DNA from: a virus
DNA: 64,000 nt
IMG/VR virus record: IMGVR_UViG_3300029893_000003
Location: 9,110-73,109 of that record
Strand: one strand, 5' to 3'
Part shown: positions 1 to 64,000 of the stretch, piece by piece
Position numbering within the stretch: the stretch's first letter is position 1
Layout: every line of letters starts with the position of its first letter
Notes under the pieces: generated by a model
Database searches by the model: none
What the model was told of the DNA's origin: nothing
Seen by the model: only the letters and a program-made list of their open reading frames with translations
Made by a program: the position numbers and the translations under genes

Positions 1-142
1 CGATACTAGTCACATCTCCCTGACCATAATCAAGAGAGCCAGCAACCGCAAACCCATGAAACATAGGCGCGTGATCGTGTCTGGCTCGAAATTGGATCGT
101 GAAGATACGACTACTACCAGACTTTACAATTGTATCAGCCAT
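1..142 (-). CDS. Partial CDS running off the window edge (MADTIVKSGSSRIFTIQFRARHDHAP...), probably the N-terminus of a tail tube/structural protein
   Basis: ATG at 142 preceded by GGAG; open frame to the edge; lies downstream of the head-completion genes. Confidence 0.4.
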   Translation of the reverse strand, partial: MADTIVKSGSSRIFTIQFRARHDHAPMFHGFAVAGSLDYGQGDVTSI

Positions 143-450
143 TACCTATCTCCGTAGTAAGCCTGTTGGAACACACCAATAATTTGAAATATAGAAAGCT
201 TGAGTCCCAACGACTTGAGTAACTGCATTAACTCTTTTCGTCTCCCTAGTAGGGCAGGAGCATTGTACATCCCCTTCTCTACCAGCCCGTTATGTAGCCT
301 TTTGGTGTCTTCTTGTGACAGCCCCAAAACTGACAAATCGGGTGGTCCAGCTACAGGATATGCTAGTGGGCTTTGTCCTTCCTTTAGACTGTCAGGAACA
401 ATAGCAACCCACATAAATCCTTCGTTATCAGTATATATCATGTGCTTCAT
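142..450 (-). CDS. Hypothetical phage protein (102 aa)
   Basis: ORF tightly packed in the minus-strand operon; stop overlaps the next ATG. Confidence 0.7.
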   Translation of the reverse strand: MKHMIYTDNEGFMWVAIVPDSLKEGQSPLAYPVAGPPDLSVLGLSQEDTKRLHNGLVEKGMYNAPALLGRRKELMQLLKSLGLKLSIFQIIGVFQQAYYGDR

Positions 451-462
451 TAAGAAAAACTC

Positions 463-1692
463 CTAAGAAGTAAGTGGTGGTATAACTCTCCGCACCCCAT
501 CAGCATGAACCTGCGAGTAAAGATGGATAGCGGCGGTTGTTGTTCCAAACGGATTATGAAGAAGGGCATAAGGAAGCGTATAACTTCCGTCTCTTGTATT
601 ACGAGAACGGTCCTCAATCTGTTTCTTCCATATATTATGTGTGTTGGAACAGCCACAAATTTCTGTATCTAAGAAAGTCAAAGCGTAATAAACAATTGCC
701 CGTTCCCATTCGGGACTCATCTGGCGGGTGGGCATGGGGAGATCATTATTTACCAGCCCTGCCCTATAGTTGATTGTTGTACGAACTGGCCTACCTGCAA
801 TGGTACAGCCTAGATTAGTATAGGTTCCTGTCTTTTCATCCCACGTCCCTGTTTGATAGGTTAACAATCCTAGACGACTATCTTTTATAGTCATACAACC
901 TGTTTGAGTAGACTCAGTACAAGGCCCATCACAAGGAACAGGAGTATAGTAAAAGGTTACTTGCTGAGAGGGATCAGTCCATACACGATAAACATCTACT
1001 GAAACCTCATAGTTGCCCGGATCATCCCCATTAATGACTAGCGGCTCCCCGCGCACATCTACCATACGAGATACAAGCGTTCTGAGCGGGACTAGGTAAC
1101 GTGGAAATTCAATCGTTGCAATCCCCTCTGTAATCTCAATACTTTTAACAGGACGAATCTCTGAAGTATCTGCCCCGTTGGTGCCTGTGAAATAGATATA
1201 GAGTTCTTCCGGATCTGTTACGTCTGTTGCAACGGAAACTTGTGCTATTTCTTCAAACCCATCCCCATCGTAGTCAACAAAGGCGATTGGTACATCTTCT
1301 TGAACAAGTGTCTTTGTCTTTTTACCAGGGGCATACACATAACCATATCCCGATAAAAGAGACTTTGGTTTGCCTAGTGCATTATAGAGCGAAGTAGTCT
1401 CCGGTCGATAGTGCGTAGGCAAATGGACTTCTTCTTCAGTAACCCAATCAAGCACAGGAAACCAATTAAGCTGTCGGATTGTAACCTGCTCTGCCTGCCG
1501 CAAGGCATTGGCTAGACTTTCCCTTGACACCTTTCCGGCGTTTTGATAGTCATACTGAAACCATATATCATCACATGACTCATAGGCAGGTCGATGGCTG
1601 GTGACGATACCGTTGAAATGGTATGGATCGATACCCAGGTGGTATGCCACCCGATCCAGCGGAATGAGTGTTCTTGTGTCTGCCCAAGCCAT
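463..1692 (-). CDS. Putative virion structural protein (head-tail adaptor/neck-like)
   Basis: Likely start MAWADTRT at 1692, coupled to the upstream stop; about 409 aa; position in the late operon; no catalytic motif recognised. Confidence 0.5.
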   Translation of the reverse strand: MAWADTRTLIPLDRVAYHLGIDPYHFNGIVTSHRPAYESCDDIWFQYDYQNAGKVSRESLANALRQAEQVTIRQLNWFPVLDWVTEEEVHLPTHYRPETTSLYNALGKPKSLLSGYGYVYAPGKKTKTLVQEDVPIAFVDYDGDGFEEIAQVSVATDVTDPEELYIYFTGTNGADTSEIRPVKSIEITEGIATIEFPRYLVPLRTLVSRMVDVRGEPLVINGDDPGNYEVSVDVYRVWTDPSQQVTFYYTPVPCDGPCTESTQTGCMTIKDSRLGLLTYQTGTWDEKTGTYTNLGCTIAGRPVRTTINYRAGLVNNDLPMPTRQMSPEWERAIVYYALTFLDTEICGCSNTHNIWKKQIEDRSRNTRDGSYTLPYALLHNPFGTTTAAIHLYSQVHADGVRRVIPPLTS

Positions 1693-1982
1693 TAGACTAA
1701 TCTTTCTATTAAAATAGCTACCGTACTTGCTGCTAGTATATATAAAACAGGTGGGAAAATGAAATAGGTAAGCGTACAAAGAAGAGCAACCCACACGCTT
1801 AGGCACCAAAAACAGGAAAACAGTTCTCCTACAAAGTTGTCAGGATATTCTGTTACCTCTAACGTACTATCCCACTTCCCACCTGCCAGCCGCCTAACAA
1901 AACGGGCAATACCCTCTCGATGAATAATACTTGTTAGACGCCACGTAGCTAATGCTACTATCAAAGCATCTAACGATTCCAT
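1692..1982 (-). CDS. DUF1360-like small membrane protein
   Basis: ALATWRLT...C.WC.SVWVA pattern and hydrophobic helices. Confidence 0.55.
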   Translation of the reverse strand: MESLDALIVALATWRLTSIIHREGIARFVRRLAGGKWDSTLEVTEYPDNFVGELFSCFWCLSVWVALLCTLTYFIFPPVLYILAASTVAILIERLV

Positions 1983-4822
1983 TTCTTAACCGCTTCACGA
2001 ATCTGTGCCAGCCGAGAATCACCAATTCCCTTAATCGAAAGAAGTTCTGCATCAGACGCTTGCGACACCTGAAAGATATGGGTGTAATTCCGCCCCAAAA
2101 TCGTAATTACTTCTTCCGGCAGGTCTAGCTGGTCAATCTTTGCAGTATGAACGTCCTTCTGAGCAGACGGCTCTTTGAGAACTTCGTTAGTTGGCGCTAT
2201 AGGGGCCTCTTCCTGTTTAATGGTAACTGTTTGTGCAGGTCTGTGAGGCTGCTCCTCTGCCAAAACCAAATCCGGCGAAGACGTGAGCCATTCTACATCT
2301 TCAGGAAATACATTAATGAGTGTATCAACCCCACCAATCCGATACGTAACCCCCCTGTGTGATCGAGAAGGAATACGCCGAAATTGTTTTTGCTTGCCTA
2401 CATAACGTAGTGTAACCATCGAATCCCCCGATACTACAGACATAGTTTTAATAGTTGTACTTTTAGGAACAACCACAGTGGACTTCTTTCCACCACAGCT
2501 TTTGCACATATCATTTCCTTTTAACACATCAGAAATTAAATTAGCAAATTTATTACGTACATATTGTACCAAAGATGATGATTTTTCAAAATTATCCTCG
2601 CGCCGCATCCCGCTTTTCATGTTGTAGTAGAATAGTGGAGAGGCAATTCTTGTACCACAAATGCCCCTCTCCAACAGGGAAAGATGGAAAATCCAATCTT
2701 CCCAACCGGGAGCCTTTTGATCAAACCCCACTGCTTGCACATCTGCCGTTCTGTAAATGCCCGTAATAGCAGAAATGCTTTTACGAACTAGCCGTTCAGA
2801 ACTCCACTCTTCAGACGGTTGTTTAACTAATGTGCCGTTATTATCTTTGTATAGCCAGTCAGAATAGTACCAACCACAATTACTCCCCTCTATAGCAGCC
2901 AGGAAAATGTCTATTGCTTGTGGTTCTAATAGATCATCAGCATCCAAGAAAACAATATATTTCCCTCTTGCTGCCATAATCCCCTCATTACGAGCTTCGG
3001 CTACCCCACTGAGTTTGCCCTTATCAATAAGGGTCACAAAAGGAAACCCATTTAAATAATAGTCTAAAGGCTCTCCGGTATCATTAACAACTATTACTTC
3101 CCATTCTTCATTGGTTTGGGCCAGCAGACTATCCAAAGCCCCCTGCAAATAAGGACCATGCTTAGGTCCAACAGGGATTACAACCGATACTTTTGGATCA
3201 GAGTAGGCGGCTATTGGATAGCCAAAACCTTCATACTCAGTTGCTCCGGCAGGCATCAGTAAATCATTCTTACGCCAGGGAAACCAAGCCGTCCAATCCT
3301 CTCCCTGATTACTGTTACTTAAAGACTCTCTACGAATCCTATACAACAAGGTAGGATTTGAAGTAACCTGCTTTGCAGTACAGTTATATGAAAGTGCCCT
3401 CGTCCAAAAATCCGCATCTTCTACCCCGGTTCTAATTCTCCGCCGATACCCCCCAACAATCTCCCATACCTTACGACGATACATACTAGAATACATCAAC
3501 TGGTTACGCCGATTTAGTTGTTGTCGCAGACTTGTAGTAGCAGGGGGCCATTGTGAAACAAATGTCTTTCCTGTTTCATCAAACACCTGCATAGCCCCAT
3601 ATGCAATAGAGAGGGAACGATCCTCGTCAAGTGCCTTAGAAAGAATTTTAACCGCACCAGGAGCAAGACGATCATCGGCGTCTAAGGGTAGAATATATTT
3701 TCCTTTTGCTGCACGAATACCTATATTCCTGGCTTCTGCTACATGAACATTTTGTTCTAACGCAATTAAACGAATCTTATCTTTATAAGACTCTATAATT
3801 TCTAATGAGTTATCCGTAGAAGCATCATCCACTACAATCACTTCCCGATCCTCTTGTTCTAGAGCAGAATCAATAGCCTCTCCTACAAACTTTCCGAGGT
3901 TGTGATTGGTAATGATGATGGAAGTTTTGACTTCCGGTTTGTTGCTTATAGCTTCTTCGTACACAGTTCCATATTCTAAAGCAACGTCCTTCCACTGATA
4001 ACGATCTATAACTACCTGCCGAGCCGCTGCTCCTAGTCTTTCACGATGTTCGTAACAATATCTAATACCACGAATCATATCTCCGAAGGAGTCTGCTACA
4101 TAGCCCGTTTCTTTGTGGACAATTACCTCAGCAGTTCCCCCATCATTCCATGTCAGTACAGGTACCCCACAAGCCATTGCTTCCAACACACCGAAACAAG
4201 GGCCACCTGTTTCTTTGGCAGTGGCGAGATAAACTGCTGCCCCTTGTACCAGCCTCTTCATTTCTTGTGGAGTCTGTTTGCCAACTACTTTAACATTAGG
4301 GGCCTTATTTCCAAACGTAGTAACAAAAGTAGTTCCTGGAAAATGAGTTGCTAAGTCATTTACGATCTTTGGATCGCAAGCTATATCTGCCCTAGCTTTA
4401 TTCCACAACACATAGCGCCCATTCTCTCCTGGTACCCACTCATCTGTATCTATGCCATGATGAACCAACCGAGGAGAGAATAAGAAATTCCTCTCTATGG
4501 CATACTGTACCCAACGAGAAGGGACCGTTACCAAGTCTGCCATACGGAAAGCATCAATGATACTTCTATTTAAATGTGCGGTCCACCTTGCCCATCCCGG
4601 TTGATCTTTCGTCCAGTATAGTCCATGATTGCTTAGAACAATAGGAATATCTTTTGGATAAGAAGCTGGAAAGTTTGCTATATGAACATTTAGTACATCT
4701 GCTTTAAACGGATCATCAACTACCTCAATTCCCACACGCGGGAGCCAAGTGTGCTGTCCTTGTATGACACGATAAATACCGTCATTACCGTTCGGTATAG
4801 AGGGGGAAATATAAACCTTCAT
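1970..4822 (-). CDS. Multidomain glycosyltransferase: GT-B (GT4-like) + GT2 + GT2 + C-terminal helix-hairpin-helix domain
   Basis: GT4 motif ETGGPCFGVLEAMACGVP; two GT2 domains (VVDDASTD...LDADD; VVNDTG...LDADD); HhH LLSIKGIGDSRL at the C-terminus. Confidence 0.9.
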   Translation of the reverse strand: MKVYISPSIPNGNDGIYRVIQGQHTWLPRVGIEVVDDPFKADVLNVHIANFPASYPKDIPIVLSNHGLYWTKDQPGWARWTAHLNRSIIDAFRMADLVTVPSRWVQYAIERNFLFSPRLVHHGIDTDEWVPGENGRYVLWNKARADIACDPKIVNDLATHFPGTTFVTTFGNKAPNVKVVGKQTPQEMKRLVQGAAVYLATAKETGGPCFGVLEAMACGVPVLTWNDGGTAEVIVHKETGYVADSFGDMIRGIRYCYEHRERLGAAARQVVIDRYQWKDVALEYGTVYEEAISNKPEVKTSIIITNHNLGKFVGEAIDSALEQEDREVIVVDDASTDNSLEIIESYKDKIRLIALEQNVHVAEARNIGIRAAKGKYILPLDADDRLAPGAVKILSKALDEDRSLSIAYGAMQVFDETGKTFVSQWPPATTSLRQQLNRRNQLMYSSMYRRKVWEIVGGYRRRIRTGVEDADFWTRALSYNCTAKQVTSNPTLLYRIRRESLSNSNQGEDWTAWFPWRKNDLLMPAGATEYEGFGYPIAAYSDPKVSVVIPVGPKHGPYLQGALDSLLAQTNEEWEVIVVNDTGEPLDYYLNGFPFVTLIDKGKLSGVAEARNEGIMAARGKYIVFLDADDLLEPQAIDIFLAAIEGSNCGWYYSDWLYKDNNGTLVKQPSEEWSSERLVRKSISAITGIYRTADVQAVGFDQKAPGWEDWIFHLSLLERGICGTRIASPLFYYNMKSGMRREDNFEKSSSLVQYVRNKFANLISDVLKGNDMCKSCGGKKSTVVVPKSTTIKTMSVVSGDSMVTLRYVGKQKQFRRIPSRSHRGVTYRIGGVDTLINVFPEDVEWLTSSPDLVLAEEQPHRPAQTVTIKQEEAPIAPTNEVLKEPSAQKDVHTAKIDQLDLPEEVITILGRNYTHIFQVSQASDAELLSIKGIGDSRLAQIREAVKKWNR

Positions 4823-4824
4823 AG

Positions 4825-5511
4825 CTAGCCTACATCGGGAGCGACAGAGTTAAGCGAATAGTCCATACCTATGTTCTTAAAGGGAGAACATTGAAAATGA
4901 AAGGGCATATTACCAGGCCACAAGATTTCGGGTGCGTTATGCGTGTCGTTATACCGTTTGCACATTTCTAGTTCTTCTTCACCAGGAGAGACACCTTCTT
5001 GATGGTATCCCACGCTGTTGTAAAACCGTTCATGCCGGAAAGAACACTGACCGGAATAGACATAGACACCTGATCCTTGTTCTAACTTTAGGTATGTCAT
5101 GCTACTATACCCAACAAACGACGCTTTCATATCCGTAGACAGGTATCCACAACGAATTATACCAACAGACGGCTGTGTTAACAAAGTGTCTACATAAGGA
5201 TCAACATTAAGCGGCTCTACTAATACCCAATCATCTTCTGTCATAAAGACTATTGGCGAAACTAAAAACGCCTGCTTTAGTGCTAGGTTCTTCGATACAC
5301 CCACCCCACGACGATTCGCATTTGTAACAATAACCCTCTCTTGTGTGTCTATCAAAGAGGTTAGCTGATCGACATACCCATCAGGACTACCATCATCAGC
5401 AATAATCCATACCCGGTTCCCATATTTTAGGTTCTCTTTCAAAGAGAGCAAAGTTTGGGTAGCTGTGTGTAACCGATTATATGTTGTGATAATAATGCTT
5501 AGAGGTTCCAT
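4825..5511 (-). CDS. Family 2 glycosyltransferase
   Basis: SIIITTYNR, IADDGSPD, MTEDDW motifs. Confidence 0.85.
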   Translation of the reverse strand: MEPLSIIITTYNRLHTATQTLLSLKENLKYGNRVWIIADDGSPDGYVDQLTSLIDTQERVIVTNANRRGVGVSKNLALKQAFLVSPIVFMTEDDWVLVEPLNVDPYVDTLLTQPSVGIIRCGYLSTDMKASFVGYSSMTYLKLEQGSGVYVYSGQCSFRHERFYNSVGYHQEGVSPGEEELEMCKRYNDTHNAPEILWPGNMPFHFQCSPFKNIGMDYSLNSVAPDVG

Positions 5512-7572
5512 CTATACTCCATATAAAGCGTGTGTCGTGTCCAACATCTCTAGCAGTTCTTTGGCAGACAAAAACCTGCTAGGTTTGTCGCTGGTATACG
5601 AAAACGGCGCACTCTCGTTCCTAAATGAAGACGTGGGTGGGTGGATAAGATAGAAATTACCCTTATCTTCTGTATAAAAGGATTCCGCCTCGCTAACCAT
5701 TCCTTCATGGATTTTTTCGCCAGGACGCAAACCTATATCCACTATTGCTAAATCTTGTGCGAACTCCTTAGCAAAATCAATCATTAAAATACTAGGAGCC
5801 TTTGGAACCAATATAACTCCCGGCTCGGTTTGTAGGGACATAAGGACTTGATTAATGGCTTCATCTATTGACAGAAAGAAACGAGTCATACGACGATCTG
5901 TGATTGTAATCGGTCCACCAACCTTAGCCTGATGTTCCCACAAAACTGCCACAGACTGATTAGAAGCCAGCACGTTACCATAACGAGTAATATGGAAACT
6001 GGTAGCTCCATACTTATTAGCATCTTGAAACACATACTCTACCATCTTCTTGCCAACACCATAGGCGTTTTCAGGCGAACAATTATGTACTACCACACTA
6101 CCCGACACAAAAGTATGCGTATCTTCTACGTCAATACAATATACATCTCTTGATGGAGCTTTATATTCATTAAGAATGGGAGTATCTATATAACGTTCTG
6201 CTGTTCCTAAATCCCAAAAAGTAGGATCGTAATCTATATAGTCAATTTTATTAGACATTTCAGGCAATATTCCTGGTCTAATAAAATTGAATAGAGATTG
6301 AGTACCCTCAACAGTAAATCTAAGTTCAGGATAATATTTTCCGGCTACTTTAACTAATAAATAATTACACTCAAATCCCCTGTTTGTTAAAAACTCACAT
6401 AACCAAATAACTTCTTCCTCAGTAAACCCATGAGTAGCTAGACGCGCAGATGGTCTAGAGTTCCCCCCGTTATTATGACTAATACATCCATCATCCATAA
6501 ACCAAGCTGCCATAAGATAGGGAGAAAAATATTTTTCTAGTAAATGCTTGGGAACTATTTTCGCTTTATCCGAATAAAATGCCTCTCTTAGGTTTCCTAG
6601 TGTTGCATAGGCTCTGGAAGAGGATTTACAGAAATTATTTTTTCCCTTTTTACTTCTCGTTTTAATTTCGCTAAAAGTAAACCCCCGCAGGGCTGCTGTT
6701 TTCGTTTCTAGCCACTGTCGTTGTCTCTCCGAATGACCAATAGTCAGCCGACTGCGGCGACTTTGTGTTAGGCTGCTATCGCCTAATAAAGTACCTACAA
6801 GTAGTCCATACTGTTTAAAGTTTGGTTCTGGTTCATTAGTTATTATAAAATGATTGTCTGTTAAACTACCGGCAGGAATCCATCCTTTGGTTGTCAGAAT
6901 AAGATGATCTTCTGTAACTATAGTACCAGACAACTTACCCACATGCAGATATGCTCTACGGTAAGTAAGTCTATATCTTTTCCTGCCATCCAATTTATTT
7001 TTGTACCACCCCACCACTCGCCCTAACTTCTGTTCCCCCGTATTAGGATCAATAGTAACTACTTCGCCATCATAACGTTCTTTAACCAACTCGCCTATTG
7101 GCTTAGAGGTTCCGTCTGCCAACAAAACCCTAGCGTGCCAATCAAGACAGGCTTTGTCGGTGCTTGTCGTAACGACCTGAGACACTCCCATATCAATTGC
7201 GGCCTCAACAACCTGCTGAGAACCGTAGATATTTGTTTCTATCGTAGCAGCAATGTTGTTTTGAGCAGAGGGTACCTGTTTATAGGCAGCAAAGTGCATT
7301 ACTATGTCAACACCGCGCATGGCCCGTTTGAGATCATTATAACGAGTTATGTCTCCCAACACATATTGGTGTTCAGGAAACTTTTGACGAAGGATGCTTT
7401 GCTTTGTTTCGTCACGCGAAAAAATTACAAACTCTGCTCCCCAAGAATTTCGTCGGGCGCGAGTAAGCACAGCCTTTCCGAGAGTACCCGTTCCGCCAGT
7501 AATTAGTATTTTTTTACCTTCCAACATCTTCCCGTAAGGATCAGAATTTGTTATCCAGGTTTCCATCATCAT
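5512..7572 (-). CDS. UDP-N-acetylglucosamine 4,6-dehydratase (PseB/CapD-like SDR) interrupted by an intein
   Basis: ITGGTGTLG Rossmann motif, FSRDETKQ, HFAAYKQVP, STDKA|CSPENAYG, RYGNV, TDRRMTRF, GLRPGEKIHE. Confidence 0.85.
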   Translation of the reverse strand: MMMETWITNSDPYGKMLEGKKILITGGTGTLGKAVLTRARRNSWGAEFVIFSRDETKQSILRQKFPEHQYVLGDITRYNDLKRAMRGVDIVMHFAAYKQVPSAQNNIAATIETNIYGSQQVVEAAIDMGVSQVVTTSTDKACLDWHARVLLADGTSKPIGELVKERYDGEVVTIDPNTGEQKLGRVVGWYKNKLDGRKRYRLTYRRAYLHVGKLSGTIVTEDHLILTTKGWIPAGSLTDNHFIITNEPEPNFKQYGLLVGTLLGDSSLTQSRRSRLTIGHSERQRQWLETKTAALRGFTFSEIKTRSKKGKNNFCKSSSRAYATLGNLREAFYSDKAKIVPKHLLEKYFSPYLMAAWFMDDGCISHNNGGNSRPSARLATHGFTEEEVIWLCEFLTNRGFECNYLLVKVAGKYYPELRFTVEGTQSLFNFIRPGILPEMSNKIDYIDYDPTFWDLGTAERYIDTPILNEYKAPSRDVYCIDVEDTHTFVSGSVVVHNCSPENAYGVGKKMVEYVFQDANKYGATSFHITRYGNVLASNQSVAVLWEHQAKVGGPITITDRRMTRFFLSIDEAINQVLMSLQTEPGVILVPKAPSILMIDFAKEFAQDLAIVDIGLRPGEKIHEGMVSEAESFYTEDKGNFYLIHPPTSSFRNESAPFSYTSDKPSRFLSAKELLEMLDTTHALYGV
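6082..7149 (-). mobile_element. Intein with LAGLIDADG homing endonuclease (356 aa) in the dehydratase
   Basis: Starts CLDWHARV, ends VVVHN followed by Cys+1; LVGTLLGD and WFMDDG motifs; removal restores STDKACSP. Confidence 0.9.
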
Positions 7573-7588
7573 TCCTTATACAACAAAA

Positions 7589-7632
7589 GGGGTTACTGTA
7601 ATAATAGTATCACAGTAACCCAATCTTGTCAA
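7589..7632 (-). promoter_or_regulatory. Sigma70-type promoter for the glycosylation operon, overlapping the intrinsic terminator of the upstream gene
   Basis: Minus-strand TTGACA (7632-7627), 17 bp, TACTAT (7609-7604); inverted repeat GGGTTACTGT/ACAGTAACCC followed by TTTT. Confidence 0.7.
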
Positions 7633-7641
7633 GTATTTATT

Positions 7642-8826
7642 TTATTGTCCGTGAGTCCAGGTAGTATATCCCATCCCCTTACCTGGGGGGCCTATCGTAG
7701 TCTCAAAATCTGTACCTGCGTAGTAGTTCACTACATAAGGAATCCACATATCATCCCCACTTACAGGGAACTTGAACACTGGATCGTTTTGGCTAGCCTC
7801 TCCCAAACCATACACCATATTAAGTGCGCGAACAATTGCATTATCTCCTGCGTCAAAAGGCAACAAACCTGCTCGATGAAGAATGACAGCGGTTACAACA
7901 AGTCCTTGCAAACCTTCATGCATGTAACCGGACTTTGTGGGGGGCCATTTAAATTCCCCTCCCCTTCGCCAGTCTTCGGGCAAGACTCCACTCACAGAAA
8001 CGCCGTTGATAGTAGAGCCTTTTCGGTTTATTCCTGCCTTATTATCAGGATCAGCGTGCCACGTTGTGTTATCGTATTTAAATTTAGGATCGGGCACAGG
8101 CAGCCCTATCATTTCCTTTTGTGCATTAACCACGTCTTCTTTCCAATCGTCACGATCTAAATAGATAGCGGCAGCAGCCAAACTTGCCCTTGCATGTGCT
8201 CCCCAATTAGTCGCAGAATACAGGGCAGTTCCATACAACCCACTATCCCCTGGGGCAGAATGGTCAGGAATACCTGCTACAACTACTTCAGCCAACCACT
8301 CTTTAAAATCTGACTCAGTATACCCTATCAGATCAGCCGCTATTACGTAAGACTGCAATCCTCTAGACAGTTCCAACGAGCGATCAAGGCTGCTTTGCAT
8401 AGCGGATCGCAAACCTTCTACAACCTTGTTTCGCATATTAGCATCTTCTAGACGAACGGCTACCAAAGCGCCTGCCAGAGTCTTTACATCGTGCTGACTA
8501 TTATTATCCGCTAAATCAGCCCTTCCCCAATTGCTGTTAGCGGCCTCAAGAACCTGTTCCCAAGCTTTGCCCTCTGTAGGAAGCGCCATAATTTCTTCGG
8601 TAGACAACCAAATTCCCTCAGAAGTACCAGGAACTTCCGGTTCTTCGTCAGGCGGTTCTTCGTCAGGCGGAAGTTCTGGAATCTCATTCAACACATCTTC
8701 AATTGCAGTTACCCGATCTTCCAACCCCCTAACAGACGACTCTATTCTAGTTAGCGCCGCATCAATCTCGTCTAGCAAACTATTAATACGTTCAAATTCT
8801 TCTTCAGGAATTTCGAACAGTCCCAT
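7642..8826 (-). CDS. Protein with an N-terminal coiled coil/acidic Pro linker and an alpha-helical, alginate-lyase-like catalytic domain (tentative)
   Basis: Likely start MGLFEIP at 8826; heptad segment, PPDEEPPDEEP linker, TNWGAHARAS motif reminiscent of polysaccharide lyases. Confidence 0.4.
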   Translation of the reverse strand: MGLFEIPEEEFERINSLLDEIDAALTRIESSVRGLEDRVTAIEDVLNEIPELPPDEEPPDEEPEVPGTSEGIWLSTEEIMALPTEGKAWEQVLEAANSNWGRADLADNNSQHDVKTLAGALVAVRLEDANMRNKVVEGLRSAMQSSLDRSLELSRGLQSYVIAADLIGYTESDFKEWLAEVVVAGIPDHSAPGDSGLYGTALYSATNWGAHARASLAAAAIYLDRDDWKEDVVNAQKEMIGLPVPDPKFKYDNTTWHADPDNKAGINRKGSTINGVSVSGVLPEDWRRGGEFKWPPTKSGYMHEGLQGLVVTAVILHRAGLLPFDAGDNAIVRALNMVYGLGEASQNDPVFKFPVSGDDMWIPYVVNYYAGTDFETTIGPPGKGMGYTTWTHGQ

Positions 8827-8900
8827 TACACAATCTCCCACAATCCCTACTACCAACAATATATACATTATATCAAAAGTATCGCAGGCACTAAAGACTC

Positions 8901-8929
8901 TTGACAAATCCTAATTTTGCGCTTATAAT
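8901..8929 (+). promoter_or_regulatory. Consensus sigma70 promoter
   Basis: TTGACA-17 bp-TATAAT, exact consensus. Confidence 0.85.
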
Positions 8930-8952
8930 TAAGTGAAATAAGGAACGGGAAG

Positions 8953-9147
8953 ATGACAGCTAAACAGTTTTTATATGTGTTTATTGTTTTGCTTTTGATC
9001 ATAGCGTTTTTAGTGGGCATTACTGATGTTATTTTTGCTATTCTAGGATTCATGTTTGGCGGTGCTTTTATTATTTTAGACAGACAAGAAAAGATATGGG
9101 TTATGCGAATCAACACAGATGTTCACGAAAGGGGTAACGATGATTGA
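8953..9147 (+). CDS. Small membrane protein
   Basis: RBS-led 64-aa hydrophobic ORF downstream of the promoter. Confidence 0.6.
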   Translation: MTAKQFLYVFIVLLLIIAFLVGITDVIFAILGFMFGGAFIILDRQEKIWVMRINTDVHERGNDD

Positions 9148-9508
9148 CCAGTTGGAATGTCCCGTAGCAGCCCCCAAGCTGCTCAAGGCGAAATCAACTG
9201 TCGTGCTTTGCTCCAACTGCAAAGCGTGGATCACTCGCTATCCGACTTTTCTCGGATATGACGACATGGATCACTGTGAGCGATGCGGTTGCACCAGCGT
9301 CATTATGCGCGAGGGCCGTCCCTATGGTCCGAAATCGGGCTTGTGGGATTGGATCGTCGCTGAGTTTCGCGAAGTGTTCTCCCACCTCGACACGTGGGAG
9401 TTCGAGTCCGTTATCTGTGATCCGCCAATCGAGTCGCTCGACTGGAAGGCCATTGACGACTGGTTCAATGAAAACGACTTCCACCGTGCGCCTAGAACAG
9501 TGGAATAG
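9140..9508 (+). CDS. Hypothetical Cys-rich (zinc-ribbon-like) protein
   Basis: CSNC and CERCGC motifs. Confidence 0.55.
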   Translation: MIDQLECPVAAPKLLKAKSTVVLCSNCKAWITRYPTFLGYDDMDHCERCGCTSVIMREGRPYGPKSGLWDWIVAEFREVFSHLDTWEFESVICDPPIESLDWKAIDDWFNENDFHRAPRTVE

Positions 9509-9511
9509 GTT

Positions 9512-9763
9512 ATGCGAATAGGGGAACACGAAATGAACGCAGCAGAAATTGAACAAAAGCTTGAGCAGTTAGAGCGCAAGCTTGCCCAAGCAGAGTCGGA
9601 ACAAGAGAAACTAATCTCCATCATCATGCAAGAAACGGATGTATGCCTGTTTGGTGGCGGCGCTATGCGGGACGGACTCCCCCGCCGCAACAGTTGCCGC
9701 TTTGGGCATCCAGGCTGTGCGTGCGCTGATTGGATTGACGCGCACCGACCAGATAACGTATGA
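9512..9763 (+). CDS. Hypothetical protein
   Basis: ORF in the plus-strand cluster with coiled-coil N-terminus. Confidence 0.55.
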   Translation: MRIGEHEMNAAEIEQKLEQLERKLAQAESEQEKLISIIMQETDVCLFGGGAMRDGLPRRNSCRFGHPGCACADWIDAHRPDNV

Positions 9764-9791
9764 GAAGGCAGCTACCGGAAATCTATAGGAG

Positions 9792-10061
9792 ATGTGGTTA
9801 ATGCCCACCCTTTACTACCATCCCCGCCGAGGGGGAAAGGCGACGAAAGTGGCAGCAAACAGACTGGCAGTATTGGACACCATTCGAGAGCGCACAGAAG
9901 CAGAGACACCGCCGGAATGGATCAAGCCGCTGCTGATCATTGAGGCGCTGGTGACTGAGATTGACGCGCTCAAATCTGAGATCGAACTGCTGCGTGCCGA
10001 ACTGGGCAACCGTCCCGCCGAGGGCGCCAAGCCTGCGGACGTGTGGCCTGACCGCTGGTAG
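9792..10061 (+). CDS. Hypothetical protein
   Basis: AGGAG RBS; ORF in the cluster. Confidence 0.55.
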   Translation: MWLMPTLYYHPRRGGKATKVAANRLAVLDTIRERTEAETPPEWIKPLLIIEALVTEIDALKSEIELLRAELGNRPAEGAKPADVWPDRW

Positions 10062-10139
10062 CCGCATCTGTGCACAGTTCACACACAGCGCCCCGGTGTG
10101 TGCCGGGGCGCGTCACTTATCAGAATAGGAGTACTAAAC

Positions 10140-10637
10140 ATGAAAGGACTGGAGATGAAAAAGTACCAGCTTCGGCGGGCAATTCGGCAGACCTGCATTC
10201 TTTCGCCACCGCCGCCCCACAGCGAAACGGAGAAATACGACGCTTGGACGCTAGGGCGGCTGATCGACTACACAGCGAAGGAACTTGAGAAGCAGTTGCC
10301 CGCCTACGTCCGCAAGATGGAGTCGGTTGCTCATCCCGATCCGTCTCGCCCGCTGGTTGTCATGCCGCGAACTACATCCGCCATCCCGCTCACCGCCGAC
10401 GGATCGCCTGCCTTTCCCGAACCAGAACGGATACGCCGATACGACACGGTGCTGCCGAAACGGTTTGTTGTACGCTCCGGGGATGGCCCGGCGCTCAATG
10501 TCTTCATCGGCTATTCATCGCTCATGGAGACGGTCTACTTCTTTCGCGTCAAACGGTTACTCGACGAGGCGACGATCCGCCGCCCAACATGGAAGGGGCG
10601 CAAAACACCCCTCAACCGCGAACTGCCCTACGCCTGA
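10140..10637 (+). CDS. Hypothetical protein
   Basis: AGGAG RBS before MKGLEM; followed by a terminator. Confidence 0.6.
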   Translation: MKGLEMKKYQLRRAIRQTCILSPPPPHSETEKYDAWTLGRLIDYTAKELEKQLPAYVRKMESVAHPDPSRPLVVMPRTTSAIPLTADGSPAFPEPERIRRYDTVLPKRFVVRSGDGPALNVFIGYSSLMETVYFFRVKRLLDEATIRRPTWKGRKTPLNRELPYA

Positions 10638-10664
10638 CCGCATCTGTAAACAGTTGCCAGATAG

Positions 10665-10688
10665 AGCGCCCCAACCGGGGCGCTTTTT
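10665..10688 (+). terminator. Rho-independent terminator
   Basis: AGCGCCCC-aacc-GGGGCGCT-TTTT. Confidence 0.8.
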
Positions 10689-10745
10689 GCTTATGCGAAT
10701 CGACCGTTGCAAAACCCACCAGTCTCTTATGAGTGATGTCATCAG

Positions 10746-13148
10746 TTAACTCTCGCTGTAGGATACCCATGCGCTAATGAGAGATTGCAGCGTCGCAAAA
10801 TGTGCGTCTGCAATTGCCTGTTTCGTGCGAAGGTCCGCGATTGATGAGACAACCACCGCTCTAATCCCATCAATCGCCTCGCGGATTTGGTCAGTAGTGA
10901 CACCCAGGTTGGTGCTAAGGTCCAAGCTGGTCCATTGGGTCGGATTAGTGCCAGTGAGTTCTTTGGGTGACATAAAATAACTGTTCGTTACCGCAGAGGT
11001 CACAGAGCCGGTTAAAGAGCCGATTAGCGTATCGGTTATTGTCTGATTGCTGCCAGTGCCTGCCAGGACCGCGATCCCGGTACTCGACCATACAATATTT
11101 TTTTGAAAGGTGCCGTTGTCCCCATCAATGACCATGCCACACAGCACGTCGCCCAGGAAGTTTCCTCGCACCTTACCATAGGTAGGATCGTGCCAAAAAT
11201 GGATAGCATATCCCTCTCCGCCGATGAAGATATTTTCTTCGATCAGCGGCTCATCTTCCGCCTGGGTTATGTCATGATTAGTGTAATAAAGCGAGTGGTA
11301 ATGGACTCCGCTACCGCACTCAATGAAACGGTTGCGATAGATATGGACGCGGGTAAAGTCTGAACCAAGACACTCCCAAAAACCGAAGAAGGTGTTGTAC
11401 CGGACTACGCAATCAGGCTTTACATGCACGTGCTGGTTGGGGGTTGCAGGTGCAGCAGCCTTAGCTCCCCCGATCCAACACCCTTCCAGCGTCGCCCCGC
11501 TATTTACAACTACAGTGGGCGCATAGCCATCAGTGCGAGTGATTATGGGCTTTGCTCCTGCTGCTGCCTTGAGCGTGCCGCCCGCTGGAATGTTAATATG
11601 ATAGCCGTTTACCGTAGTGGCCGGGTCGAGGGCATAGATTCCGTCGGCAAGCTCTACGATTCCCCCTGCCGCCAATTCCGCATAAGGGAAAACTTGATCG
11701 CCAGTCACGGACATCGGCTCCATCAAGACGGGGTCGGGCTGGGAGACGCCGCTACCGGGGCCAAGATAAAGCTGTGGGTTAGCGTAGGCCGAAGACGAGA
11801 TCGGATAACTTTGCAACCCTTCAGGTGATGTTTCTGCCGGGTATACCGCCGCGATTGCCGTTGCGGTATCCTGGTGCGACACATCCAAGATAGCACCGCG
11901 CGACGTCACCGTTTTTCCTGAGCGCGATAAAAAGCGGTGTTGTGTGCCTTCGCACATCACGTCGATGCCGGTCGGCGTCCCCACGTTCAGCACATCGGTC
12001 CATCCAGCAGGCACAATTTCAGAGCCGCCAACAACTTGTCGCACACAATAATCCCAGGCCGTATTTGTCTCGTTGCGCCGTATAATGGCTCTCCACTTAT
12101 TATCTTGATCACCAATGCGGTAGTCGATGGATACTTCTTCGCCTGCCGATGGGGCGTCATTGAGTACAAACGTAAAACGATGTATTGCGTCGGCTGACGC
12201 TTCATACTGCGATCCAGACACTGGCTCGGTTTCGTAGACGGTGGCAAGCCCGGCGTCCGAATTGAACGGCGCTCCAAGAGCAAGCACCGCAATTGAATCC
12301 ATCTCGAATTTGTCGTTGGTAGATGTTACTCTGGTATACACATCTCCAAGGTTGTAATCATAGTATCGCGGTTTAATTAAGGTGAGTTTTGAGGTGGTGC
12401 AATTAATGTATAATACCAAAGTGTCGGTATAAATCACCGCAAACCGACGCTGGTCGCTGTAATAGCCAGAGAAAGTCTCTAAAAAGGAGAGATAGGATGG
12501 TGAGATACGGTCTACCGGCACTCCCAACTTTTCGTTGCTAAATCCAACGCGCATGTTAGACCCGCCAGCGGTATAGTTCGTGCTAAATAATAGAGCTAAC
12601 CCAGGGACAAATGGGGTTGGGCTTGCGGTAGTCACTGATATGTTGGTGGTGGCAGTTTTCGCCAGTTTGCCATTGGCAATCGAGAGGTCAGGCGCTCCCG
12701 CATCGGAAAATTCTAAGACGCCGGGACCGGGTTCACTTGTGCGTGGTGTCGTTATCGGAGCCGCATCAGCGGTTGTAAACTCATCACGCAAAATATAGAG
12801 ATCGACGGCAAGGCTAAACTGAGTTGCCGCCTTGTTGGCATTACCAGCGAGATCGGTACACACCGCAGCAGGAATGTCTACGGTGACTATGCCAACATCA
12901 ATCGTTGGTGTGATCGTCGCTGTCCAGACGGTGTTATCTGCCGTGACAAAGTTTGACATCACGCAGTTGCCGAGCTTCACATCGCTGTACGCAAATCCGG
13001 TAACTTCATCGTCAAACGTGATAATAATCGTAAACGGCCCTTTGGTGGGCGCAACCGCATCGCTCGTAATCGTTACGGTCGGCCCGCTCACCCCCTGCGC
13101 CCCCCGGAACGCCGGATTGTTCAGCAGCAAACCCATCATTCCCGGCAT
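10746..13148 (-). CDS. Ig-like domain plus right-handed beta-helix protein (tail fibre/spike or surface depolymerase-like)
   Basis: N-terminal Big-like domain (PTVTITS...WTATITP...DLAGN); C-terminal parallel beta-helix repeats (NTF, NRF, ENIF, GNFL). Confidence 0.65.
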   Translation of the reverse strand: MPGMMGLLLNNPAFRGAQGVSGPTVTITSDAVAPTKGPFTIIITFDDEVTGFAYSDVKLGNCVMSNFVTADNTVWTATITPTIDVGIVTVDIPAAVCTDLAGNANKAATQFSLAVDLYILRDEFTTADAAPITTPRTSEPGPGVLEFSDAGAPDLSIANGKLAKTATTNISVTTASPTPFVPGLALLFSTNYTAGGSNMRVGFSNEKLGVPVDRISPSYLSFLETFSGYYSDQRRFAVIYTDTLVLYINCTTSKLTLIKPRYYDYNLGDVYTRVTSTNDKFEMDSIAVLALGAPFNSDAGLATVYETEPVSGSQYEASADAIHRFTFVLNDAPSAGEEVSIDYRIGDQDNKWRAIIRRNETNTAWDYCVRQVVGGSEIVPAGWTDVLNVGTPTGIDVMCEGTQHRFLSRSGKTVTSRGAILDVSHQDTATAIAAVYPAETSPEGLQSYPISSSAYANPQLYLGPGSGVSQPDPVLMEPMSVTGDQVFPYAELAAGGIVELADGIYALDPATTVNGYHINIPAGGTLKAAAGAKPIITRTDGYAPTVVVNSGATLEGCWIGGAKAAAPATPNQHVHVKPDCVVRYNTFFGFWECLGSDFTRVHIYRNRFIECGSGVHYHSLYYTNHDITQAEDEPLIEENIFIGGEGYAIHFWHDPTYGKVRGNFLGDVLCGMVIDGDNGTFQKNIVWSSTGIAVLAGTGSNQTITDTLIGSLTGSVTSAVTNSYFMSPKELTGTNPTQWTSLDLSTNLGVTTDQIREAIDGIRAVVVSSIADLRTKQAIADAHFATLQSLISAWVSYSES

Positions 13149-13200
13149 ATCGTCACCTCGCCCTCGCCTTTATTCGTTATGAGAATGGTCATTCTAAACA

Positions 13201-13662
13201 TTAGCTAATCAAGCTGTATTGTACTAGCAAATCAGTCTGATCTTCATCAGCACCAGTCGCATCAACAAACAAAAGGCGTACATACGGGAAAGGAAAAATC
13301 TCTGCCCACAAAACAAGCGCATTAGGCTCTCCTGCAACAAGAGTCATTTCAAATGGTGCGTCATTTGCAGTATCCATCAACGTAGCAAAGTTCGCAGGAT
13401 TACCATCTGTTGAAACTTGAACACGAAGAACACTACCCGCAATAAAATCGCCCGCAATTACAACACCCACAGAAGCCCATCCACGCTTGTCAATTACATC
13501 TGATACAGCACCATTAACAGTCATCACATTGTAGGGAGACATAAGACGGGCGGGAAGAACCGTTGCAGCATCTAGCCCCTCTCCTACAGAAGTAGCTGTA
13601 ATGTCTCCTGATCCTACAATAGTTACAGGATAGGCGTTACCTGCCAAAGTACCTCTGCTCAT
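13201..13662 (-). CDS. Hypothetical structural protein (beta-rich)
   Basis: ORF coupled to its neighbours in the late operon. Confidence 0.65.
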   Translation of the reverse strand: MSRGTLAGNAYPVTIVGSGDITATSVGEGLDAATVLPARLMSPYNVMTVNGAVSDVIDKRGWASVGVVIAGDFIAGSVLRVQVSTDGNPANFATLMDTANDAPFEMTLVAGEPNALVLWAEIFPFPYVRLLFVDATGADEDQTDLLVQYSLIS

Positions 13663-14240
13663 TATTCTTCTTCCTTTTCAGGTTCATCAATCCGAACTAT
13701 ATACGTAGAAGAAAAACTTCCTTCTTTGATATGAGGAACAGCAGTCATCGTAGAAATAATATTACCCGTAGAATCTATAAATTGAATCACTAACCCATCT
13801 TCCGTCGCCGTTCCTATGGTTTCTACTTTTTCGCCTACCTGCCGCAACAAAGCATCCGTCTGATCCGCCCGTTCTCTAATAAGTTCTTCTAATGTGTCTA
13901 GCTTTTTGTCATAAGACGCAGTTACAGAGGTAATTAATCCAGTAAGCGCACCCAAATTTTCACTAACCGTACTTAATACTTTCGTGTTAGCTTGATAAGC
14001 TAACCGAACAAGCTTTCCTTCTGCTATACTTTCTGCCACCAAATCAGTGAGGGTTTGTTCTAGTCGAATCTGTTTTTCTTCTAGCCCTATTCTAGCAGAA
14101 TCCTCTTTACTTTTGCTGGTTGCTTGATGATAAATTGTTCTCGCCAACCACAGCATAATAACTACTAAAGCTCCCGCTAAACCCCCCTCTAAATTTGAAT
14201 CATCGATTCCCAAGAAGTGGTCGCCAAGTAGGAAATACAT
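13662..14240 (-). CDS. Membrane-anchored coiled-coil protein
   Basis: N-terminal TM helix (GGLAGALVVIMLWL) followed by a coiled coil. Confidence 0.6.
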   Translation of the reverse strand: MYFLLGDHFLGIDDSNLEGGLAGALVVIMLWLARTIYHQATSKSKEDSARIGLEEKQIRLEQTLTDLVAESIAEGKLVRLAYQANTKVLSTVSENLGALTGLITSVTASYDKKLDTLEELIRERADQTDALLRQVGEKVETIGTATEDGLVIQFIDSTGNIISTMTAVPHIKEGSFSSTYIVRIDEPEKEEE

Positions 14241-14251
14241 GAATAACTCCT

Positions 14252-14279
14252 AGAGGGGGGTAGTTTAATACCCCCCTCT
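14252..14279 (-). terminator. Stem-loop immediately downstream of the capsid gene (terminator or stabiliser)
   Basis: AGAGGGGGGTA...TACCCCCCTCT inverted repeat. Confidence 0.55.
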
Positions 14280-14296
14280 GATTACTAGATTTATAT

Positions 14297-15766
14297 CTAA
14301 CTCGTCAAGTTGTATGGCGCATTATCCCGAACCAACACACCACCATTCACAAAGTAGTGATCGTCAGGATGCGGCATACGCATTGCCTTGAGCGGCGTGT
14401 ACAGGACATTCTGTAGACGAGCCGCCAAGTGCGGAGTCTGAAGGCGAAGGCGCGGTTCAATCTTGGCAGTCCACGACACACACCAGTTGGTGCGGCTGAA
14501 CGTCCACAAGAACCGACCCCCATCCGTCCAAAATTCGTTGTTCAAACGCCCATCAGCAATACCCTGCATCACGCCATTAGCGGCAGAGAAGTCAAAGTAT
14601 TCAAAGTACAACACCGGACGAGAACCACGAACCGTAAACGGAAGCAGATAAATATCACTCGAAAAAGAACCAGCCGGAACATTCGCGTTTTCCGCATTAG
14701 TGTCAATAGGCATATAGTCATCGACAATCACCGGAATACGCATACCGTCAAGCTCAAGATAGTTCCCATTATACATTGCATCAGACATGGCACGCATCGC
14801 CATAGCATCAACATTGCTGCTAGGGGCACCATTGGGAAGATCGCCAGCCTGACCACAACGACCCGTCGCGTAAACGCAAGGCCAGTAATCAGTGAGAATA
14901 CGGAACAAAGCTTCTGGCATCACCAGCGCCCACTGTACCGGATTCATCCCCATCGTAGTCGCATTATGCTTTACATAGCGCCACATCGTTTGCAACGTAT
15001 AAAACAGACTATAAGTTGAATCTTCAGCTGAAGCGTAGTTGAAATCAACAATGTATGAGTCAAGCGACGGACAGGACGTTCCCGTAATCACATCGGTATG
15101 TCCCGTCTTCACCAACGATTCAAGACCAAAAAATTCCTTATAACCACCACCAGCTGTATTGTTAACCGGAGTACCCGTCCACAGCATCTTGCTAAGCTTG
15201 TTCTCAAACGCCACGCCAAGCATCAGCCAACGAGCAAGAACCTCTCGGTTCAATACTGAAGCAGTTGAGTTAGGAACACTGTCAGGAACGAAAAACCCCT
15301 GATCCAGAAGCGGATCGTTAACAAGCTGAAGGTCCATAAACTCGCCACGATTGGTGCGACGGCCCACGGTATTCAGTTCAAGAGGTTCTGTCTTGCGACT
15401 CACCCGCCCAAAAACCGTACCCTGCATACAGCTTTTAATCTCGCCAGCTTCCGGCGGCTCGTCACAGACACCGTCGGCTTCATCACCAGTCTCATCTGTA
15501 AAGCCAGTCAGATATGCCTGAATAGGATTGGTATCGACCGTACCGAACGAAGGAAGCACAGCGCCAAGCCCCGTCCCACGAACACGAGTCGAAAACACAT
15601 CCCGTTCGACACCCGGCACACCAAAAATTCCGGTTGGCCCGTGCATATAATTGGTCGTCAAACTAAATCCAGCAGGAAGATCGTGCTTGTAACCGACGCT
15701 CTTATCCTGCATCTGACTCAGTTTGGAAAATGCACTAGCCAGTTCCGCGTAATCAATGTTTCCCAT
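14297..15766 (-). CDS. Major capsid protein
   Basis: 489 aa; follows portal, head morphogenesis and protease/scaffold; biased high-expression codons; downstream hairpin. Confidence 0.75.
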   Translation of the reverse strand: MGNIDYAELASAFSKLSQMQDKSVGYKHDLPAGFSLTTNYMHGPTGIFGVPGVERDVFSTRVRGTGLGAVLPSFGTVDTNPIQAYLTGFTDETGDEADGVCDEPPEAGEIKSCMQGTVFGRVSRKTEPLELNTVGRRTNRGEFMDLQLVNDPLLDQGFFVPDSVPNSTASVLNREVLARWLMLGVAFENKLSKMLWTGTPVNNTAGGGYKEFFGLESLVKTGHTDVITGTSCPSLDSYIVDFNYASAEDSTYSLFYTLQTMWRYVKHNATTMGMNPVQWALVMPEALFRILTDYWPCVYATGRCGQAGDLPNGAPSSNVDAMAMRAMSDAMYNGNYLELDGMRIPVIVDDYMPIDTNAENANVPAGSFSSDIYLLPFTVRGSRPVLYFEYFDFSAANGVMQGIADGRLNNEFWTDGGRFLWTFSRTNWCVSWTAKIEPRLRLQTPHLAARLQNVLYTPLKAMRMPHPDDHYFVNGGVLVRDNAPYNLTS

Positions 15767-15792
15767 TAGTTATCTCCACCTATCGATCAGGA

Positions 15793-16905
15793 TTATTCAA
15801 TCCCTAGATGTTGCCAAAAACCAACCTGCAAAACGGACGGGGTATCAGAAGTTTCTTTTTCCTCTACCTTTCCCTCACGCTTTTGCTTGAGACGATCAAC
15901 AAGCTCCTGATCACTTTCCTCTTCTTTAGTAAAGGCTTGTGGCATATACTGACGCCATGAACGGGCCGTAAACGCCTCTGCAATCTTCTCGTCTTCAGAC
16001 TTACTCTGCTGCTTTTCGATAACAGCAATCTTTTCAGTAAGAGAATTAATTGCCTGCCCGTAGCTTTCTAGCACTTCAGCAAGCTCCTCAATATTGAGGG
16101 CCTTATAAACGCGAGTGTAGACAGCCTGAAAAGGCTCATCAGGAACTTCCTCTTCCGAAGGAGCTTCTTCTACAGAGTCATTAGCAACTTCCTCTGCCGG
16201 AGTCTCTTCGGCAACTTCTTCCGCGTCAGAACTTTCTTCCATTTCCTTGAAAGGAATAATACGATCCAAAATTTCGGAAGCCTGAATTAGATTCTCTTCC
16301 GCCATCTTTTCGTATTCTTCTCCAAAGATTTGACGCAACCAGTTCCGACGCGCCGAACTAAGCTCTTTCCCCATTACAAAATCTCCATAAAATGTTGGTT
16401 GTGTGAGGACGTTTGCCGCCCACTCATCCGGTAATATTGTGAACTCAAAGCTTCTATATTTCGAAATTATTTTATCATCAATTTCCAAAACAATAAAACC
16501 ATGAGACATACCTAATGAATATTCATTGTTTAGTAGCTTGTTTACAATAGGTTCTTGTTCTGGATATATCTTGCCTAATACCAGCGCAAAGCGCCCGAAA
16601 ACTTCTACCTGCAAAACCTCTCCAATAGAAAATCCTTTGAAGACAGTTTTTGTAAATTCATTAAATTCTTCAGTGGATAATGAACCAGACTCATGCAACA
16701 AAAATGCAGTGTACCAGATTCGATCCGGTATCTTAGGTGCGTGCATGATCGTGATCTGTGGGACAAAGCCTGTTTCTTCAATCCACTGTTTGTAGTTAAT
16801 GTGGGATTCCTGAGATAGAATATCCCCTTCTCGATCCACATAACTATTAGAGTAGATTCCTAGAAAATAGCTTTCGCCATTAACCTTAAATATAATAGGC
16901 CTCAT
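15793..16905 (-). CDS. Prohead protease with acidic/coiled scaffold-like C-terminus
   Basis: SNSYVDREGDIL and LGMSHGF motifs typical of HK97-like maturation proteases; directly upstream of the capsid gene. Confidence 0.7.
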   Translation of the reverse strand: MRPIIFKVNGESYFLGIYSNSYVDREGDILSQESHINYKQWIEETGFVPQITIMHAPKIPDRIWYTAFLLHESGSLSTEEFNEFTKTVFKGFSIGEVLQVEVFGRFALVLGKIYPEQEPIVNKLLNNEYSLGMSHGFIVLEIDDKIISKYRSFEFTILPDEWAANVLTQPTFYGDFVMGKELSSARRNWLRQIFGEEYEKMAEENLIQASEILDRIIPFKEMEESSDAEEVAEETPAEEVANDSVEEAPSEEEVPDEPFQAVYTRVYKALNIEELAEVLESYGQAINSLTEKIAVIEKQQSKSEDEKIAEAFTARSWRQYMPQAFTKEEESDQELVDRLKQKREGKVEEKETSDTPSVLQVGFWQHLGIE

Positions 16906-17438
16906 TTTAAAACCGCTTTCACTATGATTGTTTTAACTCCCAAAACCACCTGCTTATGAATCTTGTTGACAATAAACCCCTCAAAATCTCTTGCCTCAAT
17001 TCCAGGCCACCAAACAGAAGTTCGTCCTTTAACTACTGGACCATAGTATAGCCCACCCCCTGATATTCCCCAGCGACCCCCAGGCTGAGTCCTTGCTCGA
17101 TAACCCTGTTGGTAGATGAGATAGGGCGCTCTTCGTGCATAAATCTGGTGGCCTGCCACCCCACGACTGATATAGACCCACTTCATACGATTAAACCCGC
17201 CTACCGGATAGACGTAAATCGACATAAACGAGCCACCATAAAACGTAAAGGTGCTTCTAAAAAATGGCTTATTTCGCCAGCCCGTCACTGTCAGATATAA
17301 CCAGTTACGAATCAACTCCTTAACTGGTCCTTTGAGGTAGACAGCTAAATCCTTCTCTATCCGATCCCACTTTCTAGTAATATATCCAGCAGGTAGATAG
17401 ATAGGAATAATCGTAGCATTTTTAAGTCGTGAGGCCAT
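16902..17438 (-). CDS. Basic virion morphogenesis protein (neck/tail-completion-like)
   Basis: Basic protein with HQIYARRAPYL...WWPGIEAR pattern; operon position. Confidence 0.45.
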   Translation of the reverse strand: MASRLKNATIIPIYLPAGYITRKWDRIEKDLAVYLKGPVKELIRNWLYLTVTGWRNKPFFRSTFTFYGGSFMSIYVYPVGGFNRMKWVYISRGVAGHQIYARRAPYLIYQQGYRARTQPGGRWGISGGGLYYGPVVKGRTSVWWPGIEARDFEGFIVNKIHKQVVLGVKTIIVKAVLK

Positions 17439-18171
17439 GAACTTCTACCTTACTAAATGTATATGGGCTTTCTGCTTCATGATCTAAACAAACAACACAA
17501 TTTTCCGCCGAAGGATTTACGTTCCAATAAACGTAATAATTATCCTCATCTTCATCTACTTCCAACCAGCATTTGCACAACGATTTTCCAAGACAGTCGT
17601 CACCTGGGAGATAAGGCATCATAAAAGTAATATCGACAGGAATAGTGCCCGCTATAAACGGTGCTCTGGCATACCCATACAGAGAAGAACGCCACTGTAG
17701 ACGACCACTATAAATTACTCCGCTAGACAACGCCTCACGAATGTCTGCCTCAAATCCATCGAAGTATTCATATTCCCTCTCTAAACGCTGTTCTAAGATT
17801 TCCCTGTGCCGTTCAGTAAATTCCTCTCCTTGCAAACCCAACAGCATAAGATCAGAAAAATGGATACGCAGACGATCTCTAAACCGCTCCGAAAATTCCC
17901 TTATTGATAAGGCTCCCGACAAAACAGCGACCAGCAATTCCTGAAATTCTTGGGATGCCTCTTCACAAAGTTCTTCGTATTCCTGTTCGTCCCGCTCATC
18001 ATACTGCTTCTTTCCTTTACCAGCAGCATGTATGCACGCGAAAATAGCCTCTTCTTCAGACCCGCCATCTCTCAAAACCGCATTAGCGGCTCTGATACAA
18101 CGTTTCTTTTCTGAGACTGTCCAATTCTTAGCAACTTTTGGCACGTAATTGGGATAACGATAGGGACTCAT
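17422..18171 (-). CDS. Head morphogenesis/minor capsid protein with a ChaB/YdaT-like N-terminal domain
   Basis: N-terminal 'KNWTVSEKKRCIRAANAVLRDGGSEEEAIFAC'; C-terminal YWNVNPSAENCVVC and C..CKC, like Mu gpF-type proteins; follows the portal. Confidence 0.55.
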   Translation of the reverse strand: MSPYRYPNYVPKVAKNWTVSEKKRCIRAANAVLRDGGSEEEAIFACIHAAGKGKKQYDERDEQEYEELCEEASQEFQELLVAVLSGALSIREFSERFRDRLRIHFSDLMLLGLQGEEFTERHREILEQRLEREYEYFDGFEADIREALSSGVIYSGRLQWRSSLYGYARAPFIAGTIPVDITFMMPYLPGDDCLGKSLCKCWLEVDEDEDNYYVYWNVNPSAENCVVCLDHEAESPYTFSKVEVHGLTT

Positions 18172-20729
18172 TTCGTAACCAACTCACTTACTATCCTACG
18201 CGCTTCTTGTATGTCTTTAGCAGTTATTTTTTTGTAGCCCTTCCTCTCAGTATGAGAATCAATGCCACCAACAATCTGATCTGTTCCAAAGGTAATTTCA
18301 CTCGGCTGCTCCGTAGGCTGCGAAGATAAACGAGATTCGATCTCAGGTATCATCCATTCTGGTATATCACCTGACTCAACCGCCAACTGCCTTGCAGCAA
18401 TCGCATCAATCTCTCCACTACGAACTAACAAAGCACGTTCTTTAGCTCTAATAAATCTCGCCTCTGCCCGTTCCCTGTCAGACCGAATATCCTGTTCCTT
18501 AAACTCAAACCGAACATTATAAGGAAGATGAGAATTTATCTTATCTTCCAACATCGTCATAATCAGGGCAGGGCCTTTACCCCTCGTCTTGAGATGGAGA
18601 ATTTCAGACTGTCCAGATGATCCAAGATTACCGGACATGAGTGGGGCAAACTCTTGATAATCCACACCAAAAGCAAGCGCCAACTGTGCTATATACCATT
18701 TAAAGGTTGTGTCTTCGTTAAACGAATCTGGTAATGTTGCCAGATCAATGTGAACGTGACTGAGTGGGTGAGTAGGATCAACCCCAGGAATAATCACTGG
18801 TTGCGAAAAACGATATAAACCACGATTAAGGTTTTGTTCTTCTGCCAGCAACACCGCATCATCAATGTTTGATTTTGATACGCCACCGATAATATCAATG
18901 GCGCGAGTAAAGTTGCCGCCTACCTTTTCTTTCTTATAGATGGAAATGTCTCTAAGAATTTGGGCGGCGAGTAGGGCACGGGATGTAGCACAATATTGCA
19001 TGCCATACATTTCTTCGATGGGAGAAGGAAACTCTTCTAACGTTTCTACTCTCCACCAGGGCATTGCATGCTCTCTACCATAAAAGTCTCTATAAATAAC
19101 TGGATATTCTGGATCACCAGTTCGCCAACAACGTCCTGAGTCCAGGTGTGCAAAATTAATCACAGGAGAAGTAGGGTTATTATTATCAACCCTAATAATT
19201 TCCCAAAAGGCGCCATTATCCTGTGTGTTGTGAGAAACAAGATTTCCAGCAATAAAATTGCGAGTTTTGTCTACTCCAATATGATAGGTGGTTTCTACAA
19301 CCTTCCCGGTTGCTCCTATATAGTCTTTCTGTTCTATTTTTTCAATTTCATCAAAGTAGATTTTTGCAGGTTCCAACTCCCACACAGAAGGATTAAATGG
19401 TTTTGTGTGTTGTCCCATCTTATACTGCATAGACGGAATTATATATTCGCTGATATAGGACACCACTGCACGATAACCATCGGCAGTGAAACGAATCCTA
19501 TAATACTTGTCCTTTATCGGTTGCACCTTACAAGAAAAACCACGCGAGGTAAGTTCCTCAGCAAGCCATTCAACATCTTCTTTTTCAAATCCATCTGTGC
19601 ATAAAACAGCGTGTTCTGATTGATTGTTTGCTGTGGTAAGTGTTCTCTGGCACGCCCCGTCATCCATAAACCATATTGCAAGCATACGGGGAGAGAAGTA
19701 TTTCACAAAGTCTTCCCTATTAACTCGCTTCTTCCCGTCTGGATACCATCTATCAAACCAAGGAGATAGCCCCAAAGAAGCTAGCGAGTTTACTCCTATG
19801 ATGTGTGCTCCTTTTTCTGTGAGCCTAGAATTTTGCCCTGTCCAACCAAACTCTTTTAACAAAGACTTCTTAAATTCTAGATAATCAGACTGATCAACAG
19901 AGTGTCTAAAGCGGATAATTGCTCTCTTGGTAAAACGAGACATACTCATATCCCCAAGCAACCCGCCCACAAGTACCTCTGCCTGTTCTTCTGAAGGAAC
20001 AAGATCAGAAGTACCTATCTTATCAGTAGGTAGCAAGTCTTTAGCTTGTACCCAACCACGATCAGTTAGCATGGGATGATCTTCAGTTAAAAAGATTCCT
20101 CCTTGCTTTCCTCCATGACCATGATTAGTTGCTAGTTTAGTAGACAGGAAATACCATTTACGATTCCCTAGTGGCGTAGAATGCCATTCAGTAACCATCT
20201 GTTCTACCAAAGTTCCGTCAGAACCAACGCTAATCACAGGACCAGGATCACGATCCTTTACCATTCTTGCTATCGTCTTTGTTTTTCCTAGTCGATCCCC
20301 CCCTAGCTTAACTTTAGTATTACCAGCCAAGCAATAGAGGTCAATACAAGTTTTAAGAATTAAATCGTACCACCCCTTACCACGATTTGATCGCTGGATA
20401 ATCTCAGTAACCTTGTTAATTGTATTTTTAGGTCGCGGTTTAGTCTTGTCTGTGCCTTCAATATGCCACGCAAAACTGGCGTTACGAATTGAAACACCAT
20501 AAACCGCGCTTGCCAAAAGGGACTCTGTGTGCCAAAATTCCCGTAATTCCCTATCTCGTTTAACAGGATCTTTGCCCCAGGGCGTAATTGAATCGGCAGT
20601 TGTCGCCAGTTGTAAAATCAAGGGGCCAACACGCGGCGTCCTGTTATTAGGCGGCGTCTCAACAACAGAGTTTTCAAAAAGCTCTGGTAACAATTCTTTT
20701 TCTTCTACAAAATCACTACCGACTGCCAT
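18168..20729 (-). CDS. Portal protein interrupted by an intein
   Basis: Follows TerL; IDLY|TQDNGAFWEI, LDSGRCWRTG, ALAFGVDYQEF motifs. Confidence 0.8.
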   Translation of the reverse strand: MAVGSDFVEEKELLPELFENSVVETPPNNRTPRVGPLILQLATTADSITPWGKDPVKRDRELREFWHTESLLASAVYGVSIRNASFAWHIEGTDKTKPRPKNTINKVTEIIQRSNRGKGWYDLILKTCIDLYCLAGNTKVKLGGDRLGKTKTIARMVKDRDPGPVISVGSDGTLVEQMVTEWHSTPLGNRKWYFLSTKLATNHGHGGKQGGIFLTEDHPMLTDRGWVQAKDLLPTDKIGTSDLVPSEEQAEVLVGGLLGDMSMSRFTKRAIIRFRHSVDQSDYLEFKKSLLKEFGWTGQNSRLTEKGAHIIGVNSLASLGLSPWFDRWYPDGKKRVNREDFVKYFSPRMLAIWFMDDGACQRTLTTANNQSEHAVLCTDGFEKEDVEWLAEELTSRGFSCKVQPIKDKYYRIRFTADGYRAVVSYISEYIIPSMQYKMGQHTKPFNPSVWELEPAKIYFDEIEKIEQKDYIGATGKVVETTYHIGVDKTRNFIAGNLVSHNTQDNGAFWEIIRVDNNNPTSPVINFAHLDSGRCWRTGDPEYPVIYRDFYGREHAMPWWRVETLEEFPSPIEEMYGMQYCATSRALLAAQILRDISIYKKEKVGGNFTRAIDIIGGVSKSNIDDAVLLAEEQNLNRGLYRFSQPVIIPGVDPTHPLSHVHIDLATLPDSFNEDTTFKWYIAQLALAFGVDYQEFAPLMSGNLGSSGQSEILHLKTRGKGPALIMTMLEDKINSHLPYNVRFEFKEQDIRSDRERAEARFIRAKERALLVRSGEIDAIAARQLAVESGDIPEWMIPEIESRLSSQPTEQPSEITFGTDQIVGGIDSHTERKGYKKITAKDIQEARRIVSELVTK
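19227..20333 (-). mobile_element. Intein with LAGLIDADG endonuclease (369 aa) in the portal
   Basis: Starts CLAGNTKV, ends LVSHN followed by Thr+1; LVGGLLGD and WFMDDG motifs. Confidence 0.9.
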
Positions 20730-23469
20730 TTATGTATTTCTCCCCCAACTCAGGGAATTTCTGCCGGACTATTTGTGAGAAGGTTTCCAACTCAATTTCA
20801 CCCTTTGCTAACATCTGTAGTAAATCTTCCTTCTCAAATTCCCGATTGTCTAATTCCAATTCCATACATTTGTAAGCAGCCATCGACAAAGCAACTGCCG
20901 CGTCAATCTTGGCTTCTGGTGACAGCTTTTCTAGGCGTCTTTGCCGTCCCGAAATTACTGCCCCGGCTTGCCGAATATGCTGATATAGCGTATCTTCTTC
21001 TCTCCCAGGACCCCCCACATCCCCGATTGTAGTGGTTCGATTCCAAGTCAGTTGTCGGTGCATCACCATGTCATAAAGCTGTTTGTCAGCAATACCTCGC
21101 GCCGTATTTTGAGTGAAAGGATCGAACCAACCAAACCCATCCTTACGATAGTCTTGAACAAGTTTTGCCATCTGGTACGGATCATAAACCCAACATATAA
21201 CATTCCATCGGGAAGCCCATTCACGAATGGTATTACCAACTGTCTGTTCTTGGTCTATGTTACCACCTAACTTTTTAGGATTAAAAATCTTTACAGCCCG
21301 AACCGCAACACAAGTATCAGGGTTGATTGGATCGCGAGTTACAGCAACCATCGCCGCTAAGTCATTTGATACACTCATATCTATTGCAACCACAACAGGA
21401 GTCTTATCTCCCTGCTTAAGAACGGGCAAAGAAGGACTTTCACAATTATCCCACCATTGAGCCTCGATAAACGCACCCTTCGCACTCACCCAACGATTAC
21501 GATGGATACGTTCAAACTCCTCTGGTTCTAAGGTATTTTTCTGTTCTTCATAGTAATTAGTACCTAATTGCCAGGGCATCCGAGGTTCGGTGTCCCAATA
21601 CATAAACATACGAGAAGGCGCATGAGTATAAACCACTGGACCTTCTTCAGTATCAAGATAGGAAAAATCTGGATGGGGAGTTCCTTCTTTCTTTCCTGTG
21701 TTATAAAGAGATTCTAAAAGAATGGACACTCCGGTATATCCTGCATAGGATTCAACCCACTGCATTGCATATCCGTACAAAGTGGGCGGAACCGTAAGTT
21801 CTGTCCATAGCTGGCGTTTCTTAGGTGTATCAAATCCCCACAACTCACTGTTGCCCTGGATATGTACTTTTCCGTGTCGTCTAACTACTACAGTTTTGTT
21901 AGGTACTGTAGGACAGTGGATAATCCCTTCATAGTCTATCTTTTGCCAACGATCTTTTTTAATGTGAAGTATACGGCTCCCATCCCCCATTGGCTTAACA
22001 CTAACTGAATATAAAGGCCTTCCCCATCGCCTATCTTGATAGGTAGTTACTGTTACATATCTGCCCCGCCTAGCATAAATTTCTAACAAATCGTCTCGCA
22101 ATTTAGGAGAGTTTGTGCTATAAACAATATGCCCGTATTGAGTTACAGCATCACCAGTCTTGTATCCATCCCCACGCCAATAAGACTCTAATAACACGTC
22201 TAAATATTCATCTGGAAGTTCTTTAATCCATGCCGGTATATACTTTTCGTGTGCCAGCCCAAATTGCTTTAAATGTTTCGCTATACGAGTATCATAAAAC
22301 ACTAAAGCATCTGTACCCTTCCACACACGCGGAACATATCCGAGATCGGAGATTAGCGTTTTCAATTCTTCGTAATAAGGAGATACACTGCTCTGTGCTA
22401 ACAACACGGTATCGCCCTTATGGGTACATCCCTCAGACAAATACCACCCCAAAAACTTAAGGTACAGTTTTACAGGAATCTCAAGACTCGGCCTACGCTT
22501 AGTGCCTGGAATAGTCACAAATTCTGGTACATCTACTGGTTTCCTTTTTAGTCCCAAAGATTCTACTCGCATACCATACACCCCGGCTTCTATGGCGGAT
22601 TCTACGGAGCGCTTTTCAAATTGGGCTTTATTAAGGGCTATAGAACTAGAACCAAATTTACCATACAGCCTATGATTAGGAGACACGCACAAACTGTATC
22701 TGCTAGATTCTAATAGATACATAGGGCCTCCATACTGTGAGACATTTATATGAGTGGGATGTTGGTACTCTAGATACCCATCCGAACGTAAAGTTAAAAA
22801 CTGATCATCCATAGAATATTGATCATAGCGTTTCCACCCATCCCTAGTAAGTATCTCTGTGTCTTCGTCAAAACAAAAGACACTTAGCGTAGGTTCACCA
22901 CCAGCCTCACCTGCCGCGTCAACCGGAACAGCCTCAATCTTACAAAAATTAGGAAGGGTAACCTCGTATTCATACGGGTTTATATCCTTAAAGGGGCCTT
23001 GTTGCTGTCTATGGAGTCTATAATTTTGTTTTATAGGCGCATAGATACGGTCGTTCGCCTGTTTACCATCGTTTGCTACACACGCAATAAACCCATAAGG
23101 ACTATGATGAGCCACATAAGTAGCTACTGCCGCAGCAACCGCAGACTTTCCGCTTTTCTTTGGGGCACTATAAACTACCAAAGCATACTTAAATGTCCCA
23201 TCAGGATTCCGTGATAGGGCTTCATTAATCAAATGCTTTTGGTGATCGGTTAATTGAATCGGGCCAGCGGGAAGTATTTCGCCAGTCTTAGGGTTTCGAG
23301 GTCGAGGTACCCAAAAATATCGTTCAATCCAATCAGCCGGAAGAATTGCTTCCTGATTCTGTTCTTGCACTAAGTTGCGTGACAACTGCCGTAGTGCCTG
23401 ATCCAGCAGCGTCTTCGAGTCGCCTTGAGATGTAATCGACAACTGCTTCCCTAACGTGTGCATCATCAA
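20716..23469 (-). CDS. terL: Terminase large subunit interrupted by an intein (start uncertain, may be about 23400)
   Basis: QLTDHQ, Walker A APKKSGKS, SVF|SELWGF Walker-B region, nuclease AIDMSVSND and KIDAAVA. Confidence 0.85.
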   Translation of the reverse strand: MMMHTLGKQLSITSQGDSKTLLDQALRQLSRNLVQEQNQEAILPADWIERYFWVPRPRNPKTGEILPAGPIQLTDHQKHLINEALSRNPDGTFKYALVVYSAPKKSGKSAVAAAVATYVAHHSPYGFIACVANDGKQANDRIYAPIKQNYRLHRQQQGPFKDINPYEYEVTLPNFCKIEAVPVDAAGEAGGEPTLSVFCFDEDTEILTRDGWKRYDQYSMDDQFLTLRSDGYLEYQHPTHINVSQYGGPMYLLESSRYSLCVSPNHRLYGKFGSSSIALNKAQFEKRSVESAIEAGVYGMRVESLGLKRKPVDVPEFVTIPGTKRRPSLEIPVKLYLKFLGWYLSEGCTHKGDTVLLAQSSVSPYYEELKTLISDLGYVPRVWKGTDALVFYDTRIAKHLKQFGLAHEKYIPAWIKELPDEYLDVLLESYWRGDGYKTGDAVTQYGHIVYSTNSPKLRDDLLEIYARRGRYVTVTTYQDRRWGRPLYSVSVKPMGDGSRILHIKKDRWQKIDYEGIIHCPTVPNKTVVVRRHGKVHIQGNSELWGFDTPKKRQLWTELTVPPTLYGYAMQWVESYAGYTGVSILLESLYNTGKKEGTPHPDFSYLDTEEGPVVYTHAPSRMFMYWDTEPRMPWQLGTNYYEEQKNTLEPEEFERIHRNRWVSAKGAFIEAQWWDNCESPSLPVLKQGDKTPVVVAIDMSVSNDLAAMVAVTRDPINPDTCVAVRAVKIFNPKKLGGNIDQEQTVGNTIREWASRWNVICWVYDPYQMAKLVQDYRKDGFGWFDPFTQNTARGIADKQLYDMVMHRQLTWNRTTTIGDVGGPGREEDTLYQHIRQAGAVISGRQRRLEKLSPEAKIDAAVALSMAAYKCMELELDNREFEKEDLLQMLAKGEIELETFSQIVRQKFPELGEKYINGSR
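21850..22875 (-). mobile_element. Intein with LAGLIDADG-like endonuclease (342 aa) in TerL
   Basis: Starts CFDEDTEIL, ends HIQGN followed by Ser+1; FLGWYLSEG and YWRGDG motifs. Confidence 0.85.
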
Positions 23470-24136
23470 TGTACCTTTCCGTAGCCTCTTTCAATGCCCG
23501 TTGAACAACTGAAATAAGATACATCACCTGTTCCATCGTGATCATCAATTTCAGTTCTTTCATTACCTTCACTTGTGTAGAGGCTATTGTTTGTTGTGAT
23601 CCTGCTAGACTTACAATCTCTTGCCAGATTTCTTTTTCTGCATCGCTATGTTTCAAAGCCTCACTAATAAGGGATTCTGCTTCTAGCAAATTCCCACGCA
23701 TAAGTTCATGGTAAGCCTCGCTAACCATCCCCCAAGCTTCCTGCCTGCCAGGATGTTCTGAAAGTCTCTCCAACAACTCCCATTTACGAGCTTCTAACAA
23801 ATAAATATCAGAGCTACGATCTAGATAGCTGGGGTTATCAAGAACCACCTCTAGCTTTTCCCGTAAATTAATAGGAACAAGTTCCATCACATCTCTAGGA
23901 ACACGTCTTGGAGACTGCCCACCATGATACTTACAAACAAAATTCCCAGGCTCAGCAGGTTTACCACATTGTGCTTCAGGCCAAAAATCTTCTGCCGGGG
24001 AGTCCCAATCCCCCCGCTCTTCTCGCAGCTTGCGTAGACGAGTCTTAGAAACCCCCTGACAACGGATGGTTTTTCCATCCAACATAAACCTTACGCCAGA
24101 ACCCTCATTAAATCGTCGTTCACCAATTGTTGCCAT
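23333..24136 (-). CDS. terS: Terminase small subunit (HGGxSxG-type)
   Basis: C-x-G...C-G-K...CKYHGGQSP motif; immediately upstream of terL. Confidence 0.65.
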   Translation of the reverse strand: MATIGERRFNEGSGVRFMLDGKTIRCQGVSKTRLRKLREERGDWDSPAEDFWPEAQCGKPAEPGNFVCKYHGGQSPRRVPRDVMELVPINLREKLEVVLDNPSYLDRSSDIYLLEARKWELLERLSEHPGRQEAWGMVSEAYHELMRGNLLEAESLISEALKHSDAEKEIWQEIVSLAGSQQTIASTQVKVMKELKLMITMEQVMYLISVVQRALKEATERYIDDAHVREAVVDYISRRLEDAAGSGTTAVVTQLSARTESGSNSSG

Positions 24137-24180
24137 ATTAATCTCCTTCGTAAACCATATTACTATGATATGTAAGAATC

Positions 24181-24215
24181 AAAAAACCCCCATGAAGAAA
24201 TTTTCATGGGGTTTC
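24181..24215 (-). terminator. Rho-independent terminator
   Basis: Minus-strand AAACCCCATGAA...TTCATGGGGGTTTTTT. Confidence 0.7.
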
Positions 24216-24223
24216 TACATTTT

Positions 24224-24403
24224 TCATTTCTGTTGTGCAGTAATAATAGCAACAAATAAAGTGTTTATCGCTTCCTGTAATCTCGGTAGAGGAATCTCTG
24301 TATGAGTCTTTGTATTTAACCACTCTACTATGTCAGAAAACGAATCTAGTACCTGCTGTTGCTCTGCACGCTCCGCCAAAAGCGGATCAAGATACGACAG
24401 CAT
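24224..24403 (-). CDS. Small hypothetical protein (59 aa, MLSYLDPLLAER...)
   Basis: Manually translated; AGGAAGG RBS; ends just before the terminator. Confidence 0.55.
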   Translation of the reverse strand: MLSYLDPLLAERAEQQQVLDSFSDIVEWLNTKTHTEIPLPRLQEAINTLFVAIITAQQK

Positions 24404-24537
24404 TACACCCTTCCTAAAATCTTACGTGATACCTATAATGTCATTAGCGCAATAGATTCTAGGTAGAGACATTCCTAGAATCTATGTTTTTTCTTCTCTA
24501 TTATTACCCCACCAACAGGGCAGGGGGGTAGCAGACT

Positions 24538-25608
24538 TTACAAACCATTCAACAACCAATGTCTAGCATGGTTAATATTACGAGTCGCATAGACCTGATG
24601 ATTATTTGGATCGAAAACTAAGATAGGCCACTCAAAGACTCCGACACTCCAATTTTTGATCGTATAGGGATCAGGACCAGTCTTAGCAGTTCCAACCTGT
24701 ATTTTCCAAACAAACGGCGATGGACGATTGCCTGCTTCTACTTCCCACACATAATGAGTATCTTCCGCAAAGCCGTAAGTGTGCTTGTCTCCCTGCACTA
24801 TTACGTCAGCCATCGGAAAATTAAACAGCAGGGCGCGGGTATGTGGGTGCATCTTATTGTAGATAGAACTACCAGGAAACTCATGCGCCATAGCTATCTG
24901 ATAGGTCTGAGAACCTACATGAAGCTTTACATAAGCTTGACCATCAAAGAAGGGAACATCATGCTCTAGGTAGATTCGCTTAACAGGGTTGACCCCTGTC
25001 TTTCGACTATCCCAATCCCCGCCATGCTGAGAAGCTACGCCCCACAAAAGTTTTTGCTTAGAAGCTAGCCGATCCAACATCCCCGTTAGCAACTGCCACT
25101 GTTCGGGAAGAGTATAGATCATCTCCATCGAAGCACGTTTATCAAAGAAGTCAGGACGAAATCCCTCTATATCATCCCCCAACGGCCCCCAAAACAAGTT
25201 GGGAGTATCAAGAACCTGATCCATCAAGGCACGTATTTGTTTGTAGTAGGTATATCGACCGCCCAAATGGGCACAGGAAGGAAACAGGATTCCTACTGGT
25301 TTGTCTGTTTGGAACGTAATTTCTTCGTGTGTCAGTATCGGATCAAGCGTATTAAAATACCTAGCATGTTCATCTGCCCGATCCAACAACTCCTCGAATG
25401 TATAGATTTCCTCTGGACTTTCAATTTCCCTAAAATTTTTGTACTTAATTACTCTACCAGACGACTCTAGAACGCGGCCTTTCCATCTCCGCGCCGTTCG
25501 TGGGCTTGGAGCTAAACCTTTATTAAACAAACTTGTACCGGATACTTCTGGATTTCGTTTTACATATTCGATAAATGTATCTGGAATGTGCTGCATCATT
25601 AGCTCCAA
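24538..25608 (-). CDS. Calcineurin-like metallophosphoesterase with N-terminal putative DNA-binding region
   Basis: SCAHLG, LGDDIEG, SQHG, AHEFPG, GDKH motifs (slightly deviant from canonical DxH and GNH). Confidence 0.7.
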   Translation of the reverse strand: MELMMQHIPDTFIEYVKRNPEVSGTSLFNKGLAPSPRTARRWKGRVLESSGRVIKYKNFREIESPEEIYTFEELLDRADEHARYFNTLDPILTHEEITFQTDKPVGILFPSCAHLGGRYTYYKQIRALMDQVLDTPNLFWGPLGDDIEGFRPDFFDKRASMEMIYTLPEQWQLLTGMLDRLASKQKLLWGVASQHGGDWDSRKTGVNPVKRIYLEHDVPFFDGQAYVKLHVGSQTYQIAMAHEFPGSSIYNKMHPHTRALLFNFPMADVIVQGDKHTYGFAEDTHYVWEVEAGNRPSPFVWKIQVGTAKTGPDPYTIKNWSVGVFEWPILVFDPNNHQVYATRNINHARHWLLNGL

Positions 25609-25638
25609 TTAAAGGGCAGGTTTCGCCCTGCCCTGCCA

Positions 25639-26088
25639 CTATAGGTTTTTATTATCCAGACGTTCCCTAACGACCCGCGAGACTTCCCTACGAACTACAG
25701 CATCAACCACATCAACATCAACCTCTGGCTTTGTAGGAATTACTTCCTGATAACGGGTTCCGCTCGGTGGTCGTTCAGTCCATGAGTCGATGACTTTCAT
25801 TGCAACTAGCAACGAGATGATCCAAGGGACCAGCGTTTCCATCAAAAGCGCAATAGCAGCACCATCATCACCAGCAAGCTCACGGATACGAGCAAGAGTT
25901 TCCTCTTCTACTCCAAACACGCCTAGCAAAGACAAGATCACCACCGATGCCCCCGCCCAAAAGCGACGGTCAATCAAAACAGACCCTAGTTTGTTAATAA
26001 AAATCGTCAAACGTTCTTTCGTACTCATTTCTCTACTCCAAAGCTCTGTACAATAATCGAAAATCGTTCTAGTTGATCCATTAACCAA
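25639..26088 (-). CDS. Holin-like membrane protein
   Basis: Two hydrophobic helices (DRRFWAGASVVILSLL; VPWIISLLVAM). Confidence 0.5.
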   Translation of the reverse strand: MVNGSTRTIFDYCTELWSREMSTKERLTIFINKLGSVLIDRRFWAGASVVILSLLGVFGVEEETLARIRELAGDDGAAIALLMETLVPWIISLLVAMKVIDSWTERPPSGTRYQEVIPTKPEVDVDVVDAVVRREVSRVVRERLDNKNL

Positions 26089-26387
26089 TGCACCGCATCA
26101 GACTTTTGGTCAAAGCTTTCTTCTTCGTAGTGCATCACATACTGGTATATCCCTGCTATAGAATACTGCCCATAGTAACTCCCCTGAACACCTTCCTCTT
26201 CAAGCAGCGCATCTAGTACAGATGATTCTACAGCAAACCTCTCGCTAGATAAAAACGAGCCTGAAGGCGGAGACTTGTCCGGCTCAATGTAGTACAAACC
26301 CCCATCCGGCAAAGTTTTAGGATTCTGCCATACTAATTCAGCAGAAGTATTATTAATCACATACGCAAGTTGTTCTTCAAAATTCAT
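26025..26387 (-). CDS. Hypothetical protein
   Basis: Likely start MNFEEQL with GAGG RBS. Confidence 0.6.
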   Translation of the reverse strand: MNFEEQLAYVINNTSAELVWQNPKTLPDGGLYYIEPDKSPPSGSFLSSERFAVESSVLDALLEEEGVQGSYYGQYSIAGIYQYVMHYEEESFDQKSDAVHWLMDQLERFSIIVQSFGVEK

Positions 26388-26442
26388 AAGGCTGATGCCT
26401 CTTCTTTTTCTATCAAAATTGTCGTGTGACATATCCTGCACG

Positions 26443-27681
26443 GTGACTGCTCCCCACGGCTAAAGCCGGGGGCTTCTAGGACCGGAGTCCAGGCTCGCCA
26501 GCCCGCGAGCCAAAATGTTCAGAGATGCATTGAGATCGCGGTCCAGTTTCAGGCCGCAGTAAGGACAGTCGTGGACACGCACACTCAAGTCTTTCGGAAC
26601 CACCGCGCCGCAGCCGGAGCATTCTTGCGTTGTGCCTCTGGGGTTAACGCGCAGCACAGCACGACCGGCACTTTCAGCCTTGTACGTGGTGAACTGCACG
26701 AACTGGCCCCAGGCCACGTCCGCGATATTCCGGTTGACAACCCGGTTTCCGTTGGACTGCATGTCCGCGATGTCCAACTTCTCAAAGACGATCAGGCCGA
26801 AGCGGTTGACGAGCTTGCGGCTCTCCTGGTGCGCGAAGTCGGCGCGCCGGTTGGTGGCGCGCTGGTAGGCATGGTTGAGCGCGCGCAGCACCTTGCGGCG
26901 CTCCGGCGAGCCTTTAGCGAACTGTTCTTTCTTGCGCTGCAAGCGGGCGATGTCCGCCGCATCGCGTTTCATCCAGCACTGGCGCGGGATACTGTCGCCG
27001 GTACTCAGCATGGCGAACGTCTTCAGGCCGAGATCCACGCCCACCACTTCAGGCGACGGGGGCAGAGGCGCGGCGTCTACTTCGCACGAAAAGCAGGCGT
27101 ACCAGTTGCCTACGCTATCGCGCCGGATGATGACTGTTTTGGGTGTGCCTTCCAGGGGGCGATGCAGCTTGATTTTCACGGCTCCGATTTTCGAGAGCGT
27201 GAGCCGGTTACCGTCCAACTTCACCCCATTACCACACTGCGGATAGGTGAAACTGTCGTACCAGCCACGTCCCTTGAAGCGCGGGTAGCCGGGCTTCTCA
27301 CCTGCCTTGACGCGGCGAAAGAATGCCTGGAACGCCAGATCGACGCGTGTGCACGCTTCTTGAAGCGACTGCGAAAAGGCGTTATTGAGAAATGGCTGCT
27401 CGGCTTTCCAGCCGGGGATCAGCTTAATCGTATCGAAGCGCGTCAGCGTTTCGCGGTTAATGTCCCAGGCATCGCGGCGCACTTCAAGCGTCGTGTTGTA
27501 AACCCACCGACAAGCATCCAATGCGCGCAGCAAGGCGGTGCGTTGGGCAGAAGTAGGAAAGAGGCGGTACTTGTAGGTCAATCGCATAGCCCGATTATAC
27601 CATTTATGCTACAGGTTCACAAACATATGGCGCACCTTATATCCCCCTGCCTTCAGGCAGAGGTTTTACGGCGCTTTTCCG
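26443..27681 (-). mobile_element. IS200/IS605-family (IS1341-type, tnpB-only) element 1
   Basis: LE hairpin CCTCTGCCTGAAGGCAGGGGG after TTTAT; RE GAAGCCCCCGGCTTTAGCCGTGGGGAGCAGTCAC; higher GC than flanks; no tnpA. Confidence 0.85.
26460..27587 (-). CDS. tnpB: RNA-guided endonuclease TnpB
   Basis: YKYRLFPT HTH, VGVDLGLK RuvC-I, VFEKL, TTQECSGCG zinc finger, DRDLNASLNI. Confidence 0.95.
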   Translation of the reverse strand: MRLTYKYRLFPTSAQRTALLRALDACRWVYNTTLEVRRDAWDINRETLTRFDTIKLIPGWKAEQPFLNNAFSQSLQEACTRVDLAFQAFFRRVKAGEKPGYPRFKGRGWYDSFTYPQCGNGVKLDGNRLTLSKIGAVKIKLHRPLEGTPKTVIIRRDSVGNWYACFSCEVDAAPLPPSPEVVGVDLGLKTFAMLSTGDSIPRQCWMKRDAADIARLQRKKEQFAKGSPERRKVLRALNHAYQRATNRRADFAHQESRKLVNRFGLIVFEKLDIADMQSNGNRVVNRNIADVAWGQFVQFTTYKAESAGRAVLRVNPRGTTQECSGCGAVVPKDLSVRVHDCPYCGLKLDRDLNASLNILARGLASLDSGPRSPRL

Positions 27682-27761
27682 ATAAAGCTGAGTTCTCCCC
27701 AGGAGCATCATCACAACACGCCCAACAGGAAGCCCCACACACCGGACACTCTTCTACCACA

Positions 27762-28178
27762 TCACAACTCAACACTAACATTAATATTCCCTAGATAATT
27801 TCGATTGTACATATCCTGCAACAACCGCATACCAAAATACATTACCGCAAGTCTTGATAGAGTCAAATCTACCAAAACCTCGTTATTCACGTCCATAAGA
27901 ATGACATTGAACGTCTCCAACGAGTTGTGCCAGATAACGAGACGGTTTAGCGCGTCTCCCTCCCGAACAACTGTTTTCCCCTCAACGTGCGCAAGTGCAG
28001 CAGCAATAATTTTGACAACGAACCCCAACAAGCGTTCAGGTTCAATGTACAGCGTCTTTTCTAGCTTTCCTTCTGGCACCAGATACAGATGCAACCCGCC
28101 CATATTAGGATCAAACCGATACTGCAATGTGTCTGCAATTTTAGTTTTATTCTGTCTGCTAGCCGTAGTAACAATCAT
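27762..28178 (-). CDS. Hypothetical protein
   Basis: ORF in the minus-strand cluster. Confidence 0.6.
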   Translation of the reverse strand: MIVTTASRQNKTKIADTLQYRFDPNMGGLHLYLVPEGKLEKTLYIEPERLLGFVVKIIAAALAHVEGKTVVREGDALNRLVIWHNSLETFNVILMDVNNEVLVDLTLSRLAVMYFGMRLLQDMYNRNYLGNINVSVEL

Positions 28179-28386
28179 TCTGATCCTCTGGTAGATAGTG
28201 ATACACCTGGTTATTTTTAGCTACTAAAGCAAACGTCTTTGCCACGACCGGATCTTCATAGGCCATTTCATCAAACACATCTGCCAAAGTAGCAGACCAT
28301 GACTCAATTGATTTTCCTACCCAACGAATCTGAAGAAACAGTCCAAACTGAAAAACCAGCATAGCAATCAACAAGCCTAGTTCCAT
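28159..28386 (-). CDS. Small membrane protein
   Basis: Likely start MELGLL with GGAG RBS. Confidence 0.55.
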   Translation of the reverse strand: MELGLLIAMLVFQFGLFLQIRWVGKSIESWSATLADVFDEMAYEDPVVAKTFALVAKNNQVYHYLPEDQNDCYYG

Positions 28387-28485
28387 TGCTGTCTCCTGTC
28401 TCTGCAAGGAAGGAGAGGTTCGCCAAACGCACAAGCCATAAGGAGAACGGAAAAGGAAAGCGAACCTCTCACAAACACCAGTATA

Positions 28486-28776
28486 TCACGGAATGAAATG
28501 TCTGTCAATACCAAACAACAAACCTAGATTTCCATTATACCACACTACCATAGCATCTGTTTCTTGCAAAAAGAAAGCCAGCCCCTCTAACGATTCAATC
28601 TCTACAAACCAGCCTTCCCTTTCAGAATCATATTCTTCTACATCAAACCTCAAATCATCCAGCAGTTTGTAGTTATATCGTTTGGTTTGGTATACGTCCT
28701 TATAGGCCGGGGGAGCAGTACGCCGCTGGCTAGGATAGGGATAATCAATAGATCCTTCCAGAATAATAAATCTCAT
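28486..28776 (-). CDS. Hypothetical protein
   Basis: Coupled ORF. Confidence 0.6.
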   Translation of the reverse strand: MRFIILEGSIDYPYPSQRRTAPPAYKDVYQTKRYNYKLLDDLRFDVEEYDSEREGWFVEIESLEGLAFFLQETDAMVVWYNGNLGLLFGIDRHFIP

Positions 28777-29120
28777 TCAAGTCTCCTAATCTCGTCGTCA
28801 GGACAAACCATTGAAAAGAAACGTTCTTCCACCACCAAAAACTCACCGTAATTCAGTTTACGCCGATCTCCGTTAATCCAAACTTTTGAATTACTTATCG
28901 AATAAGGAAACCCAAGAATTGTTCCATCCGTTTGAGTAGTCTGTCCATAAAGATGCAACGACCAACATTCCGACGCTAAGTCATTGTATGTGGCAGAGTT
29001 CATCACCACCACAATACCAGGATTCTCTACCAGCTTTCCCTGGCTTTCTATAAAGCGGGGAACGGCATGTCGGTTGAGATAGGTTTCTATACTACTCAAA
29101 AAATCACTATAAAGACTCAT
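28773..29120 (-). CDS. Hypothetical protein
   Basis: Coupled ORF. Confidence 0.6.
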   Translation of the reverse strand: MSLYSDFLSSIETYLNRHAVPRFIESQGKLVENPGIVVVMNSATYNDLASECWSLHLYGQTTQTDGTILGFPYSISNSKVWINGDRRKLNYGEFLVVEERFFSMVCPDDEIRRLE

Positions 29121-29614
29121 ATTCCCAACACCTTCCCTAAAGACCCGCCCAAAACCTTTTGTAAAAGCGTATCTCTAGCGTCTGTGTATTGTTCTATTTC
29201 TTTCGTCTCTGCCGGAGATCGATCAACAGAAAAATCAAGATCAGAGATTTTAACGACAACTGCATGAGGGTTTTTTGATACCTGCTCAATATATTCAAAA
29301 TAAGATTGGTTAGGCTTTCTTGTTAGTGCAACTACCGCATCCACCACATCATCAGGGAACTCCTTACGCAACCGCTCTTCTGTAATGTCCGTTCTTTCTA
29401 AAATACCATGAAGCACCGCAATCGTAGACAGCTTTTCATTGTTCTTGATTGCTAGATTATTCATCACATCTATAGCATGAAGAATAAAGGGCCTTCCCCT
29501 CTCATCTTCATCACAATGATAAATAGCAGCGAACATAATGGCCCTAGCCAGCATCCGTTTTTCTCTCCACATAATATCTCCATTATACTTGTATCTGCCC
29601 ACAAAGTCAAGCAA
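29117..29614 (-). CDS. RelA/SpoT-type HD domain protein ((p)ppGpp hydrolase-like), HD motif degenerate
   Basis: ARAIMFAAIYH...GRPFILH...AVLHGILERT...VVALTRK...VVKISDL. Confidence 0.7.
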   Translation of the reverse strand: MLDFVGRYKYNGDIMWREKRMLARAIMFAAIYHCDEDERGRPFILHAIDVMNNLAIKNNEKLSTIAVLHGILERTDITEERLRKEFPDDVVDAVVALTRKPNQSYFEYIEQVSKNPHAVVVKISDLDFSVDRSPAETKEIEQYTDARDTLLQKVLGGSLGKVLGI

Positions 29615-29873
29615 TGTGGGATAACTTTGGCAAATGTGGGATAATGTGGGATTCCCCTAACAAAGACAAATAATGAGTCACTTACAGACTCTTTTACTTT
29701 AGATCATACACAGACTCTAAATACAGACTCTATAATAATAAATACTAGAATCTTTATATTATAAGTATTTATAAAGAGTCTTTTAGAGTCTTTAAGATTC
29801 AAAATTTTAGGGTTTTTCAAAATCCCACTTTCCCACTTCAGTATACCAAACTATCCCACATTTTACAAGACTC

Positions 29874-29902
29874 TTGACAAAAATTTACGTTTGTGTTATT
29901 CT
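29874..29902 (+). promoter_or_regulatory. Sigma70 promoter
   Basis: TTGACA-17-TATTCT with extended -10 TG. Confidence 0.7.
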
Positions 29903-29923
29903 GTATCTGAGGAGAAAAAAAAA

Positions 29924-30379
29924 ATGAAACGACACTGGATGTATTTTAAGTATGTTCTGAAACATAAGTGGTTTGTGTTTTTGGCAGGCAGGAAACTGAA
30001 CGTTCCTTTGTGGTGCTTGTTGTTACATGATTGGGATAAGTTTACTCCTGGTATGTGGATACCTTATGCCAGAACTTTTCGCAAACCCAATGGAGAAGGA
30101 CAATACGAACCTTCAGAGGAGTTTTATGCTGCGTGGAATGGGCATGAAAAGCGGAACAAACATCATTGGCAGTATTGGGTTTTGCTAAAAGATTCAGGGG
30201 AACTAGTGCCTCTTCCTATACCTGATAAGCACAGACGAGAGATGCTTGCTGATTGGATTGGGGCAGGCATGGCACTTGGAAAACCAGACACAAAACAGTG
30301 GTATCTTGATAATCACAGCAAAATGCACATTCACAAAGATACTAGGATGTGGATAGAAAAGCAACTTTCAATTATTTGA
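29924..30379 (+). CDS. HD-superfamily protein (DUF5662-like)
   Basis: KHKWFV...LLHDWDKF...HEKRNKHHWQYW...EMLADW. Confidence 0.7.
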   Translation: MKRHWMYFKYVLKHKWFVFLAGRKLNVPLWCLLLHDWDKFTPGMWIPYARTFRKPNGEGQYEPSEEFYAAWNGHEKRNKHHWQYWVLLKDSGELVPLPIPDKHRREMLADWIGAGMALGKPDTKQWYLDNHSKMHIHKDTRMWIEKQLSII

Positions 30380-30452
30380 GTAGATTATTATAAGGCATTG
30401 TACAATGGAGAAATACCACAGCCAACTATGACAAAAAGACTACTATAAACTT

Positions 30453-30833
30453 ATGGCAGAAGCGAATGGTTGGCCTATAGAGGAGGAAAAGATGGAAGAA
30501 GAACGTCTTACTTCTAAAGAAATTATCGATCTATCTAAATTGGTAGGCAAGGAACTAGGAAGCCGTTTTTCTGGTACTCTAGAGTATGTTTTTCAGAACG
30601 ATAAAATCAATATACGGGCAAGTGGTGGACTAGGGCCTTTTAGTCGCGTCCACATTGAATACTTGTATCGGGGAGAGTGGACTCCTGTATTTGATTATGA
30701 AGGACCGCTTATGCAGGTTACACGCTTTCGTTATGGTAAATGGGTAGATATTCTTGAAGAGTTAGGCGACAAAGCAGAACGCCGCATTGAGGAACGCGAG
30801 AACGAGTTCTTTGGAGATTTGGATGAAGACTAA
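30453..30833 (+). CDS. Hypothetical protein
   Basis: ORF track; operon context. Confidence 0.6.
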   Translation: MAEANGWPIEEEKMEEERLTSKEIIDLSKLVGKELGSRFSGTLEYVFQNDKINIRASGGLGPFSRVHIEYLYRGEWTPVFDYEGPLMQVTRFRYGKWVDILEELGDKAERRIEERENEFFGDLDED

Positions 30834-30957
30834 TTATGAGAATAAAAATTTTTTTAATTAAATTGTTATGGAAAATTTCTTGTTCGATTGAAAAGAAATG
30901 CTGGCATTGGGTTGTGGATCATGGGCTGGTATTAGAGTTGTTGGGTAAGGAGAAGGA

Positions 30958-31188
30958 ATGAGCGATAAAACTGTTGCAGTATCAGACGTTTTCAATCCCG
31001 ATGCGATTCTATTTGCAGCAGAAAAGGGAAGCTCAGATTGCCAACGGCTTGATGAGAATTGCGAATATCTTGGAACTTTTGATGGGTGTCGTTATTATAA
31101 AAACTCGCCAGCCAAAAGTAAGATTCCTGATCGATGGGAAATCTTTTCTAAGTGGAAAGAGAGTATTTTAAAGAACAAAGATGGCTAA
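30958..31188 (+). CDS. Hypothetical protein
   Basis: GGAG RBS. Confidence 0.55.
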   Translation: MSDKTVAVSDVFNPDAILFAAEKGSSDCQRLDENCEYLGTFDGCRYYKNSPAKSKIPDRWEIFSKWKESILKNKDG

Positions 31189-31402
31189 TCAAGCAGGAGA
31201 ACGAAGTTCTAGTACTTGGGTGTTTGTTTGTAGTGCGCCAGATGCTTATGCCGCGTTGTGGGAATTTATGGATGATAAAATTAAACGAGAACTAATCTCA
31301 AACGGCCCTATTCCCTGTGAAGGAACCTTGAAAACAGGACCGCATTGTATGGATTGCAGGTTTGGTACGGGAGAGTTGATCGATGAAGACTTTTTTGATT
31401 AG
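31181..31402 (+). CDS. Hypothetical protein
   Basis: Coupled ORF. Confidence 0.55.
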   Translation: MANQAGERSSSTWVFVCSAPDAYAALWEFMDDKIKRELISNGPIPCEGTLKTGPHCMDCRFGTGELIDEDFFD

Positions 31403-31505
31403 CTGGATTAAAAAGCGGATTCCTCTGTGGTTAGCCCTTTGGGGATATGAAAAAGTAAATCAAGAGGGATACTGGTACATCAAAGAGCAACAGCTAAGGA
31501 AACAG

Positions 31506-31859
31506 CTATAACCAGCATTTAGGTAGAAATATGAGTAAGGGCTTTCCGGCTTTGGCTGAGAGGCAGATCGTATGGTAGGTTCCTTTGGACTCACCGTCCC
31601 AAAAGGCCACTATACGATCTGCCTCATTCACTATGTCATTATTCCGTCTCATTCCTGCTGAACGCCCATACTTCTTCCAATCAGCAGGGAAAATCTTAGT
31701 TTCTAGTCCTCGCATCTTTGCTAGTTGTTCTGCCGCCCGATCTACCCCTATAGCTCCGCCGCTGATAACTACGGTTTCTTCATCCAAAGTGTCAATGAAG
31801 TTTTTAATTTTTAGTAAGTCTTTCCAATTTCTTGACCCTACTATTGCAATTTTATCCAT
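31506..31859 (-). CDS. SLOG superfamily protein (DUF2493/YspA-like)
   Basis: IAIVGSR, VISGGAIGVD, ADWKKYGRSAGMRRN, AFWDGESKGT. Confidence 0.85.
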   Translation of the reverse strand: MDKIAIVGSRNWKDLLKIKNFIDTLDEETVVISGGAIGVDRAAEQLAKMRGLETKIFPADWKKYGRSAGMRRNNDIVNEADRIVAFWDGESKGTYHTICLSAKAGKPLLIFLPKCWL

Positions 31860-32070
31860 TGTCGATCAAACTAATGAGATAATAAGTAGAGGACGCTATC
31901 ACAATAATCATTCCTAATACAGCTAGAAGATACGGAAAGAACACAATAGAGGCTGCTATTACAACAGGCACAACTACAAACCACGTAGATATTGCCCCTA
32001 GCAGCTTAACCTTATCAAACTCCCACGCATCAGCAATCCAATCTAAAAGCCGTTCTATTTTATCTAGCAT
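31852..32070 (-). CDS. Small membrane protein
   Basis: Two TM segments. Confidence 0.55.
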   Translation of the reverse strand: MLDKIERLLDWIADAWEFDKVKLLGAISTWFVVVPVVIAASIVFFPYLLAVLGMIIVIASSTYYLISLIDNG

Positions 32071-32116
32071 GTTAAATGTACTCCGTCTCTAACATATACC
32101 AGAACGCCACCAATCG

Positions 32117-32509
32117 TCACTCGATTTTCGCGTCAATGCCCCAGGCCTGCGCAATTTGCAGCAAGATTTCTGCTGCTGTGTCCCTGTGGCAGAACTTGCC
32201 CCGGCTGCAATAGCACGCCAGCGTCACGACGCCTTTGCCTTGCAGCCAATTACGTAACTCAGGCGCGTACTGCTTCCAGCGCGCCCGCAATAATTGTTTG
32301 TATGCTGCGACGTACTGTTCGTCGTCAATCGCCGCGTACTTCAGCGTCCACGACGGCGGTTGCTCGCCAGCCCTCTCCGCCGCCCAGCGCTTGTGCCCCC
32401 CGACGATTTCCCAGCTGGGCGCAAAGAAGCGCCCAATGCCTGTGCTCGATTTTACGGTCGTGTCAATTACTTCGGGTTCGCCAATTCTCCCTGTGCGTAT
32501 AATTAGCAT
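32117..32509 (-). CDS. DUF488-like protein
   Basis: FFAPSWEIV...Y..LL..R...VTLACYC....CHR; high GC relative to flanks. Confidence 0.5.
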   Translation of the reverse strand: MLIIRTGRIGEPEVIDTTVKSSTGIGRFFAPSWEIVGGHKRWAAERAGEQPPSWTLKYAAIDDEQYVAAYKQLLRARWKQYAPELRNWLQGKGVVTLACYCSRGKFCHRDTAAEILLQIAQAWGIDAKIE

Positions 32510-32980
32510 GCGCCTGCTCCTTTCGTAACCCGCGATGACACCGAGCGCGTTGCGGTGTAAAAAGAGAGTAGAAAAGCAAGCACTAGATTACGCATATCAA
32601 TAAGGAATTGTAGTCCTACATAAACCAAAGTAATAGCCATATATCCCCCATAAATAAGAAGAAATCAGAAACTATTCGAAAGATTAATCAGCATATCCCA
32701 ACTTAATTAACAAAAAAGCAAGGGCATATATAATCCCAAAAGCAGTCAAAAGCTCTAGCATAATGAGAGGAAAGCAAATAAACAAAACAATAAGACACAG
32801 AATACCGCCCACAAAGCAAGATACAAGAAGGGCCGAAAGAAAGTCGTTGTCTAACATCACACTCTCCTTTCTTACAAGTATACATTACAAGAGAAATAAA
32901 GTCAATAGACGATACAAGAGGGCCTACTAAGAAAAAGATAAGGGGTACATAAAAGAAAAGAGAGGAACGATATGGGTGGA

Positions 32981-33785
32981 TTAGTTAAGTTTAAGAGAAA
33001 AAAAAATAATTTAATGTACTTTACGTAATTTAACATATTTATGTTTGTAAAATTTTCCTACGGGGGTGAATCCTAAATCAAGCATGTTTTGATGTGTGAG
33101 ATTTACCTTACCCCGTTTACGGGTTTGGGAGATTCCATTTTTAGTATAAATCCATGTGGGTGTGGTTTTTCCTACGTAAGTCCAGCCTGAGCTTTTATAA
33201 ACTTCTCCGGTATGTCCTTGCCATGTGTCCGCATACGTAACAAGACATTTCCACCTTGTATCTAACATTTTTATAGATTTACTCAGCATAAAGGACGCAG
33301 AGTTTTTAGGGGCAGAAGGAATCAAAACCATTCGTGAAAGAGAGAGAACACGATTAGGTTCTTCATAAGTAGCCTCTGCCGCACGCCGAGTAGGGGGCAA
33401 CCACCAAGTTACTCCAAACAAAACATCAAACTCTTTATGAAACAATCCAAAACAAGCAACACACAGTTTACTAACACTTCTGGTATAGTGATGTTGAACT
33501 ATAAGAGTTCTTCCTAATGAGGGATCAATAGGACGTACTTCCCAGGACTCTTTATGTAAGGGGCCTACAGGCAACATATTTTTCTCCTTTAAAATTTCCA
33601 AGTAAATTTCTGAATATTTGGACTTTCTAGGTTCTGGTATATCTTCCTTGTTAATAATGGTAATCATTGTTTTTTTTTTCTACAGAAACGATATTTATCA
33701 ATATAGCACAGTACAATAAGAATGTCAATAATCAGGCGGTTTAAGTATGACTGAGGGTTAGTTAAGTTTAAGAGAAAAATAATTT
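32981..33785. repeat. Direct repeat TTAGTTAAGTTTAAGAGAAAAA(n)TAATTT flanking the mom-like gene
   Basis: Copies at 32981-33012 and 33758-33785. Confidence 0.8.
33011..33667 (-). CDS. Mom-like DNA adenine modification enzyme (GNAT fold)
   Basis: VQHHYT, LSLSRMVL, APKNSASFMLSKS, VTYADTWQGHTGEVYKSSGWTYVG; resembles Mu Mom family. Confidence 0.8.
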   Translation of the reverse strand: MITIINKEDIPEPRKSKYSEIYLEILKEKNMLPVGPLHKESWEVRPIDPSLGRTLIVQHHYTRSVSKLCVACFGLFHKEFDVLFGVTWWLPPTRRAAEATYEEPNRVLSLSRMVLIPSAPKNSASFMLSKSIKMLDTRWKCLVTYADTWQGHTGEVYKSSGWTYVGKTTPTWIYTKNGISQTRKRGKVNLTHQNMLDLGFTPVGKFYKHKYVKLRKVH

Positions 33786-34023
33786 CAAAAAAATTTTTTG
33801 TATAAAAATTGTCCAGCGCGCACATCACCGCCGCGAAACCGAACGCGGCTGGCGGGTTCGTTAGCTATTAGCACTAAGACTACAGTTACCATAATATGCC
33901 GTGTTCAGTTTAGAGTTAACTAAGAGTACAGACACCGTTATACTACCTCTTAAAAACCTATCCACACGTTCCCTAGAATCATAATTTTAGGAAGTGCTAA
34001 CCGGGAGATGGAATTTAGGAACA

Positions 34024-34262
34024 CCTAAAATAAAAATTAGGCAGACCAAAATAAAAATTAGGCAGACCTAAAATAAAACTTAGGATAATCTTATAACTAA
34101 TTTTGGTCTGATCCAATCAGAAGCTTTCGGCGCGCCGAATTGTCGCAAGTCTGTTTAATGCTCTATTTTCTTATTTTCTGCCATATTCCCTAACTTGATT
34201 TTTAGGTTTGCCTAATCCTCTTATTGGCTATTCCCTCATTTGATTCTTAGGTTTGCCTAATC
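34024..34262. repeat. Symmetric repeat array around a 14-bp palindrome (candidate origin or genome-end/packaging site)
   Basis: ATTAGGCAGACC at 34036 and 34057; TTCGGCGCGCCGAA at 34126-34139; inverted near-copies TAGGTTTGCCTAAT ending 34216 and 34261. Confidence 0.6.
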
Positions 34263-34593
34263 TTTAATACCTTATTATATTGCCAGTCTTTGGATAGTTC
34301 ACATGTGAACAGTATACATATACTCTATATCTCTATAAGGTTTAATTGGTTTAGATATAAACGATCTTATCGCGCTTTGGCGTTACAATCTGGCTATTAT
34401 CACGAGTCTTTATTTTCGAGAATAGGTTACGCTTTAACGCGGATAAAATCCTATTATCGATCCTGTGTTTTAACATTCGCAATTTTTGGGAATGGAGCAA
34501 ATTAGAATGTTAAAAAAGTTTGAATCTGCTAACCTTTGAGGGAAAAACGAATGTTAAAATGGTTTGAATCTGGTTAGAATATCTGTAAGATAC

Positions 34594-34623
34594 TTGAACA
34601 CCTAGCTAAATCTGTGATAGGAT
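34594..34623 (+). promoter_or_regulatory. Sigma70-like promoter driving the large ncRNA and early region
   Basis: TTGAAC-18-TAGGAT with extended -10 TG. Confidence 0.55.
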
Positions 34624-34629
34624 GTAAGC

Positions 34630-35318
34630 GCAATTGAGCAAGCGCACATTAAAAATAGCGCCGGCGCGAAAGTCTGGGGCGATGCAGGAAGCGCCAAGAG
34701 ATGAGCTTACCCTCAGGCGAGTAGCAATGACGCAATACGCATACGCAACCTTCGGGGGGCTTTCGTCTAGCCAACGAAAGCTGAGCCGTACGGGGGCTGT
34801 AGGAAACTAGTAGACTCGTCCAACCTGAGATCGCACGAGTCTAGAGTAAATCCTAATGGTTGGGGGCCGGGCGGCCCCTCGCTACTAACTGGATCCCATT
34901 AGCCTTACTCTACTAGCCAAGTGAGCAGATAGCCATATCTGTTATGTCACGCTTGGCTAGCCTAGTTTCCGGCGGCGCAAGCGATTAGAGACCTCTCTAA
35001 TACGCACGCGCACCTATAGCACGGCAAACCAAGCGCTGAAAACCTGTTAGGTCGATGAAAGCATACTACACTAGCCAATAGCAGAAGTCTAGACAAACAG
35101 CCTAGAATCGGCGGGATCGAAAGTAGCCTAATCAATGGCTAGCCTAGCCGATAGTGCATACTGGTGAAAGCGATGACAATGCTAGCTAGTGCAAGTGCCT
35201 AAACGCTGACAGTGATTAATCTAAGTGCGATGCTAAGCCTGGCTATAGTTGTTTTGCTTGTTTTCCCCAACACTCCTCGCAGATAAACCGTACCGCACGA
35301 TATTAGATGATCAATTGC
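34630..35318 (+). ncRNA. Candidate large ornate structured RNA (about 690 nt; ROOL/GOLLD-scale, class unassigned)
   Basis: No ORF of 60 aa or more; terminal helix GCAATTGA/TCAATTGC; nested helices GGAAACTAG/CTAGTTTCC, TAGACTCGT/ACGAGTCTA, CTAGCCAAG/CTTGGCTAG, ATTAGAGA/TCTCTAAT; GAAA tetraloop-like motifs; candidate pseudoknots. Confidence 0.65.
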
Positions 35319-35577
35319 TTAACTCCCGGCGGCTAGGTTATAGGCTATCCTATACCCCAGTCTAAGGGACCAAGTTAGGCATGAGAGACTCTATTATCTG
35401 GTATAGTCGACTCTGTTAGGTTATGCTAGGCCAAAGCTTAGCTGATCCGCTATAGTGGGATAGCACACTAGGATTAGTTAGGCTAGGCTAGTATCTCCCA
35501 TATCTTATAGTGCCGATAAAATAGGTTATCGGCACTTAGGCTATAGGAGACCATAACCATACAAAGGAGAAAGGGCG

Positions 35578-35817
35578 ATGAAGCTACAGAAGGTACAGAA
35601 GCTACTGACGGGCGAGTACCGGGAATTGTACGGGGGGCATGGTGTGTGGTGGGTATCCGTGAGGTGGGAAGAGGGGCGGCTCATCAGTGAGTGGTGGGCA
35701 GACGGATTACCGGCGGTGAGCAGACCGGTGACTAAGGCTGAGGGCGCGGATGATGTGGAGAGGATAATTCGGTCGGTGTGCGCAGACTTCCGCAAGGTGC
35801 GGGGTCTGGCTTGGTAG
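35578..35817 (+). CDS. Early hypothetical protein
   Basis: GGAG RBS. Confidence 0.6.
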   Translation: MKLQKVQKLLTGEYRELYGGHGVWWVSVRWEEGRLISEWWADGLPAVSRPVTKAEGADDVERIIRSVCADFRKVRGLAW

Positions 35818-35842
35818 ATAGATTAGCATACAGGAGATCAAA

Positions 35843-36100
35843 ATGGCACACTATTTGGTCGGTACGAATACCCGCGGGTATTTGCCCGTGGGCGATCCCA
35901 TCGAATGCGAGACATTGATCGAAGCTAAGCAAGCAGCACGACAGGAAGCCCTTTACTTGGCTGAAGAGACCAATAATAAGATCGAAGTTTGGTCATCTCT
36001 CAACAGTATCACCAAGCGCGATCTTGTGAACTATGGTGTACCGATTACTTACGCGGTAATCGGAGACATCGAAGTTTGGATCGCCATTGAGTCGGATTAG
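35843..36100 (+). CDS. Early hypothetical protein
   Basis: AGGAG RBS. Confidence 0.7.
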   Translation: MAHYLVGTNTRGYLPVGDPIECETLIEAKQAARQEALYLAEETNNKIEVWSSLNSITKRDLVNYGVPITYAVIGDIEVWIAIESD

Positions 36101-36178
36101 GGCAGTTAAGGCGTACAAGCGATCTTGTACGCCTTATAGTGTTCTAATCCCATAAGGGATCAAATAGGAGACTATGCT

Positions 36179-36508
36179 ATGAAACTCACGAATGAAGTAG
36201 CGGTATACGTCCCATCTACGCTTGGCGAGTCTAACGCCGATCCGGCGCTGATCTCACGTATCGTTGATCAGGCATTGACCGATCTTAGTGTCGTCAATGG
36301 CGGCGCTACTGTGACTAATGGGATCGGCGCATGGCTATCTCATGACGGTAAGCTCGTAAAGGAGTCTGTGACTATCGTTTCCAGTAATTGCGAGACGATC
36401 ACATTACAGACTCTTAGAACACTCGCAAAATTGCGAAAGACTATACGCGAATCGATGAAACAAGAAGCCGTTACTGTAAGGGTTAACGGTGTTCTCTATA
36501 TCCGATGA
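36179..36508 (+). CDS. Early hypothetical protein (DUF3574-like fold, tentative)
   Basis: GGATVTNGIGAW...LVKESVTIV...MKQEAV. Confidence 0.65.
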   Translation: MKLTNEVAVYVPSTLGESNADPALISRIVDQALTDLSVVNGGATVTNGIGAWLSHDGKLVKESVTIVSSNCETITLQTLRTLAKLRKTIRESMKQEAVTVRVNGVLYIR

Positions 36509-36584
36509 GACTAGCTAGTAGCCATAATGGGAATTATGGCTACAATGGTAGCCTTATCAATCATAGCCAATAGGAGAATCTACA

Positions 36585-36995
36585 ATGTTCCGTATGATCG
36601 ATGGATTAGATGACGTCCCAACGGGGGAGTATGCTTGGCAATATTTTAAGTATACGCCTGAATCGGCACCGATCCAATCGCAATATTGGATCGATCCATG
36701 GGGGAATGTCTACCCCGTTGATTGGCACTACGCGTCAGCACCAGAATTGATCATTCGGCACTTCGGCAAAGATAAGCTTGACTCACTTCGTGATGAAAAT
36801 GGATACTGGAAAATCACCCCGGTTGATTTTCTTGAAAATAATCGATGGCTCCACGTATCCTATATTGGCGTTTTTGGTGACTACACTCAACGAGGGTATG
36901 AGGCACTAAAAACATTGCACCAAAGGATGTCTGAAGCGAACGGTAGCGGCCGCGTACGGGATACTCTGAGGCATATTGCGGTGTATGTTACGTAA
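36585..36995 (+). CDS. Early hypothetical protein
   Basis: ATAGGAGAATCTACAATG start context. Confidence 0.7.
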   Translation: MFRMIDGLDDVPTGEYAWQYFKYTPESAPIQSQYWIDPWGNVYPVDWHYASAPELIIRHFGKDKLDSLRDENGYWKITPVDFLENNRWLHVSYIGVFGDYTQRGYEALKTLHQRMSEANGSGRVRDTLRHIAVYVT

Positions 36996-37066
36996 GTTAA
37001 GGACAGTTTCAATGCCCTACACTGTAGGGCATTGGCTAGTGTCTTTAACCTATAGGAGAATCTACA

Positions 37067-37432
37067 ATGACACGGCATGAAACGGGGGCGTACGGGGAAC
37101 AAATTGTACAGACTCTTACCGCTGGCAGGTTTGGTAAGCTAGGACGTGATTCGGATATTGTCCTGGCTAACGGCACTCAGATCGAAGTTAAGACCGCACG
37201 TAAAGGTAAAGATGGAAAATATCGGGCGCGATTGTACAAGCCCGGTAGCCAAGATCATCGAAAGTCTGATTTTGTCGTGTTTGTCCTGTTAGATGACGGG
37301 GTATACTTTTACGTGATCCCTACAGATGACATTAGAGATCGCGTGCAATTGACCATTACGAGCCATCCTAACACCTATAACGGCAAATATGCACAATACA
37401 GACAGGAGAGTCTGGCATGGTTAGCGCATTGA
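37067..37432 (+). CDS. PD-(D/E)xK nuclease-fold protein
   Basis: GAYGEQIV...SDIV...QIEVKT...DFVVFV. Confidence 0.65.
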   Translation: MTRHETGAYGEQIVQTLTAGRFGKLGRDSDIVLANGTQIEVKTARKGKDGKYRARLYKPGSQDHRKSDFVVFVLLDDGVYFYVIPTDDIRDRVQLTITSHPNTYNGKYAQYRQESLAWLAH

Positions 37433-37728
37433 TCATCAGCGTATCCCTGATCGTGGTGGTGAGTCTATTGCGGCGCATTAGACTCACTAATTATACTCTC
37501 GAACAATCTGAATCCGAACGACAACGTGCCTTAGTCCGCCTGGAAGAGTATCATCACGATCTCAAATTACTGTCATGTTTGACAGTCGAAGAGTCTGGTC
37601 AAGTGTCGTTTTTGGCACTTGTGCCAGATGATACCGCTACCATAAGGTTCAACGAATACGTGATCGACTACAAATCGCTACTGGAATTTGAACGCGGCGA
37701 TAGTGACTATATCACAGTCTATAACTAA
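37417..37728 (+). CDS. Membrane-anchored hypothetical protein
   Basis: N-terminal TM helix. Confidence 0.55.
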   Translation: MVSALIISVSLIVVVSLLRRIRLTNYTLEQSESERQRALVRLEEYHHDLKLLSCLTVEESGQVSFLALVPDDTATIRFNEYVIDYKSLLEFERGDSDYITVYN

Positions 37729-37819
37729 ATTGTAGATCAGTCTCACACACACAAGATCGCTTGTGTGTGTTGGCTGGCATACAATTTATAGGATATGCCA
37801 TAGCATAGGAGACAAAATC

Positions 37820-38386
37820 ATGAAGATATTAGAATTTCTTTATCGCTTGGATCGCATTTTCCCTAATGCCTACTTTAGTTTTGCTCCTGGCTGCAAGGAG
37901 CCGGGCTATGATGACAAACCAGTTATCATGGCGGATTGGAATAAAGTCCCAAAACACGTTTTTGACAAGTTAGAATCTCTTGGCTATGCCTGCGAATGGT
38001 TGGATGAATGGGCTACATGTGCTGAATGCAATAAAGCCGTTCGAACGAGTCCTAATTCGTATGACTGGACTTCAGCGTATGTTATCCAAGACGGTGATCT
38101 CTTGTGTCTAGATTGTGTCGATGCACAGGCGTACTACGAATCCATCGAAAATCGTTCTGATGTTGCTGCTAGTAATGAATTCGCCCACCATTACAAGCCG
38201 GAAGATTACGGCTATGTTAAAGTGAATGAAGATCATTACATTAATGGCCTTCACGGTATCGTAGATGATCCAAAGCAGATTCTAGGTGATCTTTTGAGCG
38301 ACGATCCTGAAGGACGATTCGTTTTTACACTGGACTATACGTCACAATTCGAAGTCGGGTTCAGTGTATACCGCAAAGTCGTTTAA
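37820..38386 (+). CDS. Hypothetical protein with CxxC motifs
   Basis: Start MKILEF after AGGAG; CAEC and CLDC. Confidence 0.7.
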   Translation: MKILEFLYRLDRIFPNAYFSFAPGCKEPGYDDKPVIMADWNKVPKHVFDKLESLGYACEWLDEWATCAECNKAVRTSPNSYDWTSAYVIQDGDLLCLDCVDAQAYYESIENRSDVAASNEFAHHYKPEDYGYVKVNEDHYINGLHGIVDDPKQILGDLLSDDPEGRFVFTLDYTSQFEVGFSVYRKVV

Positions 38387-38461
38387 TTAGTGTTTACTAC
38401 TTAGTGTATACTTAAATTTATTTTTCTTTGAATGTGTTCTGCTAAATCATAGGAGCGTATC

Positions 38462-38695
38462 ATGCTTAACATTTTCCGCCGTAAAAACAAATCAGTAACT
38501 AATAAGCCGATCTTTAAGGCGTCATTTGACACTACTGGCGTAATCACCTTACGCCACAATGGCGTAGTAGTTTGTCAAGGTGATATTCACGTCTTTAATC
38601 AATTCTTACGTGCCAATAAAATCCCGCGCGACCGCATCATCTGGGGCGAATATGACTCAATTAAAGAGTCATATTGGAAAAGTCGATACAATTGA
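38462..38695 (+). CDS. Hypothetical protein
   Basis: AGGAG RBS. Confidence 0.65.
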   Translation: MLNIFRRKNKSVTNKPIFKASFDTTGVITLRHNGVVVCQGDIHVFNQFLRANKIPRDRIIWGEYDSIKESYWKSRYN

Positions 38696-38927
38696 ACTAA
38701 TTAGAACACACAAACGTACCAGTGTAGCGATGCTTTGGGTGAGATTCCTATGCTACACTCCTGCCTTTCAGAGCGGCAGGGTATAGGTATCTGGTTTGTG
38801 TGTTTTGATTAGGCCCATCCTTATTGATAAGGAGTAGTAAGCTCATAATACTTAATTATACTTATATTTAATTTTTACTAGGGCATAGCGTAGCCTTTAC
38901 GCTAATAATCATATAAAGGAGAATACA

Positions 38928-39227
38928 ATGAATAACGAAGGCTTCAAGGGTGATAAACTTACCTATCCAGAAGGCACGACTCTTTGGGTACTGTGTAATG
39001 ACTCGTTTATGTCTGGATGGGGAAGGGCTGGGGGCGTTATTAATACCCTTATTTTCCCCTGCAAAGACCTAGCACAAGCGAACATTGTAGCCGATAATGC
39101 GAGACGCAGAGGCGATCAGAAATACGTGAGGATCGTAAGTCGCGCGCCCCGCCTGCGCGGCGGGCATTACTACCAAGTTAAAACCATTGACGAGTACCCT
39201 ATGTGGTACAAGTACGGGGCGTTTTAG
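38928..39227 (+). CDS. Hypothetical protein
   Basis: AAGGAG RBS. Confidence 0.7.
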   Translation: MNNEGFKGDKLTYPEGTTLWVLCNDSFMSGWGRAGGVINTLIFPCKDLAQANIVADNARRRGDQKYVRIVSRAPRLRGGHYYQVKTIDEYPMWYKYGAF

Positions 39228-39544
39228 TAGATCGATACTGTACATTACAAGTCCAGTAATGTACAGTAATGGGTCTATTATGGCGTTTATCTCGATTTGT
39301 TCTATACTGGCGAGAGTGACATTAAAATCGATAATGTGTCACTAGGCGCAAGTATCGGAGAAGGAGAGGGTACAATGTTAATGATGATTAACTACTCCAC
39401 TAGTACTGCGGTGATTATGTTCGCCGCGTACACTGTTATCGTGCCATATCGTATTGCTTCTAATTTATCCAGAAGCTTAGGTATGGCCAGTAATACATTC
39501 GCTACAAAGTCCGGTATCCTGCTAATTTGGCAAAGGAGTACACA

Positions 39545-39778
39545 ATGAATCGTATAGCCGTCTGTGAAGTATATTATCTAATCGAGGCGCTTTATAACGT
39601 CGGCGGGATCGTGCCCGAACGACCTTTAAATGCGCGACGTAGGGCACATCCCGAAAGCATCGGCGCACAATTAGCCCGTATGGGGTTTAAGCCCTCTCCG
39701 CTTCTCAGTATTGACCGACTGGATGAGGAACAACACAAATATTTCCGTACCCTATTATCGCGGTGGGGTATTAAATAA
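39545..39778 (+). CDS. Hypothetical protein
   Basis: Start MNRIAV after AAGGAG. Confidence 0.65.
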   Translation: MNRIAVCEVYYLIEALYNVGGIVPERPLNARRRAHPESIGAQLARMGFKPSPLLSIDRLDEEQHKYFRTLLSRWGIK

Positions 39779-39915
39779 TCTTACGTACATACTTATTACA
39801 TACTTATACTTACTTGTTTATACTTAAATTTAATTCTTTAATGGCGCGAAAAATCCGCCTATATATAGATACATTATACAAATCGGCGTATCCTGTTGGA
39901 TAAAAGGAGATTCAA

Positions 39916-40110
39916 ATGTACAACAAAGGTGATCAAGTTGAAGTCTTGCGTACCGGCTCTCGTATTTATGCTGGTACATGGAAAAAGGGAACCGTGATCG
40001 AATCTACTCCAAGCGCTACAGTAGTTAGCGTGGATTGTGGTAACAACCAAAGTCTGAAATATACGATCAAATCACAAGACGTTGATATTTATATTCGCCG
40101 TGTGAGTTAA
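39916..40110 (+). CDS. Small beta-rich (SH3/KOW-like) protein
   Basis: AAGGAG RBS; GDQVEV...GTVI pattern. Confidence 0.6.
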   Translation: MYNKGDQVEVLRTGSRIYAGTWKKGTVIESTPSATVVSVDCGNNQSLKYTIKSQDVDIYIRRVS

Positions 40111-40261
40111 GGAGAAAATAACGTGCCTAACCATCAAGCGAAAGACGATCCCGACAATCTCTTCCCGATCCTATGTATTTATGACTGGTATGACTAATCA
40201 TACCTACCTCTGCACATTGGAAATGGTGTGCAGTATTGGGATGAAAGTAAAGGAGTGTACC

Positions 40262-41185
40262 ATGCCTAAGAAAAATTCGGTTGAACGGCGTATCCTAGAC
40301 ACACTGATTAAAGCAGTCGAGTCTAGCGGATTGCTGCCCTGGCAACGTCCGTGGGTTGTTGCCCATCCTATCAATCTTGTGACATACAATGCTCACAAGT
40401 CCGAAGGCACACCGGAAGAAGTGTGTATTAAATACGGTTATAAGGGTATTAATCCCCTGCTCCTGTCACTGTCTGAATTTTCCAGCCCCTTTTGGTTTAC
40501 CTACAAACAGGCTACCGATTTGGGGTGGCAAATCCGCAAAGGTGAGAAGTCTTCTTTCATCGTTTACTGGAACATTTTTGAGAAGACTGTCACCGATGAT
40601 GACGGGGATGATCGTATCGTTAAAATCCCGTTCCTTCGGTATTATAACCTGTTTAACGTAGAGCAGGCCGATCCTGCTGAGGGTAAAGAACCTGCCCCTA
40701 TTCCTACGATTACAGATATTGATAAGACAGACCGCAAGCGTGATGATATTAAAGAACTACTTACAGCGTCATGGCTTGCGCCTACTACCTTTAAGGGTAC
40801 ACAAGCAGCGTACATCCCATCACAAGATCGGATCGTGATGCCCCCAGTGGATGCTTTTAAATCCTATGCTCATTTTTATTCGACGTGGGCGCATGAGGCA
40901 GTGCATAGTACCGGACACATCGACCGACTAGGGCGAGAGGGTGTTGTTAATCCTTCATTGTTTGGTAGTGAGAAATATGGGTTTGAAGAGTTGATCGCGT
41001 GTGTTGGTCAAGCGATGTTCTGTGCACGAGTCGGTGTGCAGAATGAGGACATGAATAAAAACGACGCAGCGTATCTCAAAAACTGGTTGCAAGTATTGAA
41101 AGATGATCCCCGCATGATCGTAAGGGCTGGATCACAAGCGCAACGTGCAATTGATTTTATCTTCGGTGACGACTCTCCCCGCTAA
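40262..41185 (+). CDS. ardC: ArdC-like ssDNA-binding antirestriction protein, C-terminus altered by IS insertion
   Basis: LPWQRPW, YKGIN, WFTYKQA...GWQIRKGEK, YNLFNVEQ, zincin AHEAVHSTGH, YGFEELIA. Confidence 0.85.
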   Translation: MPKKNSVERRILDTLIKAVESSGLLPWQRPWVVAHPINLVTYNAHKSEGTPEEVCIKYGYKGINPLLLSLSEFSSPFWFTYKQATDLGWQIRKGEKSSFIVYWNIFEKTVTDDDGDDRIVKIPFLRYYNLFNVEQADPAEGKEPAPIPTITDIDKTDRKRDDIKELLTASWLAPTTFKGTQAAYIPSQDRIVMPPVDAFKSYAHFYSTWAHEAVHSTGHIDRLGREGVVNPSLFGSEKYGFEELIACVGQAMFCARVGVQNEDMNKNDAAYLKNWLQVLKDDPRMIVRAGSQAQRAIDFIFGDDSPR

Positions 41186-42789
41186 AGCTAAAGCGGGGAG
41201 CTTCCCAGGGCACGCTCGCCGCAACCGGCCACGTTACGCTCTGGCGGCCCCGTCCGGGCCGGGTTGACCGCAAGCATCAGGATATTCCGAGGTTACACTG
41301 CCCATCACCGCGATCCATCCGTTGCAACAGCATCGCCGTTCTGAGCTTCGCGGGACACGTTTGACCCACTGGCCTGCGTTTCGTCCCGCGCGCCCGGTAC
41401 AGGCGCTTTCAACCCTAAGCGAAGGATGTTCTTCGCTGCGTTCACGTCGGCGTTTTCTTCATGCCCGCACGAAAGACACCGGAACCGCGCTTGTGTTTTA
41501 CGATTTTCGGCGTCCACTACGCCGCACTCGGAGCACGTTTGACTCGTGTACGCTGGCGGCACCTTGACCAACTGGACGCCGCGCTCGGCACACTTGTATT
41601 CGAGCAGTTGCCAGAAGGTCGCAAAGCCGGCATCGTGCGCGCTCATGGCGAGACGCTTGTTTTCGATCATGAAGTCCAGCGTCAGATCTTCGATGGCGAT
41701 CAGCCCGTAGGTGCTCGTGAGCCAGTCGGTGACGGTGTGCCAGAAATACCACCGCTGTTGTCTGATTCGGTCCTCCAGCTTGCGCAACTGGCGCTCGGTT
41801 TCCTGCATGCGCGTGGACTTGTGCCAGATGAACACGCCGGGTTTGGGCGTGCCGTCCGCATTGTAGTTCTGCGGGTTGTTGGCGCGGCGCTGGCGGTCCA
41901 GCTTGCGCATAAGCACGCGGCGCTTCTGCTGCCCTTCCCGATACCAGCGCGGGTTATCAATGGTCGTGCCGTCGCTGAGCGCCAGCAGGTAGACCATGCC
42001 CACGTCAATGCCAACGGCGGGCTTCTGTGAAGGTTCCGGCTCGGCGTCGGGTATTTCAAGCTGGAGGGCGGCGTACCACTGGCCGCGCCGGTTGCGCAGC
42101 ACGAGCACGTACTTGATGACGCTCAGGGGCGGCAGATCGCGGTGAAAGCGCAGACGGATGTCACCACAGTTGGCGATGCGCAGCTTAGCCCACCCGTCCG
42201 ACGTTTCGATGAGTTTGCACCCACTACCGTACTTGTAACCCAGGCTGCGGAAGTGGTAGCGCCCCTTGAAGCGCGGGAAGCCCGGTGTTTCGCCCGCCTT
42301 GACGCGGCGGAAGAACGCTTTATAGGCTTTGTCCAGGCGGCGCATAAGGTCATCTACCGTGTCATAGGGCAGCAGCCCGAACGTGTCCGGTTCCTCTTTG
42401 CGCAGTGCGCACCAGTGATCACGCAGGTCATACAGGCTGATGCTCTCGCCGCGTTCCTCATACGCTTCCTTGCGCATGGCGAGGGCACCGTTGTAGATTT
42501 TGCGCCCCTGCCACAGCAGGAAGTCGAACGTCCGCGCTTGCGCCCTCGTCGGATACAGCCGGTACTTGTACGTCCGAATCATCGCCGCCCCAGAACAGAA
42601 CACCCCGCCGAAGATTGTGTGTTGTCTAGGCACACGCGCGCGGCAGGGTGTTCCGTCCACAATCATAACGCACGTATCATGCCTAGACAACATTAGTATA
42701 CCGCACATTCGTTCGCAAAGCAAAATCAGAAAGGAGGCAAGCGCCATTCCCAACCGGGCTAAAACCCGGTGTCCCCTGGCGCAATTTCG
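41166..42789 (-). mobile_element. IS200/IS605-family tnpB-only element 2 inserted in the ardC 3' end
   Basis: LE CGAAATTGCGCCAGGGGACACCGGG after CCAT; RE GAAGCTCCCCGC...GCGGGGAGAGTCGTCAC; excision restores the ardC frame. Confidence 0.85.
41305..42582 (-). CDS. tnpB: RNA-guided endonuclease TnpB
   Basis: MIRTYKYRLYP, VGIDVGM, IAIEDL, YTSQTCSECG, NADVNAAKNI. Confidence 0.95.
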   Translation of the reverse strand: MIRTYKYRLYPTRAQARTFDFLLWQGRKIYNGALAMRKEAYEERGESISLYDLRDHWCALRKEEPDTFGLLPYDTVDDLMRRLDKAYKAFFRRVKAGETPGFPRFKGRYHFRSLGYKYGSGCKLIETSDGWAKLRIANCGDIRLRFHRDLPPLSVIKYVLVLRNRRGQWYAALQLEIPDAEPEPSQKPAVGIDVGMVYLLALSDGTTIDNPRWYREGQQKRRVLMRKLDRQRRANNPQNYNADGTPKPGVFIWHKSTRMQETERQLRKLEDRIRQQRWYFWHTVTDWLTSTYGLIAIEDLTLDFMIENKRLAMSAHDAGFATFWQLLEYKCAERGVQLVKVPPAYTSQTCSECGVVDAENRKTQARFRCLSCGHEENADVNAAKNILRLGLKAPVPGARDETQASGSNVSREAQNGDAVATDGSR

Positions 42790-42842
42790 ATGGGCACGTT
42801 AAGACATATGAGGATACAAGCGACAAAGAAGTTGAAGAATAG
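42790..42842 (+). pseudogene. Displaced native C-terminus of ardC (DGHVKTYEDTSDKEVEE*)
   Basis: Joining 41165 to 42790 gives in-frame ...DFIF-DGHVKTYEDTSDKEVEE-stop. Confidence 0.7.
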
Positions 42843-42846
42843 TTGC

Positions 42847-43047
42847 ATGATATTCACAGATAAGAAAACAAAACTATCCGTTGACGTATCGCCTAAGCTG
42901 GCGCAGGCATATCATATCTTGCGCCAGCATAACAAATATTTGACTATCGTCTCGGAAAACTATATACTACCAGAAAAAACGGCGTATGATATGCTAGCAT
43001 GTTTGGGGTATGAGTATGTAAATAATGGCTGGAATAGGTCGTCTTGA
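42847..43047 (+). CDS. Small hypothetical protein
   Basis: Likely start MIFTDKK. Confidence 0.5.
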   Translation: MIFTDKKTKLSVDVSPKLAQAYHILRQHNKYLTIVSENYILPEKTAYDMLACLGYEYVNNGWNRSS

Positions 43048-43086
43048 AAGCCTGCCTAAGCGGTGTTATACAAAGGAGAACAAATC

Positions 43087-44112
43087 ATGTTTTTCTTAAA
43101 CGGTCAAGAAGGAAATACAAAGAAAACGTGGGCTACTAATGAGTGGCCCCTTACTACTGTCGATGCGATTGCCGAAGTAGTCCGGCCCCTGTTGCCTTAT
43201 TCCTCTACTCTAGTAGACAAAATCTACACCGTTCTGGCGGCTATGCCCCTTGACATGCGCCCTGGTAAGGCATTTGCTAAGGCGTTCTATCAACACAATC
43301 AGATCAAACTGAGTGCAGAAATTAAAGCACAGATCGGCCAGCTTCTTTCATCTTTCGTAGACGAAAACCTAACGCTGCGTCTCACGTTGGGATGCCGCGG
43401 TTCTTCATGGGAGTATTACCACGAAGATAGTTGCTGGTGGGGCGACTTCGAAAGAAGCCGCGATGTATTGGAACACAACGGCGGGGGTGCGATTCGCGCC
43501 TATAATGAAGATGATGAACTAGTTGGAAGGGTATGGTTCTTGCCGTATGAGGATCATATCCTTTTGTTTAATAGCTACGGGAAGGGTGCGTTAGAACATA
43601 TTTATGCGTGGGGTGTTCTCGTAGAACAGGCGTTTGGGTGGAAATCCAAAAAAGTCTCTGCATATTTCAGTTGTGATAATTCCGATCTTTATGTCAACAG
43701 CCACACGATGGTGGTTGTTGGCCCTGAAATGTATGAAGGGGAAGGGCCTATTTACCCTAATATCGACGTAGATGCGCCGTATTATTACTCGTCTCCACCG
43801 GTGTATTGTTCTGGTTGTAATGAACGGGTAAGAGAAGAATATGCCTACTATCATAGACATGTGTATGGGATTGGCGAAGGGTATTTCTGTGAACCATGTC
43901 ATGAAGATATTGTAGATGTTACAGCAGGCCACTATGCCGGATATGAGGCGTTTTACAATGACGTATTTGAATTAGAGTATGGCGACTTTGCCACCTGTTT
44001 GGTGGAAGAAGTTGAATACAATGATCTTGGTAACGCCTACCTGCCAAAAGACGGTGTGGAAGTTGGGGGAAGGATCTATTCTCCAATTTCCCTTCCTCTA
44101 GAACAGGAGTAA
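43087..44112 (+). CDS. Paralog 1 of a tandem triplicated phage family (conserved SCWW...GGGA.RAY...GR.WFLPYED core; Cys-rich tail)
   Basis: Motifs shared with the next two ORFs. Confidence 0.8.
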   Translation: MFFLNGQEGNTKKTWATNEWPLTTVDAIAEVVRPLLPYSSTLVDKIYTVLAAMPLDMRPGKAFAKAFYQHNQIKLSAEIKAQIGQLLSSFVDENLTLRLTLGCRGSSWEYYHEDSCWWGDFERSRDVLEHNGGGAIRAYNEDDELVGRVWFLPYEDHILLFNSYGKGALEHIYAWGVLVEQAFGWKSKKVSAYFSCDNSDLYVNSHTMVVVGPEMYEGEGPIYPNIDVDAPYYYSSPPVYCSGCNERVREEYAYYHRHVYGIGEGYFCEPCHEDIVDVTAGHYAGYEAFYNDVFELEYGDFATCLVEEVEYNDLGNAYLPKDGVEVGGRIYSPISLPLEQE

Positions 44113-44117
44113 GTGCC

Positions 44118-45245
44118 ATGTTTTATGCAAACGGACAAAAGGGTAAGGCTGGGGCTAAGACTAACTGGCCTTACCCAACTATCGTAGAGGTCACAAAACT
44201 GGTACGAGAAGTGTCCTATCTGTACACGGACTCAATCAACTATCTACTAACAAACTGCCTCAATCCAAACATGAACATTGGTAAGGCGTTTGCTAGTGCC
44301 CTATATAAACAGTTTAAGGTGTCCTTACCAGAAGATACGAAAGCCAAGATCGGCTCCCTGCTGTCAGCGGTGCCGGATGAAGACACAGAAGTTGTCCTGA
44401 CATTGGGGTGTAAAGGTTCAGCACGTGACTACTATAACCCTGACTCCTGTTGGTGGAACGGGTATGCTCGTAGCCGTGATGTACTCGAATATAATGGGGG
44501 TGGGGCACTTCGCGCTTACAATGAGGATGGGACACTTATAGGACGTGCATGGTTTTTGCCTTATGAGGACTGGATCGTCGTGTTTAACTGTTATGGTGAT
44601 GGCAATCTACAACATGCCCAAACTTGGGCAAGCCTTATCAATAAGGCGTTCGGGTGGTATGCTGAGGTTGTTAAGACAGATGACTTCAGTATTGCTGTTG
44701 CTGATGAAGACCTGTTCGTAAACGATGCGGCAGGAGTCATTGTAGGAACCAAGCCCTACCCCAGAAAGAAAGTCCATGTTAGACCAGATGTAAATGCCCC
44801 GCATATTTACACTAGACCTACAGTTAAATGTGCTGTTTGTGGTTTACGAGTTAGTGTTCACAACATAACTGAAATTCATAGCCCTCTAATTCACTTAGAT
44901 AGTAACCTAGTATGTAATTACTGTCTCAACACTAACATAGATACCATTTCAGCAGGAAAATATGCTGGTCAACTAGCACTGTCTAGTCAGACAATATTTA
45001 TGAGCGACAATCGTACCTATTACTATAAAGACCCTGAAGTATACTGTGATCCGTTTGGTTGTTGGTGTTTTACAGAAGAGGCAATCAACGTAAATGGAAC
45101 ACTGTATGCTCCTTGTGTTATAGTAACGGATGTGTACGGGGGTGTTCATGTGCGTGGTATGGACACCTATCAGTATTGCCTCAGTTGCGGTAAGATTTTT
45201 CCAGCAGATGATCCACATTTTACGGAGGGCTGCAATGAAAATTGA
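44118..45245 (+). CDS. Paralog 2 of the tandem family
   Basis: IGKAFA, LTLGCKGS, SCWW, NGGGALRAY, GRAWFLPYED. Confidence 0.8.
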   Translation: MFYANGQKGKAGAKTNWPYPTIVEVTKLVREVSYLYTDSINYLLTNCLNPNMNIGKAFASALYKQFKVSLPEDTKAKIGSLLSAVPDEDTEVVLTLGCKGSARDYYNPDSCWWNGYARSRDVLEYNGGGALRAYNEDGTLIGRAWFLPYEDWIVVFNCYGDGNLQHAQTWASLINKAFGWYAEVVKTDDFSIAVADEDLFVNDAAGVIVGTKPYPRKKVHVRPDVNAPHIYTRPTVKCAVCGLRVSVHNITEIHSPLIHLDSNLVCNYCLNTNIDTISAGKYAGQLALSSQTIFMSDNRTYYYKDPEVYCDPFGCWCFTEEAINVNGTLYAPCVIVTDVYGGVHVRGMDTYQYCLSCGKIFPADDPHFTEGCNEN

Positions 45246-46434
45246 AGATGGTAAGACGGGTGTTACTACCTCGCGATCTGGTGCCTGGTGGACAATGTCC
45301 TTATTGCGACAACTTTATGACGCTTTACAAGTAGATGTCTCACCGCGGGATATCAGCCTCTCACCCTACAGTATCGAAGAAATTTTAGAAAATCTTGATC
45401 AGGATATGCGTCCTGGCAAGGCATTTGCTAAAACATTTTTCAAACTGCGGGGAATAAAACTGTCTCCCAAAACAATAGCCGAAGTAGGCAACCTCATTGC
45501 AGCACTACCAGAAGAGCCGCTTACCCTGCGTTTGACGTTGGGGTGTGATGGTACACGCGAAGAGTATTACAATGATCGAAGCTGTTGGTGGACGAATTTC
45601 CCTAGAGCGAGGGACATTCTGCATTTCAACGGTGGGGGTGCGATACGCGCCTATAAAAATGAGGAACTAATCGGACGTGCGTGGTTTTTGCCTTATGAAG
45701 ATTGGATTGTGTTGTTCAATTTCTATGGGCAGGGCGCTCTACAACACGCTCAAACGTGGATGACCGTTACCAGCCAAGCCTTTGGTTGGATTACGGCTAT
45801 TCAGAGTATAGATTTTGAATGTTCAAAAGAAGATTTATATGTTAACTCTCCTACTTGTGTGGTAGCAGGGACCGTCCCTGCCCCACGCATTTATGTCATC
45901 AAACCCGAACTAGATGTGCCCTATCTCTATTCTAAAAAAGAAATTTGCTGTGAGAATTGTGGGGACTGCTTTCCAGAAGAGAACGTGCGATTCATGGAAG
46001 ATACCCTGATAGAACCAGGATATTACTGTGAAAACTGTGAGCGAGACTTGCTCCAAATTACAGCAGGTAGTTATGTTGGGGAGTGGTGTTTCTACAATTC
46101 AGCAGTGTTTCTTGATGATGAGATTTACTTTCACGGCGATCAAGAGATCGTGCTTGATCCGTGCGGTGCTTGGTGCCGTTGTGCTGATGCAATTCGGGTT
46201 GGGGAATTTTACTATGCCCAACAGTCTCTAGTAATAGATGAATACGGTACACCACACCCGCGCAACGGGGGTACGTGGCAGCGGTGTGGGTGGTGTGGTA
46301 AAATATACCCTAGGGGGGATGAACATTTTGCACAATGCTGCCAACAACACCTAGCAAGACGACAGCAGCGTGCAGAGGTTAGACAGGGGTTGGAAGAACG
46401 CATTACTCAAAGACTTTACAATGATATGTTGTGA
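45235..46434 (+). CDS. Paralog 3 of the tandem family
   Basis: Start MKIEDG after GGAGG; RPGKAFAK, LTLGCDG, SCWW, NGGGAIRAY, GRAWFLPYED. Confidence 0.8.
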   Translation: MKIEDGKTGVTTSRSGAWWTMSLLRQLYDALQVDVSPRDISLSPYSIEEILENLDQDMRPGKAFAKTFFKLRGIKLSPKTIAEVGNLIAALPEEPLTLRLTLGCDGTREEYYNDRSCWWTNFPRARDILHFNGGGAIRAYKNEELIGRAWFLPYEDWIVLFNFYGQGALQHAQTWMTVTSQAFGWITAIQSIDFECSKEDLYVNSPTCVVAGTVPAPRIYVIKPELDVPYLYSKKEICCENCGDCFPEENVRFMEDTLIEPGYYCENCERDLLQITAGSYVGEWCFYNSAVFLDDEIYFHGDQEIVLDPCGAWCRCADAIRVGEFYYAQQSLVIDEYGTPHPRNGGTWQRCGWCGKIYPRGDEHFAQCCQQHLARRQQRAEVRQGLEERITQRLYNDML

Positions 46435-46622
46435 AACATTCTGTTCGAAGAAGAGAAAGAAGAATGATTGTTTACGTTCTCTTCCGTGTTGAGGACGGGG
46501 TGTTTACTACCGTCCTCAACATTTCTTACACCGCATTAGACAGCCAACGTGCTATCTTACAACAAACAGGTGAAGTTTGTCAGGTTATTCTATACCTAGA
46601 GGGGATTTTTGATGAAATTTGA
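46431..46622 (+). CDS. Small hypothetical protein
   Basis: Fills the gap between coupled ORFs. Confidence 0.4.
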   Translation: MKHSVRRRERRMIVYVLFRVEDGVFTTVLNISYTALDSQRAILQQTGEVCQVILYLEGIFDEI

Positions 46623-47613
46623 CTATGATATGCTCAAGACAGTCTGCAATCTTCCGATTGAGGACTTCCGTGGATTAGGGACTTACGTGCCCTATTCAAT
46701 CAATAGTGGGTATACATTCATTGACCGGGGTGCTAAAATCCTGGCCGTAGCACATTTGGATACGGTACAAGACAAAACTCATTTCTATGTTGAGTCGTAT
46801 GATGACGTTGGAGATGTGGTCTTTTCTCCACGTCTTGATGATCGACTCGGCGTTTACCTTTTGCTCGAATACCTGCCTCTACTCGGCTTTCAGTATGATA
46901 TCCTTTTGTGTGAGGATGAAGAATTTGGCATGAGTACAGCAGCAGGCTTTGATCCTTTTGATGATCAGATGCCTGAGTTTGGTAAGCGATATAACTGGAT
47001 GTTTGAGTTTGATCGGGGTGGATCGGACACCGTACTCTACCGCTACCACACAACAGAACTTGCCTCGTGGCTAAATCAGTGCGGTACTCAAGTTGGGTAT
47101 GGTTCCTATACTGATATTTGTGAGCTAGAGGACCTGGGTTGCAAGGGTATTAACTTTGCAACGGGGTACTACAGCTACCACCAGATCAATGCCTATGCCC
47201 TGATCGAAGAGACTCTAGCAGGCGTTGATGCGTTTAAAAATTTCTATCAACGATTCAGCCACAAACACCTGGATCACGTCAAGCTAAAGTATTCCTGGAA
47301 GTCTCGGTACGATAAGTGTGGCAAGTACGGAGAAAATGATAACGAGTATACATGGAATAAGTGGGGCACAGTGATGTGTCCTAACTGTAAGGGGCACTAT
47401 GATTCCGAAGATGAGCGGGTGAACATTGAAACCTTCGGGCGGTGTGGTGCCTGTATGAAATTTCTACCTGTAATCCACTCCGCTACCTGCCCTTTTTGCC
47501 AGCGTAAATATACATCGCAAGAACACATAAAATCAATCACAGATGCGGGTATGTGCCTAGACTGTATGGACGAAGCTCTAGAGGACATGTGGCGGCGGGG
47601 AGAAGAGGACTAA
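46612..47613 (+). CDS. M20/M28-family zinc peptidase-like protein with C-terminal CxxC repeats
   Basis: VAHLDTV, LDDRLG, EDEEFG, FEFDRGG, SYTDI, GYYSYH metal-ligand motifs. Confidence 0.75.
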   Translation: MKFDYDMLKTVCNLPIEDFRGLGTYVPYSINSGYTFIDRGAKILAVAHLDTVQDKTHFYVESYDDVGDVVFSPRLDDRLGVYLLLEYLPLLGFQYDILLCEDEEFGMSTAAGFDPFDDQMPEFGKRYNWMFEFDRGGSDTVLYRYHTTELASWLNQCGTQVGYGSYTDICELEDLGCKGINFATGYYSYHQINAYALIEETLAGVDAFKNFYQRFSHKHLDHVKLKYSWKSRYDKCGKYGENDNEYTWNKWGTVMCPNCKGHYDSEDERVNIETFGRCGACMKFLPVIHSATCPFCQRKYTSQEHIKSITDAGMCLDCMDEALEDMWRRGEED

Positions 47614-47903
47614 TCCTCTTTCTCTCCCACCACAAAAGCCACACCGTATCCGTGTTCGGGAAGGTAGTTGACGACAAACACAAAAGAAATGTCGGTGGTT
47701 TCGGCTGTCTCCTGTGCGTTCCTTAGCAGGGACAGCCCTAACCCCACCGCCCAGCCAACATGGTCCAGGCTGTCTTTTGTTAGGGTGTTGTACAAGGTCT
47801 TGCCCTCTAACAAAGCAGTCCTGGCTTGATTAAGTACCGAAATTTCTTCGTCTGTCAACAAAGAACGATCTGTAATCTTGAAAATGTCTGGTCTAACTGC
47901 CAC
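47610..47903 (-). CDS. Hypothetical protein
   Basis: GGTGGA RBS, GTG start. Confidence 0.55.
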   Translation of the reverse strand: MAVRPDIFKITDRSLLTDEEISVLNQARTALLEGKTLYNTLTKDSLDHVGWAVGLGLSLLRNAQETAETTDISFVFVVNYLPEHGYGVAFVVGEKED

Positions 47904-47959
47904 CTAAATCCACCTTTAACTAAGTCTGAAACGTATAATATTAATAGTTTAAAACTAAT

Positions 47960-48062
47960 GATCTGCTATAAGACTCTTCTTTGTTAGTTGATCTACTATA
48001 AGACTCTTCTTTGTTAGTTGATCTACTATAAGACTCTTCTTTGTTAGTTGATCTTTGTTAGT
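47960..48062. repeat. Tandem 30-bp repeat, three copies plus a partial (GATCTRCTATAAGACTCTTCTTTGTTAGTT)
   Basis: Units at 47960, 47990 and 48020; partial at 48050. Confidence 0.9.
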
Positions 48063-48321
48063 GTATTATATTTTCTTCTTCTTTGTTAGTGGAGTCTAGA
48101 TTCTTATATTAGAATCTTTTATATACTCCTACGGAGTATAAAAACAAGGCCATCCCGATCCCCGCCACCACCCACAATTATGTAGGATACTCAGGACTAA
48201 AAACTTTGTCAAGAGCAAATCAGGTTTTCTAATCTAATTCTAATGTTCTACTCATCTTCCATTAATCTTTTGCGGTATCCTAATAACGTGGTATACTGAA
48301 CAAAAATTTTGGAGATGAGAC

Positions 48322-50067
48322 ATGAGAAAATTGTTCCTGCTTTTGGTGGTGTTGTTTCTGTCGGGTTGTGTGGGTGGTCGCTATGTGTTCTACCAATCAC
48401 CAGACAATCCCGAACAGATTCCAACGGGTGTTTATGAGGATGCAGGGGTTGAAGTAGAAATACGTAATCTAGAAACAAACACACCGTACCCGACCTACAC
48501 GTCCTATCCAACTTACACCCCCCTGCCCACTTACACCGCCCAACCAGGACTGCCAGAGCCTACACAGGACAGCGGGATCACACCTTCGCCTACTAGTAGC
48601 GCTGGCAAGGCATGCCTAGCGACAAGCAGCACGGCCCTGAATTTACGAGCCGATCACACGGTTAATTCTGCGATCATCGACAACATCGATCCCGGCGTGC
48701 GAATGGAAGTTCTCAGCATTTGGGTGATCCGTGACGTAACCGACGAATGGCTTAAGGTCCGAGCGGAGACGCGATCCGGCGTCGTGCGTGAGGGGTGGAT
48801 ATTCCGAGGTTCAAGCGTCTATTTCGGGGTTGATGACACTTTGGATTTGTGTTGGGACGTGCCGCTCGATGGCCCTGGGGCGAACGTGCCGACGCCCGCG
48901 CCGACCGCGACACCCGTGCCGGGGCCGACCTGGACACCGGTCCCCACCGGCCCGGCGCCAACACAGTGCACGTATGTGCATCCGTCCGCCACAATGTCTA
49001 TCCGCTCGACCTGGAGCACGTCCGGCACGCGATTGGGATTACTGCCGCCGAACACGCGCGTTGTGGTCGGGCATATCTATCCAGACACTGCGCAAGAGCG
49101 CTGGGCGTATATCACCTATCAAGGTCTGACGGGCTGGGTGGCGGTGCGCGCGGGCGGTATCGAGTACGGGCGCCTGGAGGGTAACTGCGCACAAGTGCCG
49201 CGCTATCAGCCCCAGGTGCTAGTTGGCCCGCACCTGCTGGTTGGCGTGCAGGGTGATGTGGTGGGCTATGGCTGGGGCACGCTCAAGTGCCTCAACCACA
49301 CCGAGGCGCTGTGTTTGGCCGCCAAAGCCGCGCGCCCGCAGACGGTCATCGTCTACCGCACGCTGCACGTCAGCGATGGCATGCGGGACTGTCCCAGTTA
49401 CAATGAGTGGCTCAACCCGGACGACTGGTACCGCAAGGTCATCCCATTTTGGCCTGCTGGGTTTGACTACTACGAGGTCATCAACGAGTGCTGGCCGCCA
49501 TCGATGCGCGTGATGGTCGATTTTTCTATCCGCATCGCGCAGCTGGCGGCACGGGATGGGCGCGCCATCCTGGCCTTTAGCTGGTATCCGGGTGCGCCGG
49601 AGATTGCGGACTGGGATGTGCTATACGACTACCTGGCCTGGGCCGACGCCAATCCGCTGCCAGACGGGCGGCATCACGGCATTGCGCTGCACGCGGCGGG
49701 ATACGCGCCAGCGGACCAGGTGCCGCCGGGGTCGTGGGTCAACGACCCGTGGATCGCGGGGCGGCACGAGTTGGTCAACGCGCGGCTGTTGCAGACCAAA
49801 AACTATTCGCTCAAACAGTTTCAAGGGCCAATCGTCATCACCGAACTCGGATGGGATGATGGCTACCAGAGTACCTCTATGGGCGCGCTCGGCTGGGACT
49901 GCGCGGCATACGGGCGCGCGGTGGCGCGCACGATAGAGGTGCTGTCGCAACAGGGTCTTGTAGACGGGTTTCACGTGTGGAACTTCGGCAGCGGCGGGAC
50001 AACGAAGTGGGTGGACCTGTCGCGGTGCCTGCCGCAGATTGCGGCGGCAGCGGGGGGAACGGCATAG
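48322..50067 (+). CDS. Lipoprotein with PT-rich linkers, two SH3b-like domains and a C-terminal glycoside-hydrolase-like TIM barrel
   Basis: Lipobox LSGC; PTYT repeats; ALNLRAD and SIRSTW...GLTGWV SH3b; YYEVINEC and VITELGWD acid/nucleophile-like motifs. Confidence 0.7.
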   Translation: MRKLFLLLVVLFLSGCVGGRYVFYQSPDNPEQIPTGVYEDAGVEVEIRNLETNTPYPTYTSYPTYTPLPTYTAQPGLPEPTQDSGITPSPTSSAGKACLATSSTALNLRADHTVNSAIIDNIDPGVRMEVLSIWVIRDVTDEWLKVRAETRSGVVREGWIFRGSSVYFGVDDTLDLCWDVPLDGPGANVPTPAPTATPVPGPTWTPVPTGPAPTQCTYVHPSATMSIRSTWSTSGTRLGLLPPNTRVVVGHIYPDTAQERWAYITYQGLTGWVAVRAGGIEYGRLEGNCAQVPRYQPQVLVGPHLLVGVQGDVVGYGWGTLKCLNHTEALCLAAKAARPQTVIVYRTLHVSDGMRDCPSYNEWLNPDDWYRKVIPFWPAGFDYYEVINECWPPSMRVMVDFSIRIAQLAARDGRAILAFSWYPGAPEIADWDVLYDYLAWADANPLPDGRHHGIALHAAGYAPADQVPPGSWVNDPWIAGRHELVNARLLQTKNYSLKQFQGPIVITELGWDDGYQSTSMGALGWDCAAYGRAVARTIEVLSQQGLVDGFHVWNFGSGGTTKWVDLSRCLPQIAAAAGGTA

Positions 50068-50218
50068 GAATCAGAAAAACCTGCGCGGAAGCCCCCACCT
50101 AAGGGCGCGGGGAGTGTCACGCCTAGACAGCATCAGCATACCATACATTCAATCAGCAGAAGGAGGCAAGCGCCATTCCCTGCCGGGTTAAAGCCCGGTG
50201 TCCCCTGGCGCAATTTCT
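50068..50218. mobile_element. Nested IS200/IS605 end scars: plus-strand right end (to 50120) abutting a minus-strand left end of the element-2 family (50121-50218)
   Basis: GAAGCCCCCACCTAAGGGCGCGGGGAGTGTCAC; 50121-50222 is homologous to 42681-42793 including the CCAT motif. Confidence 0.7.
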
Positions 50219-50389
50219 ATGGAACGCATATTAGAAGTGGATCGTAAATGGAAGGAACGAAACGAGCGTATTCTAATGAGGAATGGACCGACTGCATTAG
50301 ATGAGTATCTAAGGCAGGAAGCGAGGCGTATAGAATCTTTGCGTAGGGAAATGGAAAAGCGTGGGCTTGAGGTTGATCAAGTCACTTGA
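50219..50389 (+). CDS. Small hypothetical protein (MERILEVDRK...)
   Basis: ATG coincides with the IS target motif. Confidence 0.5.
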   Translation: MERILEVDRKWKERNERILMRNGPTALDEYLRQEARRIESLRREMEKRGLEVDQVT

Positions 50390-50414
50390 CAATTAGTTAG
50401 TCTTGTGGTATGCT
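50386..50414 (+). promoter_or_regulatory. Sigma70 promoter
   Basis: TTGACA-17-TATGCT with extended -10 TG. Confidence 0.75.
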
Positions 50415-50452
50415 GGTCTAAGATAGGCCAGCATTTTTATTAGGAGAATGTT

Positions 50453-50599
50453 ATGAAAACCCTACTCGAATGGGTGTTAGGCATTTCTGTATGTTCGGTA
50501 ATTCTGTATGCTGGCTACGAGAATCCAAATAGTTATGTAATGTTGGGAATGGTTGTGACTGTGGTGGTGTCCAGTCTTTTGCTTACCAAACGGGCCTGA
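50453..50599 (+). CDS. Small membrane protein (48 aa), stop codon overlapping the mini-tmRNA 5' end
   Basis: AGGAG RBS; MKTLLEWVLGISVCSVILYAG...LLLTKRA*. Confidence 0.55.
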   Translation: MKTLLEWVLGISVCSVILYAGYENPNSYVMLGMVVTVVVSSLLLTKRA

Positions 50600-50679
50600 C
50601 AGGTTTCGATGGCGGGGAGTCTTGCAGTTGGGTGTTAGGCTCCCCGCTAGACCTACGTTCAATTCGTAGCAGGTCCACC
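50592..50679 (+). ncRNA. tmRNA-like RNA consisting only of the tRNA-like domain (no mRNA-like domain)
   Basis: Acceptor GGGCCTG/CAGGTCC with G3.U70 and A73; D-loop-like ACAGGTTTCGA; helix TGGCGGGGAG/CTCCCCGCTA; GAC linker; T-arm CTACG-TTCAATT-CGTAG. Confidence 0.75.
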
Positions 50680-50819
50680 CGTATCCTTATCAGTAAGGAG
50701 AGATGCAGAAGAAGATACCCGTACTGCGATGCGGGGTAAGCTGATTGACATCTTACAGGCAGCGCGAGAACACGGCTATGTCGTGGCTGTGGGTGGCGCT
50801 AAGTTCTAAGGAGAGCAGC

Positions 50820-51089
50820 ATGGTAATCGTCATGGTAATGAAGGGAAAGCCCGTACAGTATTTCTTGTATGAAGATCAGGGCGCAGCCGAAGATTGGGTA
50901 CGGGATAGAAAACGTGCCCTATTAGGGACACTGGTAGAGGATTGGTTGATCCCTACAGACTATGAAATCTGGAAGAAACGGGGTGATTTTCTTTTCCTTA
51001 CTGATAAGGAAGTTGATGAATTGTGGCCTCGGTTTGGTAAGTATTTCTCAGAAGACTTTATCATTCAGACAGCGGAGATTGTAGGATAG
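50820..51089 (+). CDS. Hypothetical protein
   Basis: AAGGAG RBS before 50820. Confidence 0.6.
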   Translation: MVIVMVMKGKPVQYFLYEDQGAAEDWVRDRKRALLGTLVEDWLIPTDYEIWKKRGDFLFLTDKEVDELWPRFGKYFSEDFIIQTAEIVG

Positions 51090-51090
51090 G

Positions 51091-51441
51091 ATGCAAATAA
51101 AAATTGTGCGGGTTGGTGCAGAGCCGTGTACTATTGAGGCACAAGTGAAGGGAGACTTTGCCTATCATCGAACTTACATTGAGGGTAAGGGAACCAGCCA
51201 TCGACAACACGACTGGTCAGTAACCTATGTTCCTAGTGGTCGCCTAGTTTTTCGTACAAAAACAAAGGCAGCGGCAAAGACTCTTGTAGATATGTTACAG
51301 CCTCTAGAATTACAAGATATTTTCACAGAGGATGAGGTACTCAAGAACGAAATTCGTTTACAGTTTTATAACATCATGAACGAGGCGCGAAAGAAGTTCC
51401 CTGTCGCGTTGGGTAGTGGTCCTTTTTATCCTGCTAAATAA
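51091..51441 (+). CDS. Hypothetical protein
   Basis: Coupled ORF. Confidence 0.65.
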   Translation: MQIKIVRVGAEPCTIEAQVKGDFAYHRTYIEGKGTSHRQHDWSVTYVPSGRLVFRTKTKAAAKTLVDMLQPLELQDIFTEDEVLKNEIRLQFYNIMNEARKKFPVALGSGPFYPAK

Positions 51442-51451
51442 GGAGAGGGTA

Positions 51452-51607
51452 ATGATGGTTGTGATCGTTTTAGGAGCGATTGTTGTCTATTTTGTAGCGG
51501 TCTATTTGTTTGTGTTGCGCTCACGTGATGGGGTCATTAATCTGTCTTTGCAAGAGTTGGATGAGTGGTTTAATGGCATCATTGATGACAACTTCGGGGG
51601 GCGCTAA
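51452..51607 (+). CDS. Small membrane protein
   Basis: AAGGAG RBS; TM helix. Confidence 0.55.
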   Translation: MMVVIVLGAIVVYFVAVYLFVLRSRDGVINLSLQELDEWFNGIIDDNFGGR

Positions 51608-52161
51608 TGAGTAAACTACTTGATCCTCAAGAGTTTTGGGAGTCTATTCGTAGTGAAGAGAGTGCAGCGTGGCCTGTTGTGTGTGTTGATTTGAATGGTG
51701 TGTTGGATATTCCCTCTCGTTGGAACGGGAAGGTAGAAAAGTATCCAGTTGCACCAGGGGCCTCGCTGTTTCTTTCCCGGTTGCGTCTTCATTTTAATAC
51801 GGTCGTTGTATTTACAGCTATTATGCCTGTTGAATTTGCTATAGAGTGGTTAGAAGAACACGATTTACTAAAGTATGTGCATTTCGTTACTAACTACAAA
51901 ATTCCCGCTGCTGTATATATTGACGACAAAGCCGTTTGTCATTACGGAAATTTTGATGATACGCTACAGCGTGCTATTCGTCATGTTCCGCATTGGCAAA
52001 ATCATAAACGCTTAGAGCGACCACAAGAGGTAGAACAATTTATTTCTATCTACGACAAAAAATCCCAAATCACTGGTGGGCATAACGTTTTAGAGTTTGC
52101 TGTTGTTCAGTACATTAGACAGCTAGAGGGAAAATTACATGACTTGGAGAGCGGTATATGA
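51607..52161 (+). CDS. HAD-superfamily hydrolase (5'-nucleotidase-like; motif I variant DLNG)
   Basis: VCVDLNGVL, VFTA, KIPAAVYIDDKA. Confidence 0.75.
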   Translation: MSKLLDPQEFWESIRSEESAAWPVVCVDLNGVLDIPSRWNGKVEKYPVAPGASLFLSRLRLHFNTVVVFTAIMPVEFAIEWLEEHDLLKYVHFVTNYKIPAAVYIDDKAVCHYGNFDDTLQRAIRHVPHWQNHKRLERPQEVEQFISIYDKKSQITGGHNVLEFAVVQYIRQLEGKLHDLESGI

Positions 52162-52738
52162 CAAGATTGGCTGTTTAGAAGAAGACGAATTACTATGGAA
52201 ACTAATCCTACATGAAAAGGATCGGTTTATGTGTACACTGGCACAAGCGTCGGATTTGTTGGAAGGGGAGCGGTATCTCGATCATACAGCACATGCAAAG
52301 GCTATGATGTATGCTGTTAATGAGGGGGAACAAGGAAAGCCACTAACTTTGTACACGGTGCTTAGAATACACCAACTTGCCTTTCCGTATGGTGGTCACT
52401 TTAGGAATTGTACTCCCATTATCTTTAATAGTTCCTTTGAGCCACCTGCCCCACCTATCGCTCCCCATGTACAGGATTGGATCAAACGCTATTGGGATGA
52501 TCCCCTTGCAAATGCAGACATAGAGTATTATGATATAGTTTTAGCACATATTCGGTTTGAAGAAATCCACCCGTTTGTAGACGGGAACGGTCGGGTGGGA
52601 CGGATTCTGAACAACTACATGTGCGCGTATGCGGGGCTTCCTTTGTTGAATATCTGTGATAGAGAAGCCTATCTAGACTGTATGCGTCGTGGGCATATAC
52701 AAGATTTAGTCCAGCTTTTTAGAAGGAGTGCGGTATGA
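52139..52738 (+). CDS. Fic/Doc family protein
   Basis: Canonical HPFVDGNGRVGR motif. Confidence 0.9.
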   Translation: MTWRAVYDKIGCLEEDELLWKLILHEKDRFMCTLAQASDLLEGERYLDHTAHAKAMMYAVNEGEQGKPLTLYTVLRIHQLAFPYGGHFRNCTPIIFNSSFEPPAPPIAPHVQDWIKRYWDDPLANADIEYYDIVLAHIRFEEIHPFVDGNGRVGRILNNYMCAYAGLPLLNICDREAYLDCMRRGHIQDLVQLFRRSAV

Positions 52739-53037
52739 GAACCTATGAAGAGAATAGACTAATTGCAATCAATATGGCAGGTATCATTTGGTTGCGAACG
52801 TTATTAAGTGACGTAGAATCTGATACAGATTTAATAAATAAAATGTTCAAAGATTTTCTAAAAGGTTTTTATTTATCGCTAGCCACAAGCGAAACATTGG
52901 ATATTGCCGAAGAACGTTTGGACGGGGTTTTTCAGTATATTGAATTAATGGGCGTAGATGAATCTGTACTTGAGGGGATGCAGAAAACCCTTAACCAGCT
53001 ACAAGAATGGCTAACCATACCGGAACTAGATGAATAG
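52735..53037 (+). CDS. Hypothetical protein
   Basis: Coupled to Fic. Confidence 0.6.
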   Translation: MRTYEENRLIAINMAGIIWLRTLLSDVESDTDLINKMFKDFLKGFYLSLATSETLDIAEERLDGVFQYIELMGVDESVLEGMQKTLNQLQEWLTIPELDE

Positions 53038-53335
53038 TGTGAGTGATTTTCTTTACTACTTATTACTTATTTTAGACTTCCTTATGCCAAAACGAACTGA
53101 CAACTACCAGGAATATCTACGATCTTCTAGGTGGAGAGGCATAAGGAAAAGGGCCTTGGAACGGGCGGGTTATCGGTGTCAGCTATGTAACTCGCCCACC
53201 AGACTACAGGTACACCATCGGACGTATGATCGACTAGGAAATGAACGGCTTGATGATCTTATTGTGCTGTGTCAAAAATGTCATACAGCGTTTCATGTAC
53301 ACAGGAAATTGCACAAACCTAGAAAAAGGGCTTGA
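53030..53335 (+). CDS. HNH endonuclease
   Basis: YLRSSRW...CQLC...LQVHH...LIVLCQKCHTAFH. Confidence 0.85.
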   Translation: MNSVSDFLYYLLLILDFLMPKRTDNYQEYLRSSRWRGIRKRALERAGYRCQLCNSPTRLQVHHRTYDRLGNERLDDLIVLCQKCHTAFHVHRKLHKPRKRA

Positions 53336-53360
53336 CAAAGGTTTTGAGGTATGCTATACT
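53332..53360 (+). promoter_or_regulatory. Sigma70 promoter for the ~350-nt ncRNA
   Basis: TTGACA-17-TATACT with extended -10 TG. Confidence 0.85.
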
Positions 53361-53367
53361 GTGTACA

Positions 53368-53716
53368 GTGAGACAGAAAGCTGCGTGGGTGGCGGCTAGG
53401 AAACCTTCAGTCGAATTGAGACGAGTTTTATTGTTAGTCCTTAATGCCGCCACCGACGAAGTTGAAGGGCTTGAAGTAGAGGCAACCAAACATTCATAGC
53501 GTACACTCTCCTTTTGGTTAGCCGATGAGAAAACTTTATCCTTAAAGGTTGCCTCTACTTCAAGCCTTTGCGACGGGCTTTGACCTAGACAATAGGAGTC
53601 CCCCTTTGTGCAGAGGGGAGTGCCGTAGGAGCGCAGGTAAAGGTTGCACAGCCATCCTACCTCTTGATGGTGGGCAGGAGTAAATATAATTTCATACTTA
53701 TATCCCACCTTTTTTT
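53368..53716 (+). ncRNA. Candidate structured RNA with two pseudoknots, class unassigned
   Basis: Bounded by the promoter and a GGTGGG/CCCACC-U8 terminator; stems GGTGGCGGC/GCCGCCACC and a ~23-bp stem around GGCTTGAAGTAGAGGCAACC; pseudoknot candidates TATTGT/ACAATA and TGTGCA/TGCACA. Confidence 0.65.
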
Positions 53717-53718
53717 TC

Positions 53719-53747
53719 TTGACAAGTTAAATGAAGTGTGTTAAAGT
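53719..53747 (+). promoter_or_regulatory. Sigma70 promoter for the Y RNA-Ro60 operon
   Basis: TTGACA-17-TAAAGT with extended -10 TG. Confidence 0.75.
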
Positions 53748-53749
53748 AA

Positions 53750-53818
53750 GGCTAGCGAACCGAAAAGGCGTGGTTATCCATGATCGAATACTCCACCCTT
53801 GTTTACTTGTTCGCTAAA
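53750..53818 (+). ncRNA. Y RNA-like RNA 1
   Basis: TAGCGAAC-CGA...CTT-GTTCGCTA, matching the Ro60-binding stem geometry (C-CGA / CUU-G) of Y RNAs. Confidence 0.7.
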
Positions 53819-53822
53819 ACAT

Positions 53823-53905
53823 GCGTGTCCAGGACTGGCAGGCGTTGGCCCTAAGCGAAGTTCAAGCCAACATCACCTGCGGGGGTTCAACTCCCTCGAC
53901 ACGCT
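53823..53905 (+). ncRNA. Atypical tRNA-like element (acceptor and T-arm, rudimentary D region, elongated anticodon-position arm)
   Basis: GCGTGTC/GACACGC acceptor; GGGGG-TTCAACT-CCCTC T-arm; GCAGG/CCTGC plus GTTGGC/GCCAAC arm. Confidence 0.6.
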
Positions 53906-53906
53906 C

Positions 53907-53979
53907 TATCGAGCCGAGGGGTTCAGGGTTACCTACATAGCGAATGTAAACCAATTCCCTACCCGCACCTTGCTCGATA
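53907..53979 (+). ncRNA. Y RNA-like RNA 2
   Basis: TATCGAGC-CGA...CTT-GCTCGATA stem with the same motif. Confidence 0.7.
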
Positions 53980-53992
53980 AAAACTAGTAATG

Positions 53993-54114
53993 ATGTGAGC
54001 CGAAGGAACTTGGTTATCGACTTGTAATCGACGGTTGCGGGTTCGAATCCCGTCCCTGCGGGGTAGCTTAATGTGGAAAAGCAGTAAAAAGCCAATTCCG
54101 TCCCTTGCTCACGT
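53993..54114 (+). ncRNA. yrlA: YrlA-type Y RNA with a permuted tRNA-like module
   Basis: GTGAGC-CGA...CTT-GCTCAC Ro stem enclosing TCGA-CTTGTAA-TCGA arm, T-arm GCGGG-TTCGAAT-CCCGT, loop-closed acceptor CCC-TGC-GGG and D-arm-like TAGCTTAATGTGGAAAAGC; adjacent to the Ro60 gene. Confidence 0.8.
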
Positions 54115-54227
54115 AATGTATGGACCGTTTTTGTCCGACTAGATAGGCGAGATAACAGAGTGGTTGGTTCCTGTTATTACTATCTGTGTCGGGCACATCG
54201 TCCGACACTTTTCATAAGGAGAATCTA

Positions 54228-55793
54228 ATGGATTACGGAAAGTATTTTAACACCCGCAAGACCCCTCAGAGCCAACCCCTTCCCAATCAAGTGCAGAATA
54301 ACGCTGGTGGTTATTCTTTTCAGGTCGATAAGTGGATGTTGCTGGATCGCTTCCTGATCCTGGGTACAGAGGGTGGATCGTATTACGTGGGGGAACAAGC
54401 TCTCACCGTTGAAAATGCGCGCGCTGCCTACGAATGTATTCAGGAAGACGGTATTCGTGTTGTGGATCGCGTAGTAGAAATTTCTGTTCAGGGACGTGCA
54501 GCTAAGAATGATCCTGCTCTTTATGTTCTAGCTATGGCAGCAGGGACAGGTAATCTAGCCACGCGACGGTACGCTTTATCATATCTTTCTGAGGTAGCGC
54601 GTACTGGAACACATCTATTTACCTTTGTTGATTACGTGCAGCAGTTTCGTGGGTGGGGTCGTGCCCTGAAAAATGCAGTTGGTAACTGGTATCTGGATCG
54701 CCCGATTGAGAAGTTGGCGTATCAGGCTATCAAGTACCGCAACCGTAAGGGCTGGACTCACGCTGATGTGTTGCGTAAGGCACATCCAAAAGCCCACAAC
54801 CAGCTTCAAAATGATCTGTTCAAGTGGATTGTAGATGGTGACGTGCCTAGTATCCAACTGGTACGGGCATTTGAGGCCGCTAAGACCGCTTCGGAAGATG
54901 ATCTTGTAGCTTTGATTGCACAGTATGATCTTCCTCGCGAAGCCTTGCCTACTGAAGCCCTGAACAGCCCGAAGGTATGGCGTTCTTTGTTGGTTCACAT
55001 GCCGTTGATGGCCCTGGTTCGTAACCTGGGTAAGCTGAGTAATGTTGGCGTGGTCGCTCCTGGTCGTTGGGTGGAAATTGAACACACGGTTGGGATGCTG
55101 ACAAACCGCCAAAAAATTCAGCAGTCTCGTATTCACCCTATTCAGGTACTTGCTGCGCTGACTACCTATTCTCAGGGACGGGGCGTACGTGGCAGTTTAA
55201 CGTGGGATGTGGTACCGGAGATTGTTGCAGCACTAAACACAACCTATGAAATGGCGTTTGATAACGTAGAGCCGAGCGGAAAAAAGACACTGGTCGCGTT
55301 GGACGTGTCCTCGTCAATGACATGGGGCGAAGTGTCTGGTGTTCCGGGCTTGACTCCGCGTGTGGCGGCGGCTGCAATGGCAATGATGACCATCAAGACC
55401 GAACCATATACCCTGCCGTTGGCGTTTTCTACTGAGCCTACGCCGATGAATCTGAATAAGTCTATGTCGCTGAATGAAGTAATCCGTGAGATGGAGCGTA
55501 TTCGGTTTGGTGGTACGGATTGCGCCTTGCCGATGCTATGGGCACTAGAGAACAAGGCTGAAGTTGATCTATTTGTGGTGTATACAGATAGCGAAACGTG
55601 GTACGGAAAGATTCATCCTGTTCAGGCATTGCAAATGTATCGTGAGCAGATGGGCATTCCCGCAAAGTTGGCTGTTGTAGGGATGCTGGCAAATAAGTTT
55701 TCGATTGCCGATCCGAACGATCCTGGTATGCTAGATTTTGTGGGCTTTGATACATCTGTTCCACAGGCACTAGCCGAATTTGCTAAGATGTAG
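54228..55793 (+). CDS. rsr: Ro60/Rsr TROVE-domain RNA-binding protein with vWA domain
   Basis: NNAGGYSF, LDRFLILGTEGGSYY, KYRNRKGWTHADVLRKAHP, MPLMALVRNLGKL, MIDAS DVSSSM, GGTDCALPM, YTDSETW, DPNDPGMLDFVGFD. Confidence 0.95.
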   Translation: MDYGKYFNTRKTPQSQPLPNQVQNNAGGYSFQVDKWMLLDRFLILGTEGGSYYVGEQALTVENARAAYECIQEDGIRVVDRVVEISVQGRAAKNDPALYVLAMAAGTGNLATRRYALSYLSEVARTGTHLFTFVDYVQQFRGWGRALKNAVGNWYLDRPIEKLAYQAIKYRNRKGWTHADVLRKAHPKAHNQLQNDLFKWIVDGDVPSIQLVRAFEAAKTASEDDLVALIAQYDLPREALPTEALNSPKVWRSLLVHMPLMALVRNLGKLSNVGVVAPGRWVEIEHTVGMLTNRQKIQQSRIHPIQVLAALTTYSQGRGVRGSLTWDVVPEIVAALNTTYEMAFDNVEPSGKKTLVALDVSSSMTWGEVSGVPGLTPRVAAAAMAMMTIKTEPYTLPLAFSTEPTPMNLNKSMSLNEVIREMERIRFGGTDCALPMLWALENKAEVDLFVVYTDSETWYGKIHPVQALQMYREQMGIPAKLAVVGMLANKFSIADPNDPGMLDFVGFDTSVPQALAEFAKM

Positions 55794-55818
55794 GGGGAGT
55801 AATCCCCCTTATTAATAA

Positions 55819-55891
55819 GGGACTGTAGCTCAGCGGTTAGAGCAACCGGCTCATAACCGGTCGGTCACAGGTTCGAATCCTGTCAGTCCCA
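55819..55891 (+). tRNA. tRNA with CAT anticodon (probably Ile2/lysidine type; elongator Met not excluded); CCA not encoded
   Basis: GGGACTG/CAGTCCC acceptor; D-arm GCTCAGCGGTTAGAGC; anticodon arm ACCGG-CTCATAA-CCGGT; T-arm ACAGG-TTCGAAT-CCTGT. Confidence 0.9.
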
Positions 55892-55920
55892 TGTTCGGTT
55901 AATAATTAAGGAGATATGAA

Positions 55921-56175
55921 ATGCCCCTAGCACAAGAAACAAAAGATAAACGAATTAAGGAACGCATCGACAGAATCCAACAGAAAGTTAATGCAGTAAC
56001 AGAAGTCCTACAAGAACTAGAAGAACACTTTGCCAGCCAATATGAGATTAGTCGCGCAGAGTGGAGTGAGTTGTTTAGTTCTCTCATCAAGCGTCGTGAT
56101 ACAGCGTTCCGTCAGCTAGAAGACAACTGTTATGACGAGTTTAAATTCTTACTAGAGCAGCTAGAGGAGAAATAG
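55921..56175 (+). CDS. Coiled-coil hypothetical protein
   Basis: AAGGAG RBS. Confidence 0.65.
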   Translation: MPLAQETKDKRIKERIDRIQQKVNAVTEVLQELEEHFASQYEISRAEWSELFSSLIKRRDTAFRQLEDNCYDEFKFLLEQLEEK

Positions 56176-56176
56176 C

Positions 56177-56425
56177 ATGAAGTATTTTCTTGTCTACAAC
56201 AGCGAACTTCACCCCTTTGCTACTGTTCAAGCCGCCGAAAGTGGCTTTTATAATCTGGCAGAGGATCATTGGCACAACATGAGCTTTCGTACCAAACAAA
56301 CCTTACAAGAGTTTATTCGTATTCAGCGTGCAACAATAGTAACACCAAGAGGATCGGAGCTTATTTTGATGAGCCAGCATCGACCGTTTCATGGTTGGGT
56401 ACGGACTCAAAACGCTATAAAATAG
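56177..56425 (+). CDS. Hypothetical protein
   Basis: GAGG RBS. Confidence 0.6.
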   Translation: MKYFLVYNSELHPFATVQAAESGFYNLAEDHWHNMSFRTKQTLQEFIRIQRATIVTPRGSELILMSQHRPFHGWVRTQNAIK

Positions 56426-56428
56426 TCC

Positions 56429-56457
56429 TTGACTTTTAGTTACCTCTATGCTATACT
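56429..56457 (+). promoter_or_regulatory. Sigma70 promoter for the replication operon
   Basis: TTGACT-17-TATACT with extended -10 TG. Confidence 0.75.
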
Positions 56458-56479
56458 CTAGGCACCAAAGGAGAATGAT

Positions 56480-59400
56480 ATGCCTGAGCCTACACAAGAA
56501 CAAGTTTCTATTATCAACTTCCCTGCTGATGAACATCTAGCTGTTGAAGCGGTCCCAGGTAGTGGGAAGTGTCTGGGTAAGGATACCCCCGTTATGTTAT
56601 TTGATGGGACGGTTAGAGCGGTACAAGATATAGTACCCGGCGATTTGTTAATGGGACCAGACTCAAAGCCTCGCACTGTTTTGTCTACTTCCGTAGGGTA
56701 TGGAAATTTGTACAAAATTGTACCTACCAAGGGAGATGCGTGGATATGTAATGAAGAACATATCTTAACATTGGTCTATTCGGGAAAGGAAGAAGTTGAA
56801 GACGTATCTCTGTCAGAGTATTTTACTAGGTCAAGAGCATATCGTGAAAGGGCTAAGCTGTTCCGTGTTCCTGTGGACTTTCCTAAAAAAGAACTTCCTG
56901 TTGATCCTTACTTGTTGGGAGTTTGGTTAGGGGATGGACATAGAGACAACCCAATAATCACTAATAAAGAACCTATTATACAAGAGTATTGCGTAGCAAA
57001 GGCTAATGAGCTAGGAATATCTGCTATTGTAGTAGATGCTCCTGAAATAAATAGCCAATATATTTATCTAACAAACAACTACAAAGGAAATCCGTTACGC
57101 AAATTTTTTGCTTCTTGTGTTACTGATGATGGAGAAAAATTTATCCCGCAGGACTATCTTACCAGCAGCAGAGAAGATCGTTTAGATTTGTTGGCAGCCC
57201 TATTAGATACAGATGGATATTATAATGGTGGGTCCTTTGAAATTACTACCAAATATAACACCCTGAAAGACAACATATTGTTTCTAGCCAGAAGTTTGGG
57301 CTTTGCTGCCTATGCAAAACGCAAAGTAGCTGCTATCAAATCTCTAGACTTTTCAGGAGAATATTGGAGAATATCAATTAGTGGGGATGTAAGTATTATT
57401 CCCAATAAGATTCCTCGTAAACAAGCGTTTCCGCGACGACAGATTAAAAATGTGTTGCGTACAGGGTTTTCTGTGGAAGGCATAGGGAAAGGAGCATATT
57501 ACGGATTTACACTAGATGGTGATGGCAGGTTTTTGTTGGGTGACTTTACTGTAACTCACAATACGTTTACCATTGCCTACCGAGTAAAGGCTTTCTTGGA
57601 TCAGGGGGTTGATCCTGCTAATATTCTGGTGTGTACGTTCTCTCGCTCACAGGCAGAAGATATGTCTCTCCGTATTCTATCCTTCCTAAAGCAGCACTAC
57701 CCTACTATCGGCCTATCTGCTTTAGCGAATGGGTTTGGCGAGGGCATAGGACAGATTACGACCATCCACGCTACAGCTAGACGTATGCTAATCCACTATC
57801 CCGAATACACTAAGTATTCAGAACTACAAGTTGCTCCTACATGGAAAGAGCGTAGCATTATTGAAAACTTTGTGGAAAGAATTAACTGGACGTACTACAA
57901 TGTCCGAGAGAAAAAAGAAGCTCTCGTTGGCTATCAGTCAATTTTATTCTACATTAACAACGCTAAAAATGCGGGTGTCAATCTTAATGTAGCAGAACTG
58001 ACTGAATACTACCTTAGTACGGGATTGGGTAGAGAACACGTTCGTAACTTGGTGTCTACCACCCTGCACTACCAACAAGAACTACAACGCAACAATATGT
58101 GGACGTTTGCTGATATGCTGTATGAGTGCGAGAAGCAGCTTCGAGAGGATGCGGCTTTCCGTTCGTACTGGCATGATCGGTTTACTCATGTGTTGATTGA
58201 CGAAGCACAGGACACTAATGGACAGGCTATGCGAATTGTCCATCTCCTTAATCCTAGTAGTATTACTGTGGTGGGAGACGCTGATCAAACGTTGTACGCT
58301 TTCAATGGAGCAACACCAGATACCAACCTGCGTACAGGTTTTGATCAGCGGTTTGGCGGCGGTCGTCTTTCTATGTCAGTTAATTTCCGTAGCCAACCTA
58401 ACATCCTGAAACGAGCAGGGCTTCTTATTCGTCATAACTATGACAGTGAAACGATCAAATATATGAAAAACCTACAGCCACGCGAGGGTGTAGCTGTTGG
58501 AGATGATGTAACCTTTTCGTGGTATCAAGACGCCGAAGAAGAGGCGCGAGGAGTTGTTGCTAATCTTGTTCAATACATGGAAGAAGGGCATGTCCCTGGT
58601 GACTTCTTTATCATGTCGCGCACAAACGCGCAGATGGCGTACTTTGAACTAGAACTTTTAAACCACAATCTGCCCTTTGTGAACTTGGGCGTATCTAGTT
58701 TCTTTAACCGTCCGGTGCCGCGTATGCTGCTTAACTACATGCGGCTGGCTGTTGATCCGACTGATTGGGAAGCTTTTGATATTGTCCACAACGTAGCTTC
58801 TTGTTGGATGACTAACAACCAAGGCAAACCAATCAACACACGGTTCTTAGGACAGAAATTCCTAGAGAGACTTTCCCGCACCAATGGCGATGGAACCCCT
58901 ACAAACTCTCTGGAAGAGGCGTATGCCCATAAATACGATACTGATCAACGTGGGTGGACACGCTGGCAGAGGGGTGTTCAGGACTTGCAGGATACTATGC
59001 AGGCTCTTGCTGGATATGAAATGTCGCACAACGCAGGATCGTTGGCCTCTGAGATTACACGGATTGTAGTAGATAAGTGGATTGAAAACGAGTTTGGTGT
59101 TGAAACAGACGCTTCTGACGGTGCGCGGGATGATCTTCAGGTGGTGTTGGCGTTGGCTAAACGGTTTACAGTGCGTGATTTTCTTGAGTATGTGCGCCAG
59201 CTAACCGCTACTAAAGACATTAAGCCAGAGAATATGACGGACTATATTCTAATTGGCACAATCTATAAGTTTAAGGGTTTGGAGCGTCCGATAGTTTACG
59301 TGGTTGGTGCCAGTCAGGGCCTACTACCACACCGTTTCAGTTTGGGGGAAACCCCCCCGACCGATGGCTTGCCCATTCCCTCTACCGGAAGTTTGTGGGA

Positions 59401-59533
59401 TGAGCGGAACGTCATGTATGTGGCAGTAACCCGCGCTAAAGACGTATGCCACATTTCGGGTATTCAGAACTGGGCAACTATCAAAGACCCGCTTGAGCCT
59501 TCTATCTTCGTACAGGAAATGGAGTTGTTGTAA
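56480..59533 (+). CDS. UvrD/PcrA-like SF1 helicase interrupted by an intein
   Basis: AVPGSGK|TFT Walker A, LIDEAQD, VGDADQTLYAFNGA, NFRSQ, TIYKFKGLE, ERNVMYVAVTRAK. Confidence 0.9.
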   Translation: MPEPTQEQVSIINFPADEHLAVEAVPGSGKCLGKDTPVMLFDGTVRAVQDIVPGDLLMGPDSKPRTVLSTSVGYGNLYKIVPTKGDAWICNEEHILTLVYSGKEEVEDVSLSEYFTRSRAYRERAKLFRVPVDFPKKELPVDPYLLGVWLGDGHRDNPIITNKEPIIQEYCVAKANELGISAIVVDAPEINSQYIYLTNNYKGNPLRKFFASCVTDDGEKFIPQDYLTSSREDRLDLLAALLDTDGYYNGGSFEITTKYNTLKDNILFLARSLGFAAYAKRKVAAIKSLDFSGEYWRISISGDVSIIPNKIPRKQAFPRRQIKNVLRTGFSVEGIGKGAYYGFTLDGDGRFLLGDFTVTHNTFTIAYRVKAFLDQGVDPANILVCTFSRSQAEDMSLRILSFLKQHYPTIGLSALANGFGEGIGQITTIHATARRMLIHYPEYTKYSELQVAPTWKERSIIENFVERINWTYYNVREKKEALVGYQSILFYINNAKNAGVNLNVAELTEYYLSTGLGREHVRNLVSTTLHYQQELQRNNMWTFADMLYECEKQLREDAAFRSYWHDRFTHVLIDEAQDTNGQAMRIVHLLNPSSITVVGDADQTLYAFNGATPDTNLRTGFDQRFGGGRLSMSVNFRSQPNILKRAGLLIRHNYDSETIKYMKNLQPREGVAVGDDVTFSWYQDAEEEARGVVANLVQYMEEGHVPGDFFIMSRTNAQMAYFELELLNHNLPFVNLGVSSFFNRPVPRMLLNYMRLAVDPTDWEAFDIVHNVASCWMTNNQGKPINTRFLGQKFLERLSRTNGDGTPTNSLEEAYAHKYDTDQRGWTRWQRGVQDLQDTMQALAGYEMSHNAGSLASEITRIVVDKWIENEFGVETDASDGARDDLQVVLALAKRFTVRDFLEYVRQLTATKDIKPENMTDYILIGTIYKFKGLERPIVYVVGASQGLLPHRFSLGETPPTDGLPIPSTGSLWDERNVMYVAVTRAKDVCHISGIQNWATIKDPLEPSIFVQEMELL
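56570..57562 (+). mobile_element. Intein with LAGLIDADG endonuclease (331 aa) in the helicase P-loop
   Basis: Starts CLGKDTPV, ends VTHN followed by Thr+1; LGVWLGDG and LAALLDTDG motifs. Confidence 0.95.
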
Positions 59534-59853
59534 TGGGAATTAAATCACTTAACAAACGTGTGCTATCTTTAATGGACTATCTAGAATGGAAGGGTAAAAA
59601 GGACTGGTCACAAGAGACAAACCTTGGAACTTCCGTTCTAGAATTTCAAGAGTGGTTGCGAAAGCATATCGACTTAATAGGAGAGGAATCTATTCGAAAG
59701 ATATTGACAGACTACTACTTTGGTGGTAAGATGGGGAACCAGAGTAAGGGATTTTATGTCAAGAGGGCATATGGTGACTCTATCCTTCTAGCAGTCTACA
59801 ATAAGGAAATTTCAAGAACCTATAGAGAGATGACTAATGAGCGACGAGCTTAG
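59533..59853 (+). CDS. Hypothetical protein
   Basis: Coupled ORF. Confidence 0.6.
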   Translation: MGIKSLNKRVLSLMDYLEWKGKKDWSQETNLGTSVLEFQEWLRKHIDLIGEESIRKILTDYYFGGKMGNQSKGFYVKRAYGDSILLAVYNKEISRTYREMTNERRA

Positions 59854-60148
59854 CATAGAGATTGAACAGAGCGCCTGTGATGGAAACTGGTGCCGACTCA
59901 AGGTCGAAAAGGTGAGTCTGCACGTCGAACGCCGCAAAGGAAACACTACTCGCGAAGCCTGGGTATCCTTTGTACCAGAGACGGGCATGAAACTAACCGT
60001 AGCTTTTGAGGAACACCCTGGTGCTGGTCCTCTACCAGAGGGAACCATCAGAGTTATTACGTTGGGTGATATGCTCAAGAACGCTCTTACTGAATTGCAA
60101 GACACTATTCTATTTGCAGAAGATAAAGAAGAAGAAGGAGAATGGTAA
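59837..60148 (+). CDS. Hypothetical protein
   Basis: Coupled ORF. Confidence 0.6.
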   Translation: MSDELSIEIEQSACDGNWCRLKVEKVSLHVERRKGNTTREAWVSFVPETGMKLTVAFEEHPGAGPLPEGTIRVITLGDMLKNALTELQDTILFAEDKEEEGEW

Positions 60149-61341
60149 TGGCAAAAAAGGGTTTTGGTGTGCTTGGCGACTTTAATAATGTCGAGAGCGG
60201 ATATGAAACAATAGACGATGGTGACTATACTGTAGTAGGAGTGGAAAGCGTCTTCTCTACTGACAAAAATGGGTATCCTGTTTTTGTGGACCAGAACGGA
60301 CGGGATGTGGCACGTATCCGCTTCCTGCTAGAGGACGGATCAACTGGCCCCGCGTTTAGTGGGACAAAACCGGAACTGGTCCTCTTGGCAGGGTTGTTTG
60401 GTGTTGATGTTCGGCAGCTACGTGGCAAGGAAGGAACTTCTTTCCTCTCCACTTTTCAGACAATTACTGCCGAAGCCCCTAACAAACTTAATGTCACAAG
60501 CAAAAACGGGTGGGTGAATCTTGATCTCCTTCCCCCTGAGAACCTTTATACAGTTAGGTTTGTAGGTGCCCACCGCCCTGATCGTGGGGATGGACTGTTG
60601 TGGCAACCTGGGGAGTACGGAGAAACCCTAGTCTTTGATTTTGAAATTGCGGGTGATGTGCTTGGTCGTCCTTCTTTGTATGATGAGTATCGGTTCGGTG
60701 TCTTTGTACGTAATCCGTTTGCTGAACCGAAGGATGGACAGCCCCGCTTTAAGCTGACAGACAGGGGCGCTACTCCGGTTGACACGGCCCGTATGATGAA
60801 GTTTGTTCAGATGTTTTGTCCGAACATGCTTGACGAATATGAGTGGGAAAGCGATCCACTTGAGAGTGTGTATGGTACGGATGAAACAGCAAATCCACAA
60901 ATTCCTATCATCCACGCCGCACGCAAACAAAAGAAGACTGCAATTGTTAATCTCAAGCACAAGACTACAAAGGCTGGTCGTAAGGTCATTGACATGGACC
61001 TGCTCGATTTGACTACGGCTGAACCTGACGCAGTTGATTACACAGATACGCCGACTCAGCCTGCCGAACTGTTGGATTTGATTACCTACATTGAGACACG
61101 TTGGCCTGATGAAGAAATCTTTGATCAGTCTTCGGATGATGATGAAGTGATCTTCACTGAGGCGGGTAAACAATGGGCCTCTGAGTACCTTACGGCCCCC
61201 TGGAAGGCGGCAGGACTGCCTGCGCGCAATCGCAATCTGGCGTCCCTTACCAATGAGCAGGTTGGTACTCTGCTACGAGAACTGAAATCTCTGTACGGAG
61301 AGATCGACCAGCCAGAAGAGTCTGAGGCTCCTAACTGGTAA
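60142..61341 (+). CDS. Replication-module protein of unknown function (possibly ssDNA-binding)
   Basis: 399-aa acidic ORF between the helicase and primase; no motif recognised. Confidence 0.6.
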   Translation: MVMAKKGFGVLGDFNNVESGYETIDDGDYTVVGVESVFSTDKNGYPVFVDQNGRDVARIRFLLEDGSTGPAFSGTKPELVLLAGLFGVDVRQLRGKEGTSFLSTFQTITAEAPNKLNVTSKNGWVNLDLLPPENLYTVRFVGAHRPDRGDGLLWQPGEYGETLVFDFEIAGDVLGRPSLYDEYRFGVFVRNPFAEPKDGQPRFKLTDRGATPVDTARMMKFVQMFCPNMLDEYEWESDPLESVYGTDETANPQIPIIHAARKQKKTAIVNLKHKTTKAGRKVIDMDLLDLTTAEPDAVDYTDTPTQPAELLDLITYIETRWPDEEIFDQSSDDDEVIFTEAGKQWASEYLTAPWKAAGLPARNRNLASLTNEQVGTLLRELKSLYGEIDQPEESEAPNW

Positions 61342-61712
61342 TGTTGAAGAGGGCTTATCACGAATCGTTTGGTGAGATAAGCCCCGAACAGGCCGATATG
61401 AGGTCGCTTAGTGGTGTGTCTTCGGATAATCCACTAAGCGACCTTTATAACCCGGCCAAGGTCGGGGATAAACCAACTGATTTGGTAACGTTTCTGCTGG
61501 CAGAGCAGCGTAAGGTGTATGGATATACCTACTTAGATAGATTACCTTACCCTGCCCTAGTGAAACATGCCAAACTACTGCTGAAAAAGTATTCTCCACA
61601 GCTTATTAAAAGAGGAATTGCTTTGTCGGTTAGATGGGGCAAGTATCCGGCATCATTTAAGTTTGTGGAAGGGTGTATATTAAGAATAATAAAGTCAACT
61701 ACCCCTGGCTAA
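61341..61712 (+). CDS. Hypothetical protein with C-terminus altered by an IS remnant
   Basis: Removing 61694-62023 restores ...RIIKSQFKSYEEAQAARKK* ending just before the primase ATG. Confidence 0.65.
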   Translation: MLKRAYHESFGEISPEQADMRSLSGVSSDNPLSDLYNPAKVGDKPTDLVTFLLAEQRKVYGYTYLDRLPYPALVKHAKLLLKKYSPQLIKRGIALSVRWGKYPASFKFVEGCILRIIKSTTPG

Positions 61713-62023
61713 AGCCGGGAGCTTGTAAGTCGATACCGCTAGGCGGTACTGCCTACGATTGGCGGGTTGACAGCCGCCCGGCGGGAGATGTTCACCGCCG
61801 CGAAGTGGTCAGCGTGGCCGACGCAGCCACACTCAACGCAGGAGAAGGTGCTTTGATCAGGACGGTTCCGTTTGTCGATACAGCCGCAAGCCGGACAGGT
61901 GCGCGAGGTGTTGCGCGGGTCTACCGCGACCACCGGCACACCTGCCAACCGCGCCTTGTACTCGACGTACCGGCGCAATTGAGAGAACGACCAGCTATGC
62001 AAGGTGGCGCGTCTAGCATGGTG
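61694..62023 (-). mobile_element. Internally deleted IS200/IS605 element (tnpB 3' fragment plus right end)
   Basis: Fragment LHSWSFSQLR...TSRTCPACG...ADHFAAVNI; RE GCTCCCGGCTTTAGCCAGGGGTAGTTGAC; TGAC at the left junction. Confidence 0.8.
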
Positions 62024-62074
62024 GTCACAGTTTAAATCATACGAAGAAGCACAAGCGGCTAGAAAGAAATAACT

Positions 62075-63319
62075 ATGCCTAAAGGATTTGGAGCTAAATA
62101 TCTTGTACCACTTGAAGCTATCCGTCCCATTCACATCGACCGCATTTTAGCCATGTTTGACATACCTAGCGAAGGTGTTTTAACAAGGTGCCCTTTCCAT
62201 GATGACGAACAGGCGTCTATGCAAATCAACGACACCTGGGTTTATTGTTATGGTTGCAACAAATCTTGGGATAACTTTGCCTTTGTGCGTGACATGCTTA
62301 TTCAACAAGGAAAACGTGCTACCTTTGATGCGGTACTTGATTGGTTTACAGATCATATTGATGATCTACCAGCATCAAGCTTCACAAAGAGGGAAAAAGC
62401 AGAATACGTTGGTCCTGTCGATCCATTCCTTGTAAACTATTGGCACGATTGCATACAGGCAAATGGACATATCGAACATCTCATGCAAGAACGGCTGTTG
62501 ACAGAGGAAACAATCAGCCGCTATAAATTGGGGTGGCGACCCGATATGTATGCATGGAGTATCCCGTTTTGGCGTGGCCTACCAGGAGAGAGTGAAGTAG
62601 ACATTCTCCAATTTCGGCATACCAAACCTAGTAAAACAAAGTACACTGGTCTGTCAGGCCACAACCGGGCATCCGTAATGAACGCACACCTCTTGTCAGA
62701 ACCACAAGAATATGTTATCATCCTGTTTGGAACGTTCGATCCCATTCTTGCCCTGCAAGACGGGCTACCAGCCGTAGGTTTTAATGGTGCCTCTCACTTT
62801 GTCTCAAGAGATAAAGAACGGCTGTTAGAAATGTTTGCTAGGCAAACAAGAATTTATATCGTACCCGACAACCAACCAGAGGAACTAAAACATGCTAAGC
62901 AACTCAGAAAGGTTTTGGGGGAACACCGAACATCCATCCGTACCTTTCCTGAAGGGTGTGCGGACAAAGAGGATTACATTTCATATCGTCATAAGTATAC
63001 TGTAGAAGATTTTTTAATCGACGTACTCAGAATAAAACCCATTCGTTCAGTAAATGAACAGCTAGTTATCAACCTGTATGAACTTCTTCGGGTAGGAGAT
63101 GGGTATGATCTTGCTCCGCTACATCTTTCGTTCTATCAGGGTACGGTAGTGGCAGACGTGGCACGATCTCTTGCCTATCAAAAACGGTTTGATAACTATT
63201 CTCCTGAAAGTTGGGTTGCTTTACAGGACGATTTTTGTTCAGTCCGTTGTTTAGAAGAGTTTGAGTCTGTTTATAAGAAGTGGGCCAACCACTCATATAC
63301 CCTGTTAGGAGGGTGGTAA
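62075..63319 (+). CDS. DNA primase (CHC2 zinc finger plus TOPRIM-like)
   Basis: CPFHDDEQASM...YCYGC; IVPDNQPE; TOPRIM acidic motif atypical (LFGTFD). Confidence 0.8.
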   Translation: MPKGFGAKYLVPLEAIRPIHIDRILAMFDIPSEGVLTRCPFHDDEQASMQINDTWVYCYGCNKSWDNFAFVRDMLIQQGKRATFDAVLDWFTDHIDDLPASSFTKREKAEYVGPVDPFLVNYWHDCIQANGHIEHLMQERLLTEETISRYKLGWRPDMYAWSIPFWRGLPGESEVDILQFRHTKPSKTKYTGLSGHNRASVMNAHLLSEPQEYVIILFGTFDPILALQDGLPAVGFNGASHFVSRDKERLLEMFARQTRIYIVPDNQPEELKHAKQLRKVLGEHRTSIRTFPEGCADKEDYISYRHKYTVEDFLIDVLRIKPIRSVNEQLVINLYELLRVGDGYDLAPLHLSFYQGTVVADVARSLAYQKRFDNYSPESWVALQDDFCSVRCLEEFESVYKKWANHSYTLLGGW

Positions 63320-64000
63320 TGTTATCTCCGTATGACATAGAGAGAATAGTAATCGGGCTGACAGTACGCTATGGTAAGGAGCCTGCTACTATTTTAATGC
63401 CTGATCTAACACCCGATAAATTTGTGTTTGATGTAGATGGAAGCTTTGGTAAGGATCATTTAATTATCTGGTCTGCTATTTGTGAAACTTTTCTGGAAGA
63501 TCGCAAGCCACCTACCTTTCTAGAGTTGTCAAGCAACCTATCAGAAAACTATCTGGACTATGTACGCCAGCTTGTTCAGTCGCTAGAAAAGGACTACCTG
63601 ATTACAACGTATGATCCACAACAAACAGAGGAATATGGAATCCTGGTAGACAAACAGGGCGTCCTGTATAACTTTGCACAAATCTCAAAAGAGAATGGGA
63701 ACATTACAGCCACAGAAGACGCCTTCACCCGTAAAGTTAAATCAGTCAAAGATATTGAGGCGTGGGTATCCCAACAACTAGAACGCTACCACAGCCTGTT
63801 AAAGCTAGGAACGGGCGGGTATACTCATATTTCAAGCGCAGTAGAAAACACGCTTGAAAACTGGCGGCGCATGCGGCAAGGAGAACAGCTTGTTATTCTA
63901 CCATGTGGCATCCCCTCACTGATTGCCCACCAACTCTTTCCACTGGGCAAGATTGCGGTTATTCATGGTTTGTCTAGTGGCGGTAAGAGTGCTTTTGTGC
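63319..64000 (+). CDS. Replicative DnaB-like helicase, partial (runs off the window)
   Basis: Manual translation MLSPYDIERIV...CGIPSL...VIHGLSSGGKSAFV (Walker A); follows the primase. Confidence 0.7.
   Translation, partial: MLSPYDIERIVIGLTVRYGKEPATILMPDLTPDKFVFDVDGSFGKDHLIIWSAICETFLEDRKPPTFLELSSNLSENYLDYVRQLVQSLEKDYLITTYDPQQTEEYGILVDKQGVLYNFAQISKENGNITATEDAFTRKVKSVKDIEAWVSQQLERYHSLLKLGTGGYTHISSAVENTLENWRRMRQGEQLVILPCGIPSLIAHQLFPLGKIAVIHGLSSGGKSAFV

What the first reader, a model, noticed from the sequence alone, without database searches (positions are those of the whole stretch)
34630..35318. Ornate non-coding RNA of about 690 nt at the head of the early region
Seen: an ORF-free stretch starting about 6 nt after a promoter, closed by a terminal helix (34630-34637 with 35311-35318). 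It contains nested multibranch helices (34802-34810/34962-34970; 34811-34819/34835-34843; 34913-34921/34952-34960), GNRA-like GAAA motifs, and loop-loop complementarities CTCAGG(34712)/CCTGAG(34824) and GTACGG(34788)/CCGTAC(35288). Established: giant phage-associated RNAs (GOLLD, ROOL) are of this size and architecture. Inference: this is a member of one of those classes or a new class. Further hairpins to about 35500 may extend it.
Basis: partly seen in the sequence, partly recalled or inferred. Interest (0 to 1): 0.85.

Follow-up and report, generated by a model that had tools for sequence, protein, structure and literature searches.

The report
New large modular phage leader RNA
The gene-free stretch at the start of this phage's early genes encodes a large, intricately folded, non-coding RNA of a family not yet catalogued, conserved and seen in RNA libraries from sludge and compost, whose job is still unknown.

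Summary
The core observation holds. Window 34628-35509 (+) is ORF-free and encodes a structured RNA. It is longer than reported (about 880 nt, not 690).

Homologs were fetched through flanking proteins: L023, L004, L026, L033 and L029. They show a conserved block at about 34400-35509 containing:
- a promoter/operator region;
- a modular RNA, in order: 5' hairpin, optional domain V1, P2, a four-way junction (34802-34970), a near-invariant hairpin S3 (34975-35011), domain D4, a U-rich tract, and optional domain D5.

Evidence for structure:
- Compensatory base-pair changes are enriched over slid-partner controls.
- Pairs are kept on the + strand and broken on the - strand.
- One arm is swapped for an unrelated hairpin.
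- A second "type B" core has a different sequence but the same architecture.

RNA-library contigs from activated sludge and compost cover only this block. Their k-mer depth is far above that of neighbouring phage genes.

There is no Rfam match, so it is not GOLLD, ROOL, OLE, HEARO or raiA.

Function is unknown. The best reading is a stable leader-derived RNA of the early operon, acting either in trans on the host or as an early-transcription regulator.

The parts
34468..34559 (.). Operator-like repeats CGAATGTTAAAA: one inverted copy (34468-79) and two direct copies (34504-15, 34548-59). They lie inside the conserved upstream block that begins near 34400.
   Evidence: the repeat finder D8, I16, I22. 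Conserved in L023, L004, L026 and L033.
34594..34623 (+). Early promoter: TTGAAC, 18 nt, extended -10 TGn-TAGGAT. The predicted start is about 34628-34630. A second weaker upstream candidate is TTGAAT-16-TAAGAT (34565-92).
   Evidence: Read from the sequence. Conserved in homologs; L033 has TTGAAA-17-TATTCT at the same position. Not listed by the consensus scan.
34628..34652 (+). S1: 5' terminal hairpin (GCGC...GCGC) plus an A-rich linker. Present in all homologs.
   Evidence: Alignments; alifold.
34653..34733 (+). V1: optional peripheral domain with helices 34672-79/34711-18 and 34689-92/34705-08. Absent in L026. In sludge and soil contigs it is replaced by a 14-nt filler.
   Evidence: Joint 34652>34741. 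Alignment. The G-C > G-U > A-U series is read from the alignment, on the 34672-79/34711-18 helix predicted.
34747..34798 (+). P2 domain: outer helix 34747-54/34791-98 enclosing hairpin 34758-66/34774-82 (loop CUAGCCA).
   Evidence: Three compensatory double changes in L004 within the hairpin.
34802..34970 (+). Four-way junction. The closing helix is GGAAACUAG/CUAGUUUCC. Arm H1 (34811-43) is swappable. Arm H2 (34842-34912) is itself branched. Arm H3 is 34913-60.
   Evidence: alifold and helix tables. H2 is 69/69 and H3 48/48 identical in L023. Zero differences in sludge and compost contigs. z = -5.4. The type B equivalent has 7 double changes, 6 single changes and 1 broken pair.
34975..35011 (+). 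S3: long hairpin, GCGC-AA-GCG-AUUAGAGA-loop-UCUCUAAU-A-CGC..GCGC. It is the element best conserved between type A and type B cores.
   Evidence: Alignment; alifold. The window is shorter by matched indels on the two strands, which preserves pairing.
35014..35248 (+). D4: about 235-nt branched domain closed by CUAUAGC..GGC/GCC..GCUAUAG. 86% identical to L023.
   Evidence: alifold with 4 double changes. Type B has an analogous domain closed by CCCUAG/CUAGGG. Its own z is about 0.
35249..35268 (+). U-rich tract UUGUUUUGCUUGUUUUCC directly after the D4 closing helix. It may be a leaky terminator or a protein-binding tail. In L033 the RNA ends here.
   Evidence: Alignment. In the RNA run, contig depth drops from 257 to 47 across this point (a hint only).
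35275..35494 (+). D5: optional 3' module of two long hairpin domains (35275-35420 and 35423-35494). Present in L023, L026, L029 and a soil contig; absent in L033.
   Evidence: alifold with 5 double changes. z = -4.3 on +, -0.7 on -. 94% identical to L023.
35496..35548 (+). Long imperfect hairpin that ends the conserved block. Its 3' strand carries UAUAGGAG. Similar hairpins precede each early gene. Relatives recombine exactly at 35509.
   Evidence: Folds. Joints 35509>35921 and 35509>37748. Alignments.

Best explanation
Window 34628-35509 (+) is the gene for a previously uncatalogued family of large, modular, highly structured non-coding RNA. The minimal form in relatives is about 560-640 nt; here it is about 880 nt because the optional modules V1 and D5 are both present.

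It is the first thing transcribed from the regulated early promoter. Because there is no canonical terminator before the first ORF, it forms the 5' leader of the early operon transcript.

Its conserved heart is a four-way junction followed by the S3 hairpin and a closed domain D4. Peripheral modules are gained, lost or swapped between phages.

Inference, not shown:
- The RNA is released as a stable species, either by cleavage at the RNase III-type hairpin at 35496-35548 or by partial termination at the U-rich tract (35249-68).
- It accumulates well above the early mRNAs.
- It then acts mainly in trans, most plausibly by binding a host or phage protein through the invariant H2/H3 arms and S3.

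My odds: real, expressed, structured RNA of a new family, about 0.8. Within that, trans-acting host-directed role about 0.4, regulator of phage early transcription about 0.35, other about 0.25.
For: **Non-coding**

**Conservation above neighbours**
- 0-2 differences over 172-178 nt of the core in sludge and soil contigs whose flanking coding DNA differs by 8-14%.
- 88% identity to L023 across the block, against 79-85% for the genes.
- H2 and H3 are 100% identical to L023.

**Structure**
- The fold was predicted from one sequence only, then tested on the others. Double compensatory changes were 7/35, 10/50 and 5/32 of changed pairs, against 2/72, 5/89 and 1/70 with slid partners (Fisher p = 0.005, 0.02, 0.01).
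- Type B four-way junction plus S3: 7 double changes, 6 single, 1 broken. Slid controls gave 1 double and 22 broken.
- Hairpin H1 is replaced by an unrelated hairpin at the same junction position.
- Matched indels on the two strands keep S3 paired.
- Two sequence-divergent cores share the same helix order.

**Strand**
- The reverse strand breaks many more pairs. For the type B junction it is 10 broken against 2 kept.
- D5 z is -4.3 on + and -0.7 on -.

**Expression**
- RNA-library contigs of two studies cover only 34771-35473, at depth 14-737. Other phage pieces in the same run have depth 2-9, and the DNA run is flat at about 10.
- RNA libraries of at least six studies hold 20% or more of the core's words.

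**Self-contained module**
Sequence upstream of about 34400 and downstream of 35509 differs between relatives.

**Leader status**
No + strand terminator and no second promoter were found before the ORF at 35578.
Against: - Only five homologs, two of them partial, so no per-pair covariation statistic such as R-scape is possible.
- The most conserved arms (H2, H3) never vary within type A, so they give no covariation evidence.
- V1 and D4 fold no better than shuffles. The whole reader span has z of only -1.8.
- Over the full-length type B alignment, the single-sequence test shows no enrichment of double changes.
- Expression evidence comes from assembled contigs of runs chosen because they hold this stretch. 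It gives no 5' or 3' ends, no strand and no reliable level.
- Near-identity of the core across habitats could reflect recent horizontal spread rather than selection.
- The promoter is weak by consensus (8/12).
- The host is unknown. No binding partner or target has been identified, so the functional part is inference only.
Confidence: 0.75

Rival explanations
1. The RNA works mainly on the phage's own early transcription. Two versions are possible.
- P4-style RNA immunity or attenuation: a stable leader-derived RNA keeps downstream early genes silent in carrier or lysogenic cells.
- A put/EAR-like processive antiterminator: it lets RNA polymerase read through the strong hairpins that separate the early genes.
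For: - It sits directly after the early promoter, as P4 CI and HK022 put do (established knowledge).
- No terminator or promoter separates it from the operon.
- Strong hairpins precede every early gene.
- In community RNA contigs the leader is seen and the downstream genes are not, which fits leader-high, operon-low expression.
- Repeated complementary CUAGCCAA/UUGGCUAG motifs lie inside the leader.
- The 3' tail pairs with the UAUAGGAG motif.
Against: - Known cis antiterminators and immunity RNAs are 65-120 nt. Nothing explains a 600-880 nt multi-domain fold.
- Downstream genes and their order differ between relatives, while the RNA core is invariant.
- L033 lacks D5 and the anti-RBS tail.
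- No integrase or repressor was identified in the window.
Confidence: 0.3
2. The conservation acts on DNA, not RNA. The block would be an origin of replication, packaging site or array of protein-binding sites, and the palindromic CTAG-rich repeats would be recognition sequences.
For: - CTAG density is 20 per kb here against 3.5 per kb window-wide.
- An AT-rich iteron region lies just upstream.
- Many short direct and inverted repeats are present.
Against: - Compensatory changes preserve pairing. G-U-tolerant changes are kept on the + strand only.
- Strand-asymmetric folding energy in D5.
- A hairpin is swapped with its position retained.
- RNA-library contigs are restricted to this block at high depth.
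- The CTAG excess is what the local trinucleotide content predicts.
Confidence: 0.05
3. It is a divergent member of a known large RNA class (GOLLD, ROOL, OLE, HEARO or raiA) that the covariance models miss.
For: - Similar size.
- Phage location.
Against: - No hit to any of 4227 Rfam models at E<=10 in the window region, or at E<=1 in four homologous loci.
- No adjacent tRNA genes.
Confidence: 0.03
4. It is an unremarkable long intergenic spacer or 5' UTR. The predicted helices are chance, and the similarity between phages is recent common descent.
For: - The whole-span z-score is only -1.8.
- Few homologs are available.
- Several helices are invariant.
Against: - It is more conserved than the flanking genes.
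- Double compensatory changes are enriched over controls.
- Domain z-scores reach -5.4.
- A divergent type B core has the same architecture.
- It is seen in RNA libraries.
Confidence: 0.03

Closest known systems
ROOL and GOLLD RNAs (Rfam RF03087, RF01998; cryo-EM in PMC12286853)
   Same: - Large (about 580-800 nt), multi-junction, phage or prophage-borne non-coding RNAs of unknown function.
- Found by comparative analysis of metagenomes.
- Modular, with variable peripheral domains.
   Different: - No covariance-model match.
- Not next to tRNA genes.
- Placed as the leader of the early operon, directly behind a regulated promoter.
- Oligomerisation is untested.
OLE RNA (RF01071)
   Same: About 600 nt, with highly conserved nucleotides in a complex fold, and abundant in cells.
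   Different: - OLE is a chromosomal RNA of anaerobic or extremophilic Bacillota, with partner proteins OapA/B/C.
- There is no model match and no such genes here.
Phage T7 early transcript with RNase III processing hairpins
   Same: A polycistronic early operon in which each cistron is preceded by a long imperfect hairpin. This would allow the leader to be cut out as a discrete RNA.
   Different: - T7 has no large structured leader RNA.
- Cleavage here is inferred from hairpin shape only.
Satellite phage P4 CI immunity RNA; HK022 put RNA
   Same: Functional RNA encoded in the leader immediately downstream of the early promoter. It acts on transcription of the operon that follows.
   Different: - Those RNAs are 65-70 nt with one or two hairpins; this one has more than 25 helices.
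- No target repeats or terminators were demonstrated.
Candidate structured RNAs of the IMG/VR-wide screen (PMC10690425)
   Same: Same discovery logic: conserved intergenic regions of phage contigs with covariation.
   Different: - That screen reported motifs of 29-151 nt and required at least three IMG/VR regions.
- This RNA is 560-880 nt and has no other IMG/VR copy.

Membership tests
GOLLD RNA (RF01998) | Significant match to the family covariance model | tested here: not met
   cmscan found nothing at the gathering threshold, at E<=10 on 33900-35700, or at E<=1 on L023, L026, L033 and L004.
GOLLD RNA (RF01998) | Frequent adjacency to tRNA genes in phage or prophage DNA | tested here: not met
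   The only tRNA in the window is at 55819-55891, 20 kb away.
GOLLD / ROOL | Homo-oligomeric RNA-only cage (PMC12286853) | not testable with these tools
   Needs in vitro transcription with SEC-MALS or cryo-EM.
ROOL RNA (RF03087) | Significant match to the family covariance model | tested here: not met
OLE (RF01071), HEARO (RF02033), raiA (RF03072) | Significant match to the family covariance model | tested here: not met
   There is also no IscB or Oap gene next to it.
Structured non-coding RNA (generic) | No conserved ORF; substitutions not codon-periodic; indels tolerated | tested here: met
Structured non-coding RNA (generic) | Compensatory base-pair changes above control, on one strand | tested here: met
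   The sample is small (2-4 sequences per region).
Structured non-coding RNA (generic) | Discrete transcript with defined ends | tested here: inconclusive
   RNA-library contigs cover only 34771-35473, and the core is held by RNA runs of at least six studies. Contigs give no ends or strand.
RNase III-processed polycistronic early transcript (T7 type) | Long imperfect hairpins between cistrons | tested here: met
   Five stable inter-cistronic hairpins were folded: three with z between -7.5 and -5.7, and weaker ones at 35496-35577 (-3.6) and 36505-36586 (-2.6). The short 37725-37765 stretch is not stable (-0.9).
RNase III-processed polycistronic early transcript (T7 type) | Cleavage at those hairpins | not testable with these tools
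   Needs 5'/3' end mapping in an infected host.
P4 CI-type leader immunity RNA | Leader RNA complementary to repeated target sites that cause premature termination | not tested
   Repeated CUAGCCAA/UUGGCUAG motifs exist, but they are used in local helices. No terminator was found.

The most novel reading that the evidence does not exclude
This is a new class of large, modular phage RNA, comparable in size and complexity to OLE, ROOL and GOLLD. It would be the dominant phage transcript in environmental communities and would act in trans, for example as a decoy or sponge for a host defence or RNA-handling protein, or as a self-assembling RNA particle. Exchangeable modules (V1, H1, D5, core type A or B) would tune it to different hosts.
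Probability: 0.35. Interest if true: 0.9.

Novelty: new variant of a known kind. Interest (0 to 1): 0.78.

Why it matters
Only about a dozen classes of large (over 500 nt) structured bacterial or phage RNAs are known. Each has proved to be either a ribozyme, a ribonucleoprotein core or an unexpected RNA-only assembly.

A further class would be a strong candidate for a new RNA-based mechanism of host takeover or phage gene control. This one sits at the very start of a phage early operon. It has an invariant core, swappable peripheral domains and apparent high abundance in wastewater and compost metatranscriptomes.

It is directly testable. The RNA can be transcribed in vitro for structure work. 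Public RNA-seq runs that contain it already exist.

Tried and rejected
**Database and collection searches**
- Rfam at gathering and permissive thresholds, on the window and on the homologs: nothing relevant.
- blastn of the region against GenBank phages: no match. The capsid-region protein also has no GenBank phage relative.
- IMG/VR by flanking proteins: only one unrelated GC-rich Mom-gene locus, L003.
- IMG/VR by three exact DNA patterns from the core, D5 and S3: none, except L035, which is a chance 18-mer.
- GTDB genome contigs with two patterns: none.
- JGI metagenome contigs: one hit, L004.
- The scan's own notes by sequence and by place: nothing new.
- Literature searches found no description of such an RNA.

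**Coding alternatives**
- Alternative genetic codes (TAG=Q, code 4) give no ORF.
- The minus-strand 57-58 aa frames are not conserved.

**Distant relatives**
- nhmmer and blastn against distant relatives (L006-L022, 45-55% protein identity) found no homolog.
- They do have an ORF-poor gap at the same position.

- The terminal helix and both loop-loop pairings were rejected on the homologs.

**Not counted as evidence**
They are not used as evidence of habitat or expression.
- Parts of the stretch without contig cover in RNA runs, such as 34628-34770, are not taken as absence.

**Not attempted**
- No covariance model was built.

Full report
**Context**

The window is part of an 82-kb IMG/VR virus record. 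It has no close relative in GenBank phages. Late and structural genes run leftwards to about 33667, ending in a Mom-like gene. A long series of small early genes runs rightwards from 35578.

Between them lie 1.9 kb without a credible ORF. The left part, 33668-34400, is AT-rich with iterons. The right part, 34630-35560, has about 50% G+C against 33-36% just upstream.

**Is it coding or a known RNA?**

- No frame is open for more than 66 codons. Reading TAG or TGA as sense does not open one.
- The minus-strand 57-58 aa frames of the window and of its best homolog do not align.
- Substitutions against that homolog are spread evenly over codon positions, with 23 gap columns.
- Rfam 15 finds only a tRNA 20 kb away. 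At E<=10 it finds nothing meaningful in 33900-35700. The same holds for four homologous loci at E<=1.

It is therefore not GOLLD, ROOL, OLE, HEARO or raiA.

**Relatives**

Flanking proteins and exact DNA patterns found nothing in IMG/VR or in GTDB genomes. An index of public runs, however, showed that about half of the stretch's 31-mers occur in activated-sludge, soil and compost runs, including RNA libraries.

Laying the contigs of four runs on 31000-39000 showed three things.

1. DNA contigs of relatives match 34741-34918 with 0-2 differences. Their flanking non-coding DNA differs by about 8%, and their early genes by 10-14%.
2. In two relatives, 34653-34740 is replaced by 14 nt.
3. Relatives diverge or recombine exactly at 35509 (joints to 35921 and to 37748).

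I then fetched longer contigs through homologs of three early proteins (look-ups). That gave five informative loci:

| Locus | Coverage | Notes |
|---|---|---|
| L023 | full | 88% identity |
| L004 | 5' half | from the single JGI pattern hit |
| L026 | full | |
| L033 | lacks the 3' module | |
| L029 | last 117 nt | |

Sources.

**Anatomy**

Similarity between all relatives begins near 34400 and stops at 35509. Outside these points the sequence depends on the relative.

The first 230 nt hold three copies of CGAATGTTAAAA (two direct, one inverted) and the promoter TTGAAC-18-TGnTAGGAT (34594-34623). L033 has TTGAAA-17-TATTCT at the same place.

The RNA then consists of these parts:

| Module | Coordinates | Description |
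|---|---|---|
| S1 | 34628-52 | 5' hairpin |
| V1 | 34653-34733 | optional; absent in L026 and in the sludge and soil contigs |
| P2 | 34747-98 | |
| Four-way junction | 34802-34970 | closing helix plus arms H1, H2, H3 |
| S3 | 34975-35011 | hairpin |
| D4 | 35014-35248 | closed by a 10-bp helix |
| U-rich tract | 35249-68 | |
| D5 | 35275-35494 | optional; absent in L033 |
| Terminal hairpin | 35496-35548 | long imperfect hairpin |

Sources.

L026 and L033 carry a "type B" core. Its sequence is largely unalignable to the window's "type A" between S1 and S3 and within D4. It still has the same order of elements: a hairpin domain, a closing helix with three arms, S3, a closed D4 and a tail.

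S3 is the part best conserved between the two types. Modules reassort:

| Locus | V1 | Core | D5 |
|---|---|---|---|
| Window | + | A | + |
| L026 | - | B | + |
| L033 | + | B | - |
| Sludge and soil contigs | - | A | not determined |

L023, L004 and a compost contig carry type A with a different H1 hairpin.

**Is the structure real?**

The fold was predicted from one sequence only and then scored on the others. The control slides each 3' partner by 1-3 columns.

| Region | Double compensatory changes / changed pairs | Slid-partner control | Fisher p |
|---|---|---|---|
| 34630-35275 | 7/35 | 2/72 | 0.005 |
| 5' half, three sequences | 10/50 | 5/89 | 0.02 |
| D5 | 5/32 | 1/70 | 0.01 |

Sources.

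For the type B junction plus S3, predicted from L026 alone, L033 has 7 double changes, 6 single changes and 1 broken pair. The slid controls give 1 double change and 22 broken pairs. On the reverse strand the result is 2 kept and 10 broken.

Individual cases:
- three double changes in hairpin 34758-82;
- A-U to U-A in the junction's closing helix;
- matched indels on the two strands of S3, which preserve pairing;
- a G-C > G-U > A-U series in V1;
- wholesale replacement of H1 by another hairpin.

Folding energies:
- 34741-35012: z = -5.4.
- D5: -4.3 on the + strand, -0.7 on the - strand.
- V1 and D4: not better than shuffles.

**Weak points**

Homologs are few. H2 and H3 are invariant within type A. 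The full-length type B alignment shows no enrichment in the unbiased test.

The three nested helices stand.

The terminal helix (34630-37 with 35311-18) rests on the palindrome CAATTG. In L026 both copies become CAATCG, which gives two A.C mismatches. L023 adds a mismatch, and L033 has no 3' arm. In the alignment fold, 35316-23 pairs locally within D5.

CTCAGG/CCTGAG and GTACGG/CCGTAC are not maintained.

**Expression**

In the activated-sludge RNA run, contigs cover 34771-34915 (depth 737), 34982-35238 (106-152) and 35240-35473 (14-48). The only other phage pieces in that run have depth 2-9. The DNA run of the same study is flat at about 10.

In the compost RNA run, only 34841-35431 is covered.

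RNA libraries of at least six studies hold 20% or more of the core's words.

These are assembled contigs from runs chosen for holding this stretch. They show presence in RNA libraries and hint at high abundance. They give no ends and no strand.

**How it probably works**

Shown:
- a conserved, structured + strand RNA module behind a conserved promoter;
- no canonical terminator and no second promoter before the first gene;
- long imperfect hairpins before each early gene.

Inferred:
- The RNA is the leader of the early transcript.
- It is released at the terminal hairpin, which resembles the RNase III sites of the T7 early region, and/or by leaky termination at the U-tract. In L033 the RNA ends at that tract, and RNA contig depth falls across it.
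- It accumulates as a stable species.

Because the flanks and peripheral modules are exchangeable while H2, H3 and S3 are nearly fixed, I favour a trans-acting RNA that binds a protein partner. The main rival is a regulator of the phage's own early transcription, either P4-like immunity or antitermination. That fits the position and the leader-high, operon-low pattern, but not the size.

A DNA-level role is unlikely, given the strand-specific compensation.

**Novelty**

No catalogued family matches. The largest phage-wide screen reported motifs of only 29-151 nt. The nearest kind is the small group of large ornate RNAs (ROOL, GOLLD, OLE). It differs from them in sequence, genomic placement and modular reassortment.

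Noticed in passing
window 33970-34270: AT-rich region with three direct 21-22-nt repeats (AAATTAGGCAGACCTAAAATAAAA, 34012-34084) and two inverted copies (34184-34262). It is shared at 81% with L026 but not with L023 or L004. It may be an origin or a regulator-binding array.
   Followed up: partly
window 35496-35548, 36098-36146, 36505-36557, 36992-37053; L023 1324-1380; L033 1150-1213: Each early gene is preceded by a long imperfect hairpin next to a UAUAGGAGA ribosome-binding motif. The z-scores are -2.6 to -7.5. Gene order in relatives changes exactly at these hairpins, so they may act both as RNase III-type processing sites and as recombination joints.
   Followed up: partly
L006 8757-9554, L009 300-1138, L016 6798-7923: More distant relatives (45-55% protein identity) have a 0.6-1.1 kb ORF-poor gap at the same divergent junction, unrelated in sequence. 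L006 and L009 are 78% identical there, with 12 double-changed predicted pairs. These may be analogous leader RNAs.
   Followed up: partly
window 26460-27587 (-): A 375-aa protein matches a PHROG transposase family (phrog_506, E = 5e-97). It sits among late genes and is probably an IS200/IS605-type TnpB. Any associated guide RNA was not examined.
   Followed up: no
window 5512-7572 (-), 18168-20729 (-), 20716-23469 (-): Homing-endonuclease or intein signals interrupt several genes. The nucleotide-sugar dehydratase matches both an intein-splicing domain and a LAGLIDADG domain. The 853-aa protein matches a LAGLIDADG homing endonuclease. The 917-aa protein matches terminase only at residues 642-882, so an insertion there is inferred, not shown.
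   Followed up: no
window 54186-55793 (+): A Ro60 ortholog is confirmed (TROVE plus the Ro60 vWA domain). It sits next to the tRNA at 55819-55891. The phage therefore carries several RNA-centred functions besides the leader RNA.
   Followed up: partly
window 34630-35509: CTAG occurs 18 times (20 per kb, against 3.5 per kb in the window). Many helices are built from CUAGCC/GGCUAG units. The hairpin loop CUAGCCA (34768-74) is complementary to UGGCUAG at 35135-41, which could be a long-range contact. This could not be tested.
   Followed up: partly

Follow-up and report, generated by a model that had tools for sequence, protein, structure and literature searches.

The region under study spans positions 50386-55891 of the window, the 64,000-nucleotide stretch of DNA that was analysed, and lies within an 82-kb phage genome. 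It is a hypervariable accessory stretch right after the SH3-domain gene, its onset coinciding exactly with the end of homology to relatives just past that gene. The inventory of the original prediction (mini-tmRNA, Fic, HNH, structured RNA, three Y RNAs, tRNA-like element, Ro60 and tRNA(CAT)) was recovered in full at or near the places it had given (Table 1), and the RNA genes proved to be real mimics, comprising a tmRNA TLD, Y RNAs and tRNA-like elements. The three promoters it had listed, starting at 50386, 53332 and 53719, were likewise found; all are strong and of the TTGACA-17-TAnnnT class with a TG extended -10, a class with eight occurrences in the window, where chance would give 0.07. 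P1 overlaps a terminator-like hairpin (50410-50434) belonging to the upstream gene, and P3 is kept in the relative L001.

Table 1. Features of the region, with their coordinates in the window and the evidence for each.
Feature	Coordinates	Strand	Evidence or remark
Promoter P1	50386..50414	+	TTGACA-17-TATGCT, TG extended -10
Candidate gene, 48-aa hydrophobic ORF	50453..50599	+	AGGAGA ribosome-binding site
TLD-only tmRNA mimic, 88 nt	50592..50679	+	fold, pattern search, HMM; D-loop analogue GGUUUCGAUGG, closed helix 2
Three small ORFs (span 50820..51607)	50820-51089, 51091-51441, 51416-51607	+	
Capless HAD-superfamily phosphatase-like protein, 184 aa	51607..52161	+	family and model
Fic-domain protein	52139..52738	+	Pfam E 1.5e-12; AMPylase-type motif HPFVDGNGRVGR
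100-aa ORF	52735..53037	+	translationally coupled to Fic; kept in L048
Free-standing HNH endonuclease, 101 aa	53030..53335	+	Pfam E 1.9e-5
Promoter P2	53332-53360	+	11/12 consensus positions
Structured non-coding RNA, ~350 nt	behind P2, together 53332..53718	+	folding
Promoter P3	53719..53747	+	TTGACA-17-TAAAGT, TG; drives Y RNA array
Y RNA 1	53752..53817	+	short, without tRNA-like domain; terminal stem AGCGAAC/GUUCGCU
tRNA-like spacer	53823..53905	+	7-bp acceptor stem GCGUGUC/GACACGC and T arm; weak support
Y RNA 2	53906..53980	+	short; terminal stem AUCGAGC/GCUCGAU
Y RNA 3, YrlA-like	53993..54114	+	Ro-binding stem and permuted tRNA-like domain
Terminator-like hairpin with U run	54186..54208	+	between Y RNA array and Ro60 ribosome-binding site
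Ro60, 521 aa	54228..55793	+	vWA_Ro60 E 4e-67, TROVE E 5e-38
tRNA, anticodon CAU	55819..55891	+	76.7 bits

In the TLD-only RNA (module A), a 7-bp acceptor stem (GGGCCUG/CAGGUCC) that includes G3:U70 is accompanied by discriminator A73, a D-loop analogue (GGUUUCGA) and a 3' half in which GAC precedes a T arm (loop UUCAAUU) and the terminal ACC, while tag ORF and pseudoknots are both absent. Its fold has a z-score of -4.05, and it is the one such element in the 82-kb genome, compared with 0.0 per shuffled genome. Moreover, when 13 independent viral TLD-only elements were made into an HMM, this element was its single significant match (E 0.001). ARAGORN and Rfam made no call at this position. The UGA stop of the 48-aa ORF, for which a homologue search returned nothing, falls within the acceptor stem. 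After host processing and CCA addition the RNA would most likely bind host SmpB, possibly AlaRS, and by analogy with the mycobacteriophage DS6A element such titration of SmpB would block or divert host trans-translation.

Module B is, by its gene arrangement, a separate unit with a translationally coupled pair of a predicted capless-HAD phosphatase and a Fic AMPylase as its core, the two genes overlapping by 23 nt. The HAD phosphatase of the original prediction stood by family membership and a confident model (pLDDT 90), on which the assignment depends, but the protein itself has no Pfam match and its motif I (VCVDLNGVLD) is of the DxN, not the DxD, type, where the nucleophilic Asp is retained, position +2 has Asn instead of Asp and a further Asp stands at +6; all family members share Lys98 and Asp106/Asp107. 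The Fic protein carries a candidate N-terminal inhibitory motif, SDLLEG. L048 retains the order o116-o63b-HAD-Fic-o100-HNH, L049 has the HAD-Fic pair with its overlap (Fic identity 76%), and in both relatives the ORFs 51091-51441 and 51416-51607 hold the same place upstream of the pair; ORF 50820-51089 lies elsewhere in L001. The HNH protein is probably a homing nuclease, and the HAD/Fic operon probably acts as an effector module that modifies the host, such a role for Fic being suggested by analogy.

The RNA behind P2, a structured RNA specific to the lineage, makes up module C. It includes a near-perfect hairpin of 27 bp (z -6.05) and has a U-rich tail at its end, and its 3' part is 95% conserved in L001. 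In the array behind P3, Y RNAs 1 and 2, neither of which has an Rfam match, have the signature CGAAG...GGUUAYC...CUUG in common, and 6 of the 7 pairs in their terminal stem covary with relatives, across which the Y RNA stems are 100% paired. The tRNA-like spacer is without a normal D or anticodon arm, and L001 has another, shorter tRNA-like element in its place. Y RNA 3, with its tRNA-like domain ordered as T arm, closed acceptor-like hairpin and D arm, is a partial match to the Rfam YrlA model, at 33 bits where the gathering score is 69. The hairpin downstream is likely an attenuator. Ro60 has conserved MIDAS residues in its vWA domain, the nearest Ro60 genes from cultured-phage genome records share 44-46% identity with it, and the tRNA is of the elongator type (G1:C72), Met or Ile2. 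Together, the array, Ro60 and tRNA(CAU) of module D would form a Ro60-Y RNA particle that, by analogy, would engage host PNPase as well as RNAs that are structured or damaged, with the module contributing one tRNA.

The region is mosaic even in comparison with L001, which is ~94% identical by DNA: there an HNH_3 gene lies between Y2 and Y3 (L001 490-990), the 50702-51087 block is relocated downstream of Ro60 and the helicase is without an intein. In four relatives homology stops where the SH3 gene does (~50045), and the cargo beyond it is very different, consisting of reverse transcriptase, sugar-modification genes or reverse-strand genes. Linkage between modules partly survives this rearrangement, as L003 has the HAD-like gene 0.7 kb downstream of Ro60, L047 has a tRNA(CAU), 88% identical, directly upstream of Fic, and L002 and L003 both have, no more than ~5 kb from Ro60, an Rnl1 RNA ligase together with a homologue of the Metallophos phosphoesterases, which leaves room for a shared function. 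Free-standing HNH nucleases and the intein would shuffle the modules among related phages.

The original prediction had proposed a neighbourhood analysis of Ro60-positive phages, and this argued against it, with no co-occurrence beyond the immediate clade. Among 80 other Ro60-positive viral loci, the best of 362 and taken with 8-kb flanks and often on fragmentary contigs, Fic was found at none, the HAD family at one and a G3:U70 TLD-like element at one, with tRNAs within 3 kb of Ro60 at 17. A search of 50,697 phage records gave no match to the HAD-like protein and 41 to Fic, nearly all in Streptococcus and other non-Ro60 phages; the two genes are linked within the present clade only. TROVE/Ro60 was encoded in none of the 21 viral records bearing a TLD-only element, a count still compatible with moderate enrichment because Ro60 occurs in <1% of phages. 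In Streptomyces, Mycobacterium, Microbacterium and Gordonia phages Ro60 adjoins tRNA arrays, and in Gordonia phage Boopy it lies directly beside a tmRNA. The recurrent core across unrelated phages is Ro60 with Y RNAs adjoining tRNA or tmRNA genes.

Considering the observed anatomy, promoters, family membership, mosaicism and co-occurrence statistics, we favour, with a probability of roughly 0.6, a reading in which at least four separate modules, most with their own host-type promoter, combine RNA decoys or adaptors against host RNA quality control (SmpB-tmRNA, PNPase) with an unrelated effector operon, all shuffled by homing nucleases. The single counter-defence island of the original prediction, in which the TLD rescues ribosomes, the HAD protein heals RNA ends, Ro60 and the Y RNAs handle damaged RNA and the phage tRNA stands in for host tRNA that has been cleaved, defeating anticodon nucleases or mRNA interferases, has support in part but appears unlikely to us. 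Every part does lie inside 5.5 kb of the early region with three strong promoters, the concept is in print for jumbo phages (PMC7824862), and the Ro60-tRNA/tmRNA neighbourhoods, the ligase and phosphoesterase of L002/L003, the HAD-Ro60 proximity in L003 and the tRNA-Fic proximity in L047 speak in its favour; yet its parts are mosaic and not co-inherited, as the census and the TLD-only records indicate. Furthermore, the 82-kb genome was found to encode no Rnl1, Rnl2, RtcB, AAA_33 kinase, PNK-type kinase or SmpB, and without ligase and kinase a phage-owned RNA repair pathway is incomplete and a lone HAD enzyme is unable to heal RNA for phage-pathway ligation. In addition, an RNA without an mRNA-like domain is unable to resume translation, and the DS6A analogue inhibits rescue (PMC4131195).

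End healing by modules B and D, with the HAD-like protein as a 3'-phosphatase that joins Ro60-Y RNA and a host ligase in acting on cleaved tRNAs and Fic as unrelated cargo, is in our view improbable. Capless HADs usually act on macromolecular substrates, the T4 Pnkp phosphatase is in the Foldseek list (probability 0.97), HAD_SAK_2 matches occur inside the family (best E 4e-7) and the L003 homologue lies near both Ro60 and Rnl1. Against this, the Foldseek E-values are weak (best 5e-3) with MDP-1, SCP1 and nucleotidase-like proteins on top, matches to NIF-type protein phosphatases (35 of 85 family members) outnumber those to the RNA-repair HAD domain, certain members are fused to class V aminotransferases, and in three genomes it is Fic, not Ro60, to which the HAD-like gene is tightly coupled. 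Loss of the 3'-phosphate also hinders RtcB-type ligation, so that its removal would impede a host ligase of this type. That the region is mostly decaying or neutral cargo, the TLD being the relic of a phage tmRNA that was once complete and the additional Y RNAs and tRNA-like spacer functionless duplicated remnants, we consider similarly doubtful. The hypervariable setting would fit decay, as would a TLD that encodes ACC, not ACCA, has GAU where 13/13 viral comparators show GAC and is scored near noise by the Rfam tmRNA models, but the phage's own tRNA is likewise without an encoded CCA, and the TLD has perfect acceptor and T stems, a retained G3:U70 and a near-consensus promoter upstream. At least 13 distinct viral TLD-only sequences have 27 invariant columns, and the covarying stems of the Y RNAs equally argue against decay.

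That phages use tRNAs, RNA ligases and TROVE proteins against host attacks on translation is a general idea already in print (PMC7824862). T4-type tRNA repair (Pnkp and Rnl1) and the phage RNA-repair cassettes described there resemble the Rnl1 and Metallophos genes near Ro60 in L002/L003, and the T4 Pnkp phosphatase domain has the same HAD fold as our HAD-like protein, whereas the present genome has neither ligase nor kinase. In T4, the tRNA region is inherited and amplified through homing by SegB (PMC13096335), and here, too, HNH-type nucleases lie beside or inside an RNA-gene array that is mosaic between close relatives; these are HNH rather than GIY-YIG enzymes, with a putative homing role. 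Ro60 in or beside stable-RNA gene clusters is also seen in Gordonia phage Boopy (order Ro60, tRNA, tmRNA, tRNA array), Streptomyces phage Yaboi and Mycobacterium phages Alice and Sparky, compared with which the present arrangement is minimal, with a single tRNA, a TLD-only mimic at a distance of 3.5 kb and a protein operon lying in between.

The preferred reading, RNA decoys or adaptors against host RNA quality control, has its closest counterparts in DS6A and Thermus phage phiLo. The DS6A TLD-only RNA inhibits tmRNA (Mao et al. 2009 as cited in PMC4131195 and PMC11915505) and, as described there as a 'standard, no CDS' tmRNA, is like ours a phage RNA of ~80-90 nt with an acceptor stem with G3:U70, a D-loop analogue and a T arm, lacking tag reading frame and pseudoknots; this likeness rests on the description, as pattern searches of the DS6A GenBank record did not locate the element. 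Relative to that description, the closed helix 2 of our element is longer and its terminal A is not encoded, and the element stands alone behind its own promoter with the stop of an upstream ORF inside the acceptor stem. The Ro60-Yrl particle of phiLo binds and attenuates host PNPase (PMC12135203), and both phiLo (Ro60 with Yrl1/Yrl2) and the bacterial Rsr-YrlA/Yrn1-PNPase system (RYPER; PMC4201824) share with the present array at least two Y RNAs with a CGAA bulge motif preceding Ro60, one of them with a tRNA-like domain as in YrlA; our phage differs in having three Y RNAs and a free tRNA-like spacer, one promoter and a putative attenuator before Ro60. Overall, the rescue by RNA mimics that had originally been predicted finds no parallel in these two experimentally studied analogues, which inhibit or hijack host RNA quality control.

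All components named in the original prediction, together with three promoters, are present within 50386-55891, and only three pairings recur, namely Ro60 with Y RNAs, Ro60 with tRNA/tmRNA genes, and HAD with Fic. The combination of parts is new as such, yet its status as a unit is unsupported. The viral record comprises 82,174 bp with 45% GC, its assembly ends overlap, its completeness is 95% according to CheckV, and the genes between the SH3-domain protein and the UvrD-type helicase are located on the plus strand. Promoters of the class TTGACA-N14-TGN-TANNNT occur eight times in the window vs. 0.07 expected. The SH3 protein is 59-63% identical in four relatives, with homology stopping at about 50045, the 3' end of the gene, beyond which these relatives carry unrelated cargo (a reverse transcriptase, sugar-modification genes, or reverse-strand genes). 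With 61-64% (window 48500-50000), the GC content of the SH3-domain gene differs from the approximately 45% found genome-wide. The helicase intein (Hom_end_hint plus Hom_end, homing endonuclease) is missing from the 686-aa orthologue (L001:4108-6168) of L001, a relative with ~94% nucleotide identity.

Features of the studied region and its two neighbours (window coordinates).
Feature	Position	Description
SH3-domain protein	48322-50067	581 aa; left neighbour
Promoters	50386, 53332, 53719	near-consensus, TG extended -10
Small ORF	50453-50599	48 aa, hydrophobic
TLD-only element	50592-50679	88 nt; tmRNA-like RNA with tRNA-like domain only
HAD-Fic operon	50820-53335	close-packed or overlapping ORFs
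Structured RNA		~350 nt, non-coding; behind promoter P2; 27-bp hairpin, z = -6.05; U-rich end
Y RNA array and Ro60		order behind promoter P3: Y1, tRNA-like spacer, Y2, Y3, terminator-like hairpin, Ro60, tRNA(CAU)
tRNA(CAU)	55819-55891	last member of the order behind P3
UvrD-type helicase	56480-59533	intein-containing; right neighbour

The original prediction had proposed that these parts form one translation/RNA-rescue counter-defence island, to be checked by co-occurrence. Our Ro60 census covered the best 80 of 362 Ro60-positive IMG/VR loci, together 1.1 Mb with flanks of at most 8 kb per side, in which profile searches found Fic in 0/80 and the HAD family in 1/80. Among the same best 80 of 362 loci, ARAGORN called no tmRNA (0/80) and one atypical G3:U70 element was seen, and in 17 of the 80 a tRNA lies no more than 3 kb from Ro60. 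Conversely, TROVE was encoded by none of 21 viral records with a TLD-only element, and since Ro60 is rare in phages this 0/21 shows independence rather than missing enrichment. By these counts, co-inheritance of the components as one unit in related and unrelated genomes is unsupported. In Streptomyces, Mycobacterium, Microbacterium and Gordonia phages, Ro60 is located within or beside tRNA arrays, the order in Gordonia phage Boopy being Ro60, tRNA, tmRNA, tRNA array. In two related Ro60 contigs, L002 and L003, genes for Rnl1 and a Metallophos enzyme are found close to Ro60; together with the HAD-like gene near Ro60 in L003 and the tRNA(CAU) beside Fic in L047, this indicates that the Ro60 neighbourhood in the clade gathers RNA-related cargo, the make-up of which varies from phage to phage. 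Rnl1, Rnl2, RtcB, AAA_33 kinase and SmpB were all absent from the 95%-complete genome, in which PF09511, PF09414, PF01139 and PF13671 were unmatched and tblastn with the Rnl1 and Metallophos proteins of the relatives was negative. Healing of RNA ends by the HAD protein within a phage repair pathway is therefore unsupported, as both the ligase and the 5'-kinase of such a pathway are missing.

The first module, the TLD-only element, shows the hallmarks of a tmRNA tRNA-like domain: a 7-bp acceptor stem (GGGCCUG/CAGGUCC, giving G3:U70) with discriminator A73, GGUUUCGAUGG at the position of the D-loop analogue, a 10-bp helix (helix 2) capped by a 17-nt loop, and a 3' part consisting of GAC, a 5-bp T stem with the loop UUCAAUU, and ACC. 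Its fold z-score is -4.05, and a structural search returned this one element in the genome and zero in 50 shuffles. Since the mRNA-like domain (resume codon, tag ORF, pseudoknots) is absent, the element, as judged from its sequence, is of the 'no CDS' class and not a functional tmRNA. ARAGORN called no tmRNA and the Rfam tmRNA models reached at most 9 bits on the element, as expected for an RNA without tag ORF or pseudoknots. The gene reads ACC followed by C and thus encodes no CCA tail, which the 2025 tmRNA database demands for the TLD-only class (PMC11915505); CCA addition after transcription is plausible, because the phage tRNA likewise has no encoded CCA. The UGA stop of the 48-aa ORF falls within the acceptor stem (50592-50599), and an RNase P cut at the 5' end of the element would be expected to strip this stop, turning the transcript into a non-stop mRNA.

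A degenerate pattern describing such an architecture matched 38 stretches in IMG/VR, of which 21 combine G3:U70 with a perfect acceptor stem and T stem and are 79-84 nt long; these 21 represent at least 13 distinct sequences with 27 invariant columns in common. For a sequence HMM built from 13 viral elements, which was chosen over a covariance model, the window element was the sole significant match genome-wide (E 0.001, positions 7-81 of the model). RNAalifold on the 13 elements recovered the T arm alone, because their 5' ends are out of register. A tRNA gene lies within 100 nt of 6/21 elements and within 1 kb of 8/21, and five of the six tRNA-adjacent elements border arrays of 20-28 tRNAs. 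Scanning metagenome and genome collections for the 5' motif matched very many taxa, mostly without a matching 3' end, and consequently gave no host information. DS6A is the sole published phage precedent for a TLD-only tmRNA (PMC4131195), and the 2025 database holds nine 'standard, no CDS' entries in all (PMC11915505). The DS6A element was not located in the DS6A GenBank record by annotation or regular expression; DS6A also encodes an RtcB-like RNA ligase (L005:1301-2503). In addition, a Ro60-bearing viral locus contains an 81-nt element (L061:6459-6539) with G3:U70 acceptor stem, T arm and encoded CCA, and without a tmRNA-type D-loop analogue, 1.5 kb upstream of the Ro60 gene.

In the HAD-Fic operon, Fic is recognized by Pfam (E 1.5e-12), its motif HPFVDGNGRVGR fits the AMPylase-type HxFx(D/E)GNGRxxR, its closest solved structures are the adenylyltransferases FICD and SoFic, and SDLLEG is a candidate inhibitory motif; the HNH protein is a small free-standing nuclease. 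The HAD-like protein itself has no Pfam match. It has 409 homologues, and the Pfam matches among 85 family members are NIF (35), Hydrolase (29) and HAD_SAK_2 (21). In Foldseek searches with its AlphaFold model (pLDDT 90), capless HAD phosphatases lead with weak E-values (MDP-1, SCP1, a nucleotidase-like protein, T4 Pnkp phosphatase). Within the family D28 is present in 84/85 (one gap), and K98 and D106/D107 are invariant. Modelled Rossmannoid fold and motifs I-IV place the protein in the HAD superfamily as a predicted phosphatase. Where the DxD general acid/base is expected, the window protein reads DxN. Across the 85 members the residue at nucleophile+2 is D in 48 and N in 36; every member with N at +2 has D at +6, and most of those with D at +2 have N at +6 (DxDGVLN in 40/85 vs. 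DxNGVLD in 36/85), a near-perfect swap which points to a shift in the position of the catalytic acid within the family.

The overlapping HAD-Fic pair is kept in L048 and L049, two relatives with Fic, and in the former the small ORFs on either side and HNH are preserved as well. Among 50,697 phage records, tblastn gave zero matches for the HAD-like protein, and Fic matched 41, almost all of them Streptococcus and other non-Ro60 phages. In L003 the HAD-like gene is located downstream of Ro60 at a distance of 0.7 kb; mutual replacement of this gene and Metallophos in relatives was ruled out, both being present in L003. In L047, another and more distant relative with Fic, tRNA(CAU) is immediately upstream of Fic, preceded by 745 nt without genes (L047:338-1083) that contain three TTGACA-type promoters and may encode further small RNAs.

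For the structured RNA, an exact 22-mer found zero IMG/VR matches. The only long ORF over it, 129 aa on the minus strand, has no PHROG family match and was rejected as spurious. At gathering thresholds Rfam found the tRNA alone, and relaxed scans gave a partial YrlA match and noise for the TLD element, Y1, Y2 and the structured RNA. The partial match is that of Y3 to YrlA (RF02553), with 33 bits, below the gathering score of 69, and E 3.6e-5; it spans only model positions 27-81 (T arm, acceptor-like hairpin, D arm), and Y3 is YrlA-like, presumably acting as YrlA does. In L002 and L003 the Y RNAs score 37-42 bits against Rfam RF01656, which we take to be a family of nematode Y-RNA (stem-bulge RNA) homologues. 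CGA(A/G)G, GGUUAYC and CUUG are common to Y1, Y2 and the Y RNAs of three related contigs, and the signature is kept in eight sequences from four genomes, every copy within 0.5 kb upstream of Ro60. The Ro-binding bulge motif of Y RNAs is GNCGAAN0-1G (PMC4201824); with this motif present next to a Ro60 gene, the RNAs are predicted to bind Ro60. Their 7-bp terminal stem is paired in 100% of cells, with both sides changed at 6/7 pairs, compensatory covariation that 0/500 shuffles equalled. A sequence-only HMM derived from relatives ranked Y2 first and Y3 second in the window and missed Y1. Ro60 is intact and typical (Pfam TROVE E 4.7e-38, vWA_Ro60 E 4.4e-67; D. radiodurans Rsr, 2nvo, E 2e-129), and an alignment of 27 sequences shows no variation at its MIDAS-region residues. 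A Ro60 peptide pattern found no close relatives in IMG/VR; they were drawn from Logan and JGI contigs.

Comparison with L001, with Ro60 97% identical, reveals a mosaic. An HNH_3 gene is inserted between Y2 and Y3, the tRNA-like spacer is different, the Y1 interior has diverged, and the 50702-51087 block has moved to the downstream side of Ro60. Its tRNA(CAU) (2823-2912) is enlarged by a 17-nt insertion that forms a long variable arm, and its T stem shows compensatory changes, the anticodon arm and flanks being the same. Retron and Septu tRNases target variable loops (PMC13096335).

The case probes whether gene juxtaposition alone is enough to recognize 'anti-defence islands' in phages, and the answer of the census is no. 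The general counter-defence theme is covered by a published framework for TROVE proteins, RNA ligases and tRNAs of phages (PMC7824862). We consider it improbable that the RNA mimics jointly constitute one system disarming host RNA quality control or abortive infection, their juxtaposition in this phage clade selected and not accidental. Such a system would use the TLD-only RNA to sequester SmpB and the Ro60-Y RNA particle to capture PNPase, with the tRNA-like pieces serving as decoys for tRNA-directed nucleases and HAD-Fic modifying a translation factor; in a sub-variant, the fate of a non-stop mRNA from the 48-aa ORF would hinge on whether the mimic has blocked tagging. The reading that we prefer is one of separate RNA decoy or adaptor modules plus a putative host-modifying HAD-Fic operon, with homing nucleases possibly shifting modules about between phages, a movement with precedent in SegB of T4 tRNA regions (PMC13096335).

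TLD-only mimics were known before from one phage and now comprise at least 13 distinct versions from viral metagenome contigs, often bordering large tRNA arrays, so that phages may commonly block or divert trans-translation. Furthermore, a compact phage with a three-member Y RNA array and a tRNA-like spacer offers a handy model for Y RNA processing and loading on a viral Ro60. A DS6A-like TLD inhibits tmRNA, probably through SmpB titration (PMC4131195, PMC11915505), and the Ro60-Yrl particle of phiLo binds and attenuates host PNPase (PMC12135203). Both of these experimentally tested analogues act against host RNA quality control instead of repairing RNA, which is why we favour decoy or adaptor modules that are separate from each other.

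What the first reader, a model, noticed from the sequence alone, without database searches (positions are those of the whole stretch)
50592..50679. Phage mini-tmRNA: tRNA-like domain only, with no tag-coding region
Seen: an 88-nt element with tmRNA hallmarks, namely a GGGCCTGA 5' end, a stemless D-loop ending TTTCGA, a G3.U70 wobble and A73 discriminator, a GAC linker before a canonical T-arm, and a long helix 2 closed after about 20 nt instead of enclosing pseudoknots and an MLD. Established: G3.U70 is the AlaRS identity element, the TLD is the SmpB-binding part of tmRNA, and MLD-less tmRNAs are known from jakobid mitochondria. Inference: this phage RNA could be alanylated and enter stalled ribosomes without tagging, or titrate SmpB, protecting phage proteins from trans-translation or rescuing ribosomes after anti-phage mRNA/tRNA cleavage. 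It lies downstream of a consensus promoter (50386-50414).
Basis: partly seen in the sequence, partly recalled or inferred. Interest (0 to 1): 0.85.

Follow-up and report, generated by a model that had tools for sequence, protein, structure and literature searches.

The report
Phage tag-less mini-tmRNA gene
This uncultured temperate phage carries a real 86-88-base gene for only the tRNA-like head of the bacterial ribosome-rescue RNA (tmRNA); this type is already known from mycobacteriophage DS6A, is common in phages, and probably interferes with the host's ribosome rescue and protein tagging.

Summary
Window 50592-50679 (+) has a 7-bp acceptor stem with G3.U70, discriminator A73, a stemless D-loop ending GGTTTCGA, a 13-bp helix 2 closed by a 14-nt loop, a GAC linker and a canonical T-arm. 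It has no pseudoknots and no credible tag frame.

- **tmRNA origin:** its first 18 nt are identical to the 5' end of 12 ARAGORN-called full-length phage tmRNAs.
- **Family membership:** a covariance model built from 17 other tag-less elements, without this one, scores it 62.9 bits end to end. The published TLD-only tmRNA of mycobacteriophage DS6A scores 47.9, and the window's tRNA-Met 25.
- **Family:** 27 distinct members, with covariation in all three helices.
- **Selection:** relatives at 90-97% identity keep the element without indels, and both helix changes preserve pairing.
- **Annotation:** ARAGORN and Rfam miss it.

It is therefore a new member of a known kind. Hudson 2014 and the 2025 tmRNA database paper cite Mao 2009 for such an RNA inhibiting tmRNA in E. 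coli, perhaps by titrating SmpB. This scan has already reported the type on other DNA (73 notes, at least 65 genomes).

Local particulars: the stop codon of a real 48-codon gene lies inside the RNA's 5' end; a Fic / Y RNA / Ro60 / tRNA-Met island lies nearby; the host is probably Chloroflexota.

The parts
50592..50679 (+). TLD-only (tag-less) mini-tmRNA gene. The mature RNA is probably 50592-50677 plus CCA; ACC is encoded and the terminal A is not.
   Evidence: Sequence; fold z = -4.7; model R1 built without it scores 62.9 bits, rough E 2.5e-12, full length; first 18 nt identical to 12 full-length phage tmRNAs.
50592..50598 (+). Acceptor stem 5' strand GGGCCTG, with G3 at 50594. It pairs with 50670-50676 (CAGGTCC, U70 at 50674).
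   Evidence: Direct reading. G1-C72, G2-C71, G3.U70 and G7-C66 are invariant in 17 family members, and positions 4-6 covary.
50599..50609 (+). Stemless D-loop ACAGGTTTCGA.
   Evidence: GG and TTCGA are invariant in alignment A3. The same string is found in full-length tmRNAs.
50610..50649 (+). Helix 2: arms 50610-50622 and 50637-50649, loop 50623-50636. It takes the place of the pseudoknots and the tag frame.
   Evidence: Fold. In relatives, 50611 G>A turns G.U into A-U and 50645 C>T turns G-C into G.U. All 5 basal pairs covary across the family.
50650..50669 (+). GAC linker and T-arm (stem CTACG/CGTAG, loop TTCAATT).
   Evidence: Direct reading. All 5 T-stem pairs covary in the family.
50677..50679 (+). 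Discriminator A73 followed by CC. The next base is C here and T in relatives.
   Evidence: The full tmRNAs and several tRNAs of a Chloroflexia MAG also lack an encoded CCA.
50386..50414 (+). Sigma-70-type promoter with extended -10, driving orf48, the mini-tmRNA and the downstream genes.
   Evidence: 10 of 12, TG present. Consensus match only; not shown to be active.
50453..50599 (+). orf48, a small hydrophobic protein. Its last 8 nt, including the TGA stop, are nt 1-8 of the mini-tmRNA.
   Evidence: AGGAG ribosome-binding site 8 nt upstream. 8 of 9 substitutions in relatives fall on third codon positions (binomial p about 0.001, my arithmetic). Weak DUF6358 match.
52139..52738 (+). Context: Fic/DOC family protein.
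   Evidence: Pfam PF02661, E 1.5e-12. A 30%-identical homologue lies 4.5 kb from the mini-tmRNA of a Chloroflexia MAG contig.
54033..54082 (+). Context: tRNA-like core of a YrlA-type Y RNA. The whole RNA is about 53993-54114.
   Evidence: Rfam RF02553, 33 bits, E 4e-5, below the gathering score of 69. Fold shows a closing stem with a bulge.
54186..55793 (+). Context: Ro60/Rsr orthologue.
   Evidence: Pfam TROVE E 5e-38 and Ro60 vWA E 4e-67. 37-46% identical to the Ro-like proteins of the listed phage records, out of 359 matching records, mostly actinophages.
55819..55891 (+). Context: tRNA-Met (CAT).
   Evidence: ARAGORN; Rfam tRNA 76.7 bits.

Best explanation
The element is a functional phage gene for a tag-less tmRNA made of the tRNA-like domain plus a closed helix 2. 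It belongs to the same family as the 'TLD only' tmRNA of mycobacteriophage DS6A.

Inferred steps:
1. It is transcribed from the promoter at 50386-50414 together with orf48 and the downstream genes.
2. It is cut out by host tRNA-processing enzymes: RNase P at G50592, 3' trimming, and completion of CCA.
3. It binds host SmpB. The phage has no smpB.
4. It is probably charged by AlaRS, given G3.U70 and A73.
5. With no resume codon or stop codon, it cannot complete trans-translation. Its net effect is to compete with host tmRNA for SmpB, and probably for EF-Tu and stalled ribosomes. This lowers ssrA tagging and proteolysis of phage proteins made from truncated or cleaved messages.

Shown here: the gene is real, it is under selection, and it belongs to the family. 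Taken from the literature: a similar TLD-only RNA strongly inhibits tmRNA in E. coli whether or not it can be charged. Inferred: everything about expression, processing and the benefit to this phage.
For: - **tmRNA-type ends.** The 18-nt 5' end occurs in 15 viral loci. In 12 of them ARAGORN calls a 292-434-nt tmRNA with a tag starting exactly there. Their 3' ends have the same (G)GAC, T-arm, CAGGTCC-A layout.
- **Family.** Gapped pattern scans found tag-less forms in 5 further distinct viral loci with the same acceptor and in 27 of 32 loci with GGGG acceptors. Those 27 have perfect acceptor and T-arm pairing, which the pattern did not require. Others are in Microbacterium phage WaterT and a Chloroflexia MAG. 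I located the DS6A element at JN698994 28478-28557.
- **Covariation** on 17 members, window excluded: 95% of cells paired, score 0.726 against 0.195 in shuffles (0 of 500), and 13 of 17 pairs with double changes. That includes all 5 pairs of helix 2, which was never a search criterion.
- **Model test.** The model built without the window scores it 62.9 bits, DS6A 47.9 and tRNA-Met 25.
- **Selection.** Relatives at 90-97% identity show no indel in the element. Three positions inside the element vary across the runs: two in helix 2, both structure-preserving, and one in the D-loop. The longest RNA contig carries 2 changes in 88 nt, against 8 in the 100 nt upstream.
- **Not by chance.** The descriptor hits once in the genome and 0 times in 200 shuffles.
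- **No phage SmpB**.
Against: - No direct evidence of expression, ends, charging or SmpB binding for this RNA.
- Metatranscriptome contigs from two studies cover it, but contigs cannot show transcription, strand or ends.
- ARAGORN and Rfam (tmRNA and mt-tmRNA models) do not detect it, even at E <= 10.
- CCA is not fully encoded.
- The inhibition experiment was done in E. coli. PMC11915505 attributes it to the DS6A form and PMC4131195 to a similar molecule; I could not read the primary paper (Mao 2009).
- The benefit to a phage of blocking trans-translation is not established.
- Acceptor and T-arm pairing were part of my own filter for the family set, so only helix 2 and the raw-hit pairing rate are unbiased.
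Confidence: 0.75

Rival explanations
1. Tag-less rescuer rather than inhibitor. The RNA is alanylated, enters stalled ribosomes with SmpB and EF-Tu, and accepts the nascent chain. The peptidyl-RNA is then released by drop-off with peptidyl-tRNA hydrolase or by an ArfB-type factor. Ribosomes are freed and phage proteins gain one Ala instead of a degradation tag. This overlaps with the best explanation; the two differ in which effect matters.
For: G3.U70, A73 and G1-C72 are invariant in all 17 aligned members while neighbouring acceptor pairs covary. That suggests selection for charging and not only for SmpB binding. CDS-less tmRNAs persist with SmpB in mitochondria and some plastids (PMC11915505). 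From my own knowledge: isolated TLD RNAs accept peptidyl transfer in vitro with SmpB.
Against: According to PMC4131195, inhibition by a similar molecule did not need chargeability. No release route after transfer is known for such an RNA. The phage encodes no ArfB- or Pth-like factor that I noticed, though I did not search for one.
Confidence: 0.3
2. Processing punctuation. The tRNA-like shape mainly serves as an RNase P / RNase Z cleavage signal. It cuts the polycistronic transcript and removes the stop codon of orf48, so it regulates orf48 and the downstream genes. The released RNA would be a by-product.
For: The orf48 stop codon lies at nt 6-8 of the element, and orf48 evolves as a real coding gene. 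A second tRNA-like spacer sits in the Y RNA array at 53823-53907.
Against: Punctuation needs only an acceptor and T-arm. It does not explain the invariant tmRNA-specific D-loop (GG, TTCGA) or the G3.U70 kept across 27 elements in unrelated contexts. In other members the upstream ORF ends before G1.
Confidence: 0.1
3. A decaying relic of a once full-length phage tmRNA, or a leftover attachment-site fragment of the host ssrA gene.
For: The 5' end is identical to full-length phage tmRNAs, so descent from a full gene by internal deletion is very likely. The phage has a tyrosine integrase, and ssrA is a common integration site (PMC11915505).
Against: Both acceptor strands, the T-arm and a perfectly paired helix 2 are intact. 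Substitutions in relatives are compensatory or wobble-preserving, and there are no indels. The short form recurs in 27 distinct sequences with covariation. The integrase is 18 kb away (G000 77908 against 59701). Attachment-site copies carry only the 3' part of ssrA (my knowledge).
Confidence: 0.04
4. A miniature but complete tmRNA. The loop and 3' arm of helix 2 read GCA GUU GGG UGU UAG, which could be a resume codon, three codons and a stop.
For: GCA is the commonest resume codon (my knowledge). tmRNAs with 2-codon tags exist (PMC11915505).
Against: The frame sits in a 14-nt loop closed by a 13-bp helix and runs into the stem. There are no pseudoknots or spacer to let it reach the decoding centre. 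Other family members have unrelated interiors with no common frame. ARAGORN finds no tag. A GCN codon followed by a stop within 5 codons is easily chance.
Confidence: 0.03
5. A ligand of the neighbouring Ro60 protein, that is a Y-RNA-like molecule rather than a trans-translation factor.
For: Ro60 and at least one YrlA-type RNA lie 3.5 kb downstream. YrlA RNAs mimic tRNA.
Against: YrlA has its ends in the Ro-binding stem and a closed acceptor-like hairpin. This RNA has the opposite topology, and the YrlA model does not match it. Three of the four Ro60-encoding phage genomes searched whole (FuzzBuster, Forza, A3Wally, Comrade; WaterT's Ro60 status was not checked) have no clear match to the tag-less model, and the tblastn of window proteins found no Ro60 in any other mini-tmRNA locus.
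Confidence: 0.03

Closest known systems
'TLD only' tmRNA of Mycobacterium phage DS6A (tmRNA Website tmID 11587 / Phage__Mycobacterium.9; Mao et al. 2009 RNA Biol 6:355, cited in PMC4131195 and PMC11915505)
   Same: Phage-encoded, about 80-88 nt. Both have a 7-bp acceptor with G3.U70 and A73, a stemless D-loop, a short closed helix 2, a linker and a T-arm, with no tag frame. Both match my family model end to end (62.9 and 47.9 bits). Both phages are temperate (integrase). Neither element is annotated in its record.
   Different: The acceptor sequences differ (GGGCCTG against GGGGCCG). The DS6A D-loop is one nt longer and reads GGTGGTCGA. DS6A's helix 2 encloses a GAAAA-CC-hairpin relic, whereas the window has an uninterrupted 13-bp helix and a 14-nt loop. 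The host is probably Chloroflexota rather than Mycobacterium. Here a CDS stop codon overlaps the 5' end.
Full-length phage tmRNAs (cluster C mycobacteriophages such as Tonenili and HyRo; Gordonia phage Forza)
   Same: Identical first 18 nt and the same 3' layout. In Forza the tmRNA sits about 380 nt downstream of a Ro-like gene among tRNAs. The cluster C phage HyRo carries both a tmRNA and a Ro60, and ScottMcG carries Ro60 and is listed among phages with ssrA.
   Different: Those RNAs are 290-430 nt with pseudoknots and a tag reading frame. This one has neither.
CDS-less organellar tmRNAs (jakobid and oomycete mitochondria, RF02544; roughly 65-bp forms in Mallomonadaceae plastids)
   Same: A tRNA-like domain without a tag frame, retained together with SmpB (PMC11915505).
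   Different: They are mostly permuted two-piece genes of organelles. The Rfam mt-tmRNA model gives no match here at E <= 10. It is an independent reduction in a different setting.
YrlA-type Y RNAs (RF02553)
   Same: A tRNA-mimicking small RNA encoded by phages next to Ro60. One lies 3.4 kb downstream in this window.
   Different: The topology is permuted, with the ends in the Ro-binding stem. There is no G3.U70 open acceptor end. The model does not match the element.
tRNA-Ala
   Same: G3.U70, A73 and a canonical T-arm. Microbacterium phage A3Wally even has a tRNA-Ala(TGC) with the same GGGCCTG/CAGGTCC acceptor.
   Different: There is no D-stem and no anticodon arm. Rfam tRNA and ARAGORN do not call it.

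Membership tests
tmRNA tRNA-like domain | 7-bp acceptor stem with G3.U70 and discriminator A73 (AlaRS identity set) | tested here: met
   Direct reading. G1-C72, G2-C71 and G3.U70 are invariant in 17 relatives.
tmRNA tRNA-like domain | D-region without a stem, carrying GG...UUCGA | tested here: met
   50599-50609. The 18-nt 5' end is identical to 12 ARAGORN-called tmRNAs.
tmRNA tRNA-like domain | Helix 2 leaving directly after the D-loop and returning before a (G)GAC linker and a 5-bp T-arm with a 7-nt UUCRANN loop | tested here: met
   Covariation of helix 2 and the T-stem.
tmRNA tRNA-like domain | Match to the curated tmRNA models (Rfam RF00023 / ARAGORN) | tested here: not met
   No call by ARAGORN or Rfam at gathering or at E <= 10. 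These models expect the MLD and pseudoknots. A sister mini in a Chloroflexia MAG does reach 56 bits against a gathering score of 47.
tmRNA tRNA-like domain | Alanylation by AlaRS and binding of SmpB / EF-Tu | not testable with these tools
   Needs biochemistry.
Complete tmRNA (standard form) | mRNA-like domain with resume codon, tag frame and stop, plus pseudoknots | tested here: not met
   Only 40 nt lie between the D-loop and the linker, folded as one hairpin. ARAGORN finds no tag.
TLD-only (CDS-less) phage tmRNA, DS6A type | Full-length match to a structure-and-sequence model of tag-less phage elements built without the candidate | tested here: met
   R1 scores 62.9 bits, rough E 2.5e-12, positions 1-79 of 79. 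DS6A scores 47.9 bits and tRNA-Met 25 bits.
TLD-only (CDS-less) phage tmRNA, DS6A type | Short form maintained in relatives rather than a one-off deletion | tested here: met
   Relatives at 90-97% identity in 4 runs show no indels and only pairing-preserving helix changes.
TLD-only (CDS-less) phage tmRNA, DS6A type | Inhibition of host trans-translation | not testable with these tools
   Reported for the DS6A form (PMC11915505) or a similar molecule (PMC4131195) in E. coli, both citing Mao 2009. The primary paper is not held.
tRNA | D-stem and anticodon arm with a 7-nt loop | tested here: not met
   No Rfam tRNA or ARAGORN call. With relaxed ARAGORN settings only a forced tRNA-Pro misfit starting at nt 11 appears.
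YrlA / Y RNA | Ends paired in a Ro-binding stem, tRNA-like module closed at the acceptor | tested here: not met
   Opposite topology. No RF02553 match on the element, although the model finds 54033-54082.

The most novel reading that the evidence does not exclude
Maturation of the mini-tmRNA by RNase P would cut orf48's message two codons before its stop, so every processing event would make a non-stop orf48 mRNA. The tag-less RNA released in the same cut would then decide whether Orf48 is released untagged or is ssrA-tagged and destroyed. That would make a self-contained circuit coupling a phage membrane protein to the state of host ribosome rescue. It would sit inside a 5.5-kb island (mini-tmRNA, Fic, Y RNAs, Ro60, tRNA-Met) that works together against host RNA-cleaving defences in a Chloroflexota host. 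Outside this phage, CDS overlap with a tmRNA gene has been noted only for smpB in Carsonella (PMC4131195).
Probability: 0.1. Interest if true: 0.6.

Novelty: new member of a known kind. Interest (0 to 1): 0.35.

Why it matters
The tag-less tmRNA is a natural minimal SmpB/AlaRS ligand that phages have kept many times over, yet standard annotation (ARAGORN, Rfam) does not see it. This copy adds three things:
- a probable Chloroflexota-phage example
- an example linked to a Ro60 / Y RNA island
- a rare case where a real coding gene loses its stop codon when the RNA is processed

The main value is for annotation, and as one more candidate for testing what phages gain by disabling or bypassing trans-translation. 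It is not a new kind of element.

Tried and rejected
- **Standard detectors.** ARAGORN on the window and the whole genome finds only tRNA-Met. Rfam at gathering score and at E <= 10 on 50400-50850 gives nothing relevant. RF00023 on the phage's own genome gives only two T-arm-like fragments, in the Y RNA region.
- **Cultured relatives.** BLAST of 2.5 kb around the element against cultured phages, near and distant modes, found no match.
- **More distant syntenic relatives.** Searches with the SH3-domain protein and with Ro60 in viral contigs found none. Synteny beyond about 90% identity could not be examined.
- **Primary paper.** Mao et al. 2009 is not held.
- **Linkage to Ro60.** The family model run on the four Ro60-bearing phage genomes (FuzzBuster, Forza, A3Wally, Comrade) gave hits only at tRNA level. 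WaterT, whose Ro60 status was not checked, has a clear mini. No systematic mini-tmRNA and Ro60 linkage is shown.
- **Weak hit.** A 27-bit hit upstream of Ro in Streptomyces phage Comrade does not form an acceptor stem.
- **Host from the 18-mer.** It occurs in only 32 of about 185,000 species genomes, scattered over many phyla. That gives no host signal.
- **Expression.** Metatranscriptome contigs cover the element, but contigs cannot prove transcription, strand or ends.
- **Contig artefacts.** An RNA contig that diverges upstream of 50599, and a snap-back end at 50699, look like assembly effects at hairpins.
- **My own errors.** The first DS6A scan with a strict D-loop motif missed the element, and a slicing error spoiled the DS6A fold. 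The fold stands.

Full report
**What is there**

- A 7-bp acceptor stem, 50592-50598 with 50670-50676, carries a G.U pair at position 3:70.
- A50677 is the discriminator. It is followed by CC and then C, so CCA is not fully encoded.
- The 11-nt D-region has no stem and ends GGTTTCGA.
- A 13-bp helix (50610-50622 with 50637-50649) is closed by a 14-nt loop.
- A GAC linker follows, then a T-arm of 5 bp with loop TTCAATT.

The RNA folds at -44.2 kcal/mol, z = -4.7, and none of 200 shuffles folds as well. A descriptor demanding these features hits once in the 82-kb genome and never in 200 shuffled genomes. The promoter-like site at 50386-50414 is present. The window is part of an 82-kb IMG/VR virus record, estimated 95% complete, with 45% G+C.

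**Standard tools miss it**

ARAGORN finds only tRNA-Met at 55819-55891. Rfam gives no tmRNA, mt-tmRNA or tRNA match on the element, even at E <= 10.

**It derives from tmRNA**

The first 18 nt occur exactly in 15 viral contigs. In 12 of them ARAGORN calls a 292-434-nt tmRNA with a tag peptide that starts exactly at that string. Cultured examples are the cluster C mycobacteriophages Tonenili and HyRo. The 3' ends of those tmRNAs have the same layout as here: (G)GAC, T-arm, CAGGTCC, A. One of the 15 loci, L004, is a second short form.

**It belongs to a family of tag-less forms**

- A gapped pattern with the same acceptor found 5 distinct short elements in viral contigs and one in a Chloroflexia MAG.
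- A pattern for GGGG-type acceptors demanded no base pairing and returned 32 loci. 27 of them have a perfect 7-bp acceptor with G3.U70 and a perfect T-stem.
- Microbacterium phage WaterT and three sister phages carry an unannotated 99-nt version next to a tRNA-Leu.
- In total there are 26 distinct elements plus DS6A.
- All have helix 2 starting one nt after TTCGA and ending before a 3-4-nt linker. Their interiors are unrelated.

On an alignment of 17 members that excludes the window, 95% of cells pair. The covariation score is 0.726 against 0.195 in shuffles (0 of 500) and at most 0.144 in slid controls. 13 of 17 pairs show double changes. Acceptor and T-arm pairing were part of my filter, so the unbiased evidence is narrower. 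It consists of helix 2, where all 5 pairs covary, and the 27 of 32 raw hits with full pairing.

A covariance model built from these 17 scores the window element 62.9 bits (rough E 2.5e-12) over its full length. It scores held-out members 54-68 bits, DS6A 47.9, WaterT 35.8 and the window's tRNA-Met 25.

**Prior art**

Hudson, Lau and Williams 2014 list 'Mycobacterium phage DS6A (TLD only)'. [quoted passage not shown] 2009 (PMC4131195). The 2025 tmRNA database paper repeats this and adds roughly 65-bp CDS-less plastid forms and CDS-less mitochondrial forms (PMC11915505).

I located the DS6A element at JN698994 28478-28557. It is unannotated and lies between gp33 and gp34. I could not read the primary paper.

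This scan has already reported the type on other DNA: 73 notes in at least 65 genomes, all pointing to DS6A. My tests reach the same conclusion independently.

**It is not a relic**

The phage's DNA is held by runs from 11 studies, covering subsurface, rock, sludge, soil, wastewater and compost. Contigs of relatives at 90-97% identity, laid on 50100-51300, show no indel in the element.

Four substitutions fall in or next to it:
- 50600 C>A lies in the D-loop.
- 50611 G>A turns a G.U pair into A-U.
- 50645 C>T turns a G-C pair into G.U.
- 50680 C>T lies just outside the element.

The longest RNA-library contig has 2 changes in the 88 nt, 8 in the 100 nt upstream and at least 7 in the 116 nt downstream. 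One relative lacks 50697-50790 altogether.

The integrase is 18 kb away, so the element is not an attachment-site fragment.

**Local particulars**

1. *Overlap with orf48.* orf48 (50453-50599) has a good ribosome-binding site. 8 of 9 substitutions in relatives fall on third codon positions, so it is a real gene. Its stop codon TGA is nt 6-8 of the RNA. RNase P cleavage at G50592 would therefore leave a message without its last two codons and stop. Outside this phage, CDS-tmRNA overlap of this kind has been noted only for smpB in Carsonella (PMC4131195). In other family members the upstream ORF ends just before G1.
2. *Neighbourhood.* The element opens a 5.5-kb stretch. It holds a Fic/DOC protein, a long non-coding region with two more near-consensus promoters, a YrlA-type Y RNA (33 bits, below the gathering score), a Ro60 orthologue and tRNA-Met. 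Ro60 is found in 359 phage records, mostly actinophages. In Gordonia phage Forza a full tmRNA lies about 380 nt downstream of Ro among tRNAs. Of the four Ro60-bearing phages searched whole, none had a clear tag-less form, so no fixed linkage is shown.
3. *No phage SmpB or RtcB.* The phage encodes neither.
4. *Host.* The phage's TnpB-like transposase is up to 82% identical over its full length, and 85-87% over partial matches, to copies in Chloroflexota MAGs (Caldilineales, Anaerolineae, Chloroflexia), which dominate the 69 hits.
   - One Chloroflexia MAG contig holds a full tmRNA, a mini-tmRNA 25 kb away and a Fic homologue.
   - That MAG's own tmRNAs and several of its tRNAs also lack an encoded CCA. 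The missing terminal A is therefore no argument against function.

**Mechanism**

I take the RNA to be a competitor of host tmRNA. It would be processed like a tRNA, bound by host SmpB and probably alanylated, but it cannot resume translation. The result would be reduced ssrA tagging.

The invariance of G3.U70, A73 and G1-C72, next to covarying neighbours, hints that charging matters. That keeps the tag-less-rescue variant alive. These are inferences; only the gene's reality, its conservation and its family membership are shown here.

**Verdict**

The novelty is limited: it is a new member of a known kind. I put about 0.9 on the element being a genuine TLD-only tmRNA gene and about 0.55 on SmpB competition as its main mode of action. 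The stated 0.75 is a compromise between the two.

Noticed in passing
window 53330-54185 and 54186-55793: Ro60/Rsr orthologue (TROVE plus Ro60 vWA) preceded by about 850 nt of non-coding DNA with two near-consensus promoters. Rfam YrlA matches 54033-54082 (33 bits, below the gathering score).
   Followed up: partly
window 53823-53907: tRNA-like element with a perfect 7-bp acceptor (GCGTGTC/GACACGC) and a T-arm, but no normal D or anticodon arm. It gives only a weak tRNA-Sec-model hit (16 bits) and sits inside the Y RNA array. It may be a processing spacer.
   Followed up: partly
window 53465-53569: Inverted repeat with 23-nt arms, 96% complementary (the fold extends the stem to about 27 bp), enclosing 59 nt; z = -6.3. 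In relatives the same arms flank a different insert that resembles window 50166-50221 (loose ends).
   Followed up: partly
window 50161-50222: A compact hairpin-in-hairpin (GCGCCA...CCGGG-loop-CCCGG...TGGCGC) lies between an AGGAGG and the ATG at 50219. Contigs matching just this 56-nt piece have 5-30 times the depth of their neighbours in both DNA and RNA runs, and in relatives it again sits between a GGAGA and an ATG. No Rfam match. It may be a mobile or translational-control element.
   Followed up: partly
window 50684-50699 and 50995-51010: The same 16-nt hairpin sequence (TCCTTA-TCAG-TAAGGA) occurs twice in opposite orientation. The first copy lies 5 nt after the mini-tmRNA and overlaps a Shine-Dalgarno-like AAGGAG. 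One relative lacks 50697-50790.
   Followed up: no
window 20716-23469, 18168-20729, 56480-59533: Intein or homing-endonuclease insertions: the large terminase carries extra domains, an 853-aa protein has a LAGLIDADG domain, and the UvrD-type helicase has Hint plus Hom_end domains.
   Followed up: no
window 26460-27587 and 41305-42753 (both -): Two TnpB/IS605-type transposase genes. The first is up to 82% identical over its full length, and 85-87% over partial matches, to copies in Chloroflexota MAGs, which is the best host clue.
   Followed up: partly
L027 2427-2525 (Microbacterium phage WaterT MN096357, about 42293-42391, minus strand): Unannotated 99-nt tag-less tmRNA-like gene next to tRNA-Leu in a cultured phage, with matching T-arm and acceptor hits in LeeroyJenkins, Cassita and BarnCat. 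It has the same acceptor as the window, but its D-loop reads GGTATGG.
   Followed up: partly
L026 / G001 contig C43 (Chloroflexia MAG JBBQZS010000043.1): One contig holds a full tmRNA (742-1109), a 76-nt mini-tmRNA (25995-26073; RF00023 56 bits, above the gathering score) and a Fic homologue. This is probably a prophage near ssrA.
   Followed up: partly
L106 (Microbacterium phage A3Wally MZ150783 102331-102402): A phage tRNA-Ala(TGC) with exactly the GGGCCTG/CAGGTCC acceptor stem of the mini-tmRNA. This acceptor looks typical of phage-borne Ala-type RNAs rather than of host tmRNAs.
   Followed up: no
L024 28478-28557 (DS6A JN698994) and L025 301-1503: The published DS6A TLD-only tmRNA is not annotated in the GenBank record. 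The same phage encodes an RtcB-like RNA ligase (gp76).
   Followed up: no
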